Virus record (IMG/VR): IMGVR_UViG_3300045988_095739
Coordinates: 1 to 40,162 of that record
Length of the DNA stretch: 40,162 nt
Direction: 5' to 3' (one strand)
Source of the DNA: a virus
Part shown: positions 1 to 40,162 of the stretch, one piece after another
Layout of the letters: every line of letters starts with the position of its first letter
How positions within the stretch are numbered: the stretch's first letter is position 1
Notes under the pieces: model-generated
Told to the model about the DNA's origin: nothing
Databases searched by the model: none
The model's input: the letters and a program-made list of their open reading frames with translations, nothing else
Translations under genes and position numbers: made by a program

Positions 1-41
1 ATAGCCACGATAGCGGTGGTCGTATTGCCTTTCCGGACTGC

Positions 42-92
42 GAGAGAAAGAAAAACGCGCCCACTGCTCGTGACCACGTTGCTTACGGTTAT
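42..92 (-). terminator. Hairpin plus T-rich tract downstream of the portal-MuF-ART gene
   Basis: Minus-sense sequence CGTGGTCACgagcaGTGGGCGCG followed by TTTTTCTTTCTCTC. Confidence 0.35.
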
Positions 93-122
93 TGTACTAC
101 AGAGAGAGGCGGGTTGGCAAGA

Positions 123-3100
123 TTACGTCGTAAACGTCGTACCATCCGCTCGTGTCACTGTAATATTCTGATTGTACGAACGCATCTTCTCATGAATCTT
201 AGTCAGTTCTTCTTCGCTCGGCGTGTAGTCACCGTCGACACCAAGTAGTTTATCAGCCGCTTCTATTTCTTCAGCAGTGATAACGCGAACATTCGGATCA
301 GACAGTTCCTTGCCGCTTTTATCTACAAACGCAATGTCGACGTCAACGATACCATTTTCGTCCGGTCTGCTCATGCCTTTAATTATATAATCCTGACCGC
401 GCCCAAGCAATATCTCTTTCTCATACGGATATTCAGAGCGCTCAAGCAATATGGCGTTTACATCAAGTCCATGATAACCTTGAGGCACTTTCACCCGCAA
501 CAAGTATTTATACGGGTCGCTTGCACCGAACGCAAAACTTCGTCCAACGATATTATCGCGACTCATCGATAAAAAGCCCTTGTCATTGAACGTATCACCA
601 ATGGCCAGTTGATTTTTCAAACCAAAACCGCGATAGAGTATAGTGTCATTACCGAGCGCAGACTTTGCAATCATCTTATCTAACCGTTTCACTGCCTCAG
701 TCGCATGCGAACTAATAGCAGTTCCGGTTCGGAGGTGTTCATTTATCTCCTTGTAGTAAATCCCCTGGTACATCAATAAGGCTTCAGTGTCGACTTTAGT
801 AACACCTTTCGCTAGTACGCCAGTATCAATCAGCTCCTGCTTGCGCGTTGTTTTGAGATGCTCTACCTTGTCAGCAAGCTCTTCGTTCTTCATGCCGGTG
901 ACTTCAGGTAGCTTATAATCGTCCGACATCTTACGTATCATCACCCATATACAACGGCAGTTGAAGTGCAATGGCGGCTGCCACTTCGTCGTTTTGCGCT
1001 CTTCGGGAGTGACAATACTTCCATCCAGCGCGCGGCAGGTCGAGCAGGTTTTGCCATCTAGTAATGCAGAGTATTCGTACAGGTCGCCATTCTTCTCAAT
1101 CGACGTAAACACGTCATTCCGGCCATTATTGATACCTCGCCCCACAATAGCGCTTGCTGTTGGCTTCAGTATGCTTGCCGCCCAGGCGAGCAATGCTAAT
1201 TCAAGCGCTTCTAGGAATATATCAGTCACAGTAGTTATTTCGTCCGCTAGGTGTGTTGGTTGCTTCAATCGCTGTTCGGCAATAATACTCCGTATATCAT
1301 CCTGCTGCTTCGTAATGACGAAGTCTGTCATTTCACGGATTGTAGCCATAGCTTCGCGGCTTGTAGCCGGTGCTGGCACGTTATGCTCGTCTGCCGCACC
1401 GTTCTTAGCGTAGTTGTAGGCGTTACGGATTGTTGAGTTAACGAGTTTAGCGTACTCAGTTGGCAATTCGACGACTATATCCTTTGCACTCTTTGTAGCC
1501 ATGTCGCCTGCTACTAGCTGCTTGAGGAAGTCCGTCATGATAGGTTCGGCGGCAGTTACGAAGTTATCCTCCAACGAATCCATCTTGGCATTGATATCTT
1601 CGAACTTTACGTTCTGTTCGGCAGGCGTGAGCGGTCTCCACCACTTCATTTCGGTGTCGCTTAGAAATTTACCGGCATTACTGCCAGAATCCTCCTTATC
1701 GTCGCCAGACTCTTTATCTCCGTAATTAATGCCCACAGAAGGCACGCGCATGCCGCCTATAGCCTCGCGCAGCGAGCGAACCCACTTCTGAACAGTCTCA
1801 GGGTCGTTTTTTACGTAGGCAAGCGTTACGTGCGGCGTGTATGTTCCAAAGGTGTTCACATGCGGCAATAGCCCGAGGCGTTCATGCGCTTCTGTCAGTC
1901 GACCATCATATACACGAGCGATAATCGGCACAGACTCCGCACCAGGTTCTACCGGGAACGAATCAATATCATCAAGCGCTACACTGTCGCAGCGCCACCC
2001 GCTCAAAACTGTATCGACTTCTGTTTTTATCGCGTTGCCATTCTGTAGTAAGCCGAACAACAATGATACATGAGGTTGTACCTCTGCTACCGCGCCCATC
2101 GTATGCCCGCCCGGCTTTGCTTGCACTAGGTCAGCTGCGCCATTCTCTACATGCCGTACGACATCAAACGGCTGCAGGTCTAACATAATACAGCCGAGTT
2201 TATCTTCGTCGACACCCAGGTTATCGTGTAGACCGGGAAAATCTCGCGCGCTGATTTCAGACAATTCCTTGCTGTCTTTCAATTTCTTTACATCCGCCTC
2301 ATCAATGTCAGCATTTTGCTCAGGTTTCTTTACATCTGCTTCACTATTCTCTTCGTTGTCAGCCGCAGCCTCCTCTTTCTTAGCTTCTTTCGCTTCGCGC
2401 TTCTCACGTTCCTTGCGAACCTGCTCTAGGTCGATATCAAGGCGGTTAGCAGCTTGCTCTTCAATACTCTTTATCATGTCGTCGCTAATGTGGTCTTTTT
2501 CTACAAGCTTCATGAATGCCTCCCACATTGTTTCGACAACATCGCTCGTGATATCGTCGTATCTAAACTCAGGGTAATGCGGCGTAGCGAAGTTCAAGTC
2601 GATTAAGTCGGCGATAATGAACTGATTGATATGCTCTTCGATTTTCGTCATGAATGCCTTAAGCGACATCATCATTGCATCTTTGAGGTTGTCGCTTAGC
2701 GCATACGAGCCGGTATTGCTTTTTCCTTGCGAGCTCATCAGCATAAACGTAGCCAGAAATGCACGAGCCATCTCAGAGTTCTGCCGTTCGATAGACTGGT
2801 GCGGGTCGCGACCATTCTGCGTAATCTCTTTCACGTCATAGCCATACGGTATTGAGGCAACAGAATTACGTTCGCCGAGTTTTGATAGTGCCCTGAGAAC
2901 CTTGCTTACGAGAGCGCCGCCCTTAACGCTCTCATCGCTTGCGAGTGCGTTGTCGCCTTTACGAATGAGCACTTTCGGTTTAATAGCGTCAGCCTGTAAT
3001 GCAATACTATCAAGGTATTCTAGCTTATGCTTCTTCTCATACGGACGCCGCAATGACCGCAGTGCACTTCGACCATACAAATAGTCGCGTGACTTGTTGT

Positions 3101-3677
3101 GCGTAAATAAGAATGTCTTATACGCCGGTAGAATCACATCAACCGTTCTCTCGCCATATCCCACGACTTGCCGTGCACCGCCATAGCCACCAGCCTCGTC
3201 GCGGATTAGCGTAATGCCAATACTATCGCGATGAGCAAGCTTCTTCAGTACATATTTACCGTTTTCGATTTTGTAGACTTTCTCCCACAACTGGAAACCA
3301 TCGACGATTGATAGCATAAGCTCGTCTTGAAATAGCGTGAATGGCGACTCCATACCGCCTTTGTATGGCGGTTCAAATAGGTTGGTACGGACAAAGTTCG
3401 CCTGCTCCTCGCTTGCATCATCCTTACTCGCGTCAATACGATAGGTAGCGGCGATAATCGGCAGCGTGAATACATTGAATAGCGCTTCGACTGTCGGGTC
3501 TCTGTCTACCATCTCGCGGTACTGCTTGATTGTCACCTTATCGCTGCGCAGCTCCTCATGTTCATAGCTACTGAATATAACTTCGCCGGCAACACCAACT
3601 TCACGCGACAATTCCTTGGTTGATTGTACGTTTTTATTCTTTATGCCAAATAACTTCATGTCTATGTTTCCAATCAA
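123..3677 (-). CDS. Portal protein fused to MuF-like head morphogenesis domain and C-terminal ADP-ribosyltransferase toxin domain (1184 aa); probable true start ATG at 3659
   Basis: The N-terminal ~420 aa is portal-like, consistent with the Mu-type head module. The central region carries the MuF/SPP1 gp7 signature LLDGKTCSTCRALDGS...PPLHFNCRCIWV. The C-terminal ~200 aa has the R-S-E ADP-ribosyltransferase motifs YRGFG, GFLSMS (STS-like) and EKEILL (ExE ARTT loop), resembling VIP2/iota-like toxins. The track ORF starts at TTG 3677; ATG at 3659 fits MKLFGIKNK. Confidence 0.8.
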   Translation of the reverse strand: MIGNIDMKLFGIKNKNVQSTKELSREVGVAGEVIFSSYEHEELRSDKVTIKQYREMVDRDPTVEALFNVFTLPIIAATYRIDASKDDASEEQANFVRTNLFEPPYKGGMESPFTLFQDELMLSIVDGFQLWEKVYKIENGKYVLKKLAHRDSIGITLIRDEAGGYGGARQVVGYGERTVDVILPAYKTFLFTHNKSRDYLYGRSALRSLRRPYEKKHKLEYLDSIALQADAIKPKVLIRKGDNALASDESVKGGALVSKVLRALSKLGERNSVASIPYGYDVKEITQNGRDPHQSIERQNSEMARAFLATFMLMSSQGKSNTGSYALSDNLKDAMMMSLKAFMTKIEEHINQFIIADLIDLNFATPHYPEFRYDDITSDVVETMWEAFMKLVEKDHISDDMIKSIEEQAANRLDIDLEQVRKEREKREAKEAKKEEAAADNEENSEADVKKPEQNADIDEADVKKLKDSKELSEISARDFPGLHDNLGVDEDKLGCIMLDLQPFDVVRHVENGAADLVQAKPGGHTMGAVAEVQPHVSLLFGLLQNGNAIKTEVDTVLSGWRCDSVALDDIDSFPVEPGAESVPIIARVYDGRLTEAHERLGLLPHVNTFGTYTPHVTLAYVKNDPETVQKWVRSLREAIGGMRVPSVGINYGDKESGDDKEDSGSNAGKFLSDTEMKWWRPLTPAEQNVKFEDINAKMDSLEDNFVTAAEPIMTDFLKQLVAGDMATKSAKDIVVELPTEYAKLVNSTIRNAYNYAKNGAADEHNVPAPATSREAMATIREMTDFVITKQQDDIRSIIAEQRLKQPTHLADEITTVTDIFLEALELALLAWAASILKPTASAIVGRGINNGRNDVFTSIEKNGDLYEYSALLDGKTCSTCRALDGSIVTPEERKTTKWQPPLHFNCRCIWVMIRKMSDDYKLPEVTGMKNEELADKVEHLKTTRKQELIDTGVLAKGVTKVDTEALLMYQGIYYKEINEHLRTGTAISSHATEAVKRLDKMIAKSALGNDTILYRGFGLKNQLAIGDTFNDKGFLSMSRDNIVGRSFAFGASDPYKYLLRVKVPQGYHGLDVNAILLERSEYPYEKEILLGRGQDYIIKGMSRPDENGIVDVDIAFVDKSGKELSDPNVRVITAEEIEAADKLLGVDGDYTPSEEELTKIHEKMRSYNQNITVTRADGTTFTT

Positions 3678-3705
3678 AAATAGCCACGAATTTCCGTGAC
3701 TACAT
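3675..3705 (-). terminator. Conserved hairpin/T-run element, copy B (GTAGTCACGgaaattCGTGGCTATTTTTG) between terL and portal
   Basis: One of three near-identical elements. Confidence 0.45.
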
Positions 3706-3717
3706 TGCTTACGTTAA

Positions 3718-5259
3718 TTATAACACATAGTCATCGTACTCCTCGCCATCGTCGTTATCGTCAGAACCGATATCATCATACGAGCCGGCAAGTGCAATTT
3801 CTTCAGTAGAGGCGATTGCTCCATCGATGAGTAGCATGCGGATAGCATACACCATAGCGTCTACCATGTCGTCGTGGCTGCTATTCGGAAACTCCATCAG
3901 CTGGTCATAGAGGTCTTGCACGCCAGGCGCACCTTGTATGAAATGCACCCGACCACTTTCAAAGAACCGACTCACGGCAAGCAAACGGCGTGTTTTGTCT
4001 TTGTCTGGTTTTTGTGGGATAATAGGCAATCCTGCGAGCATGTCGCGGAATACAAGCTGCAAAGCACCAGCCTCAACGCCTACCGCGTTTGGATCGAATG
4101 TTTCGTAGAGCGTAGATATGTAATCGGCATTCTTCTGCGGCGATAAACGCTTATTGCTCACATGGTAGATGTACACGTCGCCTTGCACGCTTAGTTCGGC
4201 AATCACAATACCAGTCGGGTCGGCAGCCGAGCGTTCGCTTACCGCAGGGTCTACCGCCATTACTCGCGCCGATACGTATCGCTTATCGGGTCTTGCTTCC
4301 GCCCACTTTACCCAGCCTGGTTGGATAATCATGTCATCTTCATCAAGCGGTTTGTTCTGATACTCCTGAGCGAATGCGACCGAACCGATGTAGCCGTCGC
4401 ATTTCGGGTCGTCTCGCATGGCTTTCAGTCGCTCCAGACTCATATGCTCCGGCCAGAGAGCGTACTCGTTGCCATCATCATCCGTCATAATCGCCCGATA
4501 GAGCTTCGTGTTCCAGCTTGCGAACATCTCTCTATGCCTTAGTATGTTCTGCAGCAGTGAGTCGTGGTGTAGTACTGTACCGACCATAATAGCGCGTCCA
4601 TCGCGGCTTAGAGCCGGTAAGCACGCCTTAATTAGCCAATTCTTCAGCTTCTTGCGCTGTTCGGCCGTAGCAACACGTTCGTCATTCTCTAAATCGTCGA
4701 TAAGTAGCAGATCTGGCCGGTGCTCACGGTAGCGCAAGCCTCGTATCTTCATTCCAGCACCTTTAGCGACCCATTTAATGCCAGTAGCTGTCACAAATTC
4801 GCCATCACGCCACTCTTCGCTCATTAGATTGCCGTACAGCCATCGAACCTTGATGTTGTTCTCAAATTGGTCTTTCAGCGCATTCACGAACTCAATTGAT
4901 TGCGTCACAGTGTCTGAGATGATGACGCCGAAGTGGTGTTTCTCAGTCACTGTCGACCATAGCGCGTAAGTAAAGTCGATTGTCGTACTCTTAGCATGTC
5001 CGCGCGGTGCAGCGAATGCCAAATATTTATTTGACACGTCAGCGGCGGCAGATAGCATTTCACGGTGGAAGTTAGGTGTCTCTAGTGCGATATAATCATC
5101 GTTAATAAACCAGCCGAACAGATGGATGTTTGCGGGGCGTGCAAATACGGAACGTAGTATGCGGCGTAGTCTCGGCTTATTGCTTCGATATTTCTTACAT
5201 ACTCGCCGAATATCGTCCCGCGACAAATCATCCAAAGATGGCTTCGTCAAGCTCGGCAT
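3718..5259 (-). CDS. terL: Terminase large subunit
   Basis: 513 aa with Walker A AAPRGHAKST and Walker B LLLIDDLEND, then a nuclease-like C-terminus. It sits between TerS and the portal gene. Confidence 0.9.
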   Translation of the reverse strand: MPSLTKPSLDDLSRDDIRRVCKKYRSNKPRLRRILRSVFARPANIHLFGWFINDDYIALETPNFHREMLSAAADVSNKYLAFAAPRGHAKSTTIDFTYALWSTVTEKHHFGVIISDTVTQSIEFVNALKDQFENNIKVRWLYGNLMSEEWRDGEFVTATGIKWVAKGAGMKIRGLRYREHRPDLLLIDDLENDERVATAEQRKKLKNWLIKACLPALSRDGRAIMVGTVLHHDSLLQNILRHREMFASWNTKLYRAIMTDDDGNEYALWPEHMSLERLKAMRDDPKCDGYIGSVAFAQEYQNKPLDEDDMIIQPGWVKWAEARPDKRYVSARVMAVDPAVSERSAADPTGIVIAELSVQGDVYIYHVSNKRLSPQKNADYISTLYETFDPNAVGVEAGALQLVFRDMLAGLPIIPQKPDKDKTRRLLAVSRFFESGRVHFIQGAPGVQDLYDQLMEFPNSSHDDMVDAMVYAIRMLLIDGAIASTEEIALAGSYDDIGSDDNDDGEEYDDYVL

Positions 5260-5782
5260 CGGTTAGTTCCTTGTCTTCTTTGGCTTTCTTCAACTTCAGA
5301 TCACGCTCATCACGCCAGCCGCAAACATTCTTCATGGTGAATATTACAAAGCTCGCCGATGTTTTGCCGCTCAAACCAATTTCAACTAAAAACTCACGCT
5401 GTAATTCTTTCGCAATCTTATAGGATTCGGAAAACTCTTCATGCTTCTTTTTCCATTCATGCAAAGTATCTATGTTCACGCCTATCTTTCGTGCAAATCC
5501 TGCAAACCATGGCATCTTAGCTGGTAATCGCTCCAGCTTCACCTTTCCATCTACTTCAGCATCCTTAATAATCTCCATCGGATCAACGCTAAAGTAATCT
5601 ATAAGCTGCTGGCAATATTCCGGTCTATAGGCAGTTGGTCTACCTATTTTCTTTTTATTATGTTCAGGTTCTCCGTGTATAGCACCATTGTTTTTAATAG
5701 CAGTTCCCTGCTTCTGCTTCTGCTTCTGCTTCTGTAAGGATTTTCCTGATTTCTTTTTTGCTGCCATGGTATATTTCTCCAA
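5228..5782 (-). CDS. terS: Terminase small subunit (probable true start ATG at 5767, MAAKKK)
   Basis: Small basic protein directly upstream of and overlapping terL, with an N-terminal lysine/glutamine-rich DNA-binding-like region. RBS GGAGA lies 8 nt before ATG 5767; the track start at 5782 is TTG. Confidence 0.7.
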   Translation of the reverse strand: MEKYTMAAKKKSGKSLQKQKQKQKQGTAIKNNGAIHGEPEHNKKKIGRPTAYRPEYCQQLIDYFSVDPMEIIKDAEVDGKVKLERLPAKMPWFAGFARKIGVNIDTLHEWKKKHEEFSESYKIAKELQREFLVEIGLSGKTSASFVIFTMKNVCGWRDERDLKLKKAKEDKELTDAELDEAIFG

Positions 5783-5813
5783 AATAAAAATAGCCGCTTA
5801 TGTGGCTACGTTA
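5783..5813 (-). terminator. Conserved hairpin/T-run element, copy A (GTAGCCACataaGCGGCTATTTTTATTTTGG) immediately upstream of the terS RBS
   Basis: See the finding on the AAAAATAGCCRC element. Confidence 0.45.
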
Positions 5814-5897
5814 CTAGTGCTTATTATAGCATTGCGGTATTAAGGTTATACTGTGCAGGACGTAAAACCCATAGGGTACATTTTTGGCGGTTATGTA

Positions 5898-5966
5898 TTC
5901 TACGGGCATACTATTATGCGAGAAATACCCGTAGGAAGTGTTTGTGTAGATATACGTTCTACGGGT
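5898..5966. promoter_or_regulatory. Three copies of the CCCGTAGAA / TTCTACGGG half-site upstream of terS
   Basis: TTCTACGGG at 5898-5906, CCCGTAGGA at 5928-5936, and ACGTTCTACGGGT at 5954-5966. Confidence 0.5.
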
Positions 5967-6043
5967 AAAATAAAACCCGCCCCTATTGCTAGAGGCGAGA
6001 GAAAGTTCGCTTGATGACTAAACCAAGCAGATATAATTGTATG

Positions 6044-6247
6044 CTATTTGTCTTTGTTTTTCCACCGTTTGGCAGCACCAGCTCGTCCTCTTTCACGAGC
6101 AATGCGAGTACGCTCTTCGGCACTAATGTTTTCCCAAATCTTTTTACCTCCCCTTGATGTAGCTTCTTGTAGTTTTTTATATTTCTTCTCTATCTCCTTG
6201 AGCTTGTCGTATTCGGCTTTAGTAATTGTTATTGTTTCTTCGTCCAT
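6044..6247 (-). CDS. Hypothetical small basic protein (67 aa)
   Basis: Compact ORF in the operon between the ParB-like gene and the regulatory region upstream of terS. Lys/Arg-rich. Confidence 0.5.
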   Translation of the reverse strand: MDEETITITKAEYDKLKEIEKKYKKLQEATSRGGKKIWENISAEERTRIARERGRAGAAKRWKNKDK

Positions 6248-6249
6248 TC

Positions 6250-6750
6250 TTAATCCTCCTTGGCTTTACTAAATTCCCTGTTCTTAAATAGTGCCGCTAA
6301 TCCGCTAACCTGCTTGAGTCGTAGCAATTCGTCTGCGTCCATGCCGATGTTCTTCATAATCCAGGCGTCACTCATACCACTATCGACCAATTCAGCCACG
6401 ATGTTAGTCATCAGTTCGATGGAATGGCTGCCTCTTGCTCGGTTATGCCGAATAGTCGATGCCATACGCTGTTCAATCGGTTTGTCTATCACGACGACGG
6501 GTAATTTGCCATTTTCGCGTTCAAAAATATCCTTGTGCGTTTTCATGATGGTGTAGCGATGATAGCCGTCGACGATTTCATAATTTTCGTTGTCAAGCTT
6601 ATAACAGACTATCGGCATTGTATAGCCGTCCTCCAGGATAGATTTATAGAGCAGTTTCATTTCCGGCGGGGCTACGGCGTTTGGATTGTAGGCGTTAGCA
6701 TGAATCTGTTCAATCGGCACGGCACGCACGGTATAAACTGGTGATTTCAT
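6250..6750 (-). CDS. ParB-like nuclease domain protein
   Basis: The IVDGYHR motif and surrounding pattern are typical of the ParB N-terminal (ParB/Srx) fold. It is translationally coupled to the upstream PAPS-reductase-like gene. Confidence 0.8.
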   Translation of the reverse strand: MKSPVYTVRAVPIEQIHANAYNPNAVAPPEMKLLYKSILEDGYTMPIVCYKLDNENYEIVDGYHRYTIMKTHKDIFERENGKLPVVVIDKPIEQRMASTIRHNRARGSHSIELMTNIVAELVDSGMSDAWIMKNIGMDADELLRLKQVSGLAALFKNREFSKAKED

Positions 6751-8039
6751 TATAGTATCTCCTTATATTTTTTGATTGCGTTCTTACGCTTTTCCATTTC
6801 GTATTTTGTTTGTGAAAAACCCATATATTTACAGAAGTGGTCGTTCTTCATAATACAAATACACATGCGTTTATAGGTTGGTATTTCGCGAAATTCTGAA
6901 ATATCAATATCGTCAAGGTAATCCATGCGTACCGGCAGCTTGTCGGTTTTGTAGTTTGTCTTGTCGCCAACGGCAATGTTGATGCCGCGCTCTTTAAGCT
7001 TATCGACTGTGTCGCTTCCCAGCACACCACCGCGTTCTTTCCAGAACTTTATACTCGTATCCAATTTAGCCTGATAGCGAGCACGTACATCTGTCGGCAA
7101 CGTGCTAAGCAGGAACTTGCAATAGCTTTTCCAAGTGTGCCCCTTAGGTAGCGTAATCGACTTCCATCCCATAGCGGTCGTGCCGCCGTATATTCCAGTG
7201 AAGTTGACGCCGTTGACTCGCGATACGAGCTTGCCCCATGTATGAGGCTCAATTACACGATAGAGCTTCAGACTATCCTGCGCCGCATCGTTGAATGGGC
7301 TCGCCACACGCATTGCGTCAAGCGGTACACCAGCCTGATGGTAGAGGTCATAAAGTTTGTTGTACGAATAGCCAAATTTAGCGTTGGCCGTCCAAATATC
7401 TTCAGTAATCCAGTCGTAAATCGGATAAAAATTAAATACATCACTTGCCATCTGCTTCGAATACTGCCGACCCATGAATGTACGGTAATTTCTGTCAGAA
7501 TGAATAGCGCGCCATCGATTGAGACTTTCCTGCGTGCGAATACCGACCAGGCATGCTGTATGTCTCGCATTGCGCTGTTTATGTAACCACACGCCAAATT
7601 TATCTTGAAAAGCATAGTCCCACATATTGCCGTTCCAGAAATCGAATTGATGATTATCGATATTTATACTGTCTTTCGGCAATTCTCGCGTCCAAATACC
7701 ACGCTCCGTGACATTCCACGGCTTCCAGTGGTCTTGAAACATCGAGGTCGAGCACTGTGCCTTAATCGGCATGCAAATATGGTAGAACCTCACTCCGGTC
7801 GGTAAACTATGTTTTACTTCCTCTACGTAGTCGGTTGTCATCTGATATTGCGCCTCGTAGTCAATGTGCATAACTGATACATCAGTTAACCGTTCAGTTT
7901 TCTCTGCGTAATCCAACGTCAGGTTTAGTAGTACGCCGCTATCCTTGCCTCCACTGAATGACACGCAAATATTGTCGAAGTGGTCGAATATAAATCGTAA
8001 GCGCTTTTGAGACACCTCATAAACATTCATAACGTCCAT
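6750..8039 (-). CDS. PAPS reductase-like (PP-loop ATP pyrophosphatase) family protein with C-terminal extension (DUF3440-like)
   Basis: The N-terminal SFSGGKDS P-loop is typical of phosphoadenosine phosphosulfate reductase / PP-loop enzymes. 429 aa. Paired with the ParB-like gene as in IbrA/IbrB-like and Dnd-like modules. Confidence 0.8.
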   Translation of the reverse strand: MDVMNVYEVSQKRLRFIFDHFDNICVSFSGGKDSGVLLNLTLDYAEKTERLTDVSVMHIDYEAQYQMTTDYVEEVKHSLPTGVRFYHICMPIKAQCSTSMFQDHWKPWNVTERGIWTRELPKDSINIDNHQFDFWNGNMWDYAFQDKFGVWLHKQRNARHTACLVGIRTQESLNRWRAIHSDRNYRTFMGRQYSKQMASDVFNFYPIYDWITEDIWTANAKFGYSYNKLYDLYHQAGVPLDAMRVASPFNDAAQDSLKLYRVIEPHTWGKLVSRVNGVNFTGIYGGTTAMGWKSITLPKGHTWKSYCKFLLSTLPTDVRARYQAKLDTSIKFWKERGGVLGSDTVDKLKERGINIAVGDKTNYKTDKLPVRMDYLDDIDISEFREIPTYKRMCICIMKNDHFCKYMGFSQTKYEMEKRKNAIKKYKEIL

Positions 8040-9258
8040 CCTTTATGCATTTAATGATATTATCAAGCGTTCTCTCTTTTTTGTCGAGACTCGAACGAAT
8101 AATACGTTCCAGCCCGACGTCGACGAAGAAGTCGTAAATTTCCACATTTTTCGTCTGTCCGGTGCGGTAGATTCGGTGCATTGCCTGAATTTTGTCTTTA
8201 TAGTCGAATGTTTGCGTTAGAAATGCCATGCGGTGACAGAACTGCAGGTTCAAGCCAAACGCACCCGTCCCGTATGTGCATATCAGGACCTGGTACCTAC
8301 CGGCTTCGAAGTCGGCTAGATTAGCTTTATGCCGGCCGGAATATTCAGCCGCATTCGGTAGCATTTCCAGTAGGCGGTCAACTTCATCCAAATATTTCAC
8401 GAATATTATTAACTGCTCATCGCCAACAATATCCATCAGCTTGCGGTATTTGTCGTCGCACACTGTATAGGTATGCTGTAGTTTTTGGGTAATCTCCAAG
8501 AAATTGATAAACAATCCTCGCAGACTTTCGTCTTTCGCTAATCGGTAATTATCATGTTCCTGTTCGTTCATCTGACACTCGATGTCCGTAGTGCACATTT
8601 CGACTGGAATATCCAGGTCGGCATCAAAGATATATGGGCGAATCATCTCAATCAGTGCCGCTTCGTTAGCCGGCTTACTCCAACGTCGCCACGCCCGATA
8701 ACCATCTTTGTAATATTCCATGAAATAGTTGGCAAACTGCGCTTCGGTCATGTTGAGGATGTTTGGGCTAATGAAATTTATCTGTGGCAACAGGTCAAGA
8801 ATACTACGCGTTGTTGGTGTTCCATTAAGTATTAAACGAAAGTCGAAGTGATCGTAGTACCCGATTAGTCGTTTTGTTCGTTTAGCGTCTAAATTCTTAA
8901 TCTTTATACTCTCATCGACAATACAGAAACTGCGCGCACTATCAGCTAGGTTCAACATATCCATAAACTTCTCATCGGACATTGATATACTTTCGACAGA
9001 GAATGTCCGCACGTTTGGCATGAAATCGCACCATTTCGCCATTTCGCTTCGGTAATTCTGATCGTTAAGCAGGCTCGCTGGTGCGATCCAAATGATAACA
9101 TCGTTCTCGCGGTTGATCCTCTGACTAATCCAGTCCATGGCAACCTTAGTTTTGCCAGTGCCCATTTTCATGAACAGTGCACCGGCACGCAATCGCGACA
9201 ACTTATCAACAGCGCTCGCTTGGATCAAATCTAACCTCATCGATTGGTTGTTGATCAT
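8017..9258 (-). CDS. SNF2-family helicase (DEAD-like N-lobe plus helicase C domain)
   Basis: Motif I MGTGKT, motif II IVDESIKIKN, motif III LNGTPTT, and motif VI HRIYRTGQTKNVEIY. Confidence 0.85.
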   Translation of the reverse strand: MINNQSMRLDLIQASAVDKLSRLRAGALFMKMGTGKTKVAMDWISQRINRENDVIIWIAPASLLNDQNYRSEMAKWCDFMPNVRTFSVESISMSDEKFMDMLNLADSARSFCIVDESIKIKNLDAKRTKRLIGYYDHFDFRLILNGTPTTRSILDLLPQINFISPNILNMTEAQFANYFMEYYKDGYRAWRRWSKPANEAALIEMIRPYIFDADLDIPVEMCTTDIECQMNEQEHDNYRLAKDESLRGLFINFLEITQKLQHTYTVCDDKYRKLMDIVGDEQLIIFVKYLDEVDRLLEMLPNAAEYSGRHKANLADFEAGRYQVLICTYGTGAFGLNLQFCHRMAFLTQTFDYKDKIQAMHRIYRTGQTKNVEIYDFFVDVGLERIIRSSLDKKERTLDNIIKCIKDGRYECL

Positions 9259-9571
9259 ACACTACCTCTAATTTTGGTGGAATGTGGCGGTAGAAGTACT
9301 CTAGCAAACCTTTTTCGTCGACTAGATTACGCCGTACCGCCATCACCCGTTCATTTCTAATGCGATACCCACCTTTGGGCAACCAACACTCTTTCGACCC
9401 GATGAGGAATAAGGTTGCCCGTGGTGTTTCGTGGATAATGTCCTCGTATTTAACGTACGCCCAATAATCACTCGAAGTATTTGGCGAACTCATCGGCAGA
9501 CATTTCCCACTCATCAATTTTTTCAAATTTATTATACTTGCCCTTGCCGTTCTTAAACAGTTTGAATACAA
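9206..9571 (-). CDS. Hypothetical protein; N-terminal boundary uncertain (likely starts at ATG 9493 or is frameshift-continuous with the upstream 91-aa ORF)
   Basis: A protein-like open frame fills the gap between the 91-aa ORF and the SNF2 gene. The first ~34 codons overlap the better-looking 3' end of the 91-aa ORF in another frame. Confidence 0.4.
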   Translation of the reverse strand: MYSNCLRTARASIINLKKLMSGKCLPMSSPNTSSDYWAYVKYEDIIHETPRATLFLIGSKECWLPKGGYRIRNERVMAVRRNLVDEKGLLEYFYRHIPPKLEVVYDQQPIDEVRFDPSERC

Positions 9572-9743
9572 AATCGTCAGTAAAGCTAATGCTCATGTGG
9601 TAGTCGTTCTTGCCGGACGTCCGTACTAATTTAGCTGGATGCCAGAACAACCAGTTCGATCCAGGCAGCTTGATTAAAACTGCCTTGCCGGTTTCAGTTT
9701 GGATAAGGTTACTATTAGCTGATACATTACGCCAGGTTGTCAC
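9468..9743 (-). CDS. Hypothetical protein (91 aa), GTG start
   Basis: RBS GGGAG lies 10 nt upstream of GTG. It is the first gene downstream of the strong minus-strand promoter at 9963-9991. Confidence 0.5.
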   Translation of the reverse strand: MTTWRNVSANSNLIQTETGKAVLIKLPGSNWLFWHPAKLVRTSGKNDYHMSISFTDDFVFKLFKNGKGKYNKFEKIDEWEMSADEFAKYFE

Positions 9744-9962
9744 AATTGTTATGCTCCCATAATTTATCGGCGGCTGTAGTGATGAGGAAGTTTATCTTAG
9801 ATATTAATTATTATCGACCAATTTTCGTATTTCTCCGTTTGAGTATTTCAATTTTAACGGTTATCTTTAATCTTGCAATTTGTATAGTTGCTTTAGTCAT
9901 TTGTTGAACTTTCTGCCGCCGAATTTTTAACTTTCTAGTGAAATCTCCTCATCACTGTTTCT

Positions 9963-9991
9963 ATTCTAGCAAGCTAGCTCGCTATTGTCAA
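9963..9991 (-). promoter_or_regulatory. Sigma70-type promoter TTGACA-17nt-TAGAAT on minus strand
   Basis: Reverse complement of 9961-9991 reads TTGACAatagcgagctagcttgcTAGAAT. It lies in a 340-nt AT-rich non-coding gap. Confidence 0.6.
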
Positions 9992-10083
9992 CACTTTTGC
10001 AAAGATTTTAGGGGCGAATTATTCCGCCCCGTTCTTCTGCTTCCGTTTCCGCCGCTGTTTCTTGCGCAGCGCTTTCTTTGTCA

Positions 10084-10554
10084 TTAAAACACCTCATCAT
10101 TGCTTAGATTCACTAATCGCAGTGACGGTAATCGTGCCTCAATGAAATCACGAGCTTCGTCGAACCCGCGGCAGACGATCGCCTCAATGCCGGCGTCGTT
10201 TAGCGTTTTAATCCACTGTTTTTGTTCCGGCGAGACTCGTCCGCCTTTTTTACGCTTTAGCTCGATGGCGACAAGACGAGAAGTGAATATAGACTTTTTA
10301 TCATCACTACCTTTAGCAGTCTTCCTTATGTCATATCGAACCCAGCTGGTTGGAATAGCCACAAAATAGTCTGGAACGCCCTTTGCTTGTCCCATGCGCT
10401 TCATTTTGGCAGTTCTAAGCATTGCGGTGCGTCCGCGACCTGATTCGTTTGCTACATGGAAGAATGGCAACTTCTTCAGGCGTAACCATTGCGCGAGCGC
10501 CTCAGACTCCATATCTTCAGTTGGGTTGTCATAGCTACTCAGATTTGGCATCAT
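10084..10554 (-). CDS. VRR-NUC domain nuclease (PD-(D/E)xK)
   Basis: VPDYFV...IELKRKKGGRVSPEQKQWI matches the VRR-NUC core. The track ORF extends to 10659, but the N-terminal 35 codons look non-protein-like and overlap the upstream gene. ATG ATG at 10554 is the likely start. Confidence 0.7.
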   Translation of the reverse strand: MMPNLSSYDNPTEDMESEALAQWLRLKKLPFFHVANESGRGRTAMLRTAKMKRMGQAKGVPDYFVAIPTSWVRYDIRKTAKGSDDKKSIFTSRLVAIELKRKKGGRVSPEQKQWIKTLNDAGIEAIVCRGFDEARDFIEARLPSLRLVNLSNDEVF

Positions 10555-10837
10555 CGCTACTTTCTTTATTATCGTTCTTTTCTGGCAGGTAAGCTCGTAG
10601 CATTTTTGCTGCGCCAACAACCACCGCCAGCTCGCTTTCAATCTCACAGTTAGCTTCATCTGCTATCTTTACCAGTTCCTCAATCACGCCACGTGGAATG
10701 GCGATAGTATCGCCACTCGCACTAGTATTCTTAGGTTTATTACTATGAAATAATGCAAGTTTGTTGATTGTTTCGCCATCAAGTTTTGCTGTTTCATTTT
10801 GATTGTCGATCTCGTCTACAAGTTCTTTGTCAATCAT
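10535..10837 (-). CDS. Hypothetical acidic protein (100 aa)
   Basis: Strong RBS AAAGGAGGAGATAATA before ATG. It sits immediately downstream of the palindromic operator-like site. Confidence 0.6.
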   Translation of the reverse strand: MIDKELVDEIDNQNETAKLDGETINKLALFHSNKPKNTSASGDTIAIPRGVIEELVKIADEANCEIESELAVVVGAAKMLRAYLPEKNDNKESSDDAKSE

Positions 10838-10859
10838 TATTATCTCCTCCTTTGTTCTG

Positions 10860-10898
10860 CCCGTAGAACGTTTTATCTAAAAAAACACGTTCTACGGG
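10860..10898. promoter_or_regulatory. Perfect 11-bp inverted repeat CCCGTAGAACG-N17-CGTTCTACGGG (operator-like)
   Basis: It sits directly upstream of the RBS of the 10535-10837 gene and overlaps a -35-like TTGAAC. The same half-site recurs upstream of terS. Confidence 0.55.
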
Positions 10899-11209
10899 TT
10901 CAACCGCATAACTGGTTGGCTATATAAGATGATGATTTGCCGAGAGGCTGCAATCCTTCACGCGTTAGCAATAATGCTACTGTAGCGCCGTTTCAGTACT
11001 CGTATAGTCACATCACAACTGCGCAACTGACTTTACTATTTTACATTCTGCGCTTTTTTGTTTTCATGCCAGTGGTCGTATCAAAATACGAGGCTTGGCC
11101 TAAACTGTCAGTTAATCGTTACCAATTCCGTCACTTGTCGAAAATGGTTTTCTACAGGGTATAATTTGTACCTGGTTGAGCAGTTTAACGACTTGCTCAG
11201 GTCAAGGCT

Positions 11210-11392
11210 TTATTCAGCAGTTGGCTCGCCAAACTCCTCGATAAATAAATTGAGTGCCTCTACTGGTGTTTTACCGAACGCCACTCGCTTGTCTTCTTGA
11301 ACATTTGTGAAAGTGCTGTCATGACAGAACCATGAATCGCCGTCTGATTCTATGATTAGGCTTGGTACTTTGGATGGTGCGTATTCTTGCAT
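11210..11392 (-). CDS. Hypothetical protein (60 aa)
   Basis: RBS AAAGGAG lies 7 nt before ATG. Confidence 0.55.
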   Translation of the reverse strand: MQEYAPSKVPSLIIESDGDSWFCHDSTFTNVQEDKRVAFGKTPVEALNLFIEEFGEPTAE

Positions 11393-11453
11393 CGCTATAC
11401 TCCTTTGTTCAGTTGATTCCCACCCAGTTTATTGACATATGGCAGGTCATTGG

Positions 11454-11930
11454 TTAATCAATCGGCTCTAGGTCTTTAATTGCCTTTTCGACATCAGCCT
11501 TTTTGTACTTTTTGCCGTCTATTTCGATAGTAGGCTCTGGAGTGTTTGATCCAACGGGTTGGTATTCAAGCTCACCCAATTCAGCTGCAGTATACCAGCT
11601 GTATGCGGAGGCGTACTCTCTATCATAAGATAAAAGATAGCACCCATTTATCGTTGCAAGAACCTTTCTTATGCTATCCGTATTTTCAATAAAATCTCCG
11701 ACATGAAGAGTAGTTAGAGTTTTCTCAACAGGCTCTAGCATTTCGTCCGCCCAGACGAAAGTGCACCCCTCAACTCCGTAATAGTCTCTTTCTGCACGAT
11801 CGATCGTGAGTACTTTTCTGCCCATCCTCGCCATATGACTATTACAGCGCACACCATCATAATGTTTATTTGCGATAAGCCCTTTGCGAACTCTGACTTT
11901 ATCACCTACTTTGAATTTATTTGCTGACAT
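11454..11930 (-). CDS. Hypothetical protein (158 aa)
   Basis: RBS AGGAGAGG before ATG. Confidence 0.6.
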   Translation of the reverse strand: MSANKFKVGDKVRVRKGLIANKHYDGVRCNSHMARMGRKVLTIDRAERDYYGVEGCTFVWADEMLEPVEKTLTTLHVGDFIENTDSIRKVLATINGCYLLSYDREYASAYSWYTAAELGELEYQPVGSNTPEPTIEIDGKKYKKADVEKAIKDLEPID

Positions 11931-11978
11931 TAAACCTCTCCTAATTTTTTGATTAATTTATAAACACCGCGTCCATCA

Positions 11979-12167
11979 TTAGTCATCCTCCTTATGATTC
12001 CGCCAATAGCACACTACTTCAGCTATCAACATATACCCAGCGAACGCCATCGATGCCGCTACTGCGATTTGCGATAATATCGGAATCACCCATGCAATAA
12101 TGGCCATTCCGATAATACCTAGCAATGCCAGCACTGATTGTAGTGTTACTTTTATTCTTCTGCTCAT
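11979..12167 (-). CDS. Small membrane protein (two TM helices); true start ATG at 12167
   Basis: AAGGAGGTATAAG-ATG gives MSRRIKVT... followed by two hydrophobic helices. The track ORF N-terminal extension is unlikely. Confidence 0.55.
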   Translation of the reverse strand: MSRRIKVTLQSVLALLGIIGMAIIAWVIPILSQIAVAASMAFAGYMLIAEVVCYWRNHKEDD

Positions 12168-12168
12168 C

Positions 12169-12339
12169 TTATACCTCCTTTTGTTTTGTAATCTTGTGAA
12201 TCGCAATGTCTACGTCGGATGCGCCGTTCTGTATTAGCCATTGCTTTGCCTTTCTAGCAGTTAGCTCGTCGCTGTATGGCTTGCTGTGTTTCTTGCCATC
12301 CTTGTCGAGCCAGCGAACTATGAACGTTACGCCATTCAT
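12169..12339 (-). CDS. Small hypothetical protein (56 aa, below track threshold)
   Basis: MNGVTFIVRWLDKDGKKHSKPYSDELTARKAKQWLIQNGASDVDIAIHKITKQKEV. It has an ATGA stop/start overlap with the upstream gene and fills an otherwise empty 170-nt gap. Confidence 0.45.
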   Translation of the reverse strand: MNGVTFIVRWLDKDGKKHSKPYSDELTARKAKQWLIQNGASDVDIAIHKITKQKEV

Positions 12340-12641
12340 AGCGGCAGTTTCTGCGCTTTGTGTTTGTCTACCATGTCCGGACTATTCTGCATCATCCAGG
12401 CGTAATACTTGTCATAGGCGTCTTTCTTCAGCTCACCGGCGAATAGTTGCGCACCAAGCAATTCAATTTTTGCCTGCTTTGCGGCACGTTCTTCGGCGTT
12501 CTCTATCGCTGTTTCAATGTCGCTTACAGTATTACACCTAGTACAGCAGATACGCGTACCGCTCATACATTCCCATTCATGAATATGTGCCACGTCTACT
12601 CCTTTCCTGCTTCCACGGTCATGCCCCCTCGCATCGGACAC
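12336..12641 (-). CDS. Hypothetical Cys-containing protein (GTG start; internal ATG start also possible)
   Basis: ECMSGTRICCTRC cysteine cluster. Start codon uncertain. Confidence 0.45.
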   Translation of the reverse strand: MSDARGHDRGSRKGVDVAHIHEWECMSGTRICCTRCNTVSDIETAIENAEERAAKQAKIELLGAQLFAGELKKDAYDKYYAWMMQNSPDMVDKHKAQKLPL

Positions 12642-12769
12642 GACCGCTTCCGTAAGCGTTGGCTGCTGCGTGTAATCTCCTCCACGCCATTTAACCGCAC
12701 ACTTTACCAGGTCTCTAGTCGGGAAAGGTTTGGGAAAAACCGCCTAGAAGTCGGGCACCAACGCTAATG

Positions 12770-12955
12770 TTATTTTGATTGTTCTTTCGCGGTAAGCTTG
12801 CCGAGATGCGCCCAGGCACTCGTCGAATGGTTGAATAACTTGCTTTCTTTCAGCCATCCGCCGGCGAAAGCCTTGCGGCATACGTACCACTTACCGTCTT
12901 TGTTTTTCTTAATGGTGCGCACGGTCGTAAGCGACCTACGAAATACACTCTTCAT
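12770..12955 (-). CDS. Hypothetical small basic protein (61 aa)
   Basis: Open frame directly downstream of the 321-aa gene. Confidence 0.4.
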   Translation of the reverse strand: MKSVFRRSLTTVRTIKKNKDGKWYVCRKAFAGGWLKESKLFNHSTSAWAHLGKLTAKEQSK

Positions 12956-13901
12956 TGCTTTTTATCTCCAAGGGCTTTTTGCTTTTTACCAAGTAATGGT
13001 TGCCCGTCTCACTACTCAGATAGTTATCATTTACGATATCTAGGAACTTATTCGCATCTTTCGTGTCGAACAAAATGATATTGCCTTTGTCGTCTGTCAT
13101 TAACTCAATGGCCATATTGTCGGCGATATCGAGGACAGTCTCCTGGCTCGGCAGACTCTCAGTGTTAACTTCGAGCAGGCGCTTTAGTGTCGACTTGCTT
13201 TCGCGCGCCATTACGGCGAAATCATTAAACATATTCGGTAGTATCAAGCTATACCGATTACTAATTGCCTCGCCTATTTCATCAGACGTGCGAATATCCT
13301 GAATGTTATAGTCGAATGCTTTCGCGAACTTTGACTGGTCGAATATGAATATTTCGCCGCCAACTATCAGCATTTGATTATCCATCGGCATATTAACTGT
13401 CACGTCAGCTAAGTGAGACTCTGCATTGCCACCATCAAAATCCCACACATGACCCACAGAAATCGACGCAGACGGTGGTAAATACTTCGCGACGTAGAAC
13501 GATACGTTTTTATCGTCCGGATGCGTGTAGTGCGCTACAATTCCTTTCATGCGCTTGAATTCATGGTTGTGCGTCGAAAATTCAAAGATACCGGCACGAT
13601 CCTCTTCAATTTGCCGAACCAGATATCTCACGCGATCGACATCGCTGAGAGGCAGATACGGTAATTGCTTAGAGTCTCGTTTATCGTAATCAACCAGGTT
13701 GACGACATTCACGCCAATCGCCGCATCAGTCTGTATCTCGTTGATTATTCCATACAGGAACATCATCGGTAGTTCAATCTCTAATGCGGGCGATACGCGT
13801 AAACTATATAGCACAGCGTTCTTATTGAAGAGAAACAGTTCGCACTGCAGCCCTTTTTTCATGCTGTCCGCTTGGTTCGCCCATAAGAATATATCTGTCA
13901 T
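12936..13901 (-). CDS. Hypothetical protein (321 aa), accessory/possible defence or anti-defence
   Basis: Long ORF with no recognisable catalytic motif. It is translationally coupled to a 40-aa single-TM peptide gene upstream. Confidence 0.6.
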   Translation of the reverse strand: MTDIFLWANQADSMKKGLQCELFLFNKNAVLYSLRVSPALEIELPMMFLYGIINEIQTDAAIGVNVVNLVDYDKRDSKQLPYLPLSDVDRVRYLVRQIEEDRAGIFEFSTHNHEFKRMKGIVAHYTHPDDKNVSFYVAKYLPPSASISVGHVWDFDGGNAESHLADVTVNMPMDNQMLIVGGEIFIFDQSKFAKAFDYNIQDIRTSDEIGEAISNRYSLILPNMFNDFAVMARESKSTLKRLLEVNTESLPSQETVLDIADNMAIELMTDDKGNIILFDTKDANKFLDIVNDNYLSSETGNHYLVKSKKPLEIKSNEECIS

Positions 13902-13905
13902 ATAG

Positions 13906-14028
13906 CTAAATTCCCAGTATCCAGCCTAATAGCCGCAACAACCCCTCAACTACTACCAGCCCGATAGCAATAACAACTGCCATTGCAATGATTTCACCTA
14001 TTTTCTCCGACGGGTTTTTATCTGCCAT
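13906..14028 (-). CDS. Small single-TM peptide (40 aa)
   Basis: AGGAGAATAACT-ATG gives MADKNPSEKIGEIIAMAVVIAIGLVVVEGLLRLLGWILGI. The stop lies 5 nt before the start of the 321-aa gene. Confidence 0.45.
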   Translation of the reverse strand: MADKNPSEKIGEIIAMAVVIAIGLVVVEGLLRLLGWILGI

Positions 14029-14054
14029 AGTTATTCTCCTTAAATTATTGTTAT

Positions 14055-14189
14055 TTACCTGCCAAGCGCTCTGTCCAGAAATCCGTAATCAGTTAGATTA
14101 TCGAGCTTCTCAATAAGCACTCTGCGTTGCTCTCTAGCGAGCTGTATGCGCTTCATAATGTCGCGCAATCGCTGTAGCATTTTCTTCAT
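14055..14189 (-). CDS. Small hypothetical protein (44 aa)
   Basis: MKKMLQRLRDIMKRIQLAREQRRVLIEKLDNLTDYGFLDRALGR. Moderate RBS. Immediately downstream of the MITE-like hairpin element. Confidence 0.3.
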   Translation of the reverse strand: MKKMLQRLRDIMKRIQLAREQRRVLIEKLDNLTDYGFLDRALGR

Positions 14190-14211
14190 ATTACTTACCT
14201 TTCTTTGCTTG

Positions 14212-14350
14212 TTAGCCGCTCTTGCGGGCTGGTGGATAAATCTACCGCAACATAGGGTGTCACGGGGACGGAGTTATGCAAGGTGCCAAGCATCTTTTAG
14301 GTTGTTCCGTCCTACAACGTAGTCGCCCACCAGCCCGCAAGAGCGGCTAA
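14212..14350. repeat. 139-bp element with 24-bp perfect terminal inverted repeats (TTAGCCGCTCTTGCGGGCTGGTGG ... CCACCAGCCCGCAAGAGCGGCTAA) and an internally structured 91-nt core; MITE-like or structured RNA
   Basis: Direct reading of 14212-14235 against 14327-14350. The core contains a further 7-bp stem, GGACGGA/TCCGTCC. Confidence 0.6.
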
Positions 14351-14355
14351 TTATC

Positions 14356-14661
14356 TTACGCCCGCCACCCCCTTTCGTTTCGTAAATCCTGCGCTGCTGC
14401 CATTCGCTCATCCATTGCTTCTACCTCTTCCCGCCGGCGCTGCTCTGCTATGTTAATCAGCGCTTCATTTATGTCGATGTTATTTAAGGTGATTGCGTCG
14501 TAGAACCAGTCGCCGAGCGATAGTGCTTCGCAAAACTGTCGCGCAGCATCTTCTGAATCTTCAGGTAAATGGTCTACAAGCTCGCCAATGTTTGCCGACG
14601 AATGCTCAGCAAGCACTTGCTCATCGATAAACGTTGTGATGGATTTTGTGTCGGCGTTCAT
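14356..14661 (-). CDS. Hypothetical acidic protein (101 aa)
   Basis: ORF in an operon with the neighbouring early genes. Confidence 0.5.
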   Translation of the reverse strand: MNADTKSITTFIDEQVLAEHSSANIGELVDHLPEDSEDAARQFCEALSLGDWFYDAITLNNIDINEALINIAEQRRREEVEAMDERMAAAQDLRNERGWRA

Positions 14662-14897
14662 CGTCTCTCCTTGTCATATTCATCGACTCGGTATACATGA
14701 TCCGGTAAACGTCCGTTCTGTTGCAGAAACCTCTCAATTTCCTCGTCATTTATCGTCACGATGGTTGTCGTTTCGACGGTAAATATCTTGTATCTACCGT
14801 TGTTGAAACGTTGACGCTTCTCAGTGTCGATAATGTATTTTCGCGAGCCTTTTTGGATTATCTTTTGGTCGTTCATATTCCTCCTTTCTCCTAGCAA
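14658..14897 (-). CDS. Hypothetical protein (79 aa)
   Basis: ORF overlapping the stop of the nuclease-FtsK gene by a few nt. Confidence 0.5.
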   Translation of the reverse strand: MLGERRNMNDQKIIQKGSRKYIIDTEKRQRFNNGRYKIFTVETTTIVTINDEEIERFLQQNGRLPDHVYRVDEYDKERR

Positions 14898-16927
14898 TAC
14901 AATCCCTGCAATCGCTCCAGATTCTTCGAGCGCGGATTTTGGTACAACATGTCGCCATAGCCGGTTAATTGCTCTGCGCCATCCTCGTCCAGAATGATTC
15001 GGCTATTCATCGAGTTCGTTACGCTGAACGCAATCTTTGTCGGGAAGTTGGCTTTAATTAAGCCAGTCACGACCTCACGGCTTGGACGCTGTGTTGCGAT
15101 AATTAAGTGAATACCAACAGCACGCGCTTTCTGGGCGAGCCGTACGATTGATTCTTCGCAGCTTGGCGGCATAGTATCTTCTATCGTCCGCTTCAATGCT
15201 TCCTTGGTGATTTTCACCGTCAAAGTGCCAGTTTTGCTGTCTCCCAGCAGTTCCGTCAGCTCCTGGTTGAATACCTTGATATCAAGCGTTTTAATGCTCG
15301 GCGACGTATCGGTCATGATGAGGTCGGCGAACTCGTCGATAATCGCAACGATACGCGGCATATCATCGCCTTTGTAATCGTCGATTTTACGAACACCTGC
15401 GTCGCGCAACTTTGCGTAACGCGCATTCATCGTGGCAACTAGATCGTCAAGAGCATACGCAGCTGTTTCAGCTTCAGTTACAACCGGCCGCAGTAGATGC
15501 TTGTCGCTTTCGTAACCGGCAAATTCTACCTGTTTTGGGTCGATAAGCAACAGTTTTAGCTTGTCGCTATCCAATTGCTTTGTGAGCACTTGCAGTATCA
15601 CGTTTAGCATGACCGATTTACCCGAGCCAGTTTGTCCGGCCACCAGCAAATGAGGCATCTCCGTAACGTCACCGTAGTGAACTTCGCCAAAGATATCTTC
15701 GCCGATCGGAATACTCATCGTGCCTGGTTTCAGGTGTCTTTCCTCCAGGTCGATTTTCCGTCGTTCTGGATTTGGCACTTCGATGCCAACCAGGTTCGTG
15801 CCAGGGATTGGCGCGATGATTCGTACAGACTCGGCTTTGAGTGCAATAGCAATGTCATCGTGTTTTTTCGCGATAGCATTCATTGCGACACCACGGTTTG
15901 GTCGCATTGTGTAGCGAATAACGGACGCCCCTTTGTATGTTTCGCCCATGATTCCGCCATAGCCAAACTCTGTGAACTTCCGCAGTATCAACTCTTCAGG
16001 AGTACCGCTATCTTCACCAACATCGACTGTCACATTGCGCGGTGCGAACTTCTCAACAGCGTTTACCTTGCGACGGATTTTCGTCGCATCAAAACCCTCT
16101 TCCATGTTCGAAACCAGTTGCATTGACTCAATACCGTTGATGTAATCGCTTGGGTTCGGGAAGAACTTTGCGTTGTCGTCGTTCACGTATGAGAACACGT
16201 TCGTGATGATTTTCTGCGCAACCGGCGCAAACTCCAGTAGCGATTGCCTGTCGTACTCAAAACCTCGCACCTGCGGCGAACCATCGCGGTTCTTGCTTTT
16301 CTTCACTTCTAGGAACTCGACAGATTCTACTTGCTTATCATAATCAGCTTCAGCGAGCACTAGGTAAATGTAGCCCTGTAGCAGATACTTGTAGTTCTCA
16401 ACATACTCAGGATCAAGCGGGTCGTTTGTTGGCGACGAGTAGGCGAACACTGTTTTGAAGTCTTTCACCTTGATCGTGTTATCCGAACTGCCTGCAGCGA
16501 TGATGTCAGATACCCCTACCATCGGTACGCCGTTTACTGCGTGCTCCATTCGCTTCTCAGTCGCCAGCACATCCATCGGACGCGCCTCTTCAAACCAAAC
16601 GTTTACTGTCGCAGTGTATTCCTCAATCATCTTTTCGCGACTGCCAGTCTTGCCGTAATCAATCTCGTAATCGCTCGTATCATTGATAGCCTCTAATCCA
16701 GCAGCAACTGCGTCGTTGATATTACCGCCATCTTCGCTGTAGTACGTTTCCATCGCCTTGTGGAACGCTGTGCCGACGACCATAGCCGGCGACTTCGCAT
16801 TATCGAACACTTTCGCGATATAACGCTTCTGAAACTCAACCTGGTTGCGTAGAAACGTAATGATTGCCGAGTAGCTTAAATGGTCAACCCTCGCCATGTC
16901 GCATCTCCTCGTCCGGATCGGCATCAA
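14891..16927 (-). CDS. Fusion of an N-terminal PD-(D/E)xK (RecB/Cas4/YqaJ-like) nuclease and a C-terminal FtsK/SpoIIIE-family ATPase (678 aa)
   Basis: N-terminal nuclease motifs GVSDIIAAG, IKVKDFKT and QGYIYL. C-terminal Walker A GQTGSGKS, Walker B IIDEFADL, and the FtsK-type IIATQRPS motif. Confidence 0.8.
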   Translation of the reverse strand: MMPIRTRRCDMARVDHLSYSAIITFLRNQVEFQKRYIAKVFDNAKSPAMVVGTAFHKAMETYYSEDGGNINDAVAAGLEAINDTSDYEIDYGKTGSREKMIEEYTATVNVWFEEARPMDVLATEKRMEHAVNGVPMVGVSDIIAAGSSDNTIKVKDFKTVFAYSSPTNDPLDPEYVENYKYLLQGYIYLVLAEADYDKQVESVEFLEVKKSKNRDGSPQVRGFEYDRQSLLEFAPVAQKIITNVFSYVNDDNAKFFPNPSDYINGIESMQLVSNMEEGFDATKIRRKVNAVEKFAPRNVTVDVGEDSGTPEELILRKFTEFGYGGIMGETYKGASVIRYTMRPNRGVAMNAIAKKHDDIAIALKAESVRIIAPIPGTNLVGIEVPNPERRKIDLEERHLKPGTMSIPIGEDIFGEVHYGDVTEMPHLLVAGQTGSGKSVMLNVILQVLTKQLDSDKLKLLLIDPKQVEFAGYESDKHLLRPVVTEAETAAYALDDLVATMNARYAKLRDAGVRKIDDYKGDDMPRIVAIIDEFADLIMTDTSPSIKTLDIKVFNQELTELLGDSKTGTLTVKITKEALKRTIEDTMPPSCEESIVRLAQKARAVGIHLIIATQRPSREVVTGLIKANFPTKIAFSVTNSMNSRIILDEDGAEQLTGYGDMLYQNPRSKNLERLQGLYC

Positions 16928-17600
16928 TCACCTTGTCGTTAGCGATTTCCTCTTCGATGTACAAGCCACTGATATCAAATCCTTGGCGGATTGCGTTTGC
17001 TTCAGCACACTTGGTCAACATCATGCGAGGTCTACTGCGCCACATGCTATTCAGATCTCCGTTTTTTTTTCGACGAGCAAACTCGTCGAAATATGCGGTA
17101 TAGCGCGTGATTTCTACCGGAGAGACCCCCGCCGAGATTGCACTGACTCCGCTACTGAAGATACCGAAGACCGGTACAGTCGCGCTGATGATTTGTGACG
17201 GATCGTCCTTACTGAACTCTAACTCAGCAGCACCAGTATGCGTATAGCGCGGTGTCGTCGATTTGCGTGCCATCTTTCGTAAGCCATGGATTGACACAAT
17301 CGGCGTTAATTCCTCGCGTTGCCGTTCCTTATTCCATACGTACGTTGCGTAGATTTCCTTTTTGAACGGGTTTAGTCCGTATTGATTAGAAATCGCTAGG
17401 AACAATTTCAAGTCTTCCATCGGTCGCGCTTCGCCAGTCTTCGTTAAGCCGAGCATGCTGCGGTGCAATGTCGCAACCATTTTTTCTTTGCTAATTTTCG
17501 TGTTTTCTGAAAACATACCAGACGCGAGCGGCACAACGTCTCGATACATCGTCAACTTTTTCTTTGCGACGGCCACTTTCGCGTCTTTCTCTGTTGTCAT
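16884..17600 (-). CDS. recT: RecT-family single-strand annealing protein
   Basis: KLFLAISNQYGLNPFKKEIYATYV is a RecT/Red-beta-like core. It lies upstream of a nuclease gene, as in RecET/YqaJK modules. Confidence 0.75.
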   Translation of the reverse strand: MTTEKDAKVAVAKKKLTMYRDVVPLASGMFSENTKISKEKMVATLHRSMLGLTKTGEARPMEDLKLFLAISNQYGLNPFKKEIYATYVWNKERQREELTPIVSIHGLRKMARKSTTPRYTHTGAAELEFSKDDPSQIISATVPVFGIFSSGVSAISAGVSPVEITRYTAYFDEFARRKKNGDLNSMWRSRPRMMLTKCAEANAIRQGFDISGLYIEEEIANDKVIDADPDEEMRHGEG

Positions 17601-17620
17601 TCCGAGATCTCCTCCTTTCG

Positions 17621-17875
17621 TTATTCTTCAAAACCAAGTTTCAATTTCGCCAGCGCGCTTTTTGACTGCTTTTTACCCGATGATTGCGCGAAATACGCGT
17701 AAAGCTCCAAGTAGACTAGAAACGTCAAAATAATCGTGCCGACTATCTGGTAGAGCGGAATGTCTACCATAGCGTGTACCATTGGCATTTTCATCAAAGC
17801 CACGCCGGCGATAATGAAACTAACTTTCAGCACCAGATACGCGATGCCAAATAGCGCTTTAATGATTTGTTTCAT
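17621..17875 (-). CDS. Small membrane protein (84 aa, two TM helices)
   Basis: Hydrophobicity pattern. Adjacent to the lysozyme-like gene. Confidence 0.5.
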   Translation of the reverse strand: MKQIIKALFGIAYLVLKVSFIIAGVALMKMPMVHAMVDIPLYQIVGTIILTFLVYLELYAYFAQSSGKKQSKSALAKLKLGFEE

Positions 17876-17947
17876 GATTCATTTTCCTTTCGTTTTTAAG
17901 CATTTTCCCCATCAGGGAGCGAGACGATGTTGCCTCGCTCCGAATTA

Positions 17948-18550
17948 TCACCAGAGAATGCCGCGTACCGCGTACCACGCTGTCCAGTTACCGCGCCCCT
18001 GATAAATGCGGAGGGCGTACTGTGCGTTGTATACGGGATCGCGCCAGTCACCGTTTGCGAAGAACTGCGGGTGGGCTTGATTGTTTATCTGAAAACAACC
18101 GAAGTCCTGCGAACCATCTTGGTTCACCGCACCAACTCTAGTGGCGATGAGTGACGATTCTTTCTGCGCTACCAACCGTGCTCCCGCCTGTAATTCAACA
18201 GGCCAGACTTTGGCGATAGCATCCGCGCAGCTTGTTGCAGCTGGTGGCGTCGCTGGTGTTTGTTGTGTTTCCTGAACCGCTGTCTTAGCCGCGACTGGTT
18301 CAGGAGCCGGTGCCGTCTTCTCAGCCGGTGCCACAATCGGCTCCGGTTTAGGCTCGTCTTTTGGCTTTTCAGCCGGTTTGACTGCCTGAGATTTCGACTT
18401 GTTAATGTTCTGTGGTTGCTCTGCATGCGCCTGCGGCACTTTCGCCGGTGGCGGTTGTATGAACGTAATCGCCAGAACAGATACGATCGCGTAAAGCAAT
18501 AATCTTCGACTGATAACTCTGTCTCCGATTAGAACGAGCTGGCACACCAT
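17948..18550 (-). CDS. Membrane-anchored lysozyme-like transglycosylase (SLT/Rpf-like domain) with Pro/Ala/Lys-rich linker
   Basis: N-terminal TM helix, a low-complexity PEPK-rich linker, and a C-terminal ESSL...GCFQINN...Y motif typical of the lysozyme-like superfamily. Confidence 0.65.
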   Translation of the reverse strand: MVCQLVLIGDRVISRRLLLYAIVSVLAITFIQPPPAKVPQAHAEQPQNINKSKSQAVKPAEKPKDEPKPEPIVAPAEKTAPAPEPVAAKTAVQETQQTPATPPAATSCADAIAKVWPVELQAGARLVAQKESSLIATRVGAVNQDGSQDFGCFQINNQAHPQFFANGDWRDPVYNAQYALRIYQGRGNWTAWYAVRGILW

Positions 18551-18871
18551 TGCAGTTGGTAGCCCGTCCGACGGATGCCCGCCTGATATTCACCAAGCCT
18601 TACGGCTCGCGACCTATTCGGTCACCTGCATGAGGTTGCCATCTTCCGAGAGCGACAGCCTCATCGAGTGAACGAAAAAGACCGGCGAAATGCCAGCCTA
18701 TCGTTCGTATCAGTACGCTGCCCGCGCTTGAGATTCTACTAGCTGCAGCTAGGAGCGGGGTTTCACCGCCAGCTTCCGGTGCAAGCAGAAGAAGAACAGT
18801 CCACCACAGACTTTGAGACCTCTGTCGCACCTCTACGCCTTATCTTGCGTTCGGGCAAGGTACTAATACCA

Positions 18872-18899
18872 ACAAAAAAAGACCGACATTTCTGTCGAT
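18872..18899 (-). terminator. Rho-independent terminator downstream of tRNA-Thr (7/8-bp stem with GAAA tetraloop followed by T7)
   Basis: Minus-sense sequence GATCGACAgaaaTGTCGGTC followed by TTTTTTTG. Confidence 0.6.
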
Positions 18900-18917
18900 C
18901 TATGATGAAAAACATTC

Positions 18918-18993
18918 TGGAGCCACGACCGAGGTTTGAACTCGGGACCTACGCCTTACCATGGCGTCGCTCTACCAGCTGAGCTATCGCGGC
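18918..18993 (-). tRNA. tRNA-Thr (anticodon GGT), 76 nt with encoded CCA
   Basis: Reverse complement folds as a cloverleaf: acceptor GCCGCGA/TCGTGGC, D-arm GCTCagctggtaGAGC, anticodon stem ACGCC/GGCGT with loop ATGGTAA, T-arm CCGAGttcaaacCTCGG, then T-CCA. Confidence 0.85.
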
Positions 18994-19274
18994 ATCAAAT
19001 TCTTAACTATGCCCGAGTCTGCTGATAAACTTTACCATGATTCTCTACGAAGTGTTCGTGTTTCCATGAAAGCGCTCTACCGCTGCAAATCGCCACTAAG
19101 CAGGGCGATGTGCGAGGCGCACATCATAGACCGTTGGTAAGGTGAGTTTTCAATGTGCGTTTGTTCTTTTGAACTGTCTTTATGTTAGCAAATTTTGACG
19201 CTAATGTCAAGTTAGCGTAAACGCCTATGTTTATATCTGGTGGGAGGGTGGTTTATCCACACCTCCCAAAAAAA

Positions 19275-20135
19275 TTATACGCCCGTTGGTGTTTTGAATT
19301 TGTCGTACATCTCTACCAGTCTGCAATCATCTAGCCCGTGCAGATATTTTTCGGTAGTAGCCATGCTTGAATGTCTCATTAACCTCTGTGCTACGTCTAT
19401 CGGTGCTCTATTGACTTGCAGCTCTGTACCAAACGAATGACGGAGCGAGTGCGGATAAAAGCCGTCCAGTCCCGCCTTGTCAAAAGCTCTTTTCATTCGA
19501 TACCTCAGCTCGTCTACGCTGTACGGTCTACCGTCGTTGTATTTGGGCGACGGCCATAGGTAGTCGTTGATTTTTTGCGAGTCAATCCAGCAATCGAGTT
19601 TATCGCGCGTTTCTTGCGACATAAACAGCCGTCCAGCCTTACGACCTTTTCCGATAATGTTCATTTCTCGATCGCTAACATTGCTTAGTCGCAGATTTCG
19701 GAGCTCACTGATTCGCAGGCCAGAATCAAAAGCTAACGATATCAACAGCCACGAAAGCTCATCGGCGTAGTTCTTTGCACGGCCTATCTCCTTGCGAGTA
19801 AAAAACTTGCGACGTGGAGGATCCTCTTCTAGCCGATAGACTCGATTCAGGTTGATAGGGACACTATACCCCTCCTCTTTGAGCCATCGACAAAGACTGA
19901 TGACATGGTTTACTCTGGTATTTACAGTTCTAGCTGCAACCGTCCCAGAGCACAACAGCGACTTCTGCCAGGACTTGAACACTTCGCTAGTGAACTCCCG
20001 CATGTCTTCGATTGCGACCTGTCTAGCAAACTGATTTAATACCGCCCGCTTACTAGACAACGTTTGCCTTGTCATGTTTCGGTTGTATTTGCAGAAATCC
20101 AAATAAGCTTCTATCTGCGAATGAATTGTTTCCAT
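19275..20135 (-). CDS. int: Tyrosine recombinase / phage integrase (XerC/D-like)
   Basis: N-terminal SAM-like domain. Catalytic R...HSLRHSFGT...RLMRHSSMATTEKYLH with the Tyr nucleophile. Confidence 0.9.
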   Translation of the reverse strand: METIHSQIEAYLDFCKYNRNMTRQTLSSKRAVLNQFARQVAIEDMREFTSEVFKSWQKSLLCSGTVAARTVNTRVNHVISLCRWLKEEGYSVPINLNRVYRLEEDPPRRKFFTRKEIGRAKNYADELSWLLISLAFDSGLRISELRNLRLSNVSDREMNIIGKGRKAGRLFMSQETRDKLDCWIDSQKINDYLWPSPKYNDGRPYSVDELRYRMKRAFDKAGLDGFYPHSLRHSFGTELQVNRAPIDVAQRLMRHSSMATTEKYLHGLDDCRLVEMYDKFKTPTGV

Positions 20136-20326
20136 TGCGGTGAATTCTTTCTGCCCACCCGCTAAGTTGACATAATGTTGTTTTGTTGGCTAATTTTTAT
20201 GTAAAAATGCTAAAGCGAGCAAACACCTATTACTATCTTTATTCTTATATTAATATATAGCGACGTCAGATTTGGGCTATGGTTCCGAGGTGGGCATAGC
20301 CCACTATTGGGCTATGAAAAATGGGC

Positions 20327-20423
20327 TTTCCACAGGGTTTTCCACGGAAAATGGTGGGTTTATGCTCAGTTTGTCCACAGAAATACTAAAGTTTTCCACA
20401 GGACATTTACTATAGCAAACCAT
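20327..20423. promoter_or_regulatory. Cluster of four direct DnaA-box-like 9-mers (cTTTCCACA, TTTTCCACG, TTGTCCACA, TTTTCCACA)
   Basis: Read directly in 20327-20423. Preceded by GGGCTATG direct repeats and the GGGCATAGCCC palindrome at 20272-20320. A consensus DnaA box TTATCCACA also lies inside a hairpin at 19250-19258. Confidence 0.5.
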
Positions 20424-20479
20424 TTTTGCAATAAAAAATCCAGCACATTGTGCTGGGTAATTGCCGCGGCGCGAGGGAC

Positions 20480-20788
20480 TTATTGTTTGTAATAATCGAC
20501 CAAGACACGGAACATAACGGTAGGTTTTGCCCCACCGGTAATAGACCGTGTCTCTATCCAACCTTTCTTCTCCAGTATCTCCCGTGAGTATTGCTGCTGG
20601 TGGCGATTAAGCCCGATATCGTCTTTAATCTCTCTGGTATTCTTGTTAAACCAGCCGTCAGCATCCTGCTCATATTTGGCATAATACAACAATTGCGCGT
20701 AGTAGTACGCCGCTGTTACATTCGCCTTTAATAAGCACACAATCTCGGGAGAAACCGGCACGCGTTGCGCGTCTCGTCTCTTACCCAT
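20480..20788 (-). CDS. Small winged-helix DNA-binding protein (replication-initiator/repressor-like N-terminal domain)
   Basis: 102 aa. The pattern AAYYYAQLLYYAKYEQDADGWFNKNTREIKDDIGLNRHQQQYSREILEKKGWIE resembles the winged-helix N-domains of phage/plasmid replisome organisers. It sits between int and the accessory genes. Confidence 0.5.
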   Translation of the reverse strand: MGKRRDAQRVPVSPEIVCLLKANVTAAYYYAQLLYYAKYEQDADGWFNKNTREIKDDIGLNRHQQQYSREILEKKGWIETRSITGGAKPTVMFRVLVDYYKQ

Positions 20789-20990
20789 CGTATACCCTCG
20801 CTTTAGCTTAGAGCGGAGTTGTATACATAAAGAACACAGCCCCGTCCAAAAATATGGTTGAGGCTGTATATCACTCTCGGAAGATTACTTTTATAATAGC
20901 ATGATAGTTTCGTCATGACAACTGCTTGGCAATGGTATTATCGAATCACGGAATATAAACGCCGGATCGATTGCGGAGTTTCTGCCTAAT

Positions 20991-21311
20991 ATGATTCAGT
21001 CGCAAGCAGAGGGCTTGAAAATCGTCACTGGCTGGGGACAATTCCGCGGCAGCGGCGGCAATAGTGCTACAGTAGAGGTGCAATTTCCGCATGAGTTCAA
21101 GAATGAAGTTGTGATGGCGATGGTGTCATACAATGGCTTTCATACTGGTACGAAAGCAGAGAAACTTAGTGATTTCACAAACAAAATCGGCACAGGAGTA
21201 GTAGCAGAGTTTTTGGTGCGCGATAAAAAGTCTGGCGTAATTTTACTATCAACGTCTGGCATATTCGGCGGTGCGTGGCATGGTGTGTCATGGATTGTTA
21301 TTGGTCATTAA
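20991..21311 (+). CDS. Hypothetical protein (106 aa); one of only two + strand genes, moron-like
   Basis: It runs opposite to the rest of the genome and is followed by a strong hairpin terminator at 21384-21441. Confidence 0.5.
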   Translation: MIQSQAEGLKIVTGWGQFRGSGGNSATVEVQFPHEFKNEVVMAMVSYNGFHTGTKAEKLSDFTNKIGTGVVAEFLVRDKKSGVILLSTSGIFGGAWHGVSWIVIGH

Positions 21312-21383
21312 ACTCATATTTAGCAGTGAGCGCCGACTAAGTGCTTGCTAGCATACCTGCTTATGTTTATAATAATCAATGAA

Positions 21384-21441
21384 ACGTAAGTCGTCTGGTG
21401 GGTTTATAAGCATTTTCCCCACCAGACGGGCTACGTTTTTT
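21384..21441 (+). terminator. Intrinsic terminator (11-bp perfect stem CGTCTGGTGGG/CCCACCAGACG extendable to ~18 bp, followed by T8)
   Basis: Read directly from the sequence. Confidence 0.65.
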
Positions 21442-21451
21442 TTGATTACTC

Positions 21452-21560
21452 AACCTATACCGACACCGCCGCAACCTGCGGCGCAGTAAAATGGATTAAG
21501 ACGTGGGGCATGAGTAATACTGGCTGGACTGTCTTGTACGGCGATACGGGGTGGCGAGAT
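21452..21560. repeat. Left copy of a 109-bp inverted repeat (core 78 bp with one mismatch) shared with the tail-fibre gene
   Basis: 21483-21560 against the reverse complement of 22602-22679 shows 77/78 identity. The flanking 31 bp have 6 mismatches. Confidence 0.8.
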
Positions 21561-21920
21561 ATAAGTACATTGTTGATAAACGGCTGGAAGAACAAAGCGA
21601 ACCATATGACAATGCGGCGCATAAATTGCAAGGTCATTTTGAGATTTCCGTTTGTAGGTTTAGACGGCAGTGCGGCGACGAAGAGCGTATTCCTGACACT
21701 ACCAGATGGATTTAAGTATAGAAACGGCTCAAATTATGGCGCTATCGGCACAATCGTTGTCGGCAACGGCTTTGAATTAGGAACGACTGCTAATTTGCAG
21801 ATTGTGTCTAAGGACTTTGGCTCGCTTTCAACAAAACCATCGAGCCTTGATATGACCGGAGAATTGTCATGGACAACAGACGATGCTTATCCGAGCATAC
21901 TGCCAGGAACTGCAGTATAA
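21510..21920 (+). CDS. Promoterless alternative tail-fibre C-terminal (receptor-binding) cassette; its frame is open from 21386 with no start codon or RBS before the conserved junction
   Basis: The first 17 aa ([17 protein letters not shown]), plus the upstream in-frame [19 protein letters not shown], are near-identical to residues inside the tail-fibre gene on the opposite strand. The downstream sequence diverges completely. Confidence 0.6.
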   Translation: MSNTGWTVLYGDTGWRDISTLLINGWKNKANHMTMRRINCKVILRFPFVGLDGSAATKSVFLTLPDGFKYRNGSNYGAIGTIVVGNGFELGTTANLQIVSKDFGSLSTKPSSLDMTGELSWTTDDAYPSILPGTAV

Positions 21921-21954
21921 TGCCACGCTCACTACGTTTGTTTATATATAATTA

Positions 21955-22130
21955 TTAATCTTGAATCCTATGAACAAGCTCCTCTTTATCCCCGCCAAGC
22001 TCTTCGTATTTCTTAGCAAGGCTATCTACCTGCTCTGGAATCTCTTTAAGGTTATTGCGGCGGTTAATCTCGTCCATAATAAGTTGCAATTGTTCTTGTA
22101 GCTGTTCTTCAGTTAAAGTTTGTAGTCCAT
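21955..22130 (-). CDS. Small coiled-coil ORF downstream of the tail fibre, interrupted by a -1 frame change after codon 5 (possible fibre assembly/chaperone gene, pseudogene, or programmed shift)
   Basis: Strong RBS GAAAGGAGctac-ATG, then MDYKL and a stop. The -1 frame then remains open for 55 codons (LTEEQLQEQLQLIMDEINRRNNLKEIPEQVDSLAKKYEELGGDKEELVHRIQD). Confidence 0.3.
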
Positions 22131-22211
22131 GTAGCTCCTTTCGTTAGTTTTCCTTGAAATTTCCAATTTTTACAAGTTATCGTAAGATTTTAGGGTTTCA
22201 CGGTTAATTAC

Positions 22212-23570
22212 TCACCCCCCCCCAGGCAGTGTCGTTGGCCAGTCGCTCTCAGTGACGTACGACATGTTGAACGAACACGCGTCGCCTTTCGTCCAGTCGC
22301 CAGTGCCGGGGATGCCGCGGACAGCAAAATCGTGAGCAGCTCGATACGAGTAGACAGAGCCGATATCGTCGCTGCTTCTGGTATTGATGATTACGAGTCC
22401 TTGAGCTCTACCCCAACCGGCATACCTGAACCCTAACGGCATGTCGTCTTTACCAGGAAATAGCCGTTTAATCACATAACGCCCGCCAGTTGGATTATCG
22501 CCTACCTTTAATCCGCTTGAACGCAAATACACCGTCCTACCGATACGCCGCAGCTGGATATTGCTTGTGCTATCCCAGAACGTGTCAAGCAGCGATTTAA
22601 CATCTCGCCACCCCGTATCGCCGTACAAGACAGTCCAGCCAGTATTACTCATGCCCCACATCTTAATCCATTTTACTGCACCGCATGTGACGGCTGTGTC
22701 GGTGTAGGTTGAGCCTGGAGAAGCTGAGACGACGCCGTTGGGCTGTCCAGTACCGTATAAATGTGCAACTTCGCCAATCTTCACGTACGAGAGGTCAGAG
22801 GCGACCCGAATGACATTCTTACTGGTCTTGTTGTTCCAAATCAAGAACTCGCCGGCTGAGTTTAGTCCCCACGATATATCTTTGCCAGCTCTGATTTGCC
22901 GATAGCCGAGGACAGGGTTATTTGAATTGACGATAACCTCACTGGTGAACGTATCGCCAGCTTTGTTGGCTTTGCCATCCAAATCTGTCTCTATCTTCTT
23001 TCTAAGAGCTGTGTCTTGGTTGTCCACGTAGAATTTGTCGGCTTTTAAGGTCAAGTCTGGTTTGTTAGTTAATTGGTTGTAGTCGGTAGTGCCAGGTTCA
23101 CCGCGCTCCCCTTTGGGGCCTCTCAACGCCTCTAATTGTGCCTGCGTAAAATCGCTATATTTGAACGCGTCGCCCTTTTCTCCTTTGTTGCCTTTGAGCT
23201 CTGCTTTTGAGACAAGATTATGCCAGGTGCTGTCATCTTTATAGTGCCACTGCACCCAGTCGCCTGATAGGCGGCATTCTATTTCACGTCCATCAGTACC
23301 AGGGTTGCCTTTCGGACCGATGAGGCTAGCGAGGCTTACAAGGTCATGCCAAACAGCTTCGTCTGTGTAGCGCCACTGTATTGCAGTAGCAGAGACTTGG
23401 AACTGGACTTCGCGCCCGTCAGAACCGCGCTCCCCGCGTTCCCCGCGGTCGCCTTTCGGACCGACATCCCCCTTAGATCCTTTGTCTCCTTTATTATATA
23501 CGCCTATCTCAAACGTAACTTGCGGTAATAATCCATCCTTAGCCATTTCCGCCCCTCCTAATATCTGCAC
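22212..23570 (-). CDS. Collagen-like tail fibre protein (452 aa) with Gly-X-Y tracts interspersed with three W-rich repeats and a C-terminal receptor-binding region
   Basis: [25 protein letters not shown] and related G-X-Y runs. Repeated (Q/V)WxY(T/K)D..(V/T)WH.LVS motifs. The C-terminus carries the cassette junction motif. Confidence 0.8.
22602..22710. repeat. Right copy of the 109-bp inverted repeat, inside the tail-fibre coding sequence
   Basis: As above. Confidence 0.8.
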
Positions 23571-23916
23571 TTACCATTACTTGTATAAATTTATTTCCGC
23601 CTGGGAATGTAAACACATTCCCGTCTTTCGTACGTAGCTCGAACTCGCCCTGTAGAATAACAAACGATTCATCACCGACTTTGACATCGCGCGTATCGTC
23701 CGCTTCAAATCTGAGTTGATATTTCACACTGTCGCTGCTGCGATTGATGATGTCGGCGTCTGTCAGATGCTTTGATATGAGTGCCGCGCTATCATTCAGA
23801 TCGTCGTCCGGCGATGGTTTTGCCATGAAATAAACATCCATGCCATCCTCATACGCGGCAATCGGTATCTGCAGAAAATGCTTGGCGGTATCGCCGCGTT
23901 TGAGTTTCAATATCAT
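23539..23916 (-). CDS. Hypothetical protein (125 aa), probably fibre-associated
   Basis: ORF between the lysis genes and the fibre gene. Overlaps the fibre start by 32 nt. Confidence 0.45.
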
Positions 23917-24104
23917 TGTTCTACTCCTAATGCGATAGCTTCTAGCGCAAGCTTACCGGCATTCATTTTGAAATGCCTATCTTCCAGCTCTAGCTGTACC
24001 TCGCGCCAGTATTCCTGCATTTCCTTGGCGTGCTGCCACTGAGATACGAGGGATTGTTCCTCGTCCGGTTTCGGTACGCTATCAAATGCTAGCTGCTCGT
24101 ACAT
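23913..24104 (-). CDS. Hypothetical small acidic protein (63 aa)
   Basis: Tightly packed between the lysin and the 125-aa gene. Confidence 0.4.
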   Translation of the reverse strand: MYEQLAFDSVPKPDEEQSLVSQWQHAKEMQEYWREVQLELEDRHFKMNAGKLALEAIALGVEQ

Positions 24105-25504
24105 TACTGTTTCTTCCTCCCGCTCTTATAAAGCCCAAACATAACAAGCATGAATGTTCCAGCGATAATCAATGCACTGCCAAGGGCGTCGGTCTGTGCT
24201 GCTGTGAACGGAATGCTAAAGGCAATGACAAGCTTGGATACAACCATACCAAGTAGAATGAGCAGGTCGCCGGTGATGTATACGCCGACCTTGACGCCCT
24301 GCGGTATAGACTTCACGATATTCTGTGCGTCCTCGCTGCCAGCTACAGCCTCAGCAATGTCTGACGTTGTAGACTGTAGGCTTTCTAGTTGTTCTTTTGT
24401 AAATCCTGCTGCTGGTGCTGGTTTTTCTGTCATTTTCTTATCCTCCTGCGTTAATGACTGGTTTTTTGATGATTGACCCGCGTTATTCGCCTTTTTAGCT
24501 TCTTCCTCGGCACGTTTTTTGGCTTCCTCAGCCTCTCTAGCTTTATTTTCGGCTTCCTGTCTAGCTTTCGCCTCAGCCTCTGCCTGGCGCGCTTTTTCGG
24601 CTGCTTCGCGGCGTGCTTCGGCTTCCTGAGCGCGTCGTTCTGCTTCGGCTTGCTTGCCTGATATCAGCTGGGTATGTTCATTTGAGTTCAGCAGGTCTTG
24701 TCGCACCTGGTCTAGCGTCCAGCCTTTAGCTACTTGCGACTTGTAGTGTGCTATACCGCCATCGTCTGCGTCGCGCTCTAAGATGTCATGGTAAGCTTGT
24801 TTAATTGCTGAGGTTAGTTCAGCGTCTTTCTGTGCGGCTGCTTGCGCGGCTGCCTGCGCTTTGTTAGCTTCTAACTGCTTGCGTTCATTACTATTCATAA
24901 GGTCGCTGCGGATTTGGTCGATAGTCCAGCCCTCCGCTGCTTGCTGGCGGTAGTGATTGATACCGCCCTCATCGGCTTCGCGCTCTAGTACTTCGCGGTA
25001 CACCTGTCTTATTTGGTCGTCTGATACACTTGGGCGATTACCTACGTAATTTCGCATACGATAAACTCGTACGCCGCCCCGACGCCAGTTGGCATGGAAC
25101 GGGTCTATTCTCGATAAGTAGACGGTGTTGCCGGCTACGACGCGGGCACTAGAACCTGGCAAGGCAACGTTCTGTTCGAAGACGCGGTCTCCAGAAAGCA
25201 ACACGCCGATGTGACCATACCCGCCGCCATCCTGCGGCCAGACGACAAGGTCGCCTTGCTGGCGTTGGTTAGGCGGTACTTCATAAGCTAGTCCTTGGTT
25301 TACCAGGGTGTTGCCGAAGTCTTTTGCATTGCCTCTAGCTGCACCTGGGTTTGGTAATTGACACATCTCTGCGCCGAACCACTTAACCAGGCTTACGCAT
25401 TGACCTGTGAGGTCTCCGTCGTCCATCGTGCCATTACTGCTGCCTGGGAAGAATATTCCTAAGCGTTTTGCTGCGTATTCGTCTGCGTTTCTGTTGGCTG
25501 CCAT
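24104..25504 (-). CDS. Cell-wall hydrolase: N-terminal CHAP domain, two ~45-aa internal repeats, Ala/Glu/Arg/Lys coiled coil, and a C-terminal two-helix transmembrane region
   Basis: CHAP motifs GQCVSLVKWF (Cys) and YGHIGV (His). Tandem repeats DDQIRQVYREVLEREADEGGINHYRQQAAEGWTIDQIRSDLMNSNE and AIKQAYHDILERDADDGGIAHYKSQVAKGWTLDQVRQDLLNSNE. C-terminal hydrophobic helices VGVYITGDLLILLGMVV and LGSALIIAGTFMLVMFGL. Confidence 0.8.
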   Translation of the reverse strand: MAANRNADEYAAKRLGIFFPGSSNGTMDDGDLTGQCVSLVKWFGAEMCQLPNPGAARGNAKDFGNTLVNQGLAYEVPPNQRQQGDLVVWPQDGGGYGHIGVLLSGDRVFEQNVALPGSSARVVAGNTVYLSRIDPFHANWRRGGVRVYRMRNYVGNRPSVSDDQIRQVYREVLEREADEGGINHYRQQAAEGWTIDQIRSDLMNSNERKQLEANKAQAAAQAAAQKDAELTSAIKQAYHDILERDADDGGIAHYKSQVAKGWTLDQVRQDLLNSNEHTQLISGKQAEAERRAQEAEARREAAEKARQAEAEAKARQEAENKAREAEEAKKRAEEEAKKANNAGQSSKNQSLTQEDKKMTEKPAPAAGFTKEQLESLQSTTSDIAEAVAGSEDAQNIVKSIPQGVKVGVYITGDLLILLGMVVSKLVIAFSIPFTAAQTDALGSALIIAGTFMLVMFGLYKSGRKKQ

Positions 25505-25520
25505 GTCTCTTTCCTCTCTA

Positions 25521-25886
25521 TTACTTTACGAATTTCCAGTGTTCAATGAAGTTGAAAATAAATCCAATGATAGTGATTGCTCCGGTGACAACCGCGCCGG
25601 CAACACTCATTTCCTTGCGCGTGACGAGTTTTTCAAGAGCTTTGTCGTTCGTTGTCTGATAGTTGGTAACTTGTGCCACCAGGCGTTCCAAATCCTCTTT
25701 GTCCGCTTTGCTCATCGTTGCCAGCTGCACGGCTTCGGTGAGTTGTTGAATACTGTTGTTTGTTGTCTTGAACTGCGCGTCGACAAGCTGTTCAAACCCT
25801 GCCATTTTTATACCCAGCTCGCGAACTGTCCTTGGTGTATCATTGTCGCCCACTTGATTTCTTTCCGTCATTATGTTTATTCCCAT
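25521..25886 (-). CDS. XhlA-like holin-associated membrane protein (coiled coil plus C-terminal TM)
   Basis: N-terminal coiled coil and C-terminal TM helix AGAVVTGAITIIGFIFNFI. Position immediately upstream of the lysin. Confidence 0.5.
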   Translation of the reverse strand: MGINIMTERNQVGDNDTPRTVRELGIKMAGFEQLVDAQFKTTNNSIQQLTEAVQLATMSKADKEDLERLVAQVTNYQTTNDKALEKLVTRKEMSVAGAVVTGAITIIGFIFNFIEHWKFVK

Positions 25887-25916
25887 ATAAAAATAGCCGC
25901 ATTTCTGCGACTACGT
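25883..25916 (-). terminator. Conserved hairpin/T-run element, copy C (GTAGTCGCAgaaaTGCGGCTATTTTTATATGG) immediately upstream of the XhlA-like gene
   Basis: See the finding on the AAAAATAGCCRC element. Confidence 0.45.
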
Positions 25917-25960
25917 TATGTTGTTATTGTACCACGATTTACCGGTCGGCAATAGCCTGG

Positions 25961-26878
25961 CTACTTCACGTATCTTAGTGTCAGTACAAACTCGCTCTTC
26001 CCCCATGTAAATGAGCCAGCAAAGCGAACTTGCGTCTTTGTCACGAGCGATAAGCCTAGACGGTGGTTGGGTTCAATATGCGGAATCACACATTTTAGCC
26101 CTGAGCTTCCTATCACACCGCCCATTACAATCGATCCAGTGAAAGATAATACTACAAAAGCGTCTGTCATGCCGACAATCCCATGGTCGAAGTAGACGTC
26201 TTGATTAGCATTGATGAATATGCTGCCTTTAATAGTTTTCTCATACACCGTCCGACCATCTATATACTTGACACCAGTATCGACCTCATCAGTAGAGTAG
26301 TCGCCTCGCGCAGTAGCACTCATATTCCGTGATTCGATAATACCATTGCCAATTTGGCTGCTATTACCAATCAGCACTCGTGATCGCAAGTCGGTGATAT
26401 TGCTCTTTGTCAGCGACGACGCCATCTGCGGTACGGTAACGCGCGCTAATATAATATACGGATTTCCTGCACCGATTTTCGATTGAATTGTTGCAGTTGT
26501 CGGATCTGTCGGCGTAGCCGATGGCGTGCCGGCGACAGACGCAAGCTTCAGTACACCATTCGTATTATCAATAACAGTCGTCGTTGGCGTGACTTTACTA
26601 TCGATGTACGCAACAATTAGATCATGACGCTCGTTTGATGGCGACGCTGCAGTAATTGCGACTTCCTCGTCAGCGTCAATTTGAATAAGCCGCGAGAAGT
26701 TCTGTCCCGTCTTGATTTGTCCCGTGCCAGGCTTCACTAGCACTTTCAACCCTGTCGTGTCGGTTGGTTCGACATTCAACCCTGCAGCTACGTCGCCATC
26801 GAATGCTGCCGATAAGAATGCCGATAGCGCTGCGGCACTGTGCCTACCGCCCTGCATGTTGAATACTTTTCTGCTCAT
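25961..26878 (-). CDS. Tail fibre / receptor-binding-like protein (305 aa)
   Basis: Ser/Thr/Gly-rich beta-type sequence in the distal tail module. Confidence 0.5.
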   Translation of the reverse strand: MSRKVFNMQGGRHSAAALSAFLSAAFDGDVAAGLNVEPTDTTGLKVLVKPGTGQIKTGQNFSRLIQIDADEEVAITAASPSNERHDLIVAYIDSKVTPTTTVIDNTNGVLKLASVAGTPSATPTDPTTATIQSKIGAGNPYIILARVTVPQMASSLTKSNITDLRSRVLIGNSSQIGNGIIESRNMSATARGDYSTDEVDTGVKYIDGRTVYEKTIKGSIFINANQDVYFDHGIVGMTDAFVVLSFTGSIVMGGVIGSSGLKCVIPHIEPNHRLGLSLVTKTQVRFAGSFTWGKSEFVLTLRYVK

Positions 26879-26959
26879 TTCGTCGCTCCTGTTCGTTTAT
26901 TACATAGCGCGAAAAAGAAAAAAGCGTAACTCTTGTCCGACGCTACGCTGTTATCATCA

Positions 26960-27415
26960 TTATACAATAGTCACTGTACCCTTACCAGTTGCCAGCACGT
27001 AGAACTTCAATTGAAAACGAATCGGCACGCCATAGCCGCCACTGTATGGTACGTTGACATTCCACTCCTGCGCGAGAGGGTCGATAACTTGTTTACGCAG
27101 GATAATAGGCCGCAGACGCAGGTTGTCAATCCATTGATAGTTGCCTGTCGCTAATTGCATCACTCCCACACGAAATGCCGCAGGAGGCTTGCCGTCTATA
27201 GGCTTGTCTGGTACAAACCTGATTGTCAGCGTTTTGGTGATTTCAATATAGTCGGCCGGTACAGTGAAGTCCAAGTCCCACTCAAGACTACTCTGTAGTT
27301 TTTCTGTCCGCACTACATCCGAGCCGACGATCTGCGTATGGTGCAATTCTGTCAGCTGCTGCTCGATGTTCGCCAGTATGTCGTAAATATCCTCTTGTTC
27401 GGCTAGTCGACTCAT
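26960..27415 (-). CDS. Small tail/baseplate protein, paralog 3 (151 aa)
   Basis: Shares the N-terminal helix motif MSRLAEQEDIYDILANIEQQLTELHHTQ with the two upstream genes. Confidence 0.5.
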   Translation of the reverse strand: MSRLAEQEDIYDILANIEQQLTELHHTQIVGSDVVRTEKLQSSLEWDLDFTVPADYIEITKTLTIRFVPDKPIDGKPPAAFRVGVMQLATGNYQWIDNLRLRPIILRKQVIDPLAQEWNVNVPYSGGYGVPIRFQLKFYVLATGKGTVTIV

Positions 27416-27417
27416 GG

Positions 27418-27849
27418 TTATGCTCCTCTCTCAGCGGTTATTGTCACCGGTATATTCGCTACCACCTGTACCTTTATTGATACGCTTGAGCCAACTGTAT
27501 TAAATACCGGTACATACCACTGCATACGGTTACTCACTGTCGCCGGCTGCGGAATCTCTACGAAATCGCCGCCAATCGGCATATTTACGCTGTATTTTGG
27601 TATTAAATCAGCCACCAAATTACTACCCTCGACTGCTTCAGCGGTAATAACGGCCACATTCCAGCCTGGCGAGTCGGGGAACTGTCCGGCATTGTTTGTC
27701 GGTAGCGTAATATCCCACTCTTTGCCGCTATCCTGCGAGAACATTACCACCTGGTTAGATCCGATAGGTTGCCTGGTCTTCAGCTCTTCTATGTCACGCC
27801 GCAGTTCTACAATTCTCTGAATGATATTGTCTGCTGTTCGTTGTATCAT
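27418..27849 (-). CDS. Small tail/baseplate protein, paralog 2 (143 aa)
   Basis: N-terminal MIQRTADNIIQRIVELRRDIEELKTRQ. Confidence 0.5.
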   Translation of the reverse strand: MIQRTADNIIQRIVELRRDIEELKTRQPIGSNQVVMFSQDSGKEWDITLPTNNAGQFPDSPGWNVAVITAEAVEGSNLVADLIPKYSVNMPIGGDFVEIPQPATVSNRMQWYVPVFNTVGSSVSIKVQVVANIPVTITAERGA

Positions 27850-27851
27850 CG

Positions 27852-28436
27852 CTACGTCCTATATGATTTTATCTTTACCGACACTTCGCCGCGGTCTGTC
27901 GAACGCAGGCGAAATCTTACGTTTAATGTTGGTGAGTGGTCTGATGAATTTGTCGTATAGTTTGCCGAGGCGCGCCATTTATACAGCAATTTTCCTGCTG
28001 CATAATCAGTCAGTTCAGCGACATTGCTCATATACAATACCGCATTGCTCTTGCTAGCGACTGAACGAAACCCCATACCGAGCGATGGCGAATAAAACGG
28101 CCGCCACTCCGCACCATCGATAGACAATTCAATAAACGGATAAATGATAGGCGCGTTCTGCTTGCTTGGCGTATATGAATACTCTAACTCAAGTAGGTTA
28201 CCCGTCATAGCGTTTGGTGTTGGCGGTAATTGTAGCGCATTCGTACGAGTTGTCGCACCATTATGATCCACCCACTCTACTTCTTGCCAGCTGTCCGATT
28301 CCGGCACTTGGTATGTTAGCACGCCGGAACGGTTGCTTGTTGGCTGCGGTGTCGTCTTCAGCTCTAACAATTGCTGCTCCAGGCGCTGTACCCAGCTCAT
28401 CAGATATTGCGACTGGTGTTCGTCTAAACGGCTCAT
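27852..28436 (-). CDS. Small tail/baseplate protein, paralog 1 (194 aa)
   Basis: N-terminal MSRLDEHQSQYLMSWVQRLEQQLLELKTTPQ. Confidence 0.5.
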   Translation of the reverse strand: MSRLDEHQSQYLMSWVQRLEQQLLELKTTPQPTSNRSGVLTYQVPESDSWQEVEWVDHNGATTRTNALQLPPTPNAMTGNLLELEYSYTPSKQNAPIIYPFIELSIDGAEWRPFYSPSLGMGFRSVASKSNAVLYMSNVAELTDYAAGKLLYKWRASANYTTNSSDHSPTLNVRFRLRSTDRGEVSVKIKSYRT

Positions 28437-29518
28437 GTTCCGTTTTCTGCCTCTTGCTGCTCGATAATCTTGTCAATATCAATATCATCGAATGTTATTG
28501 TCGGCCGCTCGCTGTCATTGTCGTCTACAGACACTTCCAGCTTTTCTATGCGATAGTTGCCGCGAATGTGGTTAAACACCTCGTAGCCATTCAATTCTGC
28601 ATACACCGTATCGCCAACGTGTAGTACGTTCAGGTCAAGCACGTCGTTCTGTATTGTCAGCACTGGTAATTCATAAATGTGCTTCGCTACTTCCCGAACG
28701 CCGTCAGCGTTCTGTTGTAATGTGTCCATGTGCTCTACCGAATTAAATGTCACCAATTTCTCGCGGCGATACTGCGCGCGCATGCAATCAACGTCTTCCG
28801 ACGTCGTCATGATAGCGTCATCGCCATTACCGCTGCCGATAGCGATGATATGGTTGGCAAGCGACGCTGCCGACCGCTCGAAGTCGAACGATGACACGTT
28901 GCCTGGCCATATCAGCCGAATATCAGGTCGATACGACCCCATAGCGTCGTATGTGTTAAACTTTTTGTCCGGCGTGAACTGTATGTCAGGGCCTTTGATT
29001 ACGTTCGTCATACGCACTATAAAATCTTTCACTCTTGCGCGCACTTGGTTGCGTTGCCGCTTCATGCCTCGCGATACGTAGTCGCCCTTTCGTATGCCGA
29101 AGTCGCCGTACGGCTTCTTCTGGTATTGATCTATCACCCGCCATAGTATTTCACCCTGGTCGACGTCATTCTGAGATACATCTACAAACGCATCCTTGAA
29201 GTAGTTCAAATAGCCGGTACAGCTCACTTCCACCTTTACCGATGGATCGTCCGGTGTGTAGTGTAGCTTCACAACATGCGCACCAATTCGTTCCACGCCA
29301 TCCCGCACCAGGCGAATATCAGTAACCGCAGAGTCCATGAAATCATACGGCGTCATATTTATTTTCTTCAAATACGCCTCGTACTCGCCTAGATCCATAT
29401 CAAACGACACTGTTTCAGCTGCATTGCGCTGCTCTGTCCACTTCAGGTTATGTGCGAGATGCCTTATGTCGCCTAAACAGCTGCCAGATTTGTTCCAGAC
29501 TTCTATTCTGTAGCTCAT
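28433..29518 (-). CDS. Tail-associated / baseplate hub protein (Tal-like, 361 aa)
   Basis: Size and position after the Dit-like protein and tape measure. Confidence 0.5.
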   Translation of the reverse strand: MSYRIEVWNKSGSCLGDIRHLAHNLKWTEQRNAAETVSFDMDLGEYEAYLKKINMTPYDFMDSAVTDIRLVRDGVERIGAHVVKLHYTPDDPSVKVEVSCTGYLNYFKDAFVDVSQNDVDQGEILWRVIDQYQKKPYGDFGIRKGDYVSRGMKRQRNQVRARVKDFIVRMTNVIKGPDIQFTPDKKFNTYDAMGSYRPDIRLIWPGNVSSFDFERSAASLANHIIAIGSGNGDDAIMTTSEDVDCMRAQYRREKLVTFNSVEHMDTLQQNADGVREVAKHIYELPVLTIQNDVLDLNVLHVGDTVYAELNGYEVFNHIRGNYRIEKLEVSVDDNDSERPTITFDDIDIDKIIEQQEAENGT

Positions 29519-29520
29519 AG

Positions 29521-30348
29521 CTATATTCCTATCGACCCGCTGCGGTATCGCACCTCAGCTTCAGTTTTTTCGCTCAATACATCAGTCACCAGCTCTACGA
29601 TATTATCGCCAGGAACAAGTCCCCAAAACTCTGATCCAGCAGAACGCAGTCCGTAGATATCCAGTCCGTTGTACATCACAATTCCGTTAAACATATCAAT
29701 ACGCAGTTCATCGCCGTCGTTTGTCTGAATTTCGATTTTTATCATCTTGTCGGTCGTTCGATTGATGAGCTGCGGGTTCGTGCCGCGCGTTTTTATAGTG
29801 ATAATCGGCTTTACTGTTTCGTTGCCGGCGTTCACGATTTGCGTTGACAACGAGCCTCCGCTGATGTCCAGCGGAATGTCAAACGGTATATCAAAACCGC
29901 CCTCGACGGTCTTACGAATAATCGCGGCAATGTCGCCGTCAGTATTGTCATATAGTATCGGGTCGTCTGCTCTCAGGTTAATTTTATAGTCGATTCGGTT
30001 CATGATACGCGTTATCGGCGCGGGAGCGTCTAACACTACCACGTTTGTTACGTATTCATGACCGCCTAGCGTCACGATACGCAGCGTCAGACGGCGTTTG
30101 TGCAGTACACTGGCAAATTCCCTGCGTTTCGCCTCTACGTCGGCTATAGAACGCCCATAAATCCAAACAGGGAACGATATAAAGCGCGCGTCATAGCATT
30201 GTTTACTCGTCCAGCCGCCATCGCGGCCGATATTTGAGCCGCTCGAAGTACGTATACCAGGTAATCCAGCCAATCCCTCCACCGGATCACCCAAATACAC
30301 GCCGTTTGCTGGGTCGTTTACCTTGAATTCGTCCAAATATAGCTCCAT
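29521..30348 (-). CDS. Distal tail protein (Dit-like, 275 aa)
   Basis: Size and position immediately after the tape measure gene. Confidence 0.55.
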   Translation of the reverse strand: MELYLDEFKVNDPANGVYLGDPVEGLAGLPGIRTSSGSNIGRDGGWTSKQCYDARFISFPVWIYGRSIADVEAKRREFASVLHKRRLTLRIVTLGGHEYVTNVVVLDAPAPITRIMNRIDYKINLRADDPILYDNTDGDIAAIIRKTVEGGFDIPFDIPLDISGGSLSTQIVNAGNETVKPIITIKTRGTNPQLINRTTDKMIKIEIQTNDGDELRIDMFNGIVMYNGLDIYGLRSAGSEFWGLVPGDNIVELVTDVLSEKTEAEVRYRSGSIGI

Positions 30349-30360
30349 ACGTTATTCCTC

Positions 30361-32916
30361 CTACAGCTGGCTCGCTAGATACCCCATATCGCTGGCAATT
30401 CGTTGCGCGTCTACCTGCGTCTTCACGTTGTATTCGTTGTTTATGGTGACATTCTTCGATGGCGCGCCGTTACGGCCGTCTGTGCGTGCTATCACCTGCG
30501 CTATGAGGCTTGCCATTTTACTTTCCGGCACTACCCACTCTGCTTGCCCGCCCTCTGCTACGACAACATGTTGTCCGCCTGGCGTTGGCGGGATGATACC
30601 GCCGGTAGCAAGTTGAGGAATTGTTGGAATATTAGGGGTCTTGCCTCCTAATCCTGGCACCCAATCAGGCACTTTTAGCCGGTTAATACCCCCGATTACA
30701 GCATTTATGCCGCTAATGATAGCGTTTATCGGCCCTTTGATAATTCCGCCAATCGTACCCATCACATTGCCGATACCTCTAACCAAGCCGGACAATCCAT
30801 TGAGTACGCCGTTCCACAGTCCGCCAAAGAATCGCGCTACTGGCTGGATGACGTTATTATTGATCCAGTTAGCAATAGGACTTAGCACACCTGAAACTGA
30901 GTTAAAGAAACTTTGCGCGCCGCTAACAATACCGTTCCATAAACCTGAAAAGAAGTTACCGATAGGCGTTGTGACATTCGCTGAAAACCAGTCGGCAATA
31001 GGCGATACCACGCCCATGACAGAGGCTACGAAATTCGTCACACCCTGAACGATGCCGTTCCACAGGTCGACGAAGAACTGTGCCACCGGTTGAATAACAT
31101 TATCGTAAATCCATCCGGCTATTATGCCAATTAAAGCAAAGTAAGCCTGTACAGCTTCCGCCACGACAGAAACTATAGTCGACATAATACCCACAACGGC
31201 CGAAACAATACCGCTTACTACTCCAATGATGAAATTAACAATATCGCCAATATGCTTCGCTATTTCAGTAACAACACCGACGATTATAGCAACAAGCCCC
31301 ATAACACCTTTAGCAATGAATTCTACGACTGTCGCGACAATAGCGACCACTGCAATGAATAGTCCAGAAATCACACGCCAGATAGTATCAAATATCGGCG
31401 TAAGGAAGTTGATTACAGGCTTCAGCGCGGCAGAAATACCATCAGCGACTTGTTTGAAAAACCCGACTATCTTGCCGACGATACTGCTAACCGTGTTTAT
31501 GATGGAACCGATTACGGTAGCTATTGTCTGTACAACCGGCTTCAATGCCTCGCTCGCTTTCCCTGCGAAGTCCGCGATAGCGCCAGCGACTGCACCGGCT
31601 ACTTCAGATATTTTGTTGAATGCCGGTTCAAGCTTTTTCAGCACATCGCCGATAAACTTACCGACTACTTCGGCTGCTCCTTTGATTTTATTCCACGCAC
31701 CAATGAAGAAATTACGAAATCCCTCTACGTTGTTCCAAAGATATATAAATGCCCCGACAAGCAATGCGATCACACCGATAATGATAGTGACGATTCTGAC
31801 GATAGGATTGTTACCTATAACCTTGTTAAAAACGTCTATCGCAACTGAGGCGACTGTAGTGACGGCTTCCAGTATTGTCGTAACAGTCGTCCACGCTTTC
31901 GTTGATGCTATAGACAGCTTGACTGCGGCGTCATGAGCTAATACCGCCGCCGTGAATGCACCGACTGCGACAGCAACAACCGCAAACGCTTCCTTGTTCT
32001 GTTTGACGAATTTAATGAAATCAGCTACCTTGTTTAGTATTTTTTCCATCTGTACGCCAAATCCACCCGCAGCACTGTTCATATCACCCGACCCGAGCGC
32101 CTCAATAATATTCGCAACACCGCGCGTCACCGCCGTCTTTGCATTTTCCATGCCAGTGGCGATACCGCCCGTTGCGTTCTTTGCCTGCTGGGCAAATGTT
32201 GGTAATCCTCCTGTGCCCTCAGTATTCAGCCTGATAAGCGCATCGCTTAGCTGATCCATCGTAATATTGCCGTTCTTGATTTCCTCGTACAGCGCGTTTG
32301 CGTCGACTTGTCCCATCGACTTTGCGAGTTGATCCATCTGTGCCGGCATAGCGGTCATAGCGGTACGCCATTCCATCAAGTCCGGCTTGCCGCGTGCGAA
32401 TGCTTGGCTCAACTGCTCCATTGCAGCCGACTGAATTGTTGATGACGCACCACCGGCGATAATGGCATTATTAAGCGCTAGGAATATATCAGTCGCCCTG
32501 CCGACGTCCTTTGTTTTCATTGTCAGACGTTGAATCGACATTGCGGCATCGTCCAGGCTTGTCGGCAGCCCTTTTAATCCATCAGAGGCGCGTTTAATAG
32601 CAGCTTGTGCTTTGTCGGTAGAGATACCAACGTTACTCATGACACGCGGGAAGTTCTTCAGCGTATCGACGCGTTTAATAGCACCATCGACAGAATTGCT
32701 GATCATGTCGATACCCTTATGAATTCCTGCTGATATCAAGTTACCAGCAGCAACCGACACTGCACTGCTAAATTTGTTAAAGCCCCTTGCACTCTTGTTG
32801 CCAGTCTTTTCGGCTTTACCAGTAAATTTATCAACAGCCGAGCTCGCCTGGCTGAGCGCTTGAACAAGCTGGCTGCTGTTGCCTCTAATTGTCAGTGTTA
32901 TTTCGTTGCTGGCCAT
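30361..32916 (-). CDS. Tail tape measure protein (851 aa)
   Basis: Long alpha-helical, Ala/Gly/Ile-rich protein with a hydrophobic central segment and repeated W-N-G-I-V motifs. It follows the G/GT chaperone. Confidence 0.9.
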   Translation of the reverse strand: MASNEITLTIRGNSSQLVQALSQASSAVDKFTGKAEKTGNKSARGFNKFSSAVSVAAGNLISAGIHKGIDMISNSVDGAIKRVDTLKNFPRVMSNVGISTDKAQAAIKRASDGLKGLPTSLDDAAMSIQRLTMKTKDVGRATDIFLALNNAIIAGGASSTIQSAAMEQLSQAFARGKPDLMEWRTAMTAMPAQMDQLAKSMGQVDANALYEEIKNGNITMDQLSDALIRLNTEGTGGLPTFAQQAKNATGGIATGMENAKTAVTRGVANIIEALGSGDMNSAAGGFGVQMEKILNKVADFIKFVKQNKEAFAVVAVAVGAFTAAVLAHDAAVKLSIASTKAWTTVTTILEAVTTVASVAIDVFNKVIGNNPIVRIVTIIIGVIALLVGAFIYLWNNVEGFRNFFIGAWNKIKGAAEVVGKFIGDVLKKLEPAFNKISEVAGAVAGAIADFAGKASEALKPVVQTIATVIGSIINTVSSIVGKIVGFFKQVADGISAALKPVINFLTPIFDTIWRVISGLFIAVVAIVATVVEFIAKGVMGLVAIIVGVVTEIAKHIGDIVNFIIGVVSGIVSAVVGIMSTIVSVVAEAVQAYFALIGIIAGWIYDNVIQPVAQFFVDLWNGIVQGVTNFVASVMGVVSPIADWFSANVTTPIGNFFSGLWNGIVSGAQSFFNSVSGVLSPIANWINNNVIQPVARFFGGLWNGVLNGLSGLVRGIGNVMGTIGGIIKGPINAIISGINAVIGGINRLKVPDWVPGLGGKTPNIPTIPQLATGGIIPPTPGGQHVVVAEGGQAEWVVPESKMASLIAQVIARTDGRNGAPSKNVTINNEYNVKTQVDAQRIASDMGYLASQL

Positions 32917-32917
32917 G

Positions 32918-33141
32918 TTAGTATTTCTTTTTTACCGCTTCATCATAAGCTTCTTTTTCTAGTTTGTTTTCTACCATCCGCTTTGCCATGATTGCCTCTA
33001 TCAACCATTCCGGCGAGTCTAGGTAATCATCGTATGTCCATCCGTAGTCTTTCAATATGCTGGCAATAATGATTTCCTGAGACACCGGCGACTGCGTTCG
33101 GTATGCTCGCTCATAATCCTGAGCGAGTTCTGTTATTCTTT
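32918..33141 (-). other. T-extension frame of tail assembly chaperone (G-T product via -1 frameshift)
   Basis: The -1 frame is open from the slippery site to a TAA 1 nt before the tape-measure ATG. It encodes KRITELAQDYERAYRTQSPVSQEIIIASILKDYGWTYDDYLDSPEWLIEAIMAKRMVENKLEKEAYDEAVKKKY. Confidence 0.55.
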
Positions 33142-33426
33142 TGGGTCTTTCGGTACCAGAGTCTTTTGAATCGCTTCAGAAATAACCATGAAATCGTCGC
33201 CATCCGTTGAGTTCATCAACGCCTCAAACGCGGCTTCAGTGCCGTCAGCATCTTTGTATCGAACGAGGAGCGATTTAATACCGAACTCTATCGCCTTATC
33301 AACATCATCACGCACCTTTGCGAATTGCACGCGCGTACGGTTGGTGATTCCTGCCTTAAGCGCCGCATCTCCACCGCTTGGTAGTTTGATTATTTGGATT
33401 TCGTCCACTGAAATGCTCCTTTTCAT
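33133..33426 (-). CDS. Tail assembly chaperone (gpG-like, 97 aa)
   Basis: Small acidic protein immediately upstream of the tape measure. The slippery heptamer C-CCA-AAA sits two codons before its stop at 33139-33145. Confidence 0.65.
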   Translation of the reverse strand: MKRSISVDEIQIIKLPSGGDAALKAGITNRTRVQFAKVRDDVDKAIEFGIKSLLVRYKDADGTEAAFEALMNSTDGDDFMVISEAIQKTLVPKDPKE

Positions 33427-33461
33427 ATTAAAAAGGTCGAGCGACGACCAGCAAATCTAAA

Positions 33462-33520
33462 CCAAAAGAAAAACGTGGACGTTTTTCGACCACGTTTGTT
33501 ATTTCTGATTATAACACAGT
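33462..33520. repeat. Copy 2 of a ~60-nt intergenic element (minus sense: TGTTATAAT extended -10, hairpin, T-run)
   Basis: Roughly 75 percent identical to 35461-35520. Both lie in intergenic gaps of the tail module. Confidence 0.55.
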
Positions 33521-33537
33521 TCTAATGCACACCGCTG

Positions 33538-34146
33538 TTAAATCTCTATCTTCTCTGGCTTTTCATGCGTATGGTTGATAACAGATATCCTAAACTTCTT
33601 GTTCGCCTTGATAAGCAAGTTATTACCGGTATTGATGATTGATCCGGACGTCGACCTTGTATTGTCGATGTGCGATTTATATTCAAGCACTATGTCGCCA
33701 CTCTTTGTTTTGAGGGTTGATATTAGCTCAAGCTTACTGTCGACTTTCTTTTTCTTCATGCCGAGCGAGAATATACCAAACGCTGCTGCGCGCGTTAGTG
33801 TGACGCGCCCTGATTCGTTAGACTGCTGGTTTTCTGTGTATGAAAAATCCTTGACAGATGTCCACGGGACGGTGGTTAGCAATTCTTTTCTCTTGTTGAA
33901 CGGTCCCCCCCTGAAGAGGTCGATACCATCAGCGTGGGCGAGCATCGTGAAGTATTTAATATGCTCTGGGATTGCTTTGTGGCTACCAAAGTACTCACCA
34001 TCAATCTGGACAGGATTGTCCCGCTTATATATTTCTTTTGCCGCCTTGATTGCCGCTTTTTTCTCGGCTTTATCTTTTATTTGGCGGGCTTGCTTGATGG
34101 CGTCGCCATAGCGATCCCACATCTCTTTCTCTCGCTGTCTACTCAT
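33538..34146 (-). CDS. Hypothetical Lys-rich protein (202 aa), moron-like insertion between major tail and chaperone genes
   Basis: No tail-protein character. Preceded by TGATATAAT, whose -10 hexamer ends 6 nt before the ATG (leaderless-type arrangement). Flanked by non-coding gaps on both sides. Confidence 0.5.
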   Translation of the reverse strand: MSRQREKEMWDRYGDAIKQARQIKDKAEKKAAIKAAKEIYKRDNPVQIDGEYFGSHKAIPEHIKYFTMLAHADGIDLFRGGPFNKRKELLTTVPWTSVKDFSYTENQQSNESGRVTLTRAAAFGIFSLGMKKKKVDSKLELISTLKTKSGDIVLEYKSHIDNTRSTSGSIINTGNNLLIKANKKFRISVINHTHEKPEKIEI

Positions 34147-34152
34147 GACGTC

Positions 34153-34161
34153 ATTATATCA
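34153..34161 (-). promoter_or_regulatory. Extended -10 element TGATATAAT 6 nt upstream of the ATG of the 202-aa gene (leaderless transcript predicted)
   Basis: Reverse complement of 34153-34161. Confidence 0.4.
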
Positions 34162-34250
34162 TTTTATACGCCATAACCAGCCATAGTTTTCATCCACACG
34201 TAAATAGAGCCACCTCAGCAGCTCTATATTACCGCATTTTCAGTAGTGAA

Positions 34251-35246
34251 CTAGTACGTGTACTTGTTCACCAATGTCGCCGTCACGCTCTTAGAGAAGT
34301 CCTCTACGTCCAGCAACATAGCGAAGTTTATTGTCTCGGTTGAGATATCGCTCAAGCCGTAGCTTGGCTCACGACTACCGAATGCCGCACGAGATATATC
34401 AATCGTCAAGCTTGTCGGCGTCGTGTTGCCTGCCATGTTCTGCGGGTCAGAAAGAGTGAACCGCATTGCTTTCACGGCGTCGTTTAGCACGTAACCGCGA
34501 TACGTCGTGTCGTTGTATAGCTTCTCAAAGCTACCGCTTACTTCGAAGTCCGTATTCAGGATTTCGCTATACGTCACCTCGTTCGCCGTACCAGTCGGCA
34601 TAGTCTGCTGCGGCGATAGCGTCTTAGTGAATGTAAGCGTAAAGCTTTTAATATCCGTCAGCGCAGGAGCGGCTGCTAAACCTGCCAACTTGTCAGCAAT
34701 GCGTAACTGCGCATGTTTCGGTAAGAACTCCTTGTCCACGACGTATGCGACAGTGTTCGTCGCCGTTACAGAGCGCCTAGATTTGATCGGGAACTCAATC
34801 TTTGGATAGCTATCAGGACTCCAGGTGATTGTGAACGATTCTGGCAGTGCGTATGGAAATCGCACGTCCAGATTCGGCTCTTTGATGGCCAACGTTGCCG
34901 ATAGGTGTTGGTTGTCGTCCTGGAGCGTAAAATTATGGCTTTTAGCGTTCGTGTCGCCTGTTACCGGCGTTGTTGCCGGTTTCTTGCCGAATACGAGCGA
35001 CAGGAAGTAGTAGATGCCTTTGATAAACATCTTACCGCTTACACTACCATCACCAGCTACAAGCGTAGTAACCTTATCGTTGTTCTTGATGATAGTACCA
35101 AGCGCAGACTCGTTGTAGAGCGCTGTATCAGCATCCTTAATACTCAAGTCCAGGTGCGGATACCAGTATTCCGGAGCAACTGGCGTGCCTTTGGTTGCTT
35201 CAAGCCCGATACCGACGGCGACCTTTCGCCCACTAAACTTTGCCAT
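34251..35246 (-). CDS. Major tail (tube) protein (331 aa)
   Basis: Position between the head-tail joining genes and the chaperone/tape measure. Thr/Ser-rich beta-type sequence. Confidence 0.65.
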   Translation of the reverse strand: MAKFSGRKVAVGIGLEATKGTPVAPEYWYPHLDLSIKDADTALYNESALGTIIKNNDKVTTLVAGDGSVSGKMFIKGIYYFLSLVFGKKPATTPVTGDTNAKSHNFTLQDDNQHLSATLAIKEPNLDVRFPYALPESFTITWSPDSYPKIEFPIKSRRSVTATNTVAYVVDKEFLPKHAQLRIADKLAGLAAAPALTDIKSFTLTFTKTLSPQQTMPTGTANEVTYSEILNTDFEVSGSFEKLYNDTTYRGYVLNDAVKAMRFTLSDPQNMAGNTTPTSLTIDISRAAFGSREPSYGLSDISTETINFAMLLDVEDFSKSVTATLVNKYTY

Positions 35247-35247
35247 G

Positions 35248-35417
35248 TTAGTTTTTCTCCTTATTGTTACGGTTTGCTATCGCGATCGCCTCTTCAAGCG
35301 ACTCAGCGTCAACTGGTATTCCCAATTCGGGAAAATAGAAATGCTGCAGGTCTTTACTCTTCTCTTCCTGCTTCTCAACTGATTCCTCTGGTTGTTCCTC
35401 TGTTTGTTTTGTAGCCA
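35248..35417 (-). CDS. Small acidic protein (56 aa; track ORF extends to 35493)
   Basis: RBS GGAAAGAG before ATG 35417 (MATKQTEEQPEE...). Confidence 0.4.
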
Positions 35418-35460
35418 TATACTCTTTCCTTTTTGACAAAATATGGCTGATAAGTTTAAG

Positions 35461-35520
35461 CCAAAGAAAAACGCGGCCGTCCTTGTCAACCACGTTTGTT
35501 ACCTCTGATTATAGCATAGC
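35461..35520. repeat. Copy 1 of the ~60-nt intergenic element (minus sense: TGCTATAAT extended -10, hairpin, T-run)
   Basis: See copy 2. Confidence 0.55.
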
Positions 35521-35531
35521 CTTTGTCATGG

Positions 35532-36047
35532 CTACAAATTGATGAGCTGGTTCGTCTTCAATGTCAGGTGCACGATTGCTTCGGCCGTTACTAAGCCTTT
35601 GTCTCGTGTTTGATAGTCAAGCTCGACCTGGATCGGTGTTGCAGGGTCGACAAATAGCTGCATCGGGTCGCCATTCTTCGTCAAATCCTGATGATGCATG
35701 AATACGCCGGAAACAGAGTCTTCTCGTATACTGAAATCATCATTCCTGCCGCAGGCAAGGCTAATAACACGCTGATGGCTCTTAGCGTCTAATCCTTGCC
35801 CAAAGTCGCGCGTCATATCGCATACGATATCAATTACTACCGGTAGAGTTGATTCCATTTCGTGCGAGGCGTCCATGTCTAGGCTCTGCTCCTCATACGA
35901 GATAAATGCCATCGGCTTTGATAGTTGCGATTTATTCACAACGCCAGGGTCGCCAATGCCATAGCGTCCTTTTAGTTCAGTCGAACCATGCGTATTTAGC
36001 ACTTCTTTTACTCGTTCAAGTATCGCGTCTTTATAGTTATTCATCAC
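35532..36047 (-). CDS. Hypothetical structural protein (171 aa), likely tail completion/neck
   Basis: Position in the morphogenesis module. Confidence 0.45.
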   Translation of the reverse strand: MMNNYKDAILERVKEVLNTHGSTELKGRYGIGDPGVVNKSQLSKPMAFISYEEQSLDMDASHEMESTLPVVIDIVCDMTRDFGQGLDAKSHQRVISLACGRNDDFSIREDSVSGVFMHHQDLTKNGDPMQLFVDPATPIQVELDYQTRDKGLVTAEAIVHLTLKTNQLINL

Positions 36048-36472
36048 ATCCCCTCCATAATGTATGCTTGAATTATCTTTGTCACTTTTCTACGCTGCGG
36101 TTCTTGGAAATCCATCATGATACGTCGCGGTAAGCGTTTGCGCGGCGCTTTACTCTGGTGATACTTGAAATAGTGCATTTTGTTGCTAATCGTCACAGAA
36201 TTGTCTCTGACACGAGCCTGAAAGCTATTGCGCATTCGTCCGGTAGCTTCAAGCAATGGATGTCCGTAGTTATGTGCCGGTCTCTTCCAGCGCTCCCAAA
36301 CCTTGCCTTTTACGTCAAAGTTGTCGTCTATTATATCCAACATGTATTTACCAATTTCTGTCATCGGCGTTCGTAAGTTGCGTGCACGCTTCCCCCTCGT
36401 ATCGAGTGTCGCCACAACCTGCTTGCTGCCCTCGACCGTTACGCTAATGCGCAGCATGCCCATCAGAAACAC
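36044..36472 (-). CDS. Virion morphogenesis protein (Mu gpG-like)
   Basis: ~140 aa basic protein with ATGRMRNSF, downstream of the Mu-like head genes. Confidence 0.45.
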   Translation of the reverse strand: MFLMGMLRISVTVEGSKQVVATLDTRGKRARNLRTPMTEIGKYMLDIIDDNFDVKGKVWERWKRPAHNYGHPLLEATGRMRNSFQARVRDNSVTISNKMHYFKYHQSKAPRKRLPRRIMMDFQEPQRRKVTKIIQAYIMEGM

Positions 36473-37167
36473 CTATCATCATTATGGCGGCGATGTTCAC
36501 GGAGTATTTCGCGCTCTGTGTCGGTAAATAGATCGCCTTTCGACGCTGAGCCGAGGCTTCTTAGCGTCGTGTTGATTTGCCCATCGCTATCAATACCGCA
36601 CTCACCGCCGGACTTCGCATAATCCTCAAGCGCTTCCTTGGCGGTTTTTAGCCGTTCGTAGCCGTCTTTGCTCGTTCCCTCAATATCTTGGTTATAGCCG
36701 TAGTCGCGTATCAATAGCCACGCTGCAGCTAGTTGCCGTGTGATATTCCGCACTATTTTTGGCACTGATCTACCCTCACGACCATACGGCGCGCAGTTAT
36801 CGATGGACTTCATCCGGTTATTGATTGTTGCCTGCGCCTCTTCTCGGCGGCGCTTGGCAGATTCCATACTTACGGGGCTATAACGATAGTCTACTGTCAC
36901 TGTCACGCCCTCTTTGGGTGCTTCAGCCGTAGTAATCGTACCAAATACTTCATCAACATCGACAACAGTCACTGGTACACCGTCAAAATAGACACGTAGA
37001 TCTTCCTCTGTGACCATATCATCGTAATCTAGGTCGCTCAGAGGCTTATTATTGACGGTAAATGTCTTATTTTGGCCGTCTACTATACCATTCGGAATTT
37101 CAGCCAAGACTGCGTGGGACAATCCGGCTTCTTCGATGATTTCCTGTAGCGTACAGTAAACAGCCAT
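36463..37167 (-). CDS. Hypothetical head-tail connector/adaptor-region protein (234 aa)
   Basis: Position after the capsid genes. Confidence 0.45.
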   Translation of the reverse strand: MAVYCTLQEIIEEAGLSHAVLAEIPNGIVDGQNKTFTVNNKPLSDLDYDDMVTEEDLRVYFDGVPVTVVDVDEVFGTITTAEAPKEGVTVTVDYRYSPVSMESAKRRREEAQATINNRMKSIDNCAPYGREGRSVPKIVRNITRQLAAAWLLIRDYGYNQDIEGTSKDGYERLKTAKEALEDYAKSGGECGIDSDGQINTTLRSLGSASKGDLFTDTEREILREHRRHNDDRCF

Positions 37168-37177
37168 ACGAACACAT

Positions 37178-37546
37178 CTACTTTCGTCGTTCAGCTAAGA
37201 TTTTCTTAGCCCTCTTCTCAGCGTCAGCTTGTGATTTCGCGTTCACAATACCAAAACCGTCCACCCAGAACGGTTTCAGCTTACTATCGACAGCAGGTTC
37301 TTCTGCCGGCTCCTCAGCCTGCTTGTCCTGCGTATCAACTTCTGGTTGCTCGTCACTTTCTAACTGCTCCACTTCATCGGGTTGTGCCGTCGGTTGCAAT
37401 GCTTCTGCCGGCTCCTCAGCCTGCTTGTCCTGCGTATCAACTTCTGGTTGCTCGTCACTTTCTAACTGCTCCACTTCATCGGGTTGTGCCGTCGGTTGCA
37501 ATGCTTCTGCCGGCTCCTCAGCCTGCTTGTCCTGCGTATCACTCAT
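37178..37546 (-). CDS. Acidic protein with 2.4 tandem copies of a 34-aa repeat (DTQDKQAEEPAEALQPTAQPDEVEQLESDEQPEV) and a basic C-terminal tail
   Basis: A 102-bp tandem DNA repeat at 37300-37548 encodes the repeats. Confidence 0.6.
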   Translation of the reverse strand: MSDTQDKQAEEPAEALQPTAQPDEVEQLESDEQPEVDTQDKQAEEPAEALQPTAQPDEVEQLESDEQPEVDTQDKQAEEPAEEPAVDSKLKPFWVDGFGIVNAKSQADAEKRAKKILAERRK

Positions 37547-37548
37547 AA
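37300..37548. repeat. 102-bp tandem repeat (2.4 copies) within a coding sequence
   Basis: Period 102 nt; copies 1 and 2 are identical. Confidence 0.8.
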
Positions 37549-37620
37549 TATTTACCTCTTTGGTTAATTTTTATGGAAATGGGCGGCGCTGGAGGACACC
37601 ACCACTATTTCGTCCGCCTA

Positions 37621-38475
37621 TTAGGCGCCCGTCGAACCGACAATCAAGCGGTATTTCGAATAAGCTGCGTCAAAGCGACCATCCGTACCCCAGGTATAGA
37701 TATCAGCATCATCCTGGCGGTCTTTCATTATCTGACGTAGAGCACCTATCTTGCGGCGTTCAATGATTTCAACCGGTTTCATGCTGCGACTGAGGTCAGC
37801 AACATACCAGCTGGTGTCGGTGATTTGCGGAATAACCACAATCTTCACTGCATCGAAGTTAGGGTTGCTTTCGCCACCAGCAAGATATTCCTTTTTAACG
37901 ACGGCACGTGCCGCGGCCTTGTTCGACGGGCCAACGATGAGCGTAGTCGCCAAATAGCCGTACGAACGGCCCTTGTCGTCGCGCTGCATTTCAAGCTTCA
38001 AACACGCTTTGTCGAAGTTCTCGCCAGTCAGTGCGCCGGTTTGCAAGTTGCCGTGGTCGGTTGAGAAGAACTTCTTGCCGTCGCCCATGCTCGTGACAAA
38101 GCCTTTATTGATAGCCTCTGCCGCCAAGACGCCGTACATCAACTTGTTCTCAAGTGCCATCTCTTCGATCGCGCTCTTGTAGATACCAAGCTCGTCGTCT
38201 TCCACGTCCTCGCCGTTGATAGCAACCGACTGCTCCCATTTACCGACCTTTTTCATTTCGGTTTGGAATTTGAACGTGCCTGGTCGACGCTCAGACAGCC
38301 ACCTGCGCATGCCTGGTACGCTTGTCAAGTTTAGAATACGGGCGACACCAGTTCTGTTCGGCGTCACCGTGTACAAGCCAGCAGCGTGATCAGTGAAATC
38401 TTCGCTCATGGCTTTTTTGAAAATCGTCTTGACGTATAAGTCTACACGATTGAGTTGAGTAGGGTTAAGAGCCAT
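37621..38475 (-). CDS. Major capsid protein (Mu gpT-like)
   Basis: 284 aa. Follows the protease/scaffold and the DUF2190-like gene. Confidence 0.75.
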   Translation of the reverse strand: MALNPTQLNRVDLYVKTIFKKAMSEDFTDHAAGLYTVTPNRTGVARILNLTSVPGMRRWLSERRPGTFKFQTEMKKVGKWEQSVAINGEDVEDDELGIYKSAIEEMALENKLMYGVLAAEAINKGFVTSMGDGKKFFSTDHGNLQTGALTGENFDKACLKLEMQRDDKGRSYGYLATTLIVGPSNKAAARAVVKKEYLAGGESNPNFDAVKIVVIPQITDTSWYVADLSRSMKPVEIIERRKIGALRQIMKDRQDDADIYTWGTDGRFDAAYSKYRLIVGSTGA

Positions 38476-38496
38476 TTCTCATGTTCCTTTCTATGT

Positions 38497-38904
38497 TTAT
38501 TTATTAGCCGGAAGTCCAGCGTTTACCTTTACACGAACCGACGTTGTGCTTTCAATTTTGGTGATGATACCAATACGAACCGTACCGGCAGCACCAGCGT
38601 CAAGCGCGACAGTGTGGTCGTCGGTCAGCACAACACCTTTACCAACGTTCGCTTGCACGCCGACGGCAGCTTCACAGTCAAAGCTAAACACGCCCTCGGG
38701 CGACACGCGTAGCAAACCGCCATCCGTAACAGTTTCCTGTGCAACGCCGAGAAACGTTTCTTTCGTCGCACCTGCATGCGCAAGACCGTTCGCAGCGGCA
38801 GCCGTTACCGCAGCACCGTGGTAGATCGGGCTCGTACCCGCCTCAACTTCGATAAAATCACCAGTCTGGCGGCTATCGTCTCGTGGAGCTGTTAAATTAG
38901 CCAT
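38497..38904 (-). CDS. DUF2190-like small head protein (decoration/structural)
   Basis: 135 aa, Gly/Ala/Val-rich, in the conserved position between protease/scaffold and major capsid. Confidence 0.55.
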   Translation of the reverse strand: MANLTAPRDDSRQTGDFIEVEAGTSPIYHGAAVTAAAANGLAHAGATKETFLGVAQETVTDGGLLRVSPEGVFSFDCEAAVGVQANVGKGVVLTDDHTVALDAGAAGTVRIGIITKIESTTSVRVKVNAGLPANK

Positions 38905-40148
38905 TATTCATCTCCTTTCAATGATTTCTTTGTTTCTTTGAGTTCTTTCTCGGTTACGCCGAATCCGGTCAACGACTTCTCGTCATCCGTCAATTCAACA
39001 TCCTCGTCAGCCTCTTTGTCCCCGCCTGCGACACCTTTCTCGTCAAGGAAGATACCTTTCGGCGTCTTCTCAAGAAATTCTGACAACAGTACAGCAACAC
39101 TCTTCTTCGCGCCGTCCGCAAGCTCTACTGAGGTATTGCTTTGCGAACTGAGGGCAAGGTATGCGTCTTTTTGAGCTGGAACGACCTTGCCATCGCTCAA
39201 CAGCTTCTCAAATTGGGCTTCAGCCTCTTTATCGGCAAGCTCGCGTTCACGCTTTGCCAGTGCAGCTTCACGATCGGCGAGTTCTTTCTCTTTCTTCTCG
39301 GCGTCTGATGATTCATCATCAGCTTTGTCAGCTTTGTCTTCTGTCTTTTCTTCCGGCTTGGTCGCGTCTGCAATCTGCTTATTCACAGTCTCTACGCGGT
39401 CGCTCGGCACTTCAATCTCCGCGCCGGCTGCGACAGTAGCGGTTTTTTCTTCGCCGTCTTGCGTAAACTTCACTTCAACGTCAAAGTCTCTGTCATTTTT
39501 TACTTTATCCATCGGTTCTTCCTCCTTGTTTGTTTCATTACCGTTGGTTTCGCTAAATAAAATCGTGGCAACGTGCTTATCTGCTAGTGCCGGCTCGAAC
39601 TCTGTCATGCCTTTGATATACGGGTCATTCACGAGTCCTACATGTTTCAATACATCGTGGAATATTTTGCCGGTCTTTTTGTCCTGATATTCTTCGTCGA
39701 ATGCTACACTCGTATCCACTAACACACCGTCCTCAATGTCTGCTGCCGTATCAGGCTTACGAATCTCAATAAGTCCATACAAGCCGTCGTCACGAGCTTC
39801 TAGGTCGATGAGCCAGCCTTTTGTACGTTCAGCTAACTCAGCGGACGTCTGCGGGTGTCCTACCGGTACAGGAACACGGGTTATCGGGCCGTTCTTAAAG
39901 TTATCAACAACGCGGTCGCCCCATTCCTTGTCGAGGATCATCTTCCTCCCCGCATTCCGCGGGTCTACGAAGTCGCCATAACCGGCAATCATCTTCTTGA
40001 AACGTTTGAACTTGCCGTTATGAGCATCAGCAAGCTTTACGTCTCCATGCTCAGTAACCGCGACATAGCGACTTCGTAGCGTGTTTGTATTAGTGTTTGT
40101 TTGTGTTTTCATGATTGTTTGTTCTTTAGCAACGTTTGAAATAGCCAC
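38904..40148 (-). CDS. Prohead protease fused to scaffold-like coiled-coil (Mu gpI/gpZ-like); GTG start at 40148, or ATG at 40112
   Basis: N-terminal protease-like region. C-terminal half is Glu/Lys/Ala-rich coiled coil (EKKEKELADREAALAKRERELADKEAEAQFEKLL). Confidence 0.7.
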   Translation of the reverse strand: MAISNVAKEQTIMKTQTNTNTNTLRSRYVAVTEHGDVKLADAHNGKFKRFKKMIAGYGDFVDPRNAGRKMILDKEWGDRVVDNFKNGPITRVPVPVGHPQTSAELAERTKGWLIDLEARDDGLYGLIEIRKPDTAADIEDGVLVDTSVAFDEEYQDKKTGKIFHDVLKHVGLVNDPYIKGMTEFEPALADKHVATILFSETNGNETNKEEEPMDKVKNDRDFDVEVKFTQDGEEKTATVAAGAEIEVPSDRVETVNKQIADATKPEEKTEDKADKADDESSDAEKKEKELADREAALAKRERELADKEAEAQFEKLLSDGKVVPAQKDAYLALSSQSNTSVELADGAKKSVAVLLSEFLEKTPKGIFLDEKGVAGGDKEADEDVELTDDEKSLTGFGVTEKELKETKKSLKGDE

Positions 40149-40162
40149 GATAGCGGTGGTCG

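What the first reader, a model, noticed from the sequence alone, without database searches (positions are those of the whole stretch)
5898..10898. Operator-like CCCGTAGAACG motif at two distant control regions
A perfect palindrome CCCGTAGAACG-N17-CGTTCTACGGG (10860-10898) sits on the promoter/RBS region of the 10535-10837 gene. Three copies of the same half-site occur 5 kb away in the 260-nt gap upstream of terS: TTCTACGGG at 5898, CCCGTAGGA at 5928, ACGTTCTACGGGT at 5954. This is the signature of a single sequence-specific regulator, either a repressor or a late activator, controlling both an early operon and the packaging/late operon. The regulator itself is not identified; the 102-aa winged-helix protein (20480-20788) and the 67-aa basic protein (6044-6247) are candidates.
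Basis: seen in the sequence. Interest (0 to 1): 0.55.

Follow-up and report, generated by a model that had tools for sequence, protein, structure and literature searches.

The report
Portable palindrome shared by phage and host
The repeated CCCGTAGAACG motif is real, but it belongs to a 38-39-bp palindrome family that Saccharibacteria (TM7) chromosomes and their phages share at gene-module boundaries, so it is probably not the private operator of a regulator encoded by this phage.

Summary
All five CCCGTAG 7-mers in the window lie in these two gaps.

- The same palindrome has invariant CCCGTAGA/TCTACGGG ends and a co-varying, self-complementary interior. It occurs in about 10 other phage lineages.
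- It also occurs in Saccharibacteria/Patescibacteria chromosomes. There it straddles the -35 box of the promoter of a widespread two-gene cassette (GHKL ATPase plus STAS-like DUF4325) and flanks that cassette.
- More distant phage relatives have the same terS leader without any PAL.
- In other relatives the PAL pair lies between convergent operons, and the gene downstream of the PAL-1 equivalent differs.
- Homology breakpoints fall at PAL edges, and the central loop is flipped between close relatives.
- The 67-aa protein has only five known homologues. Nothing links it or the 102-aa protein to the motif.

Best reading: a portable promoter/stem-loop-type boundary element, analogous to the PeSLs of T4-type phages. 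It brackets a 4.9-kb accessory module. Any binding factor is more likely host-supplied and remains unidentified.

The parts
10860..10898 (.). PAL-1: 39-bp palindrome CCCGTAGAACG-N17-CGTTCTACGGG. It ends 22 nt upstream of the ATG of the 100-aa gene and about 6 nt before its Shine-Dalgarno sequence.
   Evidence: As single-stranded DNA it folds at -13.6 kcal/mol, z = -6.4. It is conserved in L001 and L004 and homologous to PALs in L013, L016, L018, L020, L026 and L032-L036.
5928..5965 (.). PAL-2: 38-bp imperfect palindrome CCCGTAGGAAG-N16-CGTTCTACGGG. Its loop TGTTTGTGTAGATATA is a diverged copy of the PAL-1 loop. It starts 1 nt after the T-run of the early terminator.
   Evidence: The half-sites are invariant while the spacers mutate in L002, L004 and L005. 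It is a weak hairpin, -6.3/-8.2 kcal/mol.
5868..5906 (.). PAL-3: 39-bp second-type palindrome; on the - strand it reads CCCGTAGAATACAT...ATGTACCCTATGGG.
   Evidence: The relatives carry the consensus CCCTACGGG. The same arm type occurs in L007, L021, L045 and L068. It is a very weak hairpin here.
5966..5999 (-). Intrinsic terminator of the early/middle operon: stem 5999-5976 followed by a T-run.
   Evidence: The 'terminator + PAL' unit is homologous in L016/L107, L021 and L127.
5823..5831 (-). Late promoter candidate TGcTATAAT (extended -10 box) with a poor -35 box.
   Evidence: Read directly. The same TGnTATAAT lies at the equivalent place in L006, L007, L069, L071 and L072.
5780..5809 (-). 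Terminator-like leader hairpin plus T-run, immediately before the terS ribosome-binding site.
   Evidence: An equivalent hairpin plus T-run is present in all relatives examined.
5228..5782 (-). terS (small terminase subunit, GP3_package type).
6044..6247 (-). 67-aa protein with an invariant arginine-rich C-terminus (ERTRIARERGRAGAAKRWKNK). Its 3' end belongs to the conserved 'gene end-terminator-PAL-PAL' DNA block.
6044..10837 (-). The 4.9-kb accessory module bracketed by PAL-1 and PAL-2/3. It encodes the 100-aa protein, a VRR-NUC-like nuclease, an SNF2 helicase, a PAPS-reductase/DUF3440 (IbrA-like) protein, a ParB-like (IbrB-like) protein and the 67-aa protein.
   Evidence: The module is absent from L007, L069 and L071. 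In L016, different genes lie between the equivalent PALs.
10899..11017 (.). Conserved non-coding block abutting PAL-1; it begins TTCAACCGCATAACTGGTTGGCTATATAAG. In relatives it is paired with a distal inverted copy that encloses 200-400 variable nt.
   Evidence: No Rfam match.
11150..11158 (-). Solitary variant half-site CCCTGTAGA. On the + strand it is followed directly by TATAAT.
   Evidence: Full palindromes with the variant core CCCTGTAT occur in L071 and L035.

Best explanation
The three palindromes are copies of a portable 38-39-bp boundary element ("PAL") of the Saccharibacteria/Patescibacteria mobile gene pool. PAL is a composite promoter/stem-loop-type cassette, analogous to the PeSLs (promoter-early stem-loops) of T4-type phages.

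In host chromosomes PAL is the promoter region of a widely transferred two-gene cassette (SpoIIAB-like GHKL ATPase plus STAS-like DUF4325). The dyad is centred on the -35 box TTGACA, the 3' arm fills the spacer, and a -10 box and a leaderless ATG follow. PAL copies also flank that cassette.

This phage carries three copies that lack recognisable promoter boxes. They bracket a 4.9-kb accessory module. Two of them are inserted between the early terminator and the late promoter; relatives without them have the same late leader.

Shown by comparison:
- PALs are the points where modules are joined, swapped, inserted or inverted.
- The PAL loop itself flips between close relatives.
- The interior of the element stays self-complementary.

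Inferred:
- The invariant CCCGTAGA/TCTACGGG ends, 31-32 bp (three helical turns) apart, are read by a DNA-binding factor. That factor is supplied by the host or by the mobile gene pool, not by a regulator specific to this phage.
- Any effect on phage transcription is therefore an accessory layer, such as an insulator or roadblock after the early terminator and before the accessory module. It is not the core early/late switch.
For: - Family membership and host. Pattern scans recovered homologous PALs in about 10 other phage lineages. They also hit about 22 Candidatus Saccharibacteria/Patescibacteria genomes, one locus per genome, and 55 metagenome contigs.
- Host architecture. In more than 30 loci the PAL lies 12-15 nt before the ATG of the ATPase gene, with TTGACA-like in the loop and TAAAAT/TATTAT after the 3' arm.
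- Cassette mobility. The ATPase has 2949 homologues that are 63-73% identical across CPR (Candidate Phyla Radiation) phyla. L068 differs from L045 by a clean 1313-bp insertion flanked by a 67-bp direct repeat that contains the PAL. L057 and L088 carry flanking copies; L041, L059, L075 and L106 carry tandem copies.
- Phage junctions. Homology between the window and L032, L020, L034, L021 and L018 breaks at the PAL edge. The loop is inverted relative to the same flank in the window versus L032, L016, L035 and L036.
- No tie to terS. The PAL-2/3 unit is not upstream of terS in L016 and L021. No PAL lies in the terS-upstream gap of L006, L007 or L069-L072, although the late leader is conserved.
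- Sequence pattern. Positions 1-7 are invariant and positions 9-13 co-vary: 64 cells changed on both sides against 35.2 +/- 4.1 in shuffles, reached by 0 of 500 shuffles. All 56 distinct PALs but one are 38-39 nt long, although perfect stems range from 7 to 17 bp.
- Published analogue: PeSLs, described in PMC2839356 and PMC4122927.
Against: - No binding protein has been identified. The cassette ATPase models as a SpoIIAB/Topo VI-B-like GHKL domain with no visible DNA-binding fold.
- The window copies have no usable -35/-10 boxes, so 'promoter cassette' describes the family, not these copies.
- The stem-loop lacks a U-tract, so unlike PeSLs it is not a canonical terminator.
- The length constancy is partly imposed by my search patterns, which allowed only 37-40 nt.
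- Arm covariation and breakpoints at PAL edges would also arise if the PAL were a true site-specific recombination site.
- A variant core (CCCTGTAT) at the equivalent position in L071 and L035 looks like a specificity variant, as expected for element-encoded binder/site pairs.
- Many compared loci are close relatives, so the counts are not independent events.
Confidence: 0.45

Rival explanations
1. A single regulator encoded by this phage (a repressor or a late activator) binds the palindromes as operators and co-ordinately controls the 10.8-kb operon and the packaging/late operon.
For: The half-sites are conserved while the spacers mutate in close relatives. PAL-2/3 lie 40-140 bp upstream of an extended -10 late promoter with a poor -35 box, a geometry compatible with an activator. 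A variant core at the same position in L071 resembles the operator-specificity variants of phage immunity groups. The 67-aa gene, terminator and PALs travel together in the window lineage and in L016.
Against: The same palindrome sits in host chromosomes of several CPR phyla at a cassette that carries no phage genes. Relatives keep the late leader without PALs. In L016 and L021 the PAL pair is not upstream of terS. The gene downstream of the PAL-1 equivalent varies. No gene is shared by all PAL-bearing loci. The 67-aa family has 5 members. No DNA-binding family hit was found for the small proteins.
Confidence: 0.15
2. The PAL is a true site-specific recombination site used as folded hairpin or cruciform DNA, like an integron attC or a REP/REPIN. 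A recombinase acting in trans cuts at the conserved stem base. Cassettes move between PALs in host chromosomes and phages.
For: - The ends are conserved, the interior is variable but self-complementary, and positions 8-9 are prone to mismatch.
- L045 and L068 form an empty-versus-occupied site pair with a duplicated PAL.
- Copies flank the cassette or sit in tandem.
- Loops flip and modules invert.
- There is one locus per host genome.
- The phage encodes a tyrosine recombinase at 19275-20135. Homologues lie within a few kb of PALs in L052, L060, L061 and L124.
- The ends contain GTAG/CTAC, like the heads of REP elements (my own knowledge).
Against: No recombinase or HUH (His-hydrophobic-His) enzyme is consistently adjacent. 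The duplicated segment in L068 and L088 extends 20-25 nt beyond the PAL, which fits homologous recombination better. The stems (7-17 bp) are too short for two recombinase monomers. The length is near-constant, unlike attC. The -35 box sits in the loop in every diverged host copy, which points to a promoter role. The phage recombinase has a more obvious job next to an invertible tail-fibre segment. The phage's own RecT/exonuclease pair could recombine 39-bp homologies.
Confidence: 0.2
3. The palindromes act as RNA hairpins in the phage transcripts, for processing, stability, translation control or N/nut-like antitermination. The arginine-rich 67-aa protein might be the partner.
For: The stem co-varies. 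PAL-1, the host copy after DUF4325 and the L021 hairpin all sit immediately 5' of a Shine-Dalgarno sequence. Some mismatches are G.U on the sense strand (PAL-3; L007). The C-terminus of the 67-aa protein resembles an arginine-rich motif.
Against: The loop is flipped relative to the flank and to the downstream gene between close relatives. PAL-2 and PAL-3 lie downstream of a strong intrinsic terminator and upstream of the late promoter. At the host ATPase promoter the transcription start would fall downstream of the PAL. PAL-2 and PAL-3 are weak hairpins. There is no Rfam match. The 67-aa family is tiny.
Confidence: 0.1
4. In this phage the copies have no function. They are decaying relics left by past recombination or hitch-hiking of the host cassette's promoter element.
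For: PAL-2 and PAL-3 have degenerate arms and weak folding. None of the three has promoter boxes. Related phages do without them.
Against: PAL-1 is a perfect 11/12-bp palindrome conserved in L001 and L004. The half-site cores of PAL-2 and PAL-3 are kept while the spacers change in L002, L004 and L005, and one core differs only by a change towards or away from the consensus. The 'terminator + type-1 PAL + type-2 PAL' unit is retained in that order in diverged phages.
Confidence: 0.1

Closest known systems
PeSLs (promoter-early stem-loops) of T4-type phages (Arbiol et al. 2010, PMC2839356; Comeau et al. 2014, PMC4122927)
   Same: Both are small conserved intergenic cassettes that combine a sigma-70-type promoter with a stem-loop. 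Both flank variable, non-essential genes. Insertion, deletion and replacement breakpoints between close relatives fall at them. Direct copies flanking one or two genes could pop out as circles.
   Different: In PAL the promoter is built into the stem-loop (-35 box in the loop, 3' arm in the spacer) rather than lying beside it. The stem-loop has no U-tract, so terminator activity is doubtful. The outer 8 bp are invariant across phyla. The element is shared between host chromosomes and phages of Patescibacteria. The three copies in this window lack promoter boxes. Mini-circles and promoter or terminator activity were not tested here.
Classical phage operators (lambda OL/OR type) and stoperator-like dispersed repressor sites
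   Same: A repeated, sequence-specific, dyad-symmetric motif in non-coding DNA at operon boundaries. Both half-sites change in parallel in a variant (L071).
   Different: The half-sites are 31-32 bp apart with a self-complementary interior. No adjacent repressor gene exists. The copies do not overlap recognisable promoters in the phage. The motif is present in host chromosomes and absent from related phages with the same late leader.
Integron attC sites and REP/REPIN elements (DNA sites that act when folded)
   Same: Imperfect palindromes with conserved ends and a variable but complementary interior. They lie at cassette boundaries. An empty and an occupied site were observed. The ends contain GTAG/CTAC, as in REP heads.
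   Different: There are no RYYYAAC/GTTRRRY boxes, no integron integrase or RAYT (REP-associated tyrosine transposase) nearby, a near-fixed and much shorter length, only one locus per genome, and an embedded promoter.
pdif modules (Xer-site-flanked modules in Acinetobacter plasmids; from my own knowledge)
   Same: Small gene modules flanked by short palindromic sites, found in different contexts and in both orientations.
   Different: PAL does not have the 11-6-11 dif architecture. The cores are 25 bp apart. No Xer link was shown.

Membership tests
Phage repressor/operator (immunity) system | Operators overlap the regulated promoters and lie next to the repressor gene | tested here: not met
   No sigma-70-like promoter overlaps any PAL. 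The neighbouring genes have no repressor-type or other DNA-binding-regulator hit.
Phage repressor/operator (immunity) system | The operator sequence is specific to the phage or its immunity group | tested here: not met
   The same palindrome occurs in about 22 Patescibacteria genomes at a non-phage cassette.
Late-gene activator sites upstream of terS (RinA/ArpU/Ltr type) | The activator gene lies directly upstream of terS, and its site is conserved upstream of terS in relatives | tested here: not met
   The upstream genes are a ParB-like gene and a 67-aa orphan. L006, L007 and L069-L072 have no PAL in the terS-upstream gap.
N/nut-type antitermination RNA hairpins | The hairpin is transcribed downstream of a promoter and upstream of terminators, and its loop sequence is strand-specific | tested here: not met
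   PAL-2 and PAL-3 follow the terminator and precede the promoter. The loop is flipped between relatives.
Intrinsic terminator | A GC-rich stem followed by a U-tract | tested here: not met
   The terminator scan does not call any PAL, and the flanks lack T-runs.
PeSL-type mobile regulatory cassette | A conserved intergenic composite of a sigma-70 promoter and a stem-loop | tested here: inconclusive
   Met in host copies: TTGACA in the loop and TAAAAT after the arm. The window copies have the stem-loop but no promoter boxes.
PeSL-type mobile regulatory cassette | It flanks variable genes, and indel or replacement breakpoints between relatives coincide with it | tested here: met
PeSL-type mobile regulatory cassette | Measured promoter and terminator activity; mini-circle formation | not testable with these tools
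   This needs reporter assays and PCR on infected cells.
Integron attC | R''/R' core sites RYYYAAC/GTTRRRY, variable length of 57-141 nt, and an IntI integrase | tested here: not met
   The cores are CCCGTAGA/TCTACGGG and the length is 37-39 nt. No integrase is consistently adjacent.
REP/REPIN-RAYT | Tens to hundreds of copies per genome, with an associated RAYT gene | tested here: not met
   There is one locus per genome in the whole-genome scan. The RAYT gene was not searched for.
Xer/dif or pdif site | Two 11-bp arms around a 6-8-bp central region | tested here: not met
   The conserved cores are separated by 22-25 bp, and the loop ranges from 5 to 17 nt.

The most novel reading that the evidence does not exclude
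PAL is the recognition site of a previously undescribed cassette-exchange system that works on folded DNA (hairpin or cruciform). Under this reading it shuttles small gene modules, such as the GHKL-ATPase/DUF4325 pair and phage accessory modules, between chromosomes and phages across the Candidate Phyla Radiation. The promoter built into the loop would express whatever lands next to it. This phage's PAL-bracketed 4.9-kb SNF2/IbrA/IbrB-like module and its empty PAL-2/PAL-3 tandem would then be a cargo slot.
Probability: 0.15. Interest if true: 0.8.

Novelty: new variant of a known kind. Interest (0 to 1): 0.5.

Why it matters
Almost nothing is known about cis-regulatory or recombination signals in Saccharibacteria/CPR bacteria and their phages. 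This element is a concrete 39-bp sequence with invariant ends. It is shared by a cassette that has spread across CPR phyla and by several phage lineages.

It offers three things:
- A host-assignment marker for these phages.
- A defined bait for finding the protein that reads it.
- A testable explanation for how modules are swapped in these mosaic genomes.

For annotating this phage, it means the motif should not be taken as evidence of a phage-encoded early/late master regulator. The conserved extended -10 promoter plus leader hairpin in front of terS is the better candidate for late control.

Tried and rejected
- ParB-like protein (6250-6750) as the binder: rejected. L006 has ParB without the motif, and L007 has the motif without ParB.
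- 67-aa protein as a general binder: rejected. It has 5 homologues, no similarity to the ATPase C-terminal basic helix and no PDB relative.
- 102-aa protein: hits only O-like replication-initiator N-termini, has one viral relative and no PDB relative.
- A gene shared by all PAL-bearing phage loci: none found. The top cluster was an artefact in which a fusion protein chained two families together.
- Cassette-encoded DNA-binding protein: the AlphaFold2 model of the ATPase (pLDDT 78.5) matches only SpoIIAB/Topo VI-B GHKL domains. The ATPase matches only HATPase_c-type (GHKL) Pfam domains (below the curated cut-off) and, in PADLOC, a DrmA N-terminal segment; the second protein matches Pfam DUF4325 only.
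- Known RNA families: none in the window or in L001.
- Intrinsic terminator or sigma-70 promoter at the PALs: not called.
- attP/prophage-end idea: L127 holds the 'terminator + PAL' next to host ruvB, but no tRNA or other RNA gene is there. Not resolved.
- LexA/SOS box of Patescibacteria: the key paper is not held. The geometry (half-sites three turns apart) does not resemble any LexA box I know.
- CIRCE, NrdR, sigma-B and ECF-sigma promoter readings: considered by eye and rejected on sequence or spacing.
- Megablast of the region against GenBank phages: no match.
- Literature search for the motif: only irrelevant miR-100 hits.

Full report
**1. Observation**

The sequence is as described.
- CCCGTAGAACG-N17-CGTTCTACGGG lies at 10860-10898.
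- TTCTACGGG is at 5898, CCCGTAGGA at 5928 and ACGTTCTACGGGT at 5954.
- Nearly all genes are on the - strand. The 10.8-kb palindrome therefore lies 22 nt upstream of the ATG (10837) of a 100-aa gene. The other copies lie in the 261-nt gap between a 67-aa gene (6044-6247) and terS (5228-5782).

The 7-mer CCCGTAG occurs five times in the window, counting both strands. All five lie in these two gaps. The 9-mer with up to 1 mismatch is enriched: 19 hits against 9.1 expected, reached by 0 of 100 shuffles.

It reads CCCTACGGG in close relatives. The terS gap therefore holds two full palindromes: PAL-2 at 5928-5965 and PAL-3 at 5868-5906. Both have the geometry of PAL-1 at 10860-10898, with core starts 31-32 nt apart.

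**2. Local anatomy, read on the - strand**

After the 67-aa gene comes a canonical terminator (5999-5976 plus a T-run). PAL-2 follows immediately, then PAL-3. Next is an extended -10 promoter, TGcTATAAT (5831-5823), with no good -35 box. A weak terminator-like hairpin (5809-5790) precedes the terS ribosome-binding site.

PAL-1 sits at the downstream end of a 370-nt non-coding gap (10838-11209). It lies directly before the Shine-Dalgarno sequence of the 100-aa gene. No sigma-70-like promoter and no terminator is called on any PAL.

PAL-1 is a strong hairpin as single-stranded DNA (-13.6 kcal/mol, z = -6.4). PAL-2 and PAL-3 are weak.

**3. Close relatives**

- L001 and L004 keep PAL-1. L002, L004 and L005 keep PAL-2 and PAL-3.
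- In these relatives the substitutions fall in the loops and spacers, while the half-site cores stay fixed.
- Loop length varies by one base: N16 against N17.

**4. The motif is not needed for the terS leader**

- L006 (terS 69% identical), L007 (72%) and L069-L072 (52-65%) all have the same leader: an upstream terminator, TGTTATAAT, a hairpin with a T-run, an RBS and then terS. None has a PAL in that gap.
- In those phages the terminator runs straight into the promoter. PAL-2 and PAL-3 (about 170 nt in all) are therefore an insertion in the window lineage.
- L007 has one PAL of the PAL-3 arm type elsewhere, after a YopX gene.
- In L016/L107 and L021 the unit 'terminator, type-1 PAL, type-2 PAL' lies between convergent operons, far from terS.

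**5. A wide family**

A scan of viral contigs for CCCGTAGA-N21-24-TCTACGGG returned 29 loci. About ten are phage lineages with homologous PALs; the high-GC hits look like chance.
- The type-1 PAL even shares the loop TGTTTTTT(T)AGATAAAA.
- Relative to the same conserved flank (window + strand 10899 onward), the loop is inverted in L032, L016, L035 and L036 compared with the window.
- The gene downstream of the PAL differs: the 100-aa gene in the window, other genes in L020, L032 and L034, and a cytosine methylase in L085.
- Homology with the window starts or stops exactly at the PAL edge in L021, L018, L020 and L032.
- At the equivalent position L071 has a variant palindrome with both arms changed (CCCTGTAT...ATACAGGG). 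L021 has only a short unrelated hairpin there.

**6. Host chromosomes**

About 22 are in Candidatus Saccharibacteria or other Patescibacteria assemblies, one locus per assembly. The terS homologues in Nanosynbacter genomes point the same way. Together these assign the phage to Saccharibacteria.

- In these loci the PAL lies 12-15 nt upstream of a 320-aa gene (HATPase_c_2 family). A 99-aa DUF4325 (STAS-like) gene follows.
- The dyad is centred on a TTGACA-like hexamer in the loop. The 3' arm fills a 17-18-nt spacer. TAAAAT or TATTAT follows the arm, and the ATG comes 6-11 nt later. This is a leaderless sigma-70 promoter built into the palindrome. It is seen in Saccharibacteria, Microgenomates and other lineages.
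- A second PAL usually follows the DUF4325 stop codon, or two PALs sit in tandem.
- L068 differs from L045 by a clean 1313-bp insertion of the two genes, flanked by a 67-bp direct repeat that includes the PAL.
- The ATPase has 2949 homologues at 63-73% identity across CPR phyla, which suggests a horizontally spread cassette.
- Its AlphaFold2 model (pLDDT 78.5) matches the anti-sigma kinase SpoIIAB and Topo VI-B GHKL domains. No DNA-binding fold is apparent.
- None of the fetched phage loci carries the cassette.

**7. Sequence pattern of the family**

Fifty-six distinct PALs were analysed.
- Positions 1-7 are invariant. Position 8 is A-T in 82%. Position 9 is a G.T/A.C mismatch in about half.
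- Positions 10-12 switch between CG/TA, GC/AT and TA/CG while staying paired (86-98% Watson-Crick).
- On 37 distinct arm sets, 64 cells have changes on both sides against 35.2 +/- 4.1 in shuffles, reached by 0 of 500 shuffles. All slid registers score far lower.
- Perfect stems range from 7 to 17 bp, yet total length is 38 or 39 nt in 55 of 56 PALs. The caveat is that my search patterns allowed only 37-40 nt. Secondary copies found with a looser scan were also 38-39 nt.

The invariant ends argue for a sequence-reading protein. The near-fixed spacing of about three helical turns suggests duplex DNA. The self-complementary interior and the flipped loops show that intrastrand pairing happens, at least during replication or recombination.

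**8. Candidate regulators**

- The ParB-like protein does not co-occur with the motif.
- The 67-aa protein has five homologues in the 5.8-billion-protein collection. They share an invariant arginine-rich C-terminus and have variable N-termini.
- That C-terminal coding region is part of the conserved DNA block 'gene end, terminator, PAL, PAL'. L127 carries the terminator plus PAL without the gene.
- The 102-aa protein resembles the N-terminus of O-type replication initiators. Only one other viral contig encodes a close relative.
- No gene is common to all PAL-bearing loci. That test is weak, because the loci are only partial genomes.

**9. Interpretation**

The evidence best fits a portable boundary element of the promoter/stem-loop kind. 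The closest published analogue is the PeSL of T4-type phages. PeSLs are small sigma-70 promoter plus stem-loop cassettes that flank variable genes. They mediate insertions, deletions and replacements by recombination and can form mini-circles (PMC2839356, PMC4122927).

In this phage the three PALs bracket the 4.9-kb accessory module (100-aa protein, VRR-NUC, SNF2 helicase, IbrA-like PAPS reductase, IbrB-like ParB, 67-aa protein). Relatives lack that module or have other genes in its place. The phage's own RecT/exonuclease pair could recombine such short homologies; that step is inference.

Whether a protein binds the invariant ends, and which protein, is not shown. Because the element travels with a host cassette across phyla, I infer that any binder is supplied by the host or the mobile gene pool, not by this phage.

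**10. Rivals**

Four rival readings remain, each rated in its own section:
- a phage-encoded operator system;
- a true hairpin recombination site of the attC/REPIN type;
- RNA hairpins;
- decaying relics.

**11. Novelty and score**

I found no description of this motif. The kind of element, conserved palindromic regulatory or junction cassettes in mosaic phage genomes, is known. The architecture is a new variant: the -35 box sits in the loop, the ends are invariant across phyla, and host cassette and phages share the element. I rate interest as moderate (0.5).

Noticed in passing
window 21449-21560 and 22602-22713; ORFs 21510-21920 (+), 20991-21311 (+), 22212-23570 (-); recombinase 19275-20135 (-): 112-nt inverted repeats (94% complementary) enclose 1041 nt. 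Inversion would swap the C-terminal 145 residues of the 452-aa tail fibre for the oppositely oriented 136-aa alternative (32% identical, with the same [17 protein letters not shown] junction). This looks like a host-range switch of the Mu G-segment type, but with a small tyrosine recombinase nearby instead of a serine invertase.
   Followed up: partly
window 5780-5831 (- strand) and the equivalent regions in L006, L007, L069, L071, L072: The late leader is conserved across the phage family: upstream terminator, extended -10 TGnTATAAT with no -35 box, a short hairpin with a T-run, then the RBS and terS. A promoter-proximal terminator in front of the packaging genes suggests antitermination-type late control. 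No antiterminator was identified.
   Followed up: partly
window 10899-11209; L001 8300-8776; L004, L016, L032, L035: A 370-nt non-coding gap holds a highly conserved block (10899-11017). In relatives the block's first 28 nt (TTCAACCGCATAACTGGTTGGCTATATAAG) recur as a perfect inverted copy 130-390 nt away, enclosing variable sequence with further CCAGTTGA-type repeats. It could be a structured RNA, an origin-like region or a MITE-like insert. There is no Rfam match.
   Followed up: partly
window 6250-9258: A ParB-like gene (PF02195), a PAPS-reductase/DUF3440 gene (an IbrA/IbrB-like pair) and an SNF2 helicase sit together just upstream of the packaging genes. L006 has an acetyltransferase inserted in the same set. 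This may be a DNA-modification or anti-defence module.
   Followed up: no
window 12936-13901: The phage encodes a KwaB-like protein (Pfam PF16162, E = 2e-7; PADLOC KwaB, E = 5e-5). KwaB is a component of the bacterial Kiwa defence system.
   Followed up: no
window 18918-18993: A tRNA-Thr (GGT) gene on the - strand lies about 280 nt downstream of the tyrosine recombinase gene. It could be an attP-associated tRNA or a phage tRNA.
   Followed up: no
L057 2009-3267 and more than 30 other loci: A two-gene cassette (a 320-aa SpoIIAB-like GHKL ATPase whose N-terminus hits the PADLOC DrmA model, plus a 99-aa DUF4325 STAS-like protein) is 63-73% identical across CPR phyla. It has 2949 homologues and a leaderless promoter. 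Its function is unknown; it may be a partner-switching or defence module.
   Followed up: partly
L127 6980-7104: A copy of the window's 'early terminator + PAL' segment (84% identical to window 5950-6053) lies about 500 nt from a host ruvB gene. In L069 the prophage genes begin about 500 nt after ruvB. This may be a prophage junction or a remnant.
   Followed up: partly
window 6044-6115 (- strand); P0243-P0245: The last 22 residues of the 67-aa protein (ERTRIARERGRAGAAKRWKNK) are invariant across homologues whose N-terminal halves are unrelated. The conserved arginine-rich tail has no known function.
   Followed up: partly
window 123-3677: A 1184-aa ORF follows terL. The corresponding proteins in relatives combine Portal_Mu, Phage_Mu_F and an ADP-ribosyltransferase toxin domain (Pfam annotations). 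The window protein itself was not scanned.
   Followed up: no

Follow-up and report, generated by a model that had tools for sequence, protein, structure and literature searches.

A single-copy, covarying long-stem element between early-region genes of a Saccharibacteria phage and its possible role in RNA processing

Within the early recombination and accessory region of a temperate phage of Saccharibacteria we find a 139-nt element (14212-14350) that is present in a single copy at a fixed site, is under purifying selection, contains base pairs that covary among diverged relatives and folds best on the sense strand. The element is real and goes beyond a chance palindrome, and comparison of these sequences supports a structured RNA, an uncatalogued motif of Saccharibacteria phages. 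At slightly less than even confidence we read it as a cis-encoded structured RNA that forms part of a polycistronic message of the early region, where it probably acts in RNase III-type processing or in stability, and among the molecular roles that we weighed RNase III-type processing appears the most likely.

The window, that is, the complete stretch of 40,162 nt of DNA that was analyzed, contains a perfect inverted repeat formed by TTAGCCGCTCTTGCGGGCTGGTGG at 14212-14235 and its exact reverse complement at 14327-14350, 24 nt with 100% complementarity that are separated by 91 nt. The perfect 24-bp terminal inverted repeats around a 91-nt core that had been described in a first-pass annotation of this DNA were thus found again, and the pairing GGACGGA/TCCGTCC noted there within the core is present as well, joining 14266-14272 with 14306-14312. 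The distance to the stop codon of the upstream 101-aa gene (14356-14358), previously given as 8 nt, is in fact 5 nt, and the element, described as GC-rich relative to its flanks, is modestly so in comparison to the downstream side (0.54-0.58 versus 0.45), but similar in composition to the upstream side. No second copy of the arm was detected anywhere in the 40-kb window with up to 3 mismatches allowed, dinucleotide shuffles yielded none either, and the element is the sole stem of such size in the window on either strand, regardless of whether G-U pairs are allowed. A 163-nt region containing the element is predicted to fold with -79 kcal/mol on the minus strand (z = -8.9 versus shuffles) and with -79.9 kcal/mol on the plus strand (z = -7.8), and the fold of the 91-nt core by itself rises modestly above that of shuffled sequences (z = -2.2).

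The neighbouring genes are all encoded on the minus strand and follow each other in the order RecT, nuclease-FtsK, 72-aa, 101-aa, element, 44-aa, 40-aa and 321-aa (Table 1), a layout from which we infer a single polycistronic transcript for this early recombination and accessory region. The 101-aa protein is without match in Pfam, PHROGs, NCBIfam or the PDB sequences, and a look-up of the 40-aa peptide gave nothing on record, with a related peptide of this type encoded in one of the diverged phages discussed below (L045). For the 321-aa protein the assignment as KwaB-like is based on matches to Pfam PF16162 (2.2e-7) and to NCBIfam KwaB (3.3e-8, under the curated cut-off), and its homologues accompany the element at every locus that has it and occur at loci devoid of it too. 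Among deposited phages none is related to the window at the DNA level. In integrated metagenomic copies, the flanking host genes group with those of Candidatus Southlakia epibionticum and other Saccharibacteria, and the prophage adjoins a tRNA-Thr(GGU) that the window also carries beside its integrase. On these grounds we identify the window as a temperate phage, ~40 kb in length, whose hosts are oral Saccharibacteria (TM7).

The first-pass annotation had proposed four candidates for the element, namely a miniature inverted-repeat transposable element (MITE), an RNase III processing site, a cis-regulatory RNA and a protein-binding palindrome, and had suggested a search of host and phage genomes for multiple copies or empty sites. 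We searched with arm and core in phages, plasmids, E. coli, IMG/VR, 185,579 GTDB species (one genome each) and JGI metagenomes, and none of the phage, plasmid, E. coli, IMG/VR, GTDB or JGI collections contained a copy outside the same phage; neither dispersed copies nor empty sites emerged. The sole other match was a chance 20-mer, a half-site without partner arm in a coding region of the high-GC alphaproteobacterium Antarcticimicrobium. Searches with covariance models returned one hit in each genome and nothing in the host sequence on either side of the prophage. The fetched loci contained neither a transposase nor a partner element, and wherever the element was missing, the 72-aa and 100-aa genes beside it were missing too.

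These results weigh against the first of the four candidates. With its 139 bp, 24-nt terminal inverted repeats, intergenic location and lack of an ORF, the element does resemble bacterial MITEs such as Correia of Neisseria, ERIC and RUP, which likewise span 100-150 bp, end in inverted repeats of ~24-26 nt and lie between genes, and the TA found at both of its ends can be read, albeit ambiguously, as a target duplication. In contrast to those elements it is single-copy and not mobile, it occupies an orthologous position in phages whose proteins share 46-50% identity, its arms evolve by compensatory change, and its core is under purifying selection with low diversity. A MITE inserted between two phage genes is thus close to refuted. 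Note that transcribed hairpins of the Correia, ERIC and RUP type can themselves be RNase III substrates.

Close relatives were collected through the 90%-identity cluster of the 101-aa protein, which has 35 members and led to 32 fetched contigs. Every same-phage contig that reaches the site (~30-35) contains the element, collinear and in one orientation, and 11 full-length variants are distinguishable besides that of the window. Nucleotide diversity (pi) within the element is 0.034, 2.5-4x lower than at flanking third codon positions (0.08-0.14), and the non-coding neighbours are also more diverse, with 0.20 in the 22-nt spacer just downstream and 0.10 in the next intergenic gap. As the element varies less than either codon-third positions or spacer, both arms and core must be under purifying selection. 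Among the close variants the core shows indels of 1 and 2 nt, which excludes a coding function; a mini-gene, the 32-aa ORF at 14195-14293, was discarded for this reason, its frame being broken by these indels. The remaining variation within the lineage falls into predicted loops or is of the wobble type, with C-G to U-G, U-G to U-A and G-U to A-U changes in the H3 hairpin. Covariation inside the window's own lineage was not significant, as 241 of 500 shuffles reached the observed count; this sample is too shallow, and diverged lineages were needed.

The same collection bears on the possibility of an inverton, a promoter-bearing invertible switch that is flipped by a site-specific recombinase. 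Such a switch would account for 24-bp inverted repeats that flank ~90 bp upstream of genes, and a tyrosine recombinase, an ordinary phage-type integrase and the sole recombinase among the genes scanned nearby, is encoded at a distance of 5 kb. The orientation of the core is identical in ~30 spanning contigs and in four lineages, however, so that an active invertible switch is excluded; the promoter scan found no promoter-like site inside the element, and the covariation of the inner hairpins follows the fold of a single strand. We therefore assign next to no probability to an inverton.

The perfection of the 24-bp repeat is a strain-specific rather than a conserved property. Three haplotypes are observed at positions 14-15 of the stem formed by the arms (P1): CG/CG in the window and L009 and GC/GC in the L020-L029 group, both of which yield a perfect stem, and CG/GC in L010-L019, L027 and L030-L036, leaving a 2-nt mismatch. 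L008 shares the 5' arm of the L020-L029 group, and its contig ends before the 3' arm. At positions 10-11 of the 3' arm of P1 the window reads CG and the other close relatives read GC (L009 being haplotyped with the window). What sets the window apart from its nearest relatives, those of the L031 type, is precisely the dinucleotide by which complementarity is restored. Most relatives have a mismatch of 1-2 nt at stem positions 13-16 as counted from the base of P1, as seen in L015, L031, L010, L045 and L048. Perfect pairing has been reached separately in two sub-lineages through adjacent double changes, as is expected from selection for pairing. Template-switch correction in quasi-palindromes leaves the same kind of dinucleotide change as its signature. 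The haplotypes thereby document the dynamics of quasi-palindrome "repair" in natural phage populations.

In order to reach more distant phages, contigs of ~20-40 kb were retrieved through homologues of the KwaB-like protein (55-58% identity). A covariance model (R1) identified homologous elements in three of them, L040:2616-2756 (66 bits), L045:3279-3417 (58.6 bits) and L048:3555-3710 (39.9 bits). Each is located 5-7 nt past the stop of a gene for a ~100-aa protein that is 46-50% identical to the 101-aa protein of the window, and in all three a 72-aa homologue precedes this gene according to tblastn. In L002, L003, L041 and L042 tblastn found no homologue of the 72-aa gene, and these loci without the 72-aa/100-aa pair are also without the element; models R1 and R2 returned no homologue in L002, L003, L041, L042 and L049-L051. 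The genes downstream are variable, with a 44/45-aa basic protein encoded in L040 and L045, but not in L048. A chance palindrome, to which the first-pass annotation would have pointed for a unique element lacking conserved structure in related phages, is contradicted by the three homologues.

Covariation across homologues, also suggested at the time, was analyzed in a MAFFT alignment of nine sequences from four lineages, for which RNAalifold gave a consensus of 41 pairs. Compensatory double changes are found in 17 of the 41 across the four lineages, distributed as 11/24 in P1, 2/7 in H2 and 4/5 aligned pairs in H3. Column shuffles yielded 6.7 +/- 2.0 compensatory pairs, with none of 500 reaching 17; the fraction of paired cells was 93.5% as compared to 85.1% in shuffles, and controls in which the partner was slid gave at most 7 compensatory pairs. 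A model-fitted alignment of 14 sequences led to the same result. The covariation in H1 and H2 is thin because there are only four independent lineages.

The consensus describes a P1 helix of 24-26 bp, about two and a quarter helical turns, that closes a four-way junction with three hairpins, H1 with 5 bp, H2 with 7 bp and a large apex, and H3 with 5-8 bp, followed by a single-stranded 3' side of the junction (Table 1). Sequence is most conserved around the junction, in the upper part of P1, the H1 hairpin and the base of H2, where CUGGUGG-GCGAC-UAC-GUUGU-AGG is nearly identical in four lineages. The letters of H1 are almost invariant among them, its two G-U pairs being possible only on the minus, gene-sense strand, and ACCUU in the apex of H2 is invariant. 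In the lower part of P1 and in H3 the pairing is conserved, but the letters are not, and the single-stranded piece of the junction is the most variable part of the core, with a 2-nt insertion in L015 and L020.

Table 1. Predicted structural parts of the element and the genes that surround it.
Feature	Position	Strand	Remarks
P1 helix, RNA 5' strand, UUAGCCGCUCUUGCGGGCUGGUGG	14327-14350	-	exact complement of 14212-14235
P1 helix, RNA 3' strand, CCACCAGCCCGCAAGAGCGGCUAA	14212-14235	-	exact complement of 14327-14350
H1, GCGAC-UAC-GUUGU, 5 bp, two G-U	14314-14326	-	in MFE and consensus folds
H2, 7-bp stem GGACGGA/UCCGUCC, 33-nt apical region	14266-14312	-	in the folds
H3, CCGUGACA-CCCUA-UGUUGCGG	14245-14265	-	helix kept, letters different in every lineage
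Single-stranded junction UAGAUUUAU, between H3 and P1 3' strand	14236-14244	-	unpaired in all folds
RecT gene	16884-17600	-	
PD-(D/E)XK nuclease fused to FtsK/SpoIIIE translocase	14891-16927	-	
72-aa gene, before the 101-aa gene	14658-14876	-	co-occurs with the element
101-aa acidic protein gene, upstream of the element	14356-14661	-	stop 5 nt before P1
44-aa basic protein gene, motif DYGFLDRAL, first downstream	14055-14189	-	conserved in L040, L045
40-aa hydrophobic single-pass membrane peptide gene	13906-14028	-	ORF; directly precedes the KwaB-like gene
321-aa KwaB-like (DUF4868) gene, downstream end of the module	12936-13901	-	Pfam PF16162

Several features distinguish the two strands. The P1 helices contain 8 G-U cells when read on the gene-sense strand, with a single internal A-C; the stem is longer or better on this strand in L040, L045 and L048, and the G-U pairs of H1 and H3 turn into mismatches on the opposite one. 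With model R2, sense copies scored 107-167 bits and antisense copies 28-64 bits. As the favoured strand is the transcribed strand, RNA is the simplest molecule to carry the fold, and the structured-RNA candidates of the first-pass annotation are supported by conservation at a fixed site, significant compensatory changes and strand-specific wobble pairs. Note that folding of the sense strand as single-stranded DNA would produce equal covariation and an equal asymmetry in G-T pairs.

A function at the level of DNA, in which a single-stranded hairpin or cruciform would serve as a priming or replication signal, as a recombination site for RecT, nuclease-FtsK or the integrase, or as the site of a dimeric protein, draws on the perfect inverted repeat in the window, on the recombination genes that adjoin the element and on the tolerance of ssDNA hairpins for G-T pairs. 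In addition, the CG/GC swaps that restored pairing in two sub-lineages resemble template-switch mutations, which require DNA hairpins. Against this stands the freedom of the arm letters, as 11 of the 24 stem pairs change on both sides, which speaks against a dimeric protein that recognizes specific letters in the lower stem; as far as the arms are concerned, the earlier candidate of a protein-binding palindrome becomes unlikely. Pairs covary in the asymmetric internal hairpins as well, whose G-U pairs form on one strand only, and the transcribed sense strand is favoured in every lineage. Moreover, the element is missing from L002 and L003 even though these encode the same RecT and nuclease-FtsK, and neither iterons nor an AT-rich tract are present. 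We consider a role of the DNA structure quite improbable. Among the four original candidates, structured RNA is thus retained, the MITE falls, and the DNA-binding palindrome has become unlikely with respect to the arms.

We compared the element to a number of further known classes. In Rfam 15 there was no match at the gathering score, and with E up to 10 on 13900-14700 none overlapped the element; ARAGORN called no tRNA-like gene there. The first-pass annotation had noted that a T-run is missing and that the stem is not a simple terminator, and indeed no U-tract follows it in any of the four lineages, terminator and promoter scans found neither inside the element, and the same phage has a canonical hairpin with T-run at 21382-21438. 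An intrinsic terminator was therefore rejected. A transcription stop or attenuator that functions without U-tract, or a translational insulator that separates two expression modules, would still profit from a very stable stem that begins 5-7 nt past a stop codon, where a conserved pair of genes gives way to an accessory region that varies. The lacking U-tract in all lineages, the empty terminator scan and the canonical terminator used by the same phage speak against it, however, and a plain terminator needs no branched core of 91 nt that is conserved in sequence, so that this reading appears very improbable.

Integron attC sites, R''(RYYYAAC)...R'(GTTRRRY), were discarded, as the end motifs of the element appear in reverse order, xTTAGCC...GGCTAAx, its stem is either perfect or symmetric, and the integrase encoded nearby belongs to the ordinary phage type rather than to that of integrons. 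Each arm ends on its inner side in the 8 nt of the E. coli Chi octamer GCTGGTGG, which occurs 7x in the window versus 0.7 in shuffles. Since 316 other 8-mers are as frequent in the window, the top ones with 10-11 copies, this is probably a coincidence or an effect of codon bias, and the host is not an enterobacterium. The resemblance of CUAC-GUU-GUAG to the hairpin of Cas12a repeats is not conserved in L040. The apex of H2 contains an anti-Shine-Dalgarno-like CACCUC...CCUUU in three lineages, but ACCUU could pair with the downstream Shine-Dalgarno sequence over only 4-5 bp and in an inconsistent geometry, making this a weak idea.

The favoured reading as an RNase III-type element is guided by the geometry of P1. 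Bacterial RNase III substrates such as the early sites of phage T7 and the stems that flank rRNAs consist of a helix of ~25 bp with a mid-stem mismatch, and the general pattern, a helix of ~20 bp or more that often has a mid-stem loop, is recognized in P1 with its 24-26 bp and a mismatch at positions 13-16 in most relatives. The element further lies between cistrons on the same strand, with its G-U bias toward the sense strand, as would fit a site inside a transcript that separates functional units. In the mechanism that we propose, P1 would be recognized by a double-strand-specific ribonuclease, putatively the RNase III of the host, and cleavage would uncouple the upstream cistrons for the 72-aa and 101-aa proteins from the downstream ones for the 44-aa protein, the membrane peptide and the KwaB-like protein, setting the relative stability and expression of the two groups. 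The Shine-Dalgarno sequence downstream is free, 8-20 nt beyond P1, and for the 44-aa gene it is a GAAAGG that begins ~10 nt past the helix. The stop codon precedes P1 by 5-7 nt in each of the four lineages, so that a ribosome terminating there would unwind the base of the helix, and processing might thereby be coupled to translation. Cleavage might also free the compact core as a discrete small RNA, with a conserved junction that could bind a protein. If a true RNase III-type signal is present, operon-internal RNA processing would control the expression of early and accessory genes in phages of CPR bacteria.

Classical RNase III sites of phages are simple hairpins that occur several times per genome. 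The element shares with the sites in the early mRNAs of T7 and T3 (R0.3, R1.1) and with the N-leader hairpin of phage lambda its position between early-region cistrons, a duplex of about two turns with a small mid-stem mismatch in most lineages, the absence of a U-tract and a next gene that has a free Shine-Dalgarno sequence of its own. Furthermore, a small basic protein is encoded next downstream in three lineages, as is N in lambda. The T7 sites, however, are simple hairpins of ~60 nt with small apical loops that are found several times per genome, whereas the element occurs once and its stem closes a four-way junction of 91 nt, and boxA and boxB of the lambda leader are both missing. A parallel for the enclosed domain is found in the processing stems of 16S and 23S rRNA and in the 23S intervening sequences that RNase III excises, in which distant flanks likewise pair into a long helix around a structured RNA, and cleavage of the helix frees the enclosed RNA as we propose for the element. 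Here, in contrast, the enclosed RNA is small and resides inside a protein-coding operon of a phage. Intervening sequences in the 23S rRNA of CPR bacteria have been discussed (PMC11270868).

The presence of a single copy and of a multi-branched core with conserved sequence suggests a function that is more specific than cleavage, and the conserved sequence of the junction in particular suggests an additional specific partner, so that a regulatory or trans-acting RNA stays the main rival to RNase III-type processing. The RNA would then act mainly via its four-way-junction core, with P1 only as a clamp, be it as a cis-regulatory sensor, either a leader of the downstream genes that binds a ligand or protein or a translational operator for a neighbouring small protein, or as a trans-acting sRNA or ribonucleoprotein, for example a decoy against a host defence. 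Besides the concentration of conservation at the junction and the invariant ACCUU of the H2 apex, purifying selection on the core as well as the arms, the strict linkage to the conserved gene pair for the 72-aa and 100-aa proteins, and an accessory, defence-like neighbourhood with a KwaB-like gene are in line with such a role. It is weakened by the absence of any Rfam match, riboswitches and ribozymes included, with E up to 10, by a downstream gene that differs between lineages, as the 45-aa gene is absent in L048, and by the 4-5 bp to which pairing between H2 apex and Shine-Dalgarno sequence is limited. All in all we judge a core-centred function unlikely, albeit a serious contender. Should the core be functional by itself, it would constitute a new phage ribonucleoprotein or regulatory RNA beside a Kiwa-like gene.

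Two groups of RNAs invite comparison in this context. Riboswitches built on a four-way junction, such as SAM-I, likewise have a conserved junction that is closed by P1 and lies upstream of a gene. Their switchable P1 comprises 4-8 bp, however, and the P1 of the element is far longer at 24-26 bp; neither a competing expression platform nor an alternative terminator/anti-terminator pairing is evident, no riboswitch family is matched, and the downstream genes are not metabolic. In Y-RNA-like RNAs (YrlA), which also occur in phages, a long stem formed by the paired ends closes a multi-branched, cloverleaf-like domain in a similar manner. In contrast to YrlA, the element has no Rfam match and no tRNA-like call by ARAGORN, and it is embedded between cistrons rather than forming a separate gene. 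Neither the genes around the element nor those called in related loci were found to encode a Ro/Rsr or RtcB domain.

Phages of Saccharibacteria and of other CPR bacteria are barely characterized, and in the literature we found no report of a structured RNA for them. With covariation, a single copy and a fixed location, the element is a clean candidate for a new RNA family that would be fit for inclusion in RNA databases. As Saccharibacteria such as Southlakia epibionticum can now be cultured and manipulated, direct tests are possible. A bolder proposal, to which we give a low probability, is that the element is the founding example of an undescribed class of non-coding RNA in phages of CPR bacteria (Patescibacteria), whose compact four-way-junction core would be excised from the early operon through cleavage of the flanking helix of ~25 bp and act in trans together with the small proteins encoded next to it, the acidic 100-aa or the basic 45-aa protein. 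It may for instance serve as a decoy or regulator in the interplay of phage and host defence around the KwaB-like gene.

Two further loci contain long stems, which are otherwise absent from the loci examined. In L049, a JGI metagenome contig, a non-coding stretch of 570 nt that comes after a distant 100-aa gene homologue (36% identity) contains three tandem long-stem elements, one of them with 27-bp arms, and in L041 an element with a 27-bp stem and a core of 140 nt heads the early region. The stems of both loci align with neither of the two covariance models, and homology is therefore not claimed. They do hint at a wider family of such elements that is diverse in sequence.

The window is a temperate phage of oral Saccharibacteria (TM7), about 40 kb in size. 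Its integrated copies (loci L010, L011, L015 and L016) are found in two distinct host contexts, a tRNA-Thr(GGU) side and a ruvX-yceG side without a tRNA, and the host genes beside them cluster with Candidatus Southlakia epibionticum/Saccharimonadaceae proteins. The tRNA-Thr(GGU) that the window carries also marks the junction of the prophage in both L010 and L011, so the stretch comprising this tRNA and the integrase is probably the attP region.

Among the contigs of the phage's own lineage (L008-L039), positions 14-15 of P1, the helix that closes the four-way junction of the structured-RNA candidate, show a CG/GC dinucleotide polymorphism in both arms (window 14220-14221 and 14341-14342). Two of the three resulting haplotypes are perfectly paired yet differ in sequence, which suggests that natural populations undergo either quasi-palindrome correction by template switching or recurrent compensatory change. 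Each arm ends on its inner side in the E. coli Chi octamer GCTGGTGG (14228-14235 on the plus and 14327-14334 on the minus strand). Shuffles predict 0.7 copies of it in the window; there are seven, in the two arms and at five other sites. Since 316 further octamers are just as frequent, however, this abundance is probably not meaningful.

Immediately 3' of the element, three of the four lineages encode a conserved basic protein that is a possible RNA-binding partner. KwaB-like genes are a regular component of the early region in related phages of about 40 kb, and likewise of Saccharibacteria genomes; within the lineage, frameshifts split the gene in L020 and L028, and L025 has lost it by deletion. 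Directly after RecT lies the gene for a nuclease-translocase fusion, an unusual partner for this recombinase.

Features of the window and of related loci
Feature	Position	Strand	Remarks
Basic helical protein, 44-47 aa	window 14055-14189; L040:2783-2926; L045:3441-3584	- (window)	C-terminal DYGFLDRAL-G
KwaB-like (Kiwa defence) protein and the 40-aa membrane peptide ahead of it	window 12936-14028	-	KwaB-like gene also in L040-L048
PD-(D/E)XK nuclease (N-terminal)-FtsK/SpoIIIE translocase (alpha and motor domains) fusion, 678 aa	window 14891-16927	-	
tRNA-Thr(GGU), complete	window 18918-18993		between lysozyme-like gene and integrase
Tyrosine integrase	window 19275-20135		
Canonical intrinsic terminator	window 21382-21438	+	21-nt arms, 15-nt loop, T-run; after 20991-21311 gene
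Tandem long-stem structures (three)	L049:3007-3109; 3118-3273; 3281-3377		second with 27-bp arms
Long-stem element, unlike the window's	L041:289-482		27-bp stem, four G-U pairs on sense strand

Other hairpins were also noted. The stem top of the intrinsic terminator, CTGGTGGG, is similar to the top of P1. In L049, a distant homologue of the 100-aa acidic protein (36% identity) is followed 3' by a 570-nt non-coding stretch (2840-3409) harbouring three long-stem structures, none of which could be aligned with the element. The L041 element, found where the early region begins in a related phage without the 100-aa gene, has a branched core of 140 nt and a z-score of -4.4.

Follow-up and report, generated by a model that had tools for sequence, protein, structure and literature searches.

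In the 40,162-nucleotide window analysed here, which is the whole genome of a temperate siphophage with its own terminase, the gene right after recT encodes a single conserved polypeptide in which a RecB-type nuclease is joined by a flexible tether of some 45–50 residues to an FtsK alpha-beta dsDNA translocase that lacks the gamma domain, both halves being intact (Table 1). The original prediction of a RecB-type nuclease and an intact FtsK motor in one chain directly behind recT is thus confirmed by Pfam matches and by homologues. Judging from its sequence, we put at about even the chance that this fusion supplies the exonuclease of a two-component phage recombinase, in which an FtsK ring would pump duplex DNA into the tethered nucleases and yield 3' tails for RecT.

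Table 1. Features of the recT–fusion gene pair and its surroundings, in window positions.
Feature	Position	Strand	Basis or remark
RecT/Redbeta-family single-strand annealing protein, 238 aa, closest to lambda Bet	16884..17600	(-)	Pfam, PHROG and NCBIfam profiles
Nuclease-FtsK fusion gene, 668 aa + stop	14891..16897	(-)	ATG at 16897
RecB-type PD-(D/E)xK nuclease domain, aa 1-245	16163..16897	(-)	PDDEXK_1, PHROG, invariant residues, AF2/Foldseek
Linker, aa 246-299	16001..16162	(-)	Low-confidence/disordered, length-constrained
FtsK alpha domain, aa 300-386	15740..16000	(-)	Pfam FtsK_alpha, alignment to 2iuu, Foldseek
FtsK beta (RecA-like ATPase) domain, aa 387-668	14894..15739	(-)	Pfam FtsK_SpoIIIE, alignment, Foldseek
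Two-helix insertion after Walker B, ~50 aa, aa 529-579	15161..15313	(-)	Gap in 2iuu alignment
tRNA-Thr(GGT), beside integrase	18918..18993	(-)	Probable attP
Tyrosine integrase	19275..20135	(-)	Pfam Phage_integrase 2.5e-25; marks phage as temperate

Genomic setting of the gene pair

The large terminase subunit of the phage is at most about 30% identical to that of any deposited phage, and a megablast search with the phage DNA found no match. Host tRNA-Thr(GGT) directly borders two prophage copies (L001 and L083). Judged by the tRNA-Thr(GGT) gene beside the phage integrase, the probable attP, the recT–fusion pair belongs to the early operon that comes first leftward of the attachment site. The annealing protein upstream of the fusion was recognised by Pfam RecT (5.5e-16, 59.1 bits against a cut-off of 24), by the RecT-like and Bet-like PHROG families (2.7e-21 and 1.3e-20) and, barely over the cut-off of 76.95, by NCBIfam bet_lambda (77.5 bits). 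The fusion frame can be read from a TTG (14891..16927, minus strand, 678 aa). However, its true start is likely the ATG at 16897, because a GAGGAG Shine-Dalgarno sequence lies 7 nt upstream and the closest homologue measures 668 aa. This ATG and the end of recT overlap by 14 nt (recT stop codon 16884–16886); the two genes are co-transcribed and probably translationally coupled.

Large terminases combine an ATPase with a nuclease, and ATPases of the FtsK/HerA class package membrane-containing viruses (PMC5512222, PMC7824862), so a genome-packaging or ejection ATPase-nuclease replacing terminase might be considered. Such a packaging motor is ruled out by the canonical small and large terminase subunits (TerS, TerL) and portal that the phage encodes, and by the location of the fusion gene in the early region beside recT, far from the structural genes; we regard this role as vanishingly improbable. 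No other exonuclease candidate was seen in the phage, and the sole other nuclease match among the scanned ORFs is a VRR-NUC protein. Together with its own terminase and portal, this counts in favour of reading the fusion as the exonuclease of a recombinase.

A large family linked to RecT

Searching for the same fusion and its neighbours recovered more than 120 full-length homologues. With these and an E-value of 3e-63 to P. aeruginosa FtsK, the signal is well outside what chance would give. Distinct full-length copies number 71 (29–98% identity); they lie in viral contigs and prophages and come from independent samples and assemblers. The fusion represents a large conserved family in uncultured phages and is no one-off. 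Of the 73 loci with upstream DNA, at least 71 carry a co-oriented RecT-family gene immediately before the fusion (41 Bet-like short RecTs, 27 canonical RecTs and 3 weak RecTs), and RecT is the sole neighbour family conserved across the compared loci. In the remaining two loci, L150 has no detectable RecT and L139 only a sub-threshold match, which speaks against the proposed resection ring.

Among 50,697 deposited phages and 72,556 plasmids, none has the fusion. A genome-collection scan with window-specific peptides gave no match, and a scan with alignment-derived patterns, which are generic FtsK motifs, returned only cellular FtsK genes matching aa ~205–668. A full-text literature search found no published description, though an earlier passing mention is possible. 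Thus, the claim that the arrangement is not a standard one holds against characterised systems, deposited phages, plasmids and the literature found, but not in the sense of a singular case.

Within the nuclease subfamily, the best 150 representatives comprise 69 stand-alone proteins of 230–345 aa and 64 that carry the FtsK module. In two ~35-kb contigs (L171 and L172), a stand-alone member directly follows an ERF annealing protein, with an SSB nearby. Several other stand-alone relatives sit on short contigs or have no recognisable annealing protein nearby; the latter counts against the resection ring.

The nuclease half

Pfam PDDEXK_1 matches the nuclease half over aa 16–244 (7e-14, 52.8 bits against a cut-off of 22), and its PHROG matches are the 'exonuclease' families 69 and 1218. 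The motifs comprise G42xxxH46, E114, D131, D146-x-K148, Q174xxxY178 and E197-x-K199. All motifs quoted in the original prediction were found at their translated positions: in the nuclease, GxxD as GVSD (containing D131, 16505–16516), DFK(T) (16454–16462) and QxxxY as QGYIY (16364–16378); in the motor, GQTGSGKS (15614–15637), IIDEFADL (15320–15343) and ATQRPS (15080–15097). The nuclease catalytic residues had been named beforehand as one point on which the prediction could fail. G42, H46, E114, D131, D146, K148, Q174 and K199 are invariant in the 71 distinct sequences, and the QxxxY tyrosine Y178 is present in 43 of them.

The nuclease domain alone gave an AF2 model with a pLDDT of 83 and a pTM of 0.82. 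Its Foldseek neighbours were 3l0a (1.9e-7), AddB, AdnA, MGME1, RecE, Dna2 and Exo5, with RecB/RecC also among the top structural neighbours. A PDB sequence-profile search with the domain returned only insignificant matches (MGME1 and a Cas4-like protein, E ~0.8–0.9). The nuclease had been described as 'RecB/Cas4-type'; the RecB part of this label stands, whereas the Cas4 part does not. In the window protein the nuclease domain is devoid of cysteine, which a four-Cys Fe-S cluster would require, family alignments show no conserved cysteine column, and Cas4 ranks 31st among the structural neighbours.

The motor half

In the motor half, Pfam FtsK_alpha matches aa 310–386 (4.6e-18) and FtsK_SpoIIIE the ATPase domain (5.1e-42, 144 bits against a cut-off of 24). 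Comparison with P. aeruginosa FtsK (2iuu) yielded an E-value of 3e-63, and Foldseek placed the model with FtsK motor structures (E ~1e-31, target TM-score 0.75). HerA models matched the motor only in short stretches at E 1e-4 to 1e-6. The motor is complete, as had been proposed, but with its alpha and beta domains it spans ~370 aa rather than the C-terminal 300.

With residue roles taken from PMC7321959 and PMC10853773, we located Walker A (G421–S428), Walker B (D521–E522), the arginine finger R592 and the sensor Q603. An arginine finger before strand 4 and a glutamine sensor-1 are hallmarks of the HerA/FtsK clade (PMC10853773). The motor is no pseudo-ATPase in this respect: K427, D521, E522, R592 and Q603, which cover Walker A, Walker B, arginine finger and sensor, are invariant in the 71 sequences. 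P. aeruginosa FtsK contacts DNA through the basic pore-loop residues R632, K643, K657 and R661 (PMC7321959). In the 2iuu alignment, R604, K615 and R633 of the fusion correspond to R632, K643 and R661, and the family retains them largely (K615 in 71/71, R604 in 68/71, R or K at 633 in 59/71). At the position of K657 the fusion has S629, which is not conserved in the family. With catalytic residues invariant in both halves and the pore loop largely retained, both enzyme halves look active.

The FtsK alpha-beta unit assembles into hexamers even when gamma is absent, and the DNA passes through the beta ring first and then the alpha ring; the paper reporting this calls FtsK the fastest known DNA translocase (PMC7321959). 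Cellular FtsK/SpoIIIE and the fusion have in common the two motor domains, alpha and beta, every ATPase motif and the majority of the pore-loop residues. In contrast to the cellular proteins, the fusion lacks the N-terminal membrane domain, the place of which is taken by the nuclease, as well as the long linker and the gamma domain; FtsK_gamma has no Pfam match, and the chain ends directly after the beta domain. Without gamma, KOPS reading and XerD activation by the known route are impossible for the fusion. The motor also carries an insertion after Walker B that is absent from cellular FtsK. It forms two helices in the window protein (540–552 and 561–575, pLDDT 58–79) and varies from 7 to 81 aa across the family.

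Linker and domain packing

The linker begins with an invariant P247-N248 (PNPSD) and falls below a pLDDT of 50 at aa 249–254 and 283–295 in the AF2 model. Its length is constrained: the stretch from aa 256 to 300 measures 43–50 residues in 66 of the 71 members and 67 in the other five. Structure prediction recovered both folds, the RecB-type nuclease and the FtsK motor (AF2, Foldseek). In the full-length monomer model the domains did not pack confidently against each other (pTM 0.63; nuclease alone, 0.82), and the model had no full-length match in a viral structure library (best query TM-score 0.46).

Halves joined by nothing but a disordered linker could perform two separate jobs on one chain, with a motor-independent partner exonuclease for RecT and an FtsK module devoted to another genome task, such as protein stripping, untangling or segregating replicated or concatemeric genomes, or acting as a passive sliding ring. 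Stand-alone FtsK-like translocases outside recombination modules, in mycobacteriophages and Bacillus phages, offer a precedent. We consider this division of labour fairly unlikely. Both the fusion and the length of its linker have been kept over very wide divergence, which argues for mechanical coupling, and the absent gamma domain is the one on which the segregation and Xer roles of FtsK depend (PMC7321959). Moreover, the invariant catalytic residues of the ATPase indicate that the ring is not passive.

The same conservation rules out an assembly error or frameshift merging two genes, and likewise a decaying FtsK pseudo-enzyme. The reading frame is uninterrupted in 71 distinct sequences, the linker is constrained in length and the catalytic residues of both halves are invariant. 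All that could be cited in favour of an artefact, which we judge extremely unlikely, is a rough tree in which the fused sequences are interspersed with a few stand-alone or truncated nucleases.

Comparison with known systems

The fusion shares with lambda Exo/Bet, Rac RecE/RecT and the pairs of ERF with a RecB-like exonuclease the order of an annealing gene followed by a PD-(D/E)xK exonuclease in a temperate-phage early operon. Further links to these two-component recombinases are the ERF-adjacent stand-alone member of the nuclease subfamily and RecE as a structural neighbour. However, the exonucleases of these systems are ATP-independent, whereas the RecB-like nuclease of the fusion is covalently joined to an ATP-driven pump, predicted to be a hexamer. 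Known partner exonucleases achieve processivity through trimeric or tetrameric toroids.

The predicted geometry of the fusion is that of HerA-NurA of archaea and Deinococcus, in which a ring translocase pushes duplex DNA into a nuclease at its exit face and generates 3' tails (PMC9960219). The components differ. The HerA motor bears a HAS barrel, whereas the fusion has a true FtsK alpha and beta motor that is ~35–45% identical to cellular FtsK; NurA is a separate dimer, whereas the PD-(D/E)xK nuclease of the fusion is fused and flexibly tethered; and HerA-NurA operates with Mre11-Rad50-RecA, the fusion in a phage with RecT. The fusion is thus an analogue of HerA-NurA and no member of that system. 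RecBCD, AddAB, AdnAB and Dna2 likewise couple a RecB-family nuclease domain to an ATP motor for end resection, the presumed role of the fusion. These enzymes use SF1 helicase motors, which move along single strands and unwind DNA, whereas the fusion has a ring dsDNA translocase without known unwinding activity and neither an Fe-S cluster nor Chi-type regulation.

Stand-alone phage FtsK/SpoIIIE-like proteins (PHROG 1358, Omega gp203, Bacillus phages) have a gamma-less alpha and beta motor with 33–45% identity over ~350 aa to that of the fusion. Unlike the fusion, they have no nuclease domain and no RecT neighbour. In mycobacteriophage Omega, gp203 likewise has a DNA-end gene in its neighbourhood, the Ku-like gp206 being three genes away. 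PHROG 1358 is filed under 'moron, auxiliary metabolic gene and host takeover', and we found no tested function for these proteins.

Fusions of a restriction-type nuclease with FtsK are already known from the defence protein DndH (PMC10853773). In DndH and SspH, as in our protein, a restriction-fold nuclease precedes an FtsK alpha domain and ATPase that derive by capture from cellular FtsK; some DndH proteins show this order at their C-terminus (PMC10853773). The fusion might by analogy be a weapon whose motor reels in host or foreign DNA for the nuclease to shred, another instance of 'HerA/FtsK capture' serving host takeover, nucleotide scavenging, superinfection exclusion or counter-defence. 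The PADLOC SspH model matches the motor at 1.3e-46, and the gene lies near the prophage end with a KwaB-like gene ~1 kb away. However, the SspH match is limited to aa 320–552 of the motor, and no PADLOC model matches the nuclease half. DndH is a ~1700-aa protein of eight domains that acts with DndF and DndG in host defence. Its core of SWI2/SNF2 C-domain, target-recognition domains, inactive methylase, restriction nuclease and HerA/FtsK (PMC10853773) differs from the make-up of the 668-aa fusion, which comprises only a RecB-type nuclease, a linker and a motor. Furthermore, the near-universal partner is RecT rather than a sensor, methylase or specificity subunit; the nuclease subfamily contains a classical ERF-exonuclease pair; and the phages are temperate, with the gene in an early operon like lambda exo-bet. 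We therefore think such an attack on DNA quite unlikely.

A proposed role in end resection

The original prediction had offered a processive resection machine or a device acting on incoming or host DNA. We favour the former, because the fusion is so consistently linked to RecT and because of the descent of its nuclease. Six subunits would form an FtsK-type ring around duplex DNA at a double-strand end, and ATP hydrolysis would drive the DNA in at the beta face and out at the alpha face, the direction known from FtsK. Given this direction of movement (PMC7321959), N-terminally fused nucleases would be tethered at the alpha face, where the DNA exits, so that the end would be fed to them continuously. 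The 5' strand would be degraded and the remaining 3' single strand coated by RecT, which could then anneal it for phage recombination, recombination-dependent replication or concatemer formation. The ring would combine a topological grip, akin to the toroids of lambda Exo or RecE, with active translocation.

Persistence of the RecT linkage over 29–98% fusion identity argues for a recombinase exonuclease. The stand-alone relatives, including the ERF-adjacent one, and the PHROG 'exonuclease' matches give the nuclease an ancestry that supports resection, as does the fact that its neighbours AddB, AdnA, RecE, MGME1, Dna2 and Exo5 are end-resection nucleases. Against such a ring, the nuclease is tethered flexibly and undocked, which makes strand separation and 5'-strand confinement by a dsDNA pump hard to explain; HerA-NurA relies on a narrow channel of fixed position and on a pin to separate the strands and confine cutting. 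The gamma-less motor also has no known way of orienting its loading, and the nuclease–FtsK fusions DndH and SspH act in defence and not in recombination (PMC10853773).

Tentatively, with confidence a little short of even, we propose that a phage lineage turned the cellular FtsK alpha-beta pump into a single-polypeptide, ATP-driven end-resection ring that hands 3' tails to RecT. If so, a design for processive resection would have evolved independently a third time, in addition to the SF1 helicase-nucleases and HerA-NurA, and a bona fide FtsK motor would for the first time have a role in recombination. At least one branch of the enigmatic phage FtsK-like proteins would gain a function, the theme of 'FtsK capture' would extend from host defence to the phage side, and a natural single-chain model of a dsDNA pump coupled to a nuclease would be at hand. 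Recombineering rests on phage pairs of annealing protein and exonuclease, and these exonucleases have so far been simple and ATP-independent; the widespread family would be evidence that phages make motor-driven resection machines as well. The pair of RecT and fusion might then serve as a compact two-gene recombineering module for small-genome hosts with few repair enzymes and, if its hosts are small-genome bacteria, could become a portable tool for organisms that are hard to engineer. The prophage-bearing contigs, of 0.82 and 1.01 Mb, only suggest that the bacteria carrying the prophage copies have small genomes.

Domain architecture of the nuclease–FtsK fusion

The gene next to recT encodes a RecB-type PD-(D/E)xK nuclease joined by a linker to an FtsK α+β motor (see table). 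PHROGs 'exonuclease' families from phages match its N-terminus and 'FtsK/SpoIIIE-like protein' matches its C-terminus, while the C-terminal half aligns with P. aeruginosa FtsK at E = 3e-63. The mechanical ORF has 678 aa and a TTG start at 16927. Starting instead from the ATG at 16897, which a GAGGAG ribosome-binding site precedes by 7 nt, gives 668 aa, and the nearest homologue is equally long. From this ATG, the gene shares 14 nt with the end of recT, suggesting that the two genes are translationally coupled.

An AlphaFold2 model (mean pLDDT 83) contains two well-folded modules and a low-confidence joining segment (aa 246-299). The predicted motor superposes on FtsK motor structures, DNA-bound ones included (E ~1e-31, target TM-score ~0.75). 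Modelled by itself (pLDDT 83, pTM 0.82), the nuclease most resembles the putative exonuclease 3l0a, followed by the AddB and AdnA nuclease domains and then by MGME1, RecE, Dna2, Exo5 and RecB/RecC; Cas4 is only a distant structural neighbour. The nuclease domain has no cysteines and therefore cannot hold the Fe-S cluster of Cas4 and AddB. The γ domain and membrane anchor of FtsK are absent from the protein. After Walker B, the motor has an insertion of some 50 residues relative to FtsK, with two helices; as this insertion spans 7 to 81 residues across the family, it is not essential. All family members have P247 and N248, which belong to a PNPSD motif (aa 247-251) in a segment that the model cannot place; the stand-alone nucleases share this motif, which may serve for docking.

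Positions of the main features and domains
Sequence	Feature	Position	Strand	Remark
Window	Portal fusion	123-3677	-	1184 aa
Window	Terminase large subunit	3718-5259		
Window	Terminase small subunit	5228-5782		
Window	IbrA/IbrB-like pair	6250-8039	-	Just upstream of terminase genes
Window	SNF2-type helicase	8017-9258	-	413 aa, early region
Window	VRR-NUC nuclease	10084-10659	-	191 aa, early region
Window	KwaB-like (DUF4868) protein	12936-13901	-	~1 kb downstream of fusion
Window	Nuclease–FtsK fusion	14891-16897	-	668 aa
Window	PNPSD motif	16145-16159	-	
Window	RecT/Bet-family annealing protein	16884-17600		
Window	tRNA-Thr(GGT)	18918-18993	-	Full-length, beside integrase
Window	Tyrosine integrase	19275-20135		Adjoins tRNA-Thr(GGT)
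Window	Tape-measure protein	30361-32916		
Fusion protein	PDDEXK_1	aa 16-244		Pfam
Fusion protein	FtsK_alpha	aa 310-386		Pfam
Fusion protein	FtsK_SpoIIIE	C-terminal half		Pfam
Prophage L001	Host tRNA-Thr(GGT)	7647-7722		
Prophage L083	Host tRNA-Thr(GGT)	3919-3994		
Prophage L163	GroES and GroEL	15034-16907		Among early genes
Mycobacterium phage Omega (L165)	gp203 to gp206 region	3463-6293		

Conservation of both catalytic halves

The fusion is real and conserved. The protein database contains over 120 homologues that are full-length and have the same three Pfam domains, most of them on 33-43 kb contigs. Scanning viral contigs yielded 75 loci that match over the full length (29-98% identity). 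Two copies are prophages within contigs of 0.82 and 1.01 Mb. Residues invariant across 71 distinct full-length sequences are, in the nuclease, G42, H46, E114, D131, D146, K148, Q174 and K199 and, in the motor, G421, G424, G426, K427, S428, D521, E522, R592, Q603, G612 and K615. The stretch at aa 256-300 measures 43-50 residues in 66 of the 71. An assembly or merging artefact is contradicted by this set of distinct sequences with invariant catalytic residues.

An arginine finger and a sensor-1 glutamine define the HerA/FtsK clade (PMC10853773); in the fusion motor these are R592 and Q603. Four basic pore-loop residues grip DNA in P. aeruginosa FtsK (PMC7321959), and alignment with the C-terminal half of the fusion indicates that three are kept (R632, K643 and R661, corresponding to R604, K615 and R633). 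The original prediction of a nuclease–FtsK fusion had named two findings that would count against it, a nuclease without catalytic residues and a degenerate pseudo-ATPase. Neither was found; because the catalytic residues of both halves are invariant, the sequences favour an active nuclease and an active motor.

Linkage to RecT and relation to stand-alone nucleases

Of the 73 loci having upstream DNA, at least 71 have a co-oriented RecT-family gene immediately before the fusion. That gene is the Bet-like short form, as in the window, in 41 loci, a canonical RecT in 27 and a weak RecT match in 3; one of the remaining two has a sub-threshold RecT match and the other no recognisable RecT. No other neighbour is conserved across the compared loci. 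Alternatively, the fusion could serve to attack host or competing DNA, resembling the nuclease + FtsK module of the defence proteins DndH/SspH. However, the PADLOC SspH match covers the motor only and the constant partner is RecT, and we regard this explanation as quite unlikely.

Searching 1.84 billion representative proteins with a nuclease profile returned 366 matches (E <= 1e-10). The top 150 of these include 64 proteins with the FtsK module and 69 stand-alone nucleases 230-345 aa long. The fused forms group together beside a 48-member stand-alone clade in a rough neighbour-joining tree. One stand-alone nuclease directly follows an ERF annealing protein, with SSB nearby, and forms a classical recombinase pair with it; other stand-alone members lack a recognisable annealing protein in their vicinity. 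In the uncultured phage 'Siphoviridae sp. ctHip2', the FtsK translocase (567 aa) and the PD-(D/E)xK nuclease (315 aa) are two distinct proteins. Both proteins (A0A8S5RUZ7 and A0A8S5RVC0) match the fusion model in the viral structure library, and the pair could represent a split version of the fusion.

No full-length match to the fusion was present in 50,697 deposited phages, 72,556 plasmids or the viral structure library; the deposited phages contain only stand-alone FtsK-like proteins, for which we found no tested function. Full-text literature searches, whose coverage of older papers is incomplete, yielded no description of it. There are precedents for motor-nuclease resection machines, for annealing-protein/exonuclease pairs and, in defence, for nuclease + FtsK fusions; the present fusion is conserved and abundant in uncultured phages, and we found no prior characterisation.

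A putative end-resecting ring

FtsK αβ forms hexamers around duplex DNA without γ, and the DNA travels from the β ring to the α ring (PMC7321959). In the end-resection complex HerA-NurA, a HerA/FtsK-class ring drives broken duplex into an exit-face nuclease, producing a 3' tail (PMC9960219). In the fusion, the nuclease is attached to the N-terminal end of the α domain, so that with DNA moving as in FtsK six nucleases would hang at the DNA-exit face, the same side of the ring as in HerA-NurA. Such a ring would assemble on a double-strand end, and binding of the end by the nucleases may set its orientation; it would then pump DNA into its own nucleases, leaving the 3' strand for RecT. Taking sequence, predicted structure and gene context together, we give roughly even chances that the fusion is an ATP-driven ring resecting ends for RecT. 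The weak points of this proposal are the predicted flexibility of the tether and the lack of an evident strand-separating element. That the nuclease and motor halves instead do separate jobs appears unlikely.

Mycobacterium phage Omega offers a second example of a phage FtsK motor in a neighbourhood of DNA-end genes: its stand-alone FtsK-like gp203 is three genes away from gp206, a Ku-like protein that binds DNA ends.

Phage genome and related prophages

The window is the complete genome of a temperate siphophage and also encodes tail and protease-like head genes. A packaging role for the fusion is contradicted, as the phage has its own terminase subunits and portal. The tRNA-Thr(GGT) is probably the attachment site, because prophage relatives sit at a host tRNA-Thr(GGT), beside a tRNA-Tyr / tRNA-Thr(TGT) cluster. 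The first operon leftward of the attachment region comprises genes for a lysozyme-like SLT_3 protein and a small membrane-like protein, the RecT/Bet-family gene and the fusion gene. In lambda, exo-bet occupies the corresponding place beside int-xis.

Several further genes were observed. In the portal fusion, aa 41-468 correspond to a portal and aa ~850-1100 to a head-morphogenesis/minor-head domain. This protein also has weak RNA-ligase-like and ADP-ribosyltransferase-like matches; the 934-aa portal of prophage L001 has a weak 2',5'-RNA-ligase match. In the IbrA/IbrB-like pair, a 429-aa PAPS_reduct + DUF3440 protein precedes a 166-aa ParB_N protein. The SNF2-type helicase and the VRR-NUC nuclease add to the genes for DNA transactions in this early region. 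KwaB is a host anti-phage protein. The KwaB-like protein scores 31.5 bits against Pfam KwaB (cut-off 26.3) but only 33 bits against NCBIfam KwaB, far under the 200-bit cut-off, and no KwaA was seen. Prophage L163, whose fusion is 67% identical to that of the window, carries GroES and GroEL. The only long host contigs with such prophages are those of L001 (819,220 bp) and L163 (1,009,213 bp), sizes that would fit very small host genomes, for example those of Saccharibacteria or other CPR bacteria.

Follow-up and report, generated by a model that had tools for sequence, protein, structure and literature searches.

Two nested invertible segments proposed to switch the tips of two receptor-binding tail proteins in a temperate phage of oral Saccharibacteria

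Organization of the end of the late region

The DNA analyzed here (the window, 40,162 nucleotides) is the circular, complete genome (~40 kb) of a temperate siphovirus. Its host is an oral Saccharibacteria (TM7) bacterium, as assigned by a genome scan with the gene flanking the prophage. Megablast with positions 19000-24000 gave no match among the INPHARED phages, and tblastn with the tail fibre described below returned only distant tail-fibre matches in Gram-positive phages and in one TM7 phage. Domains were assigned by Pfam, PHROGs, and NCBIfam scans, which took in most, not all, ORFs of at least 90 aa.

The late region ends in a run of minus-strand genes. After the Dit and minor tail genes, a 305-aa ORF (25961-26878) encodes a protein, here RBP-A, whose constant N-terminal part (26353-26878) matches minor tail and virion structural PHROGs; a member of its cluster is titled 'Receptor Binding Protein' in NCBI nr. 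It is followed by genes for a membrane protein of 116/121 aa (25521-25886) and a CHAP/DUF4214 lysin with a C-terminal membrane anchor (24104-25504), by ORFs of 63 aa (23913-24104) and 125 aa (23539-23916), and by the gene of a collagen-like tail fibre, fibre B. The constant N-terminal part of fibre B occupies 22714-23570 by ORF extent and by domain and PHROG scans, and the gene callers set its start at ATG 23546, which gives a protein of 444 aa. Farther along the same strand lie an O-like winged-helix gene of 102 aa (20480-20788; PHROGs scan) and the integrase gene (19275-20135).

An inner invertible segment in the fibre B gene

The initial annotation had reported an inverted repeat within the fibre gene and had proposed that the DNA between its arms inverts. 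Our repeat search and arm alignment place the arms of this repeat, IR-B, at 22602-22713, where it encodes 37 residues of fibre B, and at 21449-21560. The arms are 112 nt long, complementary at 105/112 positions (94%), and 1041 nt apart, and a repeat of this size cannot have arisen by chance in 40 kb. The identity originally given, 77/78 nt beside the variable cassettes, was reproduced in our own alignment, and the 34 nt on the constant side contain six mismatches. Past the repeat the two frames part, as had been described: the fibre runs on through cassette B (22212-22601, minus strand), its expressed C-terminus in the window orientation, to the stop at 22212, and the plus-strand copy runs on as ...WRDISTLLINGWKNK... 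through cassette B' (21561-21920) to a stop at 21920. The C-terminal parts B and B' are homologous (39% overall; BLASTP 2e-30), and their C-terminal ends match the same PHROGs. Inversion of 21561-22601 between the 112-nt in-frame repeats would exchange the last ~120-130 residues of fibre B, B for B' or the reverse.

Cassette B' is unexpressed in the window orientation, and several details of its description needed revision. The open stretch begins at ~21390 and not at 21386, and the cassette does contain a start codon, an in-frame ATG at 21510 that is the fibre's own internal Met; gene callers report a 136-aa ORF here. By eye, no usable Shine-Dalgarno sequence precedes this ATG, in keeping with the original statement that a ribosome binding site is lacking. 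The absence of a promoter, also stated originally, is not strictly established because a sigma-70-like match, TTGCTA-17-TATAAT (21345-21373), a hairpin (21382-21438), and a T8 run lie just upstream. This plus-strand element (21345-21446) is kept in three related genomes (L002, L007, L009).

The inner segment also contains a small minus-strand ORF (21955-22130), a homologue of phrog_7100 with no assigned function. It is frameshifted (A4 to A3) in the window and in L006 and intact, at 58 aa, in other relatives. The suggestion that it occupies the place of a U/U'-like fibre chaperone did not hold up: the ORF is present as a single copy in fixed orientation in the segment, and it also stands behind the fibre gene in two relatives that are free of the inversion (L001 and L008).

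An outer segment that encloses the inner one

The switch first proposed is real, but a second, outer switch that encloses it had been overlooked. A perfect inverted repeat of 31 nt, IR-A, has its right arm inside the RBP-A gene (26322-26352), where it encodes IGNGIIESRN(M/I), and its left arm at 20926-20956. Cassette A (25961-26321, minus strand) is the C-terminus of RBP-A that is expressed in the window orientation. On the far side, cassette A' (20957-21311, plus strand) reads in frame with IR-A and is unexpressed in this orientation; it matches the Gp53-like_C family (Pfam PF21882) at 1e-4, slightly under the gathering score. Inversion of 20957-26321 between the 31-nt in-frame repeats would exchange the last ~120 residues of RBP-A, A for A' or the reverse. 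Enclosed in the outer segment (5.4 kb) are the whole of the inner switch together with the fibre B gene and a further four genes. Just outside it, a promoter-like TTGTCA-17-TATTAT match on the minus strand (20893-20921) abuts IR-A.

IR-A was unchanged in 20/20 arms from 13 loci, with sharp edges and reciprocal combinations of flanks. An exact search with the 31-mer found one contig in IMG/VR, which was already known, and no match in the JGI metagenome contigs. We also considered whether A' and B' are made as independent proteins from the ATGs at 20991 and 21510. No ribosome binding site was seen and fused forms exist, and we keep this only as a minor possibility.

Natural isomers of both segments

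Since the outer segment contains the entire inner switch, four states are expected (A/B, A/B', A'/B, and A'/B'), and all four were found in public metagenome assemblies. When the predicted fibre B::B' fusion was used as a query, it retrieved a protein (P0001) that is 94% identical over its full length. The contig that encodes it (L005) aligns with window positions 24848 to 22602 on the minus strand and then with 21450 to 22673 on the plus strand, which is exactly a flipped inner segment. The same flip occurs in two complete prophages (L096 and L097), and cassette B lies unexpressed on the other strand in all three sequences. These in-frame fusions bear out the original proposal that the plus-strand cassette is an alternative fibre tip expressed once the 1041-bp segment inverts.

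The outer flip is found in L007, in a 39-kb attP-form genome that contains both IR-A junctions (L092), and in a prophage (L093). Cassette A lies unexpressed on the other strand in L092 and L093, and the genes between 23539 and 25886 are inverted in them as one block. The A' fusion protein (P0121/P0226, 303 aa) is encoded in these three sequences and in L094 and L095. Both segments are flipped in L094, which matches L092 at 100.000% over 1348 + 385 nt and differs from it solely by inversion of the inner segment. Flipped genomes thus occur both as prophages and in the attP form.

An assembly artifact is unlikely to lie behind these isomers: typical reads and the final k-mers of assemblies are longer than the 31-nt IR-A, and the names of contigs L005, L094, and L097 carry the prefix k141, which we read as k = 141, a value above the 112-128 nt of IR-B. 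The isomers were taken from separate assemblies, and switching within a single population, like its rate, is presumed from them. Switch states do not follow phylogeny. In a comparison of 7.1 kb of tail genes, L093 (A') differed by 2.9% from the window (A) and L096 (B') by 1.75% from L009 (B), and A' genomes fell in both clades. We put the probability at about 0.9 that a working two-level DNA inversion switch lies at the end of the late region of this phage, with one invertible segment inside the other and the tips of two receptor-binding tail proteins swapped.

Expression from the inverted outer segment

A flip of 5.4 kb might be expected to silence the lysin and fibre B. This worry was eased by the flipped attP-form 39-kb genome and by a candidate promoter and leader for a second late transcription unit, inside the outer segment at 25887-25934 on the minus strand. 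The candidate layout consists of an extended -10 TGGTACAAT (25926-25934), a hairpin (25893-25914), a T-run, and the motif GCGGCTATTTTTATATGGGA (25881-25900). The same motif in the same layout precedes the small terminase gene at 5778-5797, with 0.01 occurrences expected by chance; promoter-like sites across the region are no more numerous than in shuffled sequence. A promoter and leader within the outer segment would probably explain why its flip is tolerated. In the flipped state, the hairpin behind A' would probably serve as terminator for the main late operon.

Selection on the cassettes and recurrence in relatives

Values of dN/dS for the cassettes range from 0.06 to 0.57 (0.09-0.20 for B' and 0.06-0.16 for A'), and the comparisons include pairs of two unexpressed copies. 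These ratios indicate purifying selection on cassettes that are unexpressed. B' is the native, expressed fibre tip in the inversion-free relatives L001 and L008, and A'-type domains are likewise native, expressed tips in relatives. The architecture is maintained across 7% DNA divergence, and a compact form is found in a lineage that is ~50% identical in protein. Both isomers occur there too, related by a precise flip at an invariant 19-nt repeat, and no recombinase was found within 10 kb of this switch.

It is very improbable that no switch is maintained, with the plus-strand cassettes being leftovers of horizontal tip exchange and the isomers rare accidents or mis-assemblies. Signs of exchange and decay do exist. 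L009 has a ~200-bp deletion in B' and has lost most of the left arm of IR-B, RBP-A of L002 ends in a third tip and shares just ~13 nt of IR-A, the small ORF is frameshifted in the window, and fibre tips have been traded between unrelated phages at the same fibre B joint (P0032 and P0034). Against this reading stand the identical pair L094/L092 that differs by a flip alone, the polyphyly of the states, the constraint on unexpressed cassettes, the retention of the architecture with both isomers in the distant lineage, an IR-A too short to mislead an assembler, and the flipped genomes of both prophage and attP form. A maintained switch also bears on the reading of databases: assemblies and gene callers split such genomes at the repeats and turn unexpressed cassettes into small 'hypothetical proteins', and 'hypothetical' cassette ORFs of 106 and 136 aa occur on dozens of contigs.

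Recombinases and the attachment site

The integrase (19275-20135, minus strand) is an armless Xer-like tyrosine recombinase of 286 aa (Pfam Phage_integrase, 2.5e-25; XerA/XerC-like in NCBIfam, under the family cut-offs; PDB XerA, 2e-14) and the sole site-specific recombinase found in the window. Prophage junctions adjoin its gene in L009, L093, and L096. Comparison of attP with attL from L099, L100, L103, and L104 and attR from L009, L093, and L096 gave an attP core, GGTAGAGCGC (19072-19081, minus strand), in common with the D-arm of the host tRNA-Thr(GGT). By the evidence of these junctions, the enzyme demonstrably integrates the phage into tRNA-Thr. We had weighed the idea that it is a dedicated invertase, since isolate genomes yielded no prophage; inversion as its sole role was rejected on the prophage junctions of L009, L093, and L096 and the attL sites of L099 and L100. 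The earlier description as a tyrosine integrase is correct for its role in the prophage but passed over its armless, Rin-like domain make-up.

No Gin/Hin/Cin-type serine recombinase was detected, in agreement with the initial annotation: the Pfam, PHROGs, and NCBIfam scans gave no resolvase-domain match in the ORFs covered, and the lowest E value from tblastn with Hin and Gin queries was 0.025, for a match inside the SNF2 helicase gene. A reverse transcriptase is absent among the annotated ORFs and no diversity-generating retroelement was found; the variation consists of discrete cassettes and is not adenine-directed. RecT (16884-17600, minus strand) and a PD-(D/E)XK nuclease fused to an FtsK-like ATPase (14891-16927, minus strand), both assigned by domain scans, form a candidate homologous-recombination pair. 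The two are present in the window and in every related lineage examined, and a RecT + PDDEXK pair also occurs in L008 and L114.

How the segments may invert

We give an even chance to the reading that the segments invert by homology between the repeat arms, with RecT/exonuclease or host RecA and no dedicated invertase. The phage RecT and PD-(D/E)XK nuclease would recombine the arms during replication, host RecA would do so in the lysogen, or both would contribute, and the integrase would serve integration alone. IR-A, IR-B, and attP share no motif beyond shuffled controls. The tract of identity between the IR-B arms differs among genomes: it takes in the inner 78 nt for the window and the outer ~44 nt for L096, it is a perfect 128 nt in L092 and ~122 nt in L093, and in L002 it lies 16 nt farther inward. 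Within a single genome, both arms carry common lineage-specific synonymous variants; that is, the IR-B arms evolve in concert. Varying tracts and arm-shared variants imply gene conversion with variable end points and not a fixed crossover site. In our reading of the alignment, only one stretch, ~12 nt long (GCAGTAAARTGG), is identical between arms in every genome compared. Concerted evolution is uninformative for IR-A, which never varies, and gene conversion of IR-B would be expected in any recombination-proficient cell, even one in which a site-specific enzyme flips the segment.

In phage lambda, inversion of a segment flanked by inverted repeats is 20-100x more efficient with phage RecT/RecE, Erf/Exo, or Red pairs than with RecA, and minimal pairing segments are cited as 23-27 bp (Red-beta) and 31-34 bp (RecA) (De Paepe et al., 2014; PMC3945230). 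By these minima IR-B (112-128 nt) is long enough, the 31-nt IR-A is at the limit, and the 19-nt repeat of the distant lineage falls below. A repeat below the pairing minima, together with an invariant, sharp-edged IR-A, looks more like a recombinase site and argues against homology. The fuller proposition, a programmed four-state host-recognition switch that works without any invertase because its repeats suffice for RecT/exonuclease or RecA and its outer segment is a self-contained late unit, is tentative, and we rate it somewhat short of even.

That the armless integrase doubles as an invertase, acting as Rci does on the R64 shufflon or as Rin is proposed to do in bifidophages, appears unlikely to us. 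The 31 nt of the invariant IR-A are the size of a simple tyrosine-recombinase site, IR-A is the outermost repeat and lies 0.8 kb from the integrase, and no other site-specific recombinase was found. The integrase is always linked with A' and B' as one block, and where relatives have an early/integration region of another kind, the cassettes are missing and so is this enzyme (L010, whose integrase differs [phrog_95], and L008, with no integrase in the 10 kb read). On the other hand, the enzyme already acts at attP, which neither IR-A nor IR-B resembles; IR-A and IR-B are unlike each other, and known shufflons reuse a single crossover sequence. IR-A has no dyad symmetry by eye, the identity tracts of IR-B vary between genomes, homologues of the enzyme serve as the ordinary integrase of many Saccharibacteria phages and prophages, and the switch of the distant lineage has no recombinase nearby. 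Nevertheless, its core-binding and catalytic domains with no arm-binding domain are the make-up of Rin and XerD (PMC6109161 for Rin), so that the integrase should not be dismissed outright as an invertase.

Equally, we think it improbable that an invertase acts in trans, encoded by the host or by another resident element. In favor are the short, invariant repeats with precise joins (31 nt here and 19 nt in the distant lineage) and, as a weak lead, the TTATCGAATCAC within IR-A, an 8/12 match to a gix/hix half-site. Mavrich et al. (2018; PMC6109161) proposed supply in trans for a bifidophage locus whose repeat is 8 bp long and which no recombinase flanks. Nevertheless, three unrelated repeats (IR-A, IR-B, and the 19-mer) would demand several specificities or a very relaxed enzyme, the varying IR-B tracts do not suggest a fixed site, and a search of 185,579 species genomes with the integrase as query found no relative.

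With no dedicated invertase and with unrelated repeats, the locus is a test case for homologous recombination as a means of programmed phase variation. If inversion by homology is correct, the locus would be a case from nature in which selection has put general homologous recombination to work in the phase variation of receptor-binding proteins, in a virus of ultrasmall CPR bacteria. Few Saccharibacteria phage-host systems are experimentally tractable, and the four cassettes point to domains for receptor recognition.

Comparison with known inversion systems

Inversion switches of receptor-binding proteins are textbook knowledge for Mu and P1. As in Mu G/Gin, P1 C/Cin, and p15B Min, a constant N-terminal fibre part is combined here with in-frame, inverted alternative C-terminal cassettes, and alternative host specificities are likewise expected. 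The likeness to the Mu G and P1 C segments drawn in the initial annotation therefore holds for architecture but does not extend to family membership. Unlike the Din-family switches, the window has no serine recombinase, no convincing gix/hix-like site, and no cassette-specific chaperone pair; no 26-bp gix/hix-type sites of one consensus stand at the segment ends in the window, where IR-A and IR-B share no motif. In contrast to Mu G and P1 C, two unrelated repeat pairs are nested, and the outer segment carries a transcription unit and a second fibre gene. The host is a member of the Saccharibacteria, whereas those of Mu G, P1 C, and p15B are enterobacteria.

The R64 shufflon resembles the window in that inversions, some of them nested, alter the C-terminus of an adhesin (PilV) and in that a tyrosine recombinase, Rci, is encoded beside the cassettes. 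Its sfx sites are ~31 bp long. A core and a right arm are conserved among these sites, Rci serves inversion alone, and the pilus locus is on a plasmid; the window has no common site.

The Rin shufflon of bifidophages is also found in siphoviruses of a Gram-positive-type host, exchanges the C-terminus of a receptor-binding protein by inversion, and has an armless XerD-like recombinase beside its cassettes, with isomers documented from prophages and virions (Mavrich et al., 2018; PMC6109161). There the invertase is a dedicated enzyme, separate from the lambda-type integrase, and one 11-bp rix site precedes all cassettes (PMC6109161), whereas the only tyrosine recombinase of the window is its integrase and the repeat pairs (31 and 112 nt) are unrelated. 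In a second bifidophage locus, 689b-1/Bb423phi2, short repeats bound an inverted segment made up of the 3' end of a tail gene and one small gene, with no flanking recombinase, as here; the repeat there is 8 bp and the segment ~500 bp long, inversion has one level, no function is assigned to the genes, and the comparison covered only two genomes (PMC6109161).

The lambda PL assay likewise combines a RecT/exonuclease-type pair with a segment between inverted repeats, and in it inversion took place in lytic growth and divergence between the arms was tolerated (De Paepe et al., 2014; PMC3945230). The assay used an engineered 800-bp repeat, in contrast to the repeats of 31 and 112-128 nt in the natural coding switch of the window. 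Programmed inversions are enriched in gene families that include tail fibres, and in BREX pglX nested inverted-repeat pairs generate several coding variants, as in the window (Milman et al., 2023; PMC9881135). Nesting in pglX swaps the middle of one gene by way of non-functional intermediates, whereas the two levels of the window act on two proteins and every state is predicted to be functional. Nested segments that toggle two different receptor-binding proteins set this case apart, as does an outer segment of six genes that takes in the other switch.

Nested inverted repeats in two tail-protein genes

A repeat search recovered the inverted repeat that the initial annotation had placed in the collagen-like fibre gene, with arms at 21449-21560 and 22602-22713 (IR-B; 112 nt, 105/112 complementary) and 1041 nt in between. 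Alignment reproduced its identity figures, 77/78 adjoining the variable parts and 6 mismatches in the constant-side 34 nt. The right arm lies in the ORF of fibre B (22212-23570, minus strand; 452 aa), and the left arm opens a + strand frame that carries cassette B' and ends with a stop at 21920. As had been noticed, the fibre B tip and the + strand protein diverge past IR-B, yet they are still homologous: their overall identity is 39%, their ends are alike (WPTTLPG and YPSILPG), and the PHROGs they match, at the C-terminal end, are the same. The + strand frame is indeed open, but from about 21390 instead of 21386. The cassette had been described as lacking a start codon and promoter; however, gene callers use an in-frame ATG at 21510, and the promoter statement is qualified by a promoter-like match just upstream, with a hairpin and T8 run.

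Behind the fibre lies a 58-aa gene (phrog_7100, function unknown; 21955-22130 in the window, about 9285-9460 in the related L001). Loss of one A from an A4 run frameshifts it, a change seen in just the window and the identical twin L006; in relatives L001, L005, L009, L011, L092, L093, and L096 it is intact. B'-type tips of about 92% identity also occur on a wholly different N-terminal part in P0032 and P0034 (295 aa), from other Caudoviricetes contigs, where the joint is the same conserved ...GWRD stretch that makes up IR-B.

An outer inverted repeat (IR-A), a perfect 31 nt, pairs 20926-20956 with 26322-26352. Its right arm is inside a 305-aa tail protein (25961-26878), where it encodes IGNGIIESRN; one database source names this protein a receptor-binding protein (RBP-A). 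The left arm reads in frame into a + strand cassette, A' (20957-21311), which matches the Pfam tail-fibre C-terminal domain Gp53-like_C (1e-4, just under the gathering score). The 5365 nt between the arms contain the current RBP-A C-terminus, a membrane protein, a CHAP lysin, two small genes, and the entire fibre B gene including the inner switch. The outer segment is a second switch, with the inner switch nested in it.

Natural isomers

Both predicted fusion proteins were constructed and used as queries. P0001 matches the predicted inner fusion at 94% identity over its full length, which bears out the proposal that inversion joins the + strand cassette to the constant part of the fibre. Its contig, L005, follows the window from 24848 to 22602 (minus) and then from 21450 to 22673 (plus); the inner segment is flipped, and the small ORF and cassette B are antisense. 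The complete prophages L096 and L097 show the same flip. The outer fusion was found as P0121 and P0226 (303 aa, 96% identical) on many contigs. In L007, 36870 to 26322 (minus) is joined to 20926 to 21507 (plus) precisely at the 31-mer, and in L092, a 39-kb excised attP form, the entire 20926-26352 block is inverted with both junctions visible. L093 has the same outer flip as a prophage, and both segments are flipped in L094. Thus, all four combinations exist. L094 and L092 are 100.000% identical over 1348 + 385 nt and differ solely in the orientation of the inner segment.

Mis-assembly is an unlikely source of these isomers, because the 31 nt of IR-A are below typical read lengths and final assembly k-mers, and because the names of contigs L005, L094, and L097 start with k141, which we take to mean an assembly k of 141, longer than the 112-128-nt inner repeat.

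Proposed expression of the flipped outer segment

The genome has two copies of the motif GCGGCTATTTTTATWTKGGA, against a chance expectation of 0.01. One stands ahead of the small terminase gene, the other ahead of the membrane-protein gene at 25886. Both copies end the same minus-strand leader layout, in which an extended -10 element is combined with a small hairpin and T-run (5778-5830, before the small terminase; 25881-25934, before the membrane-protein/lysin unit). The second leader lies inside the outer segment, which suggests that this segment may carry a late transcription unit complete in itself, which travels with it when it flips. In the flipped state, the main late operon would then be terminated at the hairpin and T8 run that follow A' (21382-21446). 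The excised form of the flipped L092 genome is consistent with viability. A similar promoter-hairpin-T8 arrangement follows cassette A' (21345-21446, +), and a terminator straight after a promoter is reminiscent of lambda-style late antitermination.

Genome, host, and integration

The first 22 nt of the window recur at its far end (1-22 = 40141-40162), so the genome is complete and circular, about 40.1 kb. The phage is a siphovirus. Domain annotation identified a small terminase (GP3_package), large terminase, Mu gpT-type capsid protein, tail tube protein, tape measure, Dit, RecT, and one tyrosine recombinase, and all annotated genes except cassettes A' and B' are on the minus strand. An 1184-aa fusion ORF (123-3677, minus) combines a Mu-type portal, a 2',5' RNA ligase-like domain, MuF, and an ADP-ribosyltransferase exoenzyme domain. 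A PD-(D/E)XK nuclease fused to an FtsK/SpoIIIE-type ATPase (14891-16927, minus) overlaps the RecT gene (16884-17600), an unusual partner for RecT in a genome whose sole site-specific recombinase is Xer-like. A 321-aa early-region protein (12936-13901, minus) has a KwaB-like domain (a Kiwa defence system component). A ParB_N-domain protein is followed by a PAPS-reductase/DUF3440 protein (6250-8039, minus), a pairing that suggests DNA modification and not partition. Four direct repeats of a TTTCCAC(A/G)G-like sequence (20326-20406), between the O-like winged-helix and integrase genes, are possibly iterons of an origin. Near the capsid genes, a perfect 102-nt tandem repeat (2 full copies + 38 nt; 37300-37541) lies within ORF 37178-37546.

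The phage's host belongs to the Saccharibacteria (TM7). In the integrated copies L009, L093, and L096, the 3' half of a tRNA-Thr gene comes after the recombinase gene, and host genes lie beyond it; a host-side GH57 gene matched 596 loci, almost all with Saccharibacteria or related Patescibacteria in the title (best identity 73%). Record names indicate oral samples; one reads 'human.oral.metagenome', and we take the ZHAN15, VALL22, and HMP sets to be oral. Comparison of attP (window) with attR (L009, L093, L096) and attL (L099, L100, L103, L104) placed the att core GGTAGAGCGC in the D-arm of the host tRNA-Thr(GGT), which is split there on integration. The phage has a complete tRNA-Thr(GGT) at 18918-18993, about 80 nt from the attP core (19072-19081), and ARAGORN called no tRNA in the prophage locus L009, where the hybrid attR lies. 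The phage tRNA seems to be a replacement for the disrupted host gene.

Maintenance and spread of the cassettes

Across 7.1 kb of tail genes, switch states do not track relatedness: L093 (A') diverges by 2.9% from the window (A) and L096 (B') by 1.75% from L009 (B), and A' genomes are present in both clades. A' has a dN/dS of 0.06-0.16 and B' one of 0.09-0.20; among three B'-type cassettes, all in the unexpressed position, the ratio is 0.27-0.57. L001 and L008, relatives without the inverted cassette, natively express B' as their fibre tip, and A'-type tips are native in the distant homologues P0125 and P0129. A compact, one-level A switch occurs in a lineage only about 50% identical in RBP-A (L108, L109, L110, L114), where an invariant 19-nt inverted repeat, CAATATTGATTTTACGACT, bounds a segment of ~700 nt (8585-8603 and 9285-9303 in L110). 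Both isomers are present in two cassette pairs (L110 versus L114, L108 versus L109), and no recombinase was found within 10 kb of the switch in L114.

Decay is seen in some copies. In L009 (11628-11900), a deletion of ~200 bp in B' has taken the inner part, most of the left IR-B arm, which should lock fibre B in one state with the outer switch still intact. RBP-A of L002 has a third tip, with only ~13 nt of IR-A in common. In L010 (11369-12388), a genome whose tail genes show 100% identity to those of L011, a different integrase (phrog_95) and unrelated genes come straight after fibre B; cassettes A' and B' are missing, and so are the O-like gene and the Xer-like integrase. That missing block behaves as one exchangeable module.

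Candidate inversion mechanisms

The initial annotation had found no serine recombinase, and none appeared in domain and profile scans of the ORFs examined or in a translated search of the genome. The 286-aa Xer-like tyrosine recombinase is the integrase, and Saccharibacteria phages and prophages commonly have homologues of it as their integrase. It could double as the invertase, since just 0.8 kb separates it from the outermost repeat and it has no arm-binding domain, like the bifidophage invertase Rin (PMC6109161); but neither IR-A nor IR-B resembles attP or the other, and we treat this role as a less likely but live rival. An invertase acting in trans is a rival of the same standing, and a non-functional relic is improbable.

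We favour homology-driven inversion, at a probability of about 0.5, because of the conversion pattern of IR-B, the unrelated repeats, the absence of an invertase, and the presence of RecT and a nuclease with a precedent in lambda. The arms of IR-B are closer within one genome than across genomes and have lineage-specific synonymous variants in common. The stretch of arm-to-arm identity varies, from the inner 78 nt in the window to the outer ~44 nt in L096 (inner part diverged), a perfect 128 nt in L092, ~122 nt in L093, and a stretch shifted 16 nt into the cassettes in L002. Such variation is characteristic of gene conversion and homologous recombination and not of a fixed crossover point. RecT and the PD-(D/E)XK nuclease are encoded in the window phage and all relatives examined. 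In phage lambda, a segment flanked by inverted repeats is flipped 20-100 times better by the phage RecT/RecE, Erf/Exo, and Red pairs than by RecA; the minimal pairing length cited for Red-beta is 23-27 bp, and that for RecA is 31-34 bp (PMC3945230). Against homology-driven inversion count the invariance of IR-A and its length of only 31 nt, the 19-nt repeat of the distant lineage, which is under these pairing limits, and the constant linkage of the recombinase to the cassettes.

Comparison with known systems

The likeness to the Mu G and P1 C segments drawn in the initial annotation holds for architecture, as it does for the Rin shufflon, but does not extend to family membership. The serine invertase, gix-type sites, and U/U' pair of the Mu G/P1 C families are all absent in the window, as is the single repeated crossover site that defines shufflons; Min, Rin, and R64 shufflon-type systems reuse one crossover sequence, whereas IR-A and IR-B are unrelated. 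The window system is a member of neither family. Among described cases that lack a recombinase, the closest is a second bifidophage locus, mentioned in passing by Mavrich et al. (PMC6109161), which has a single-level inversion at an 8-bp repeat. We found no description in the literature of inversion switches in Saccharibacteria phages. Inversion switching of fibre tips is already known, and the interest of this system lies in its nested two-protein design, the absence of a dedicated invertase, and its Saccharibacteria host.
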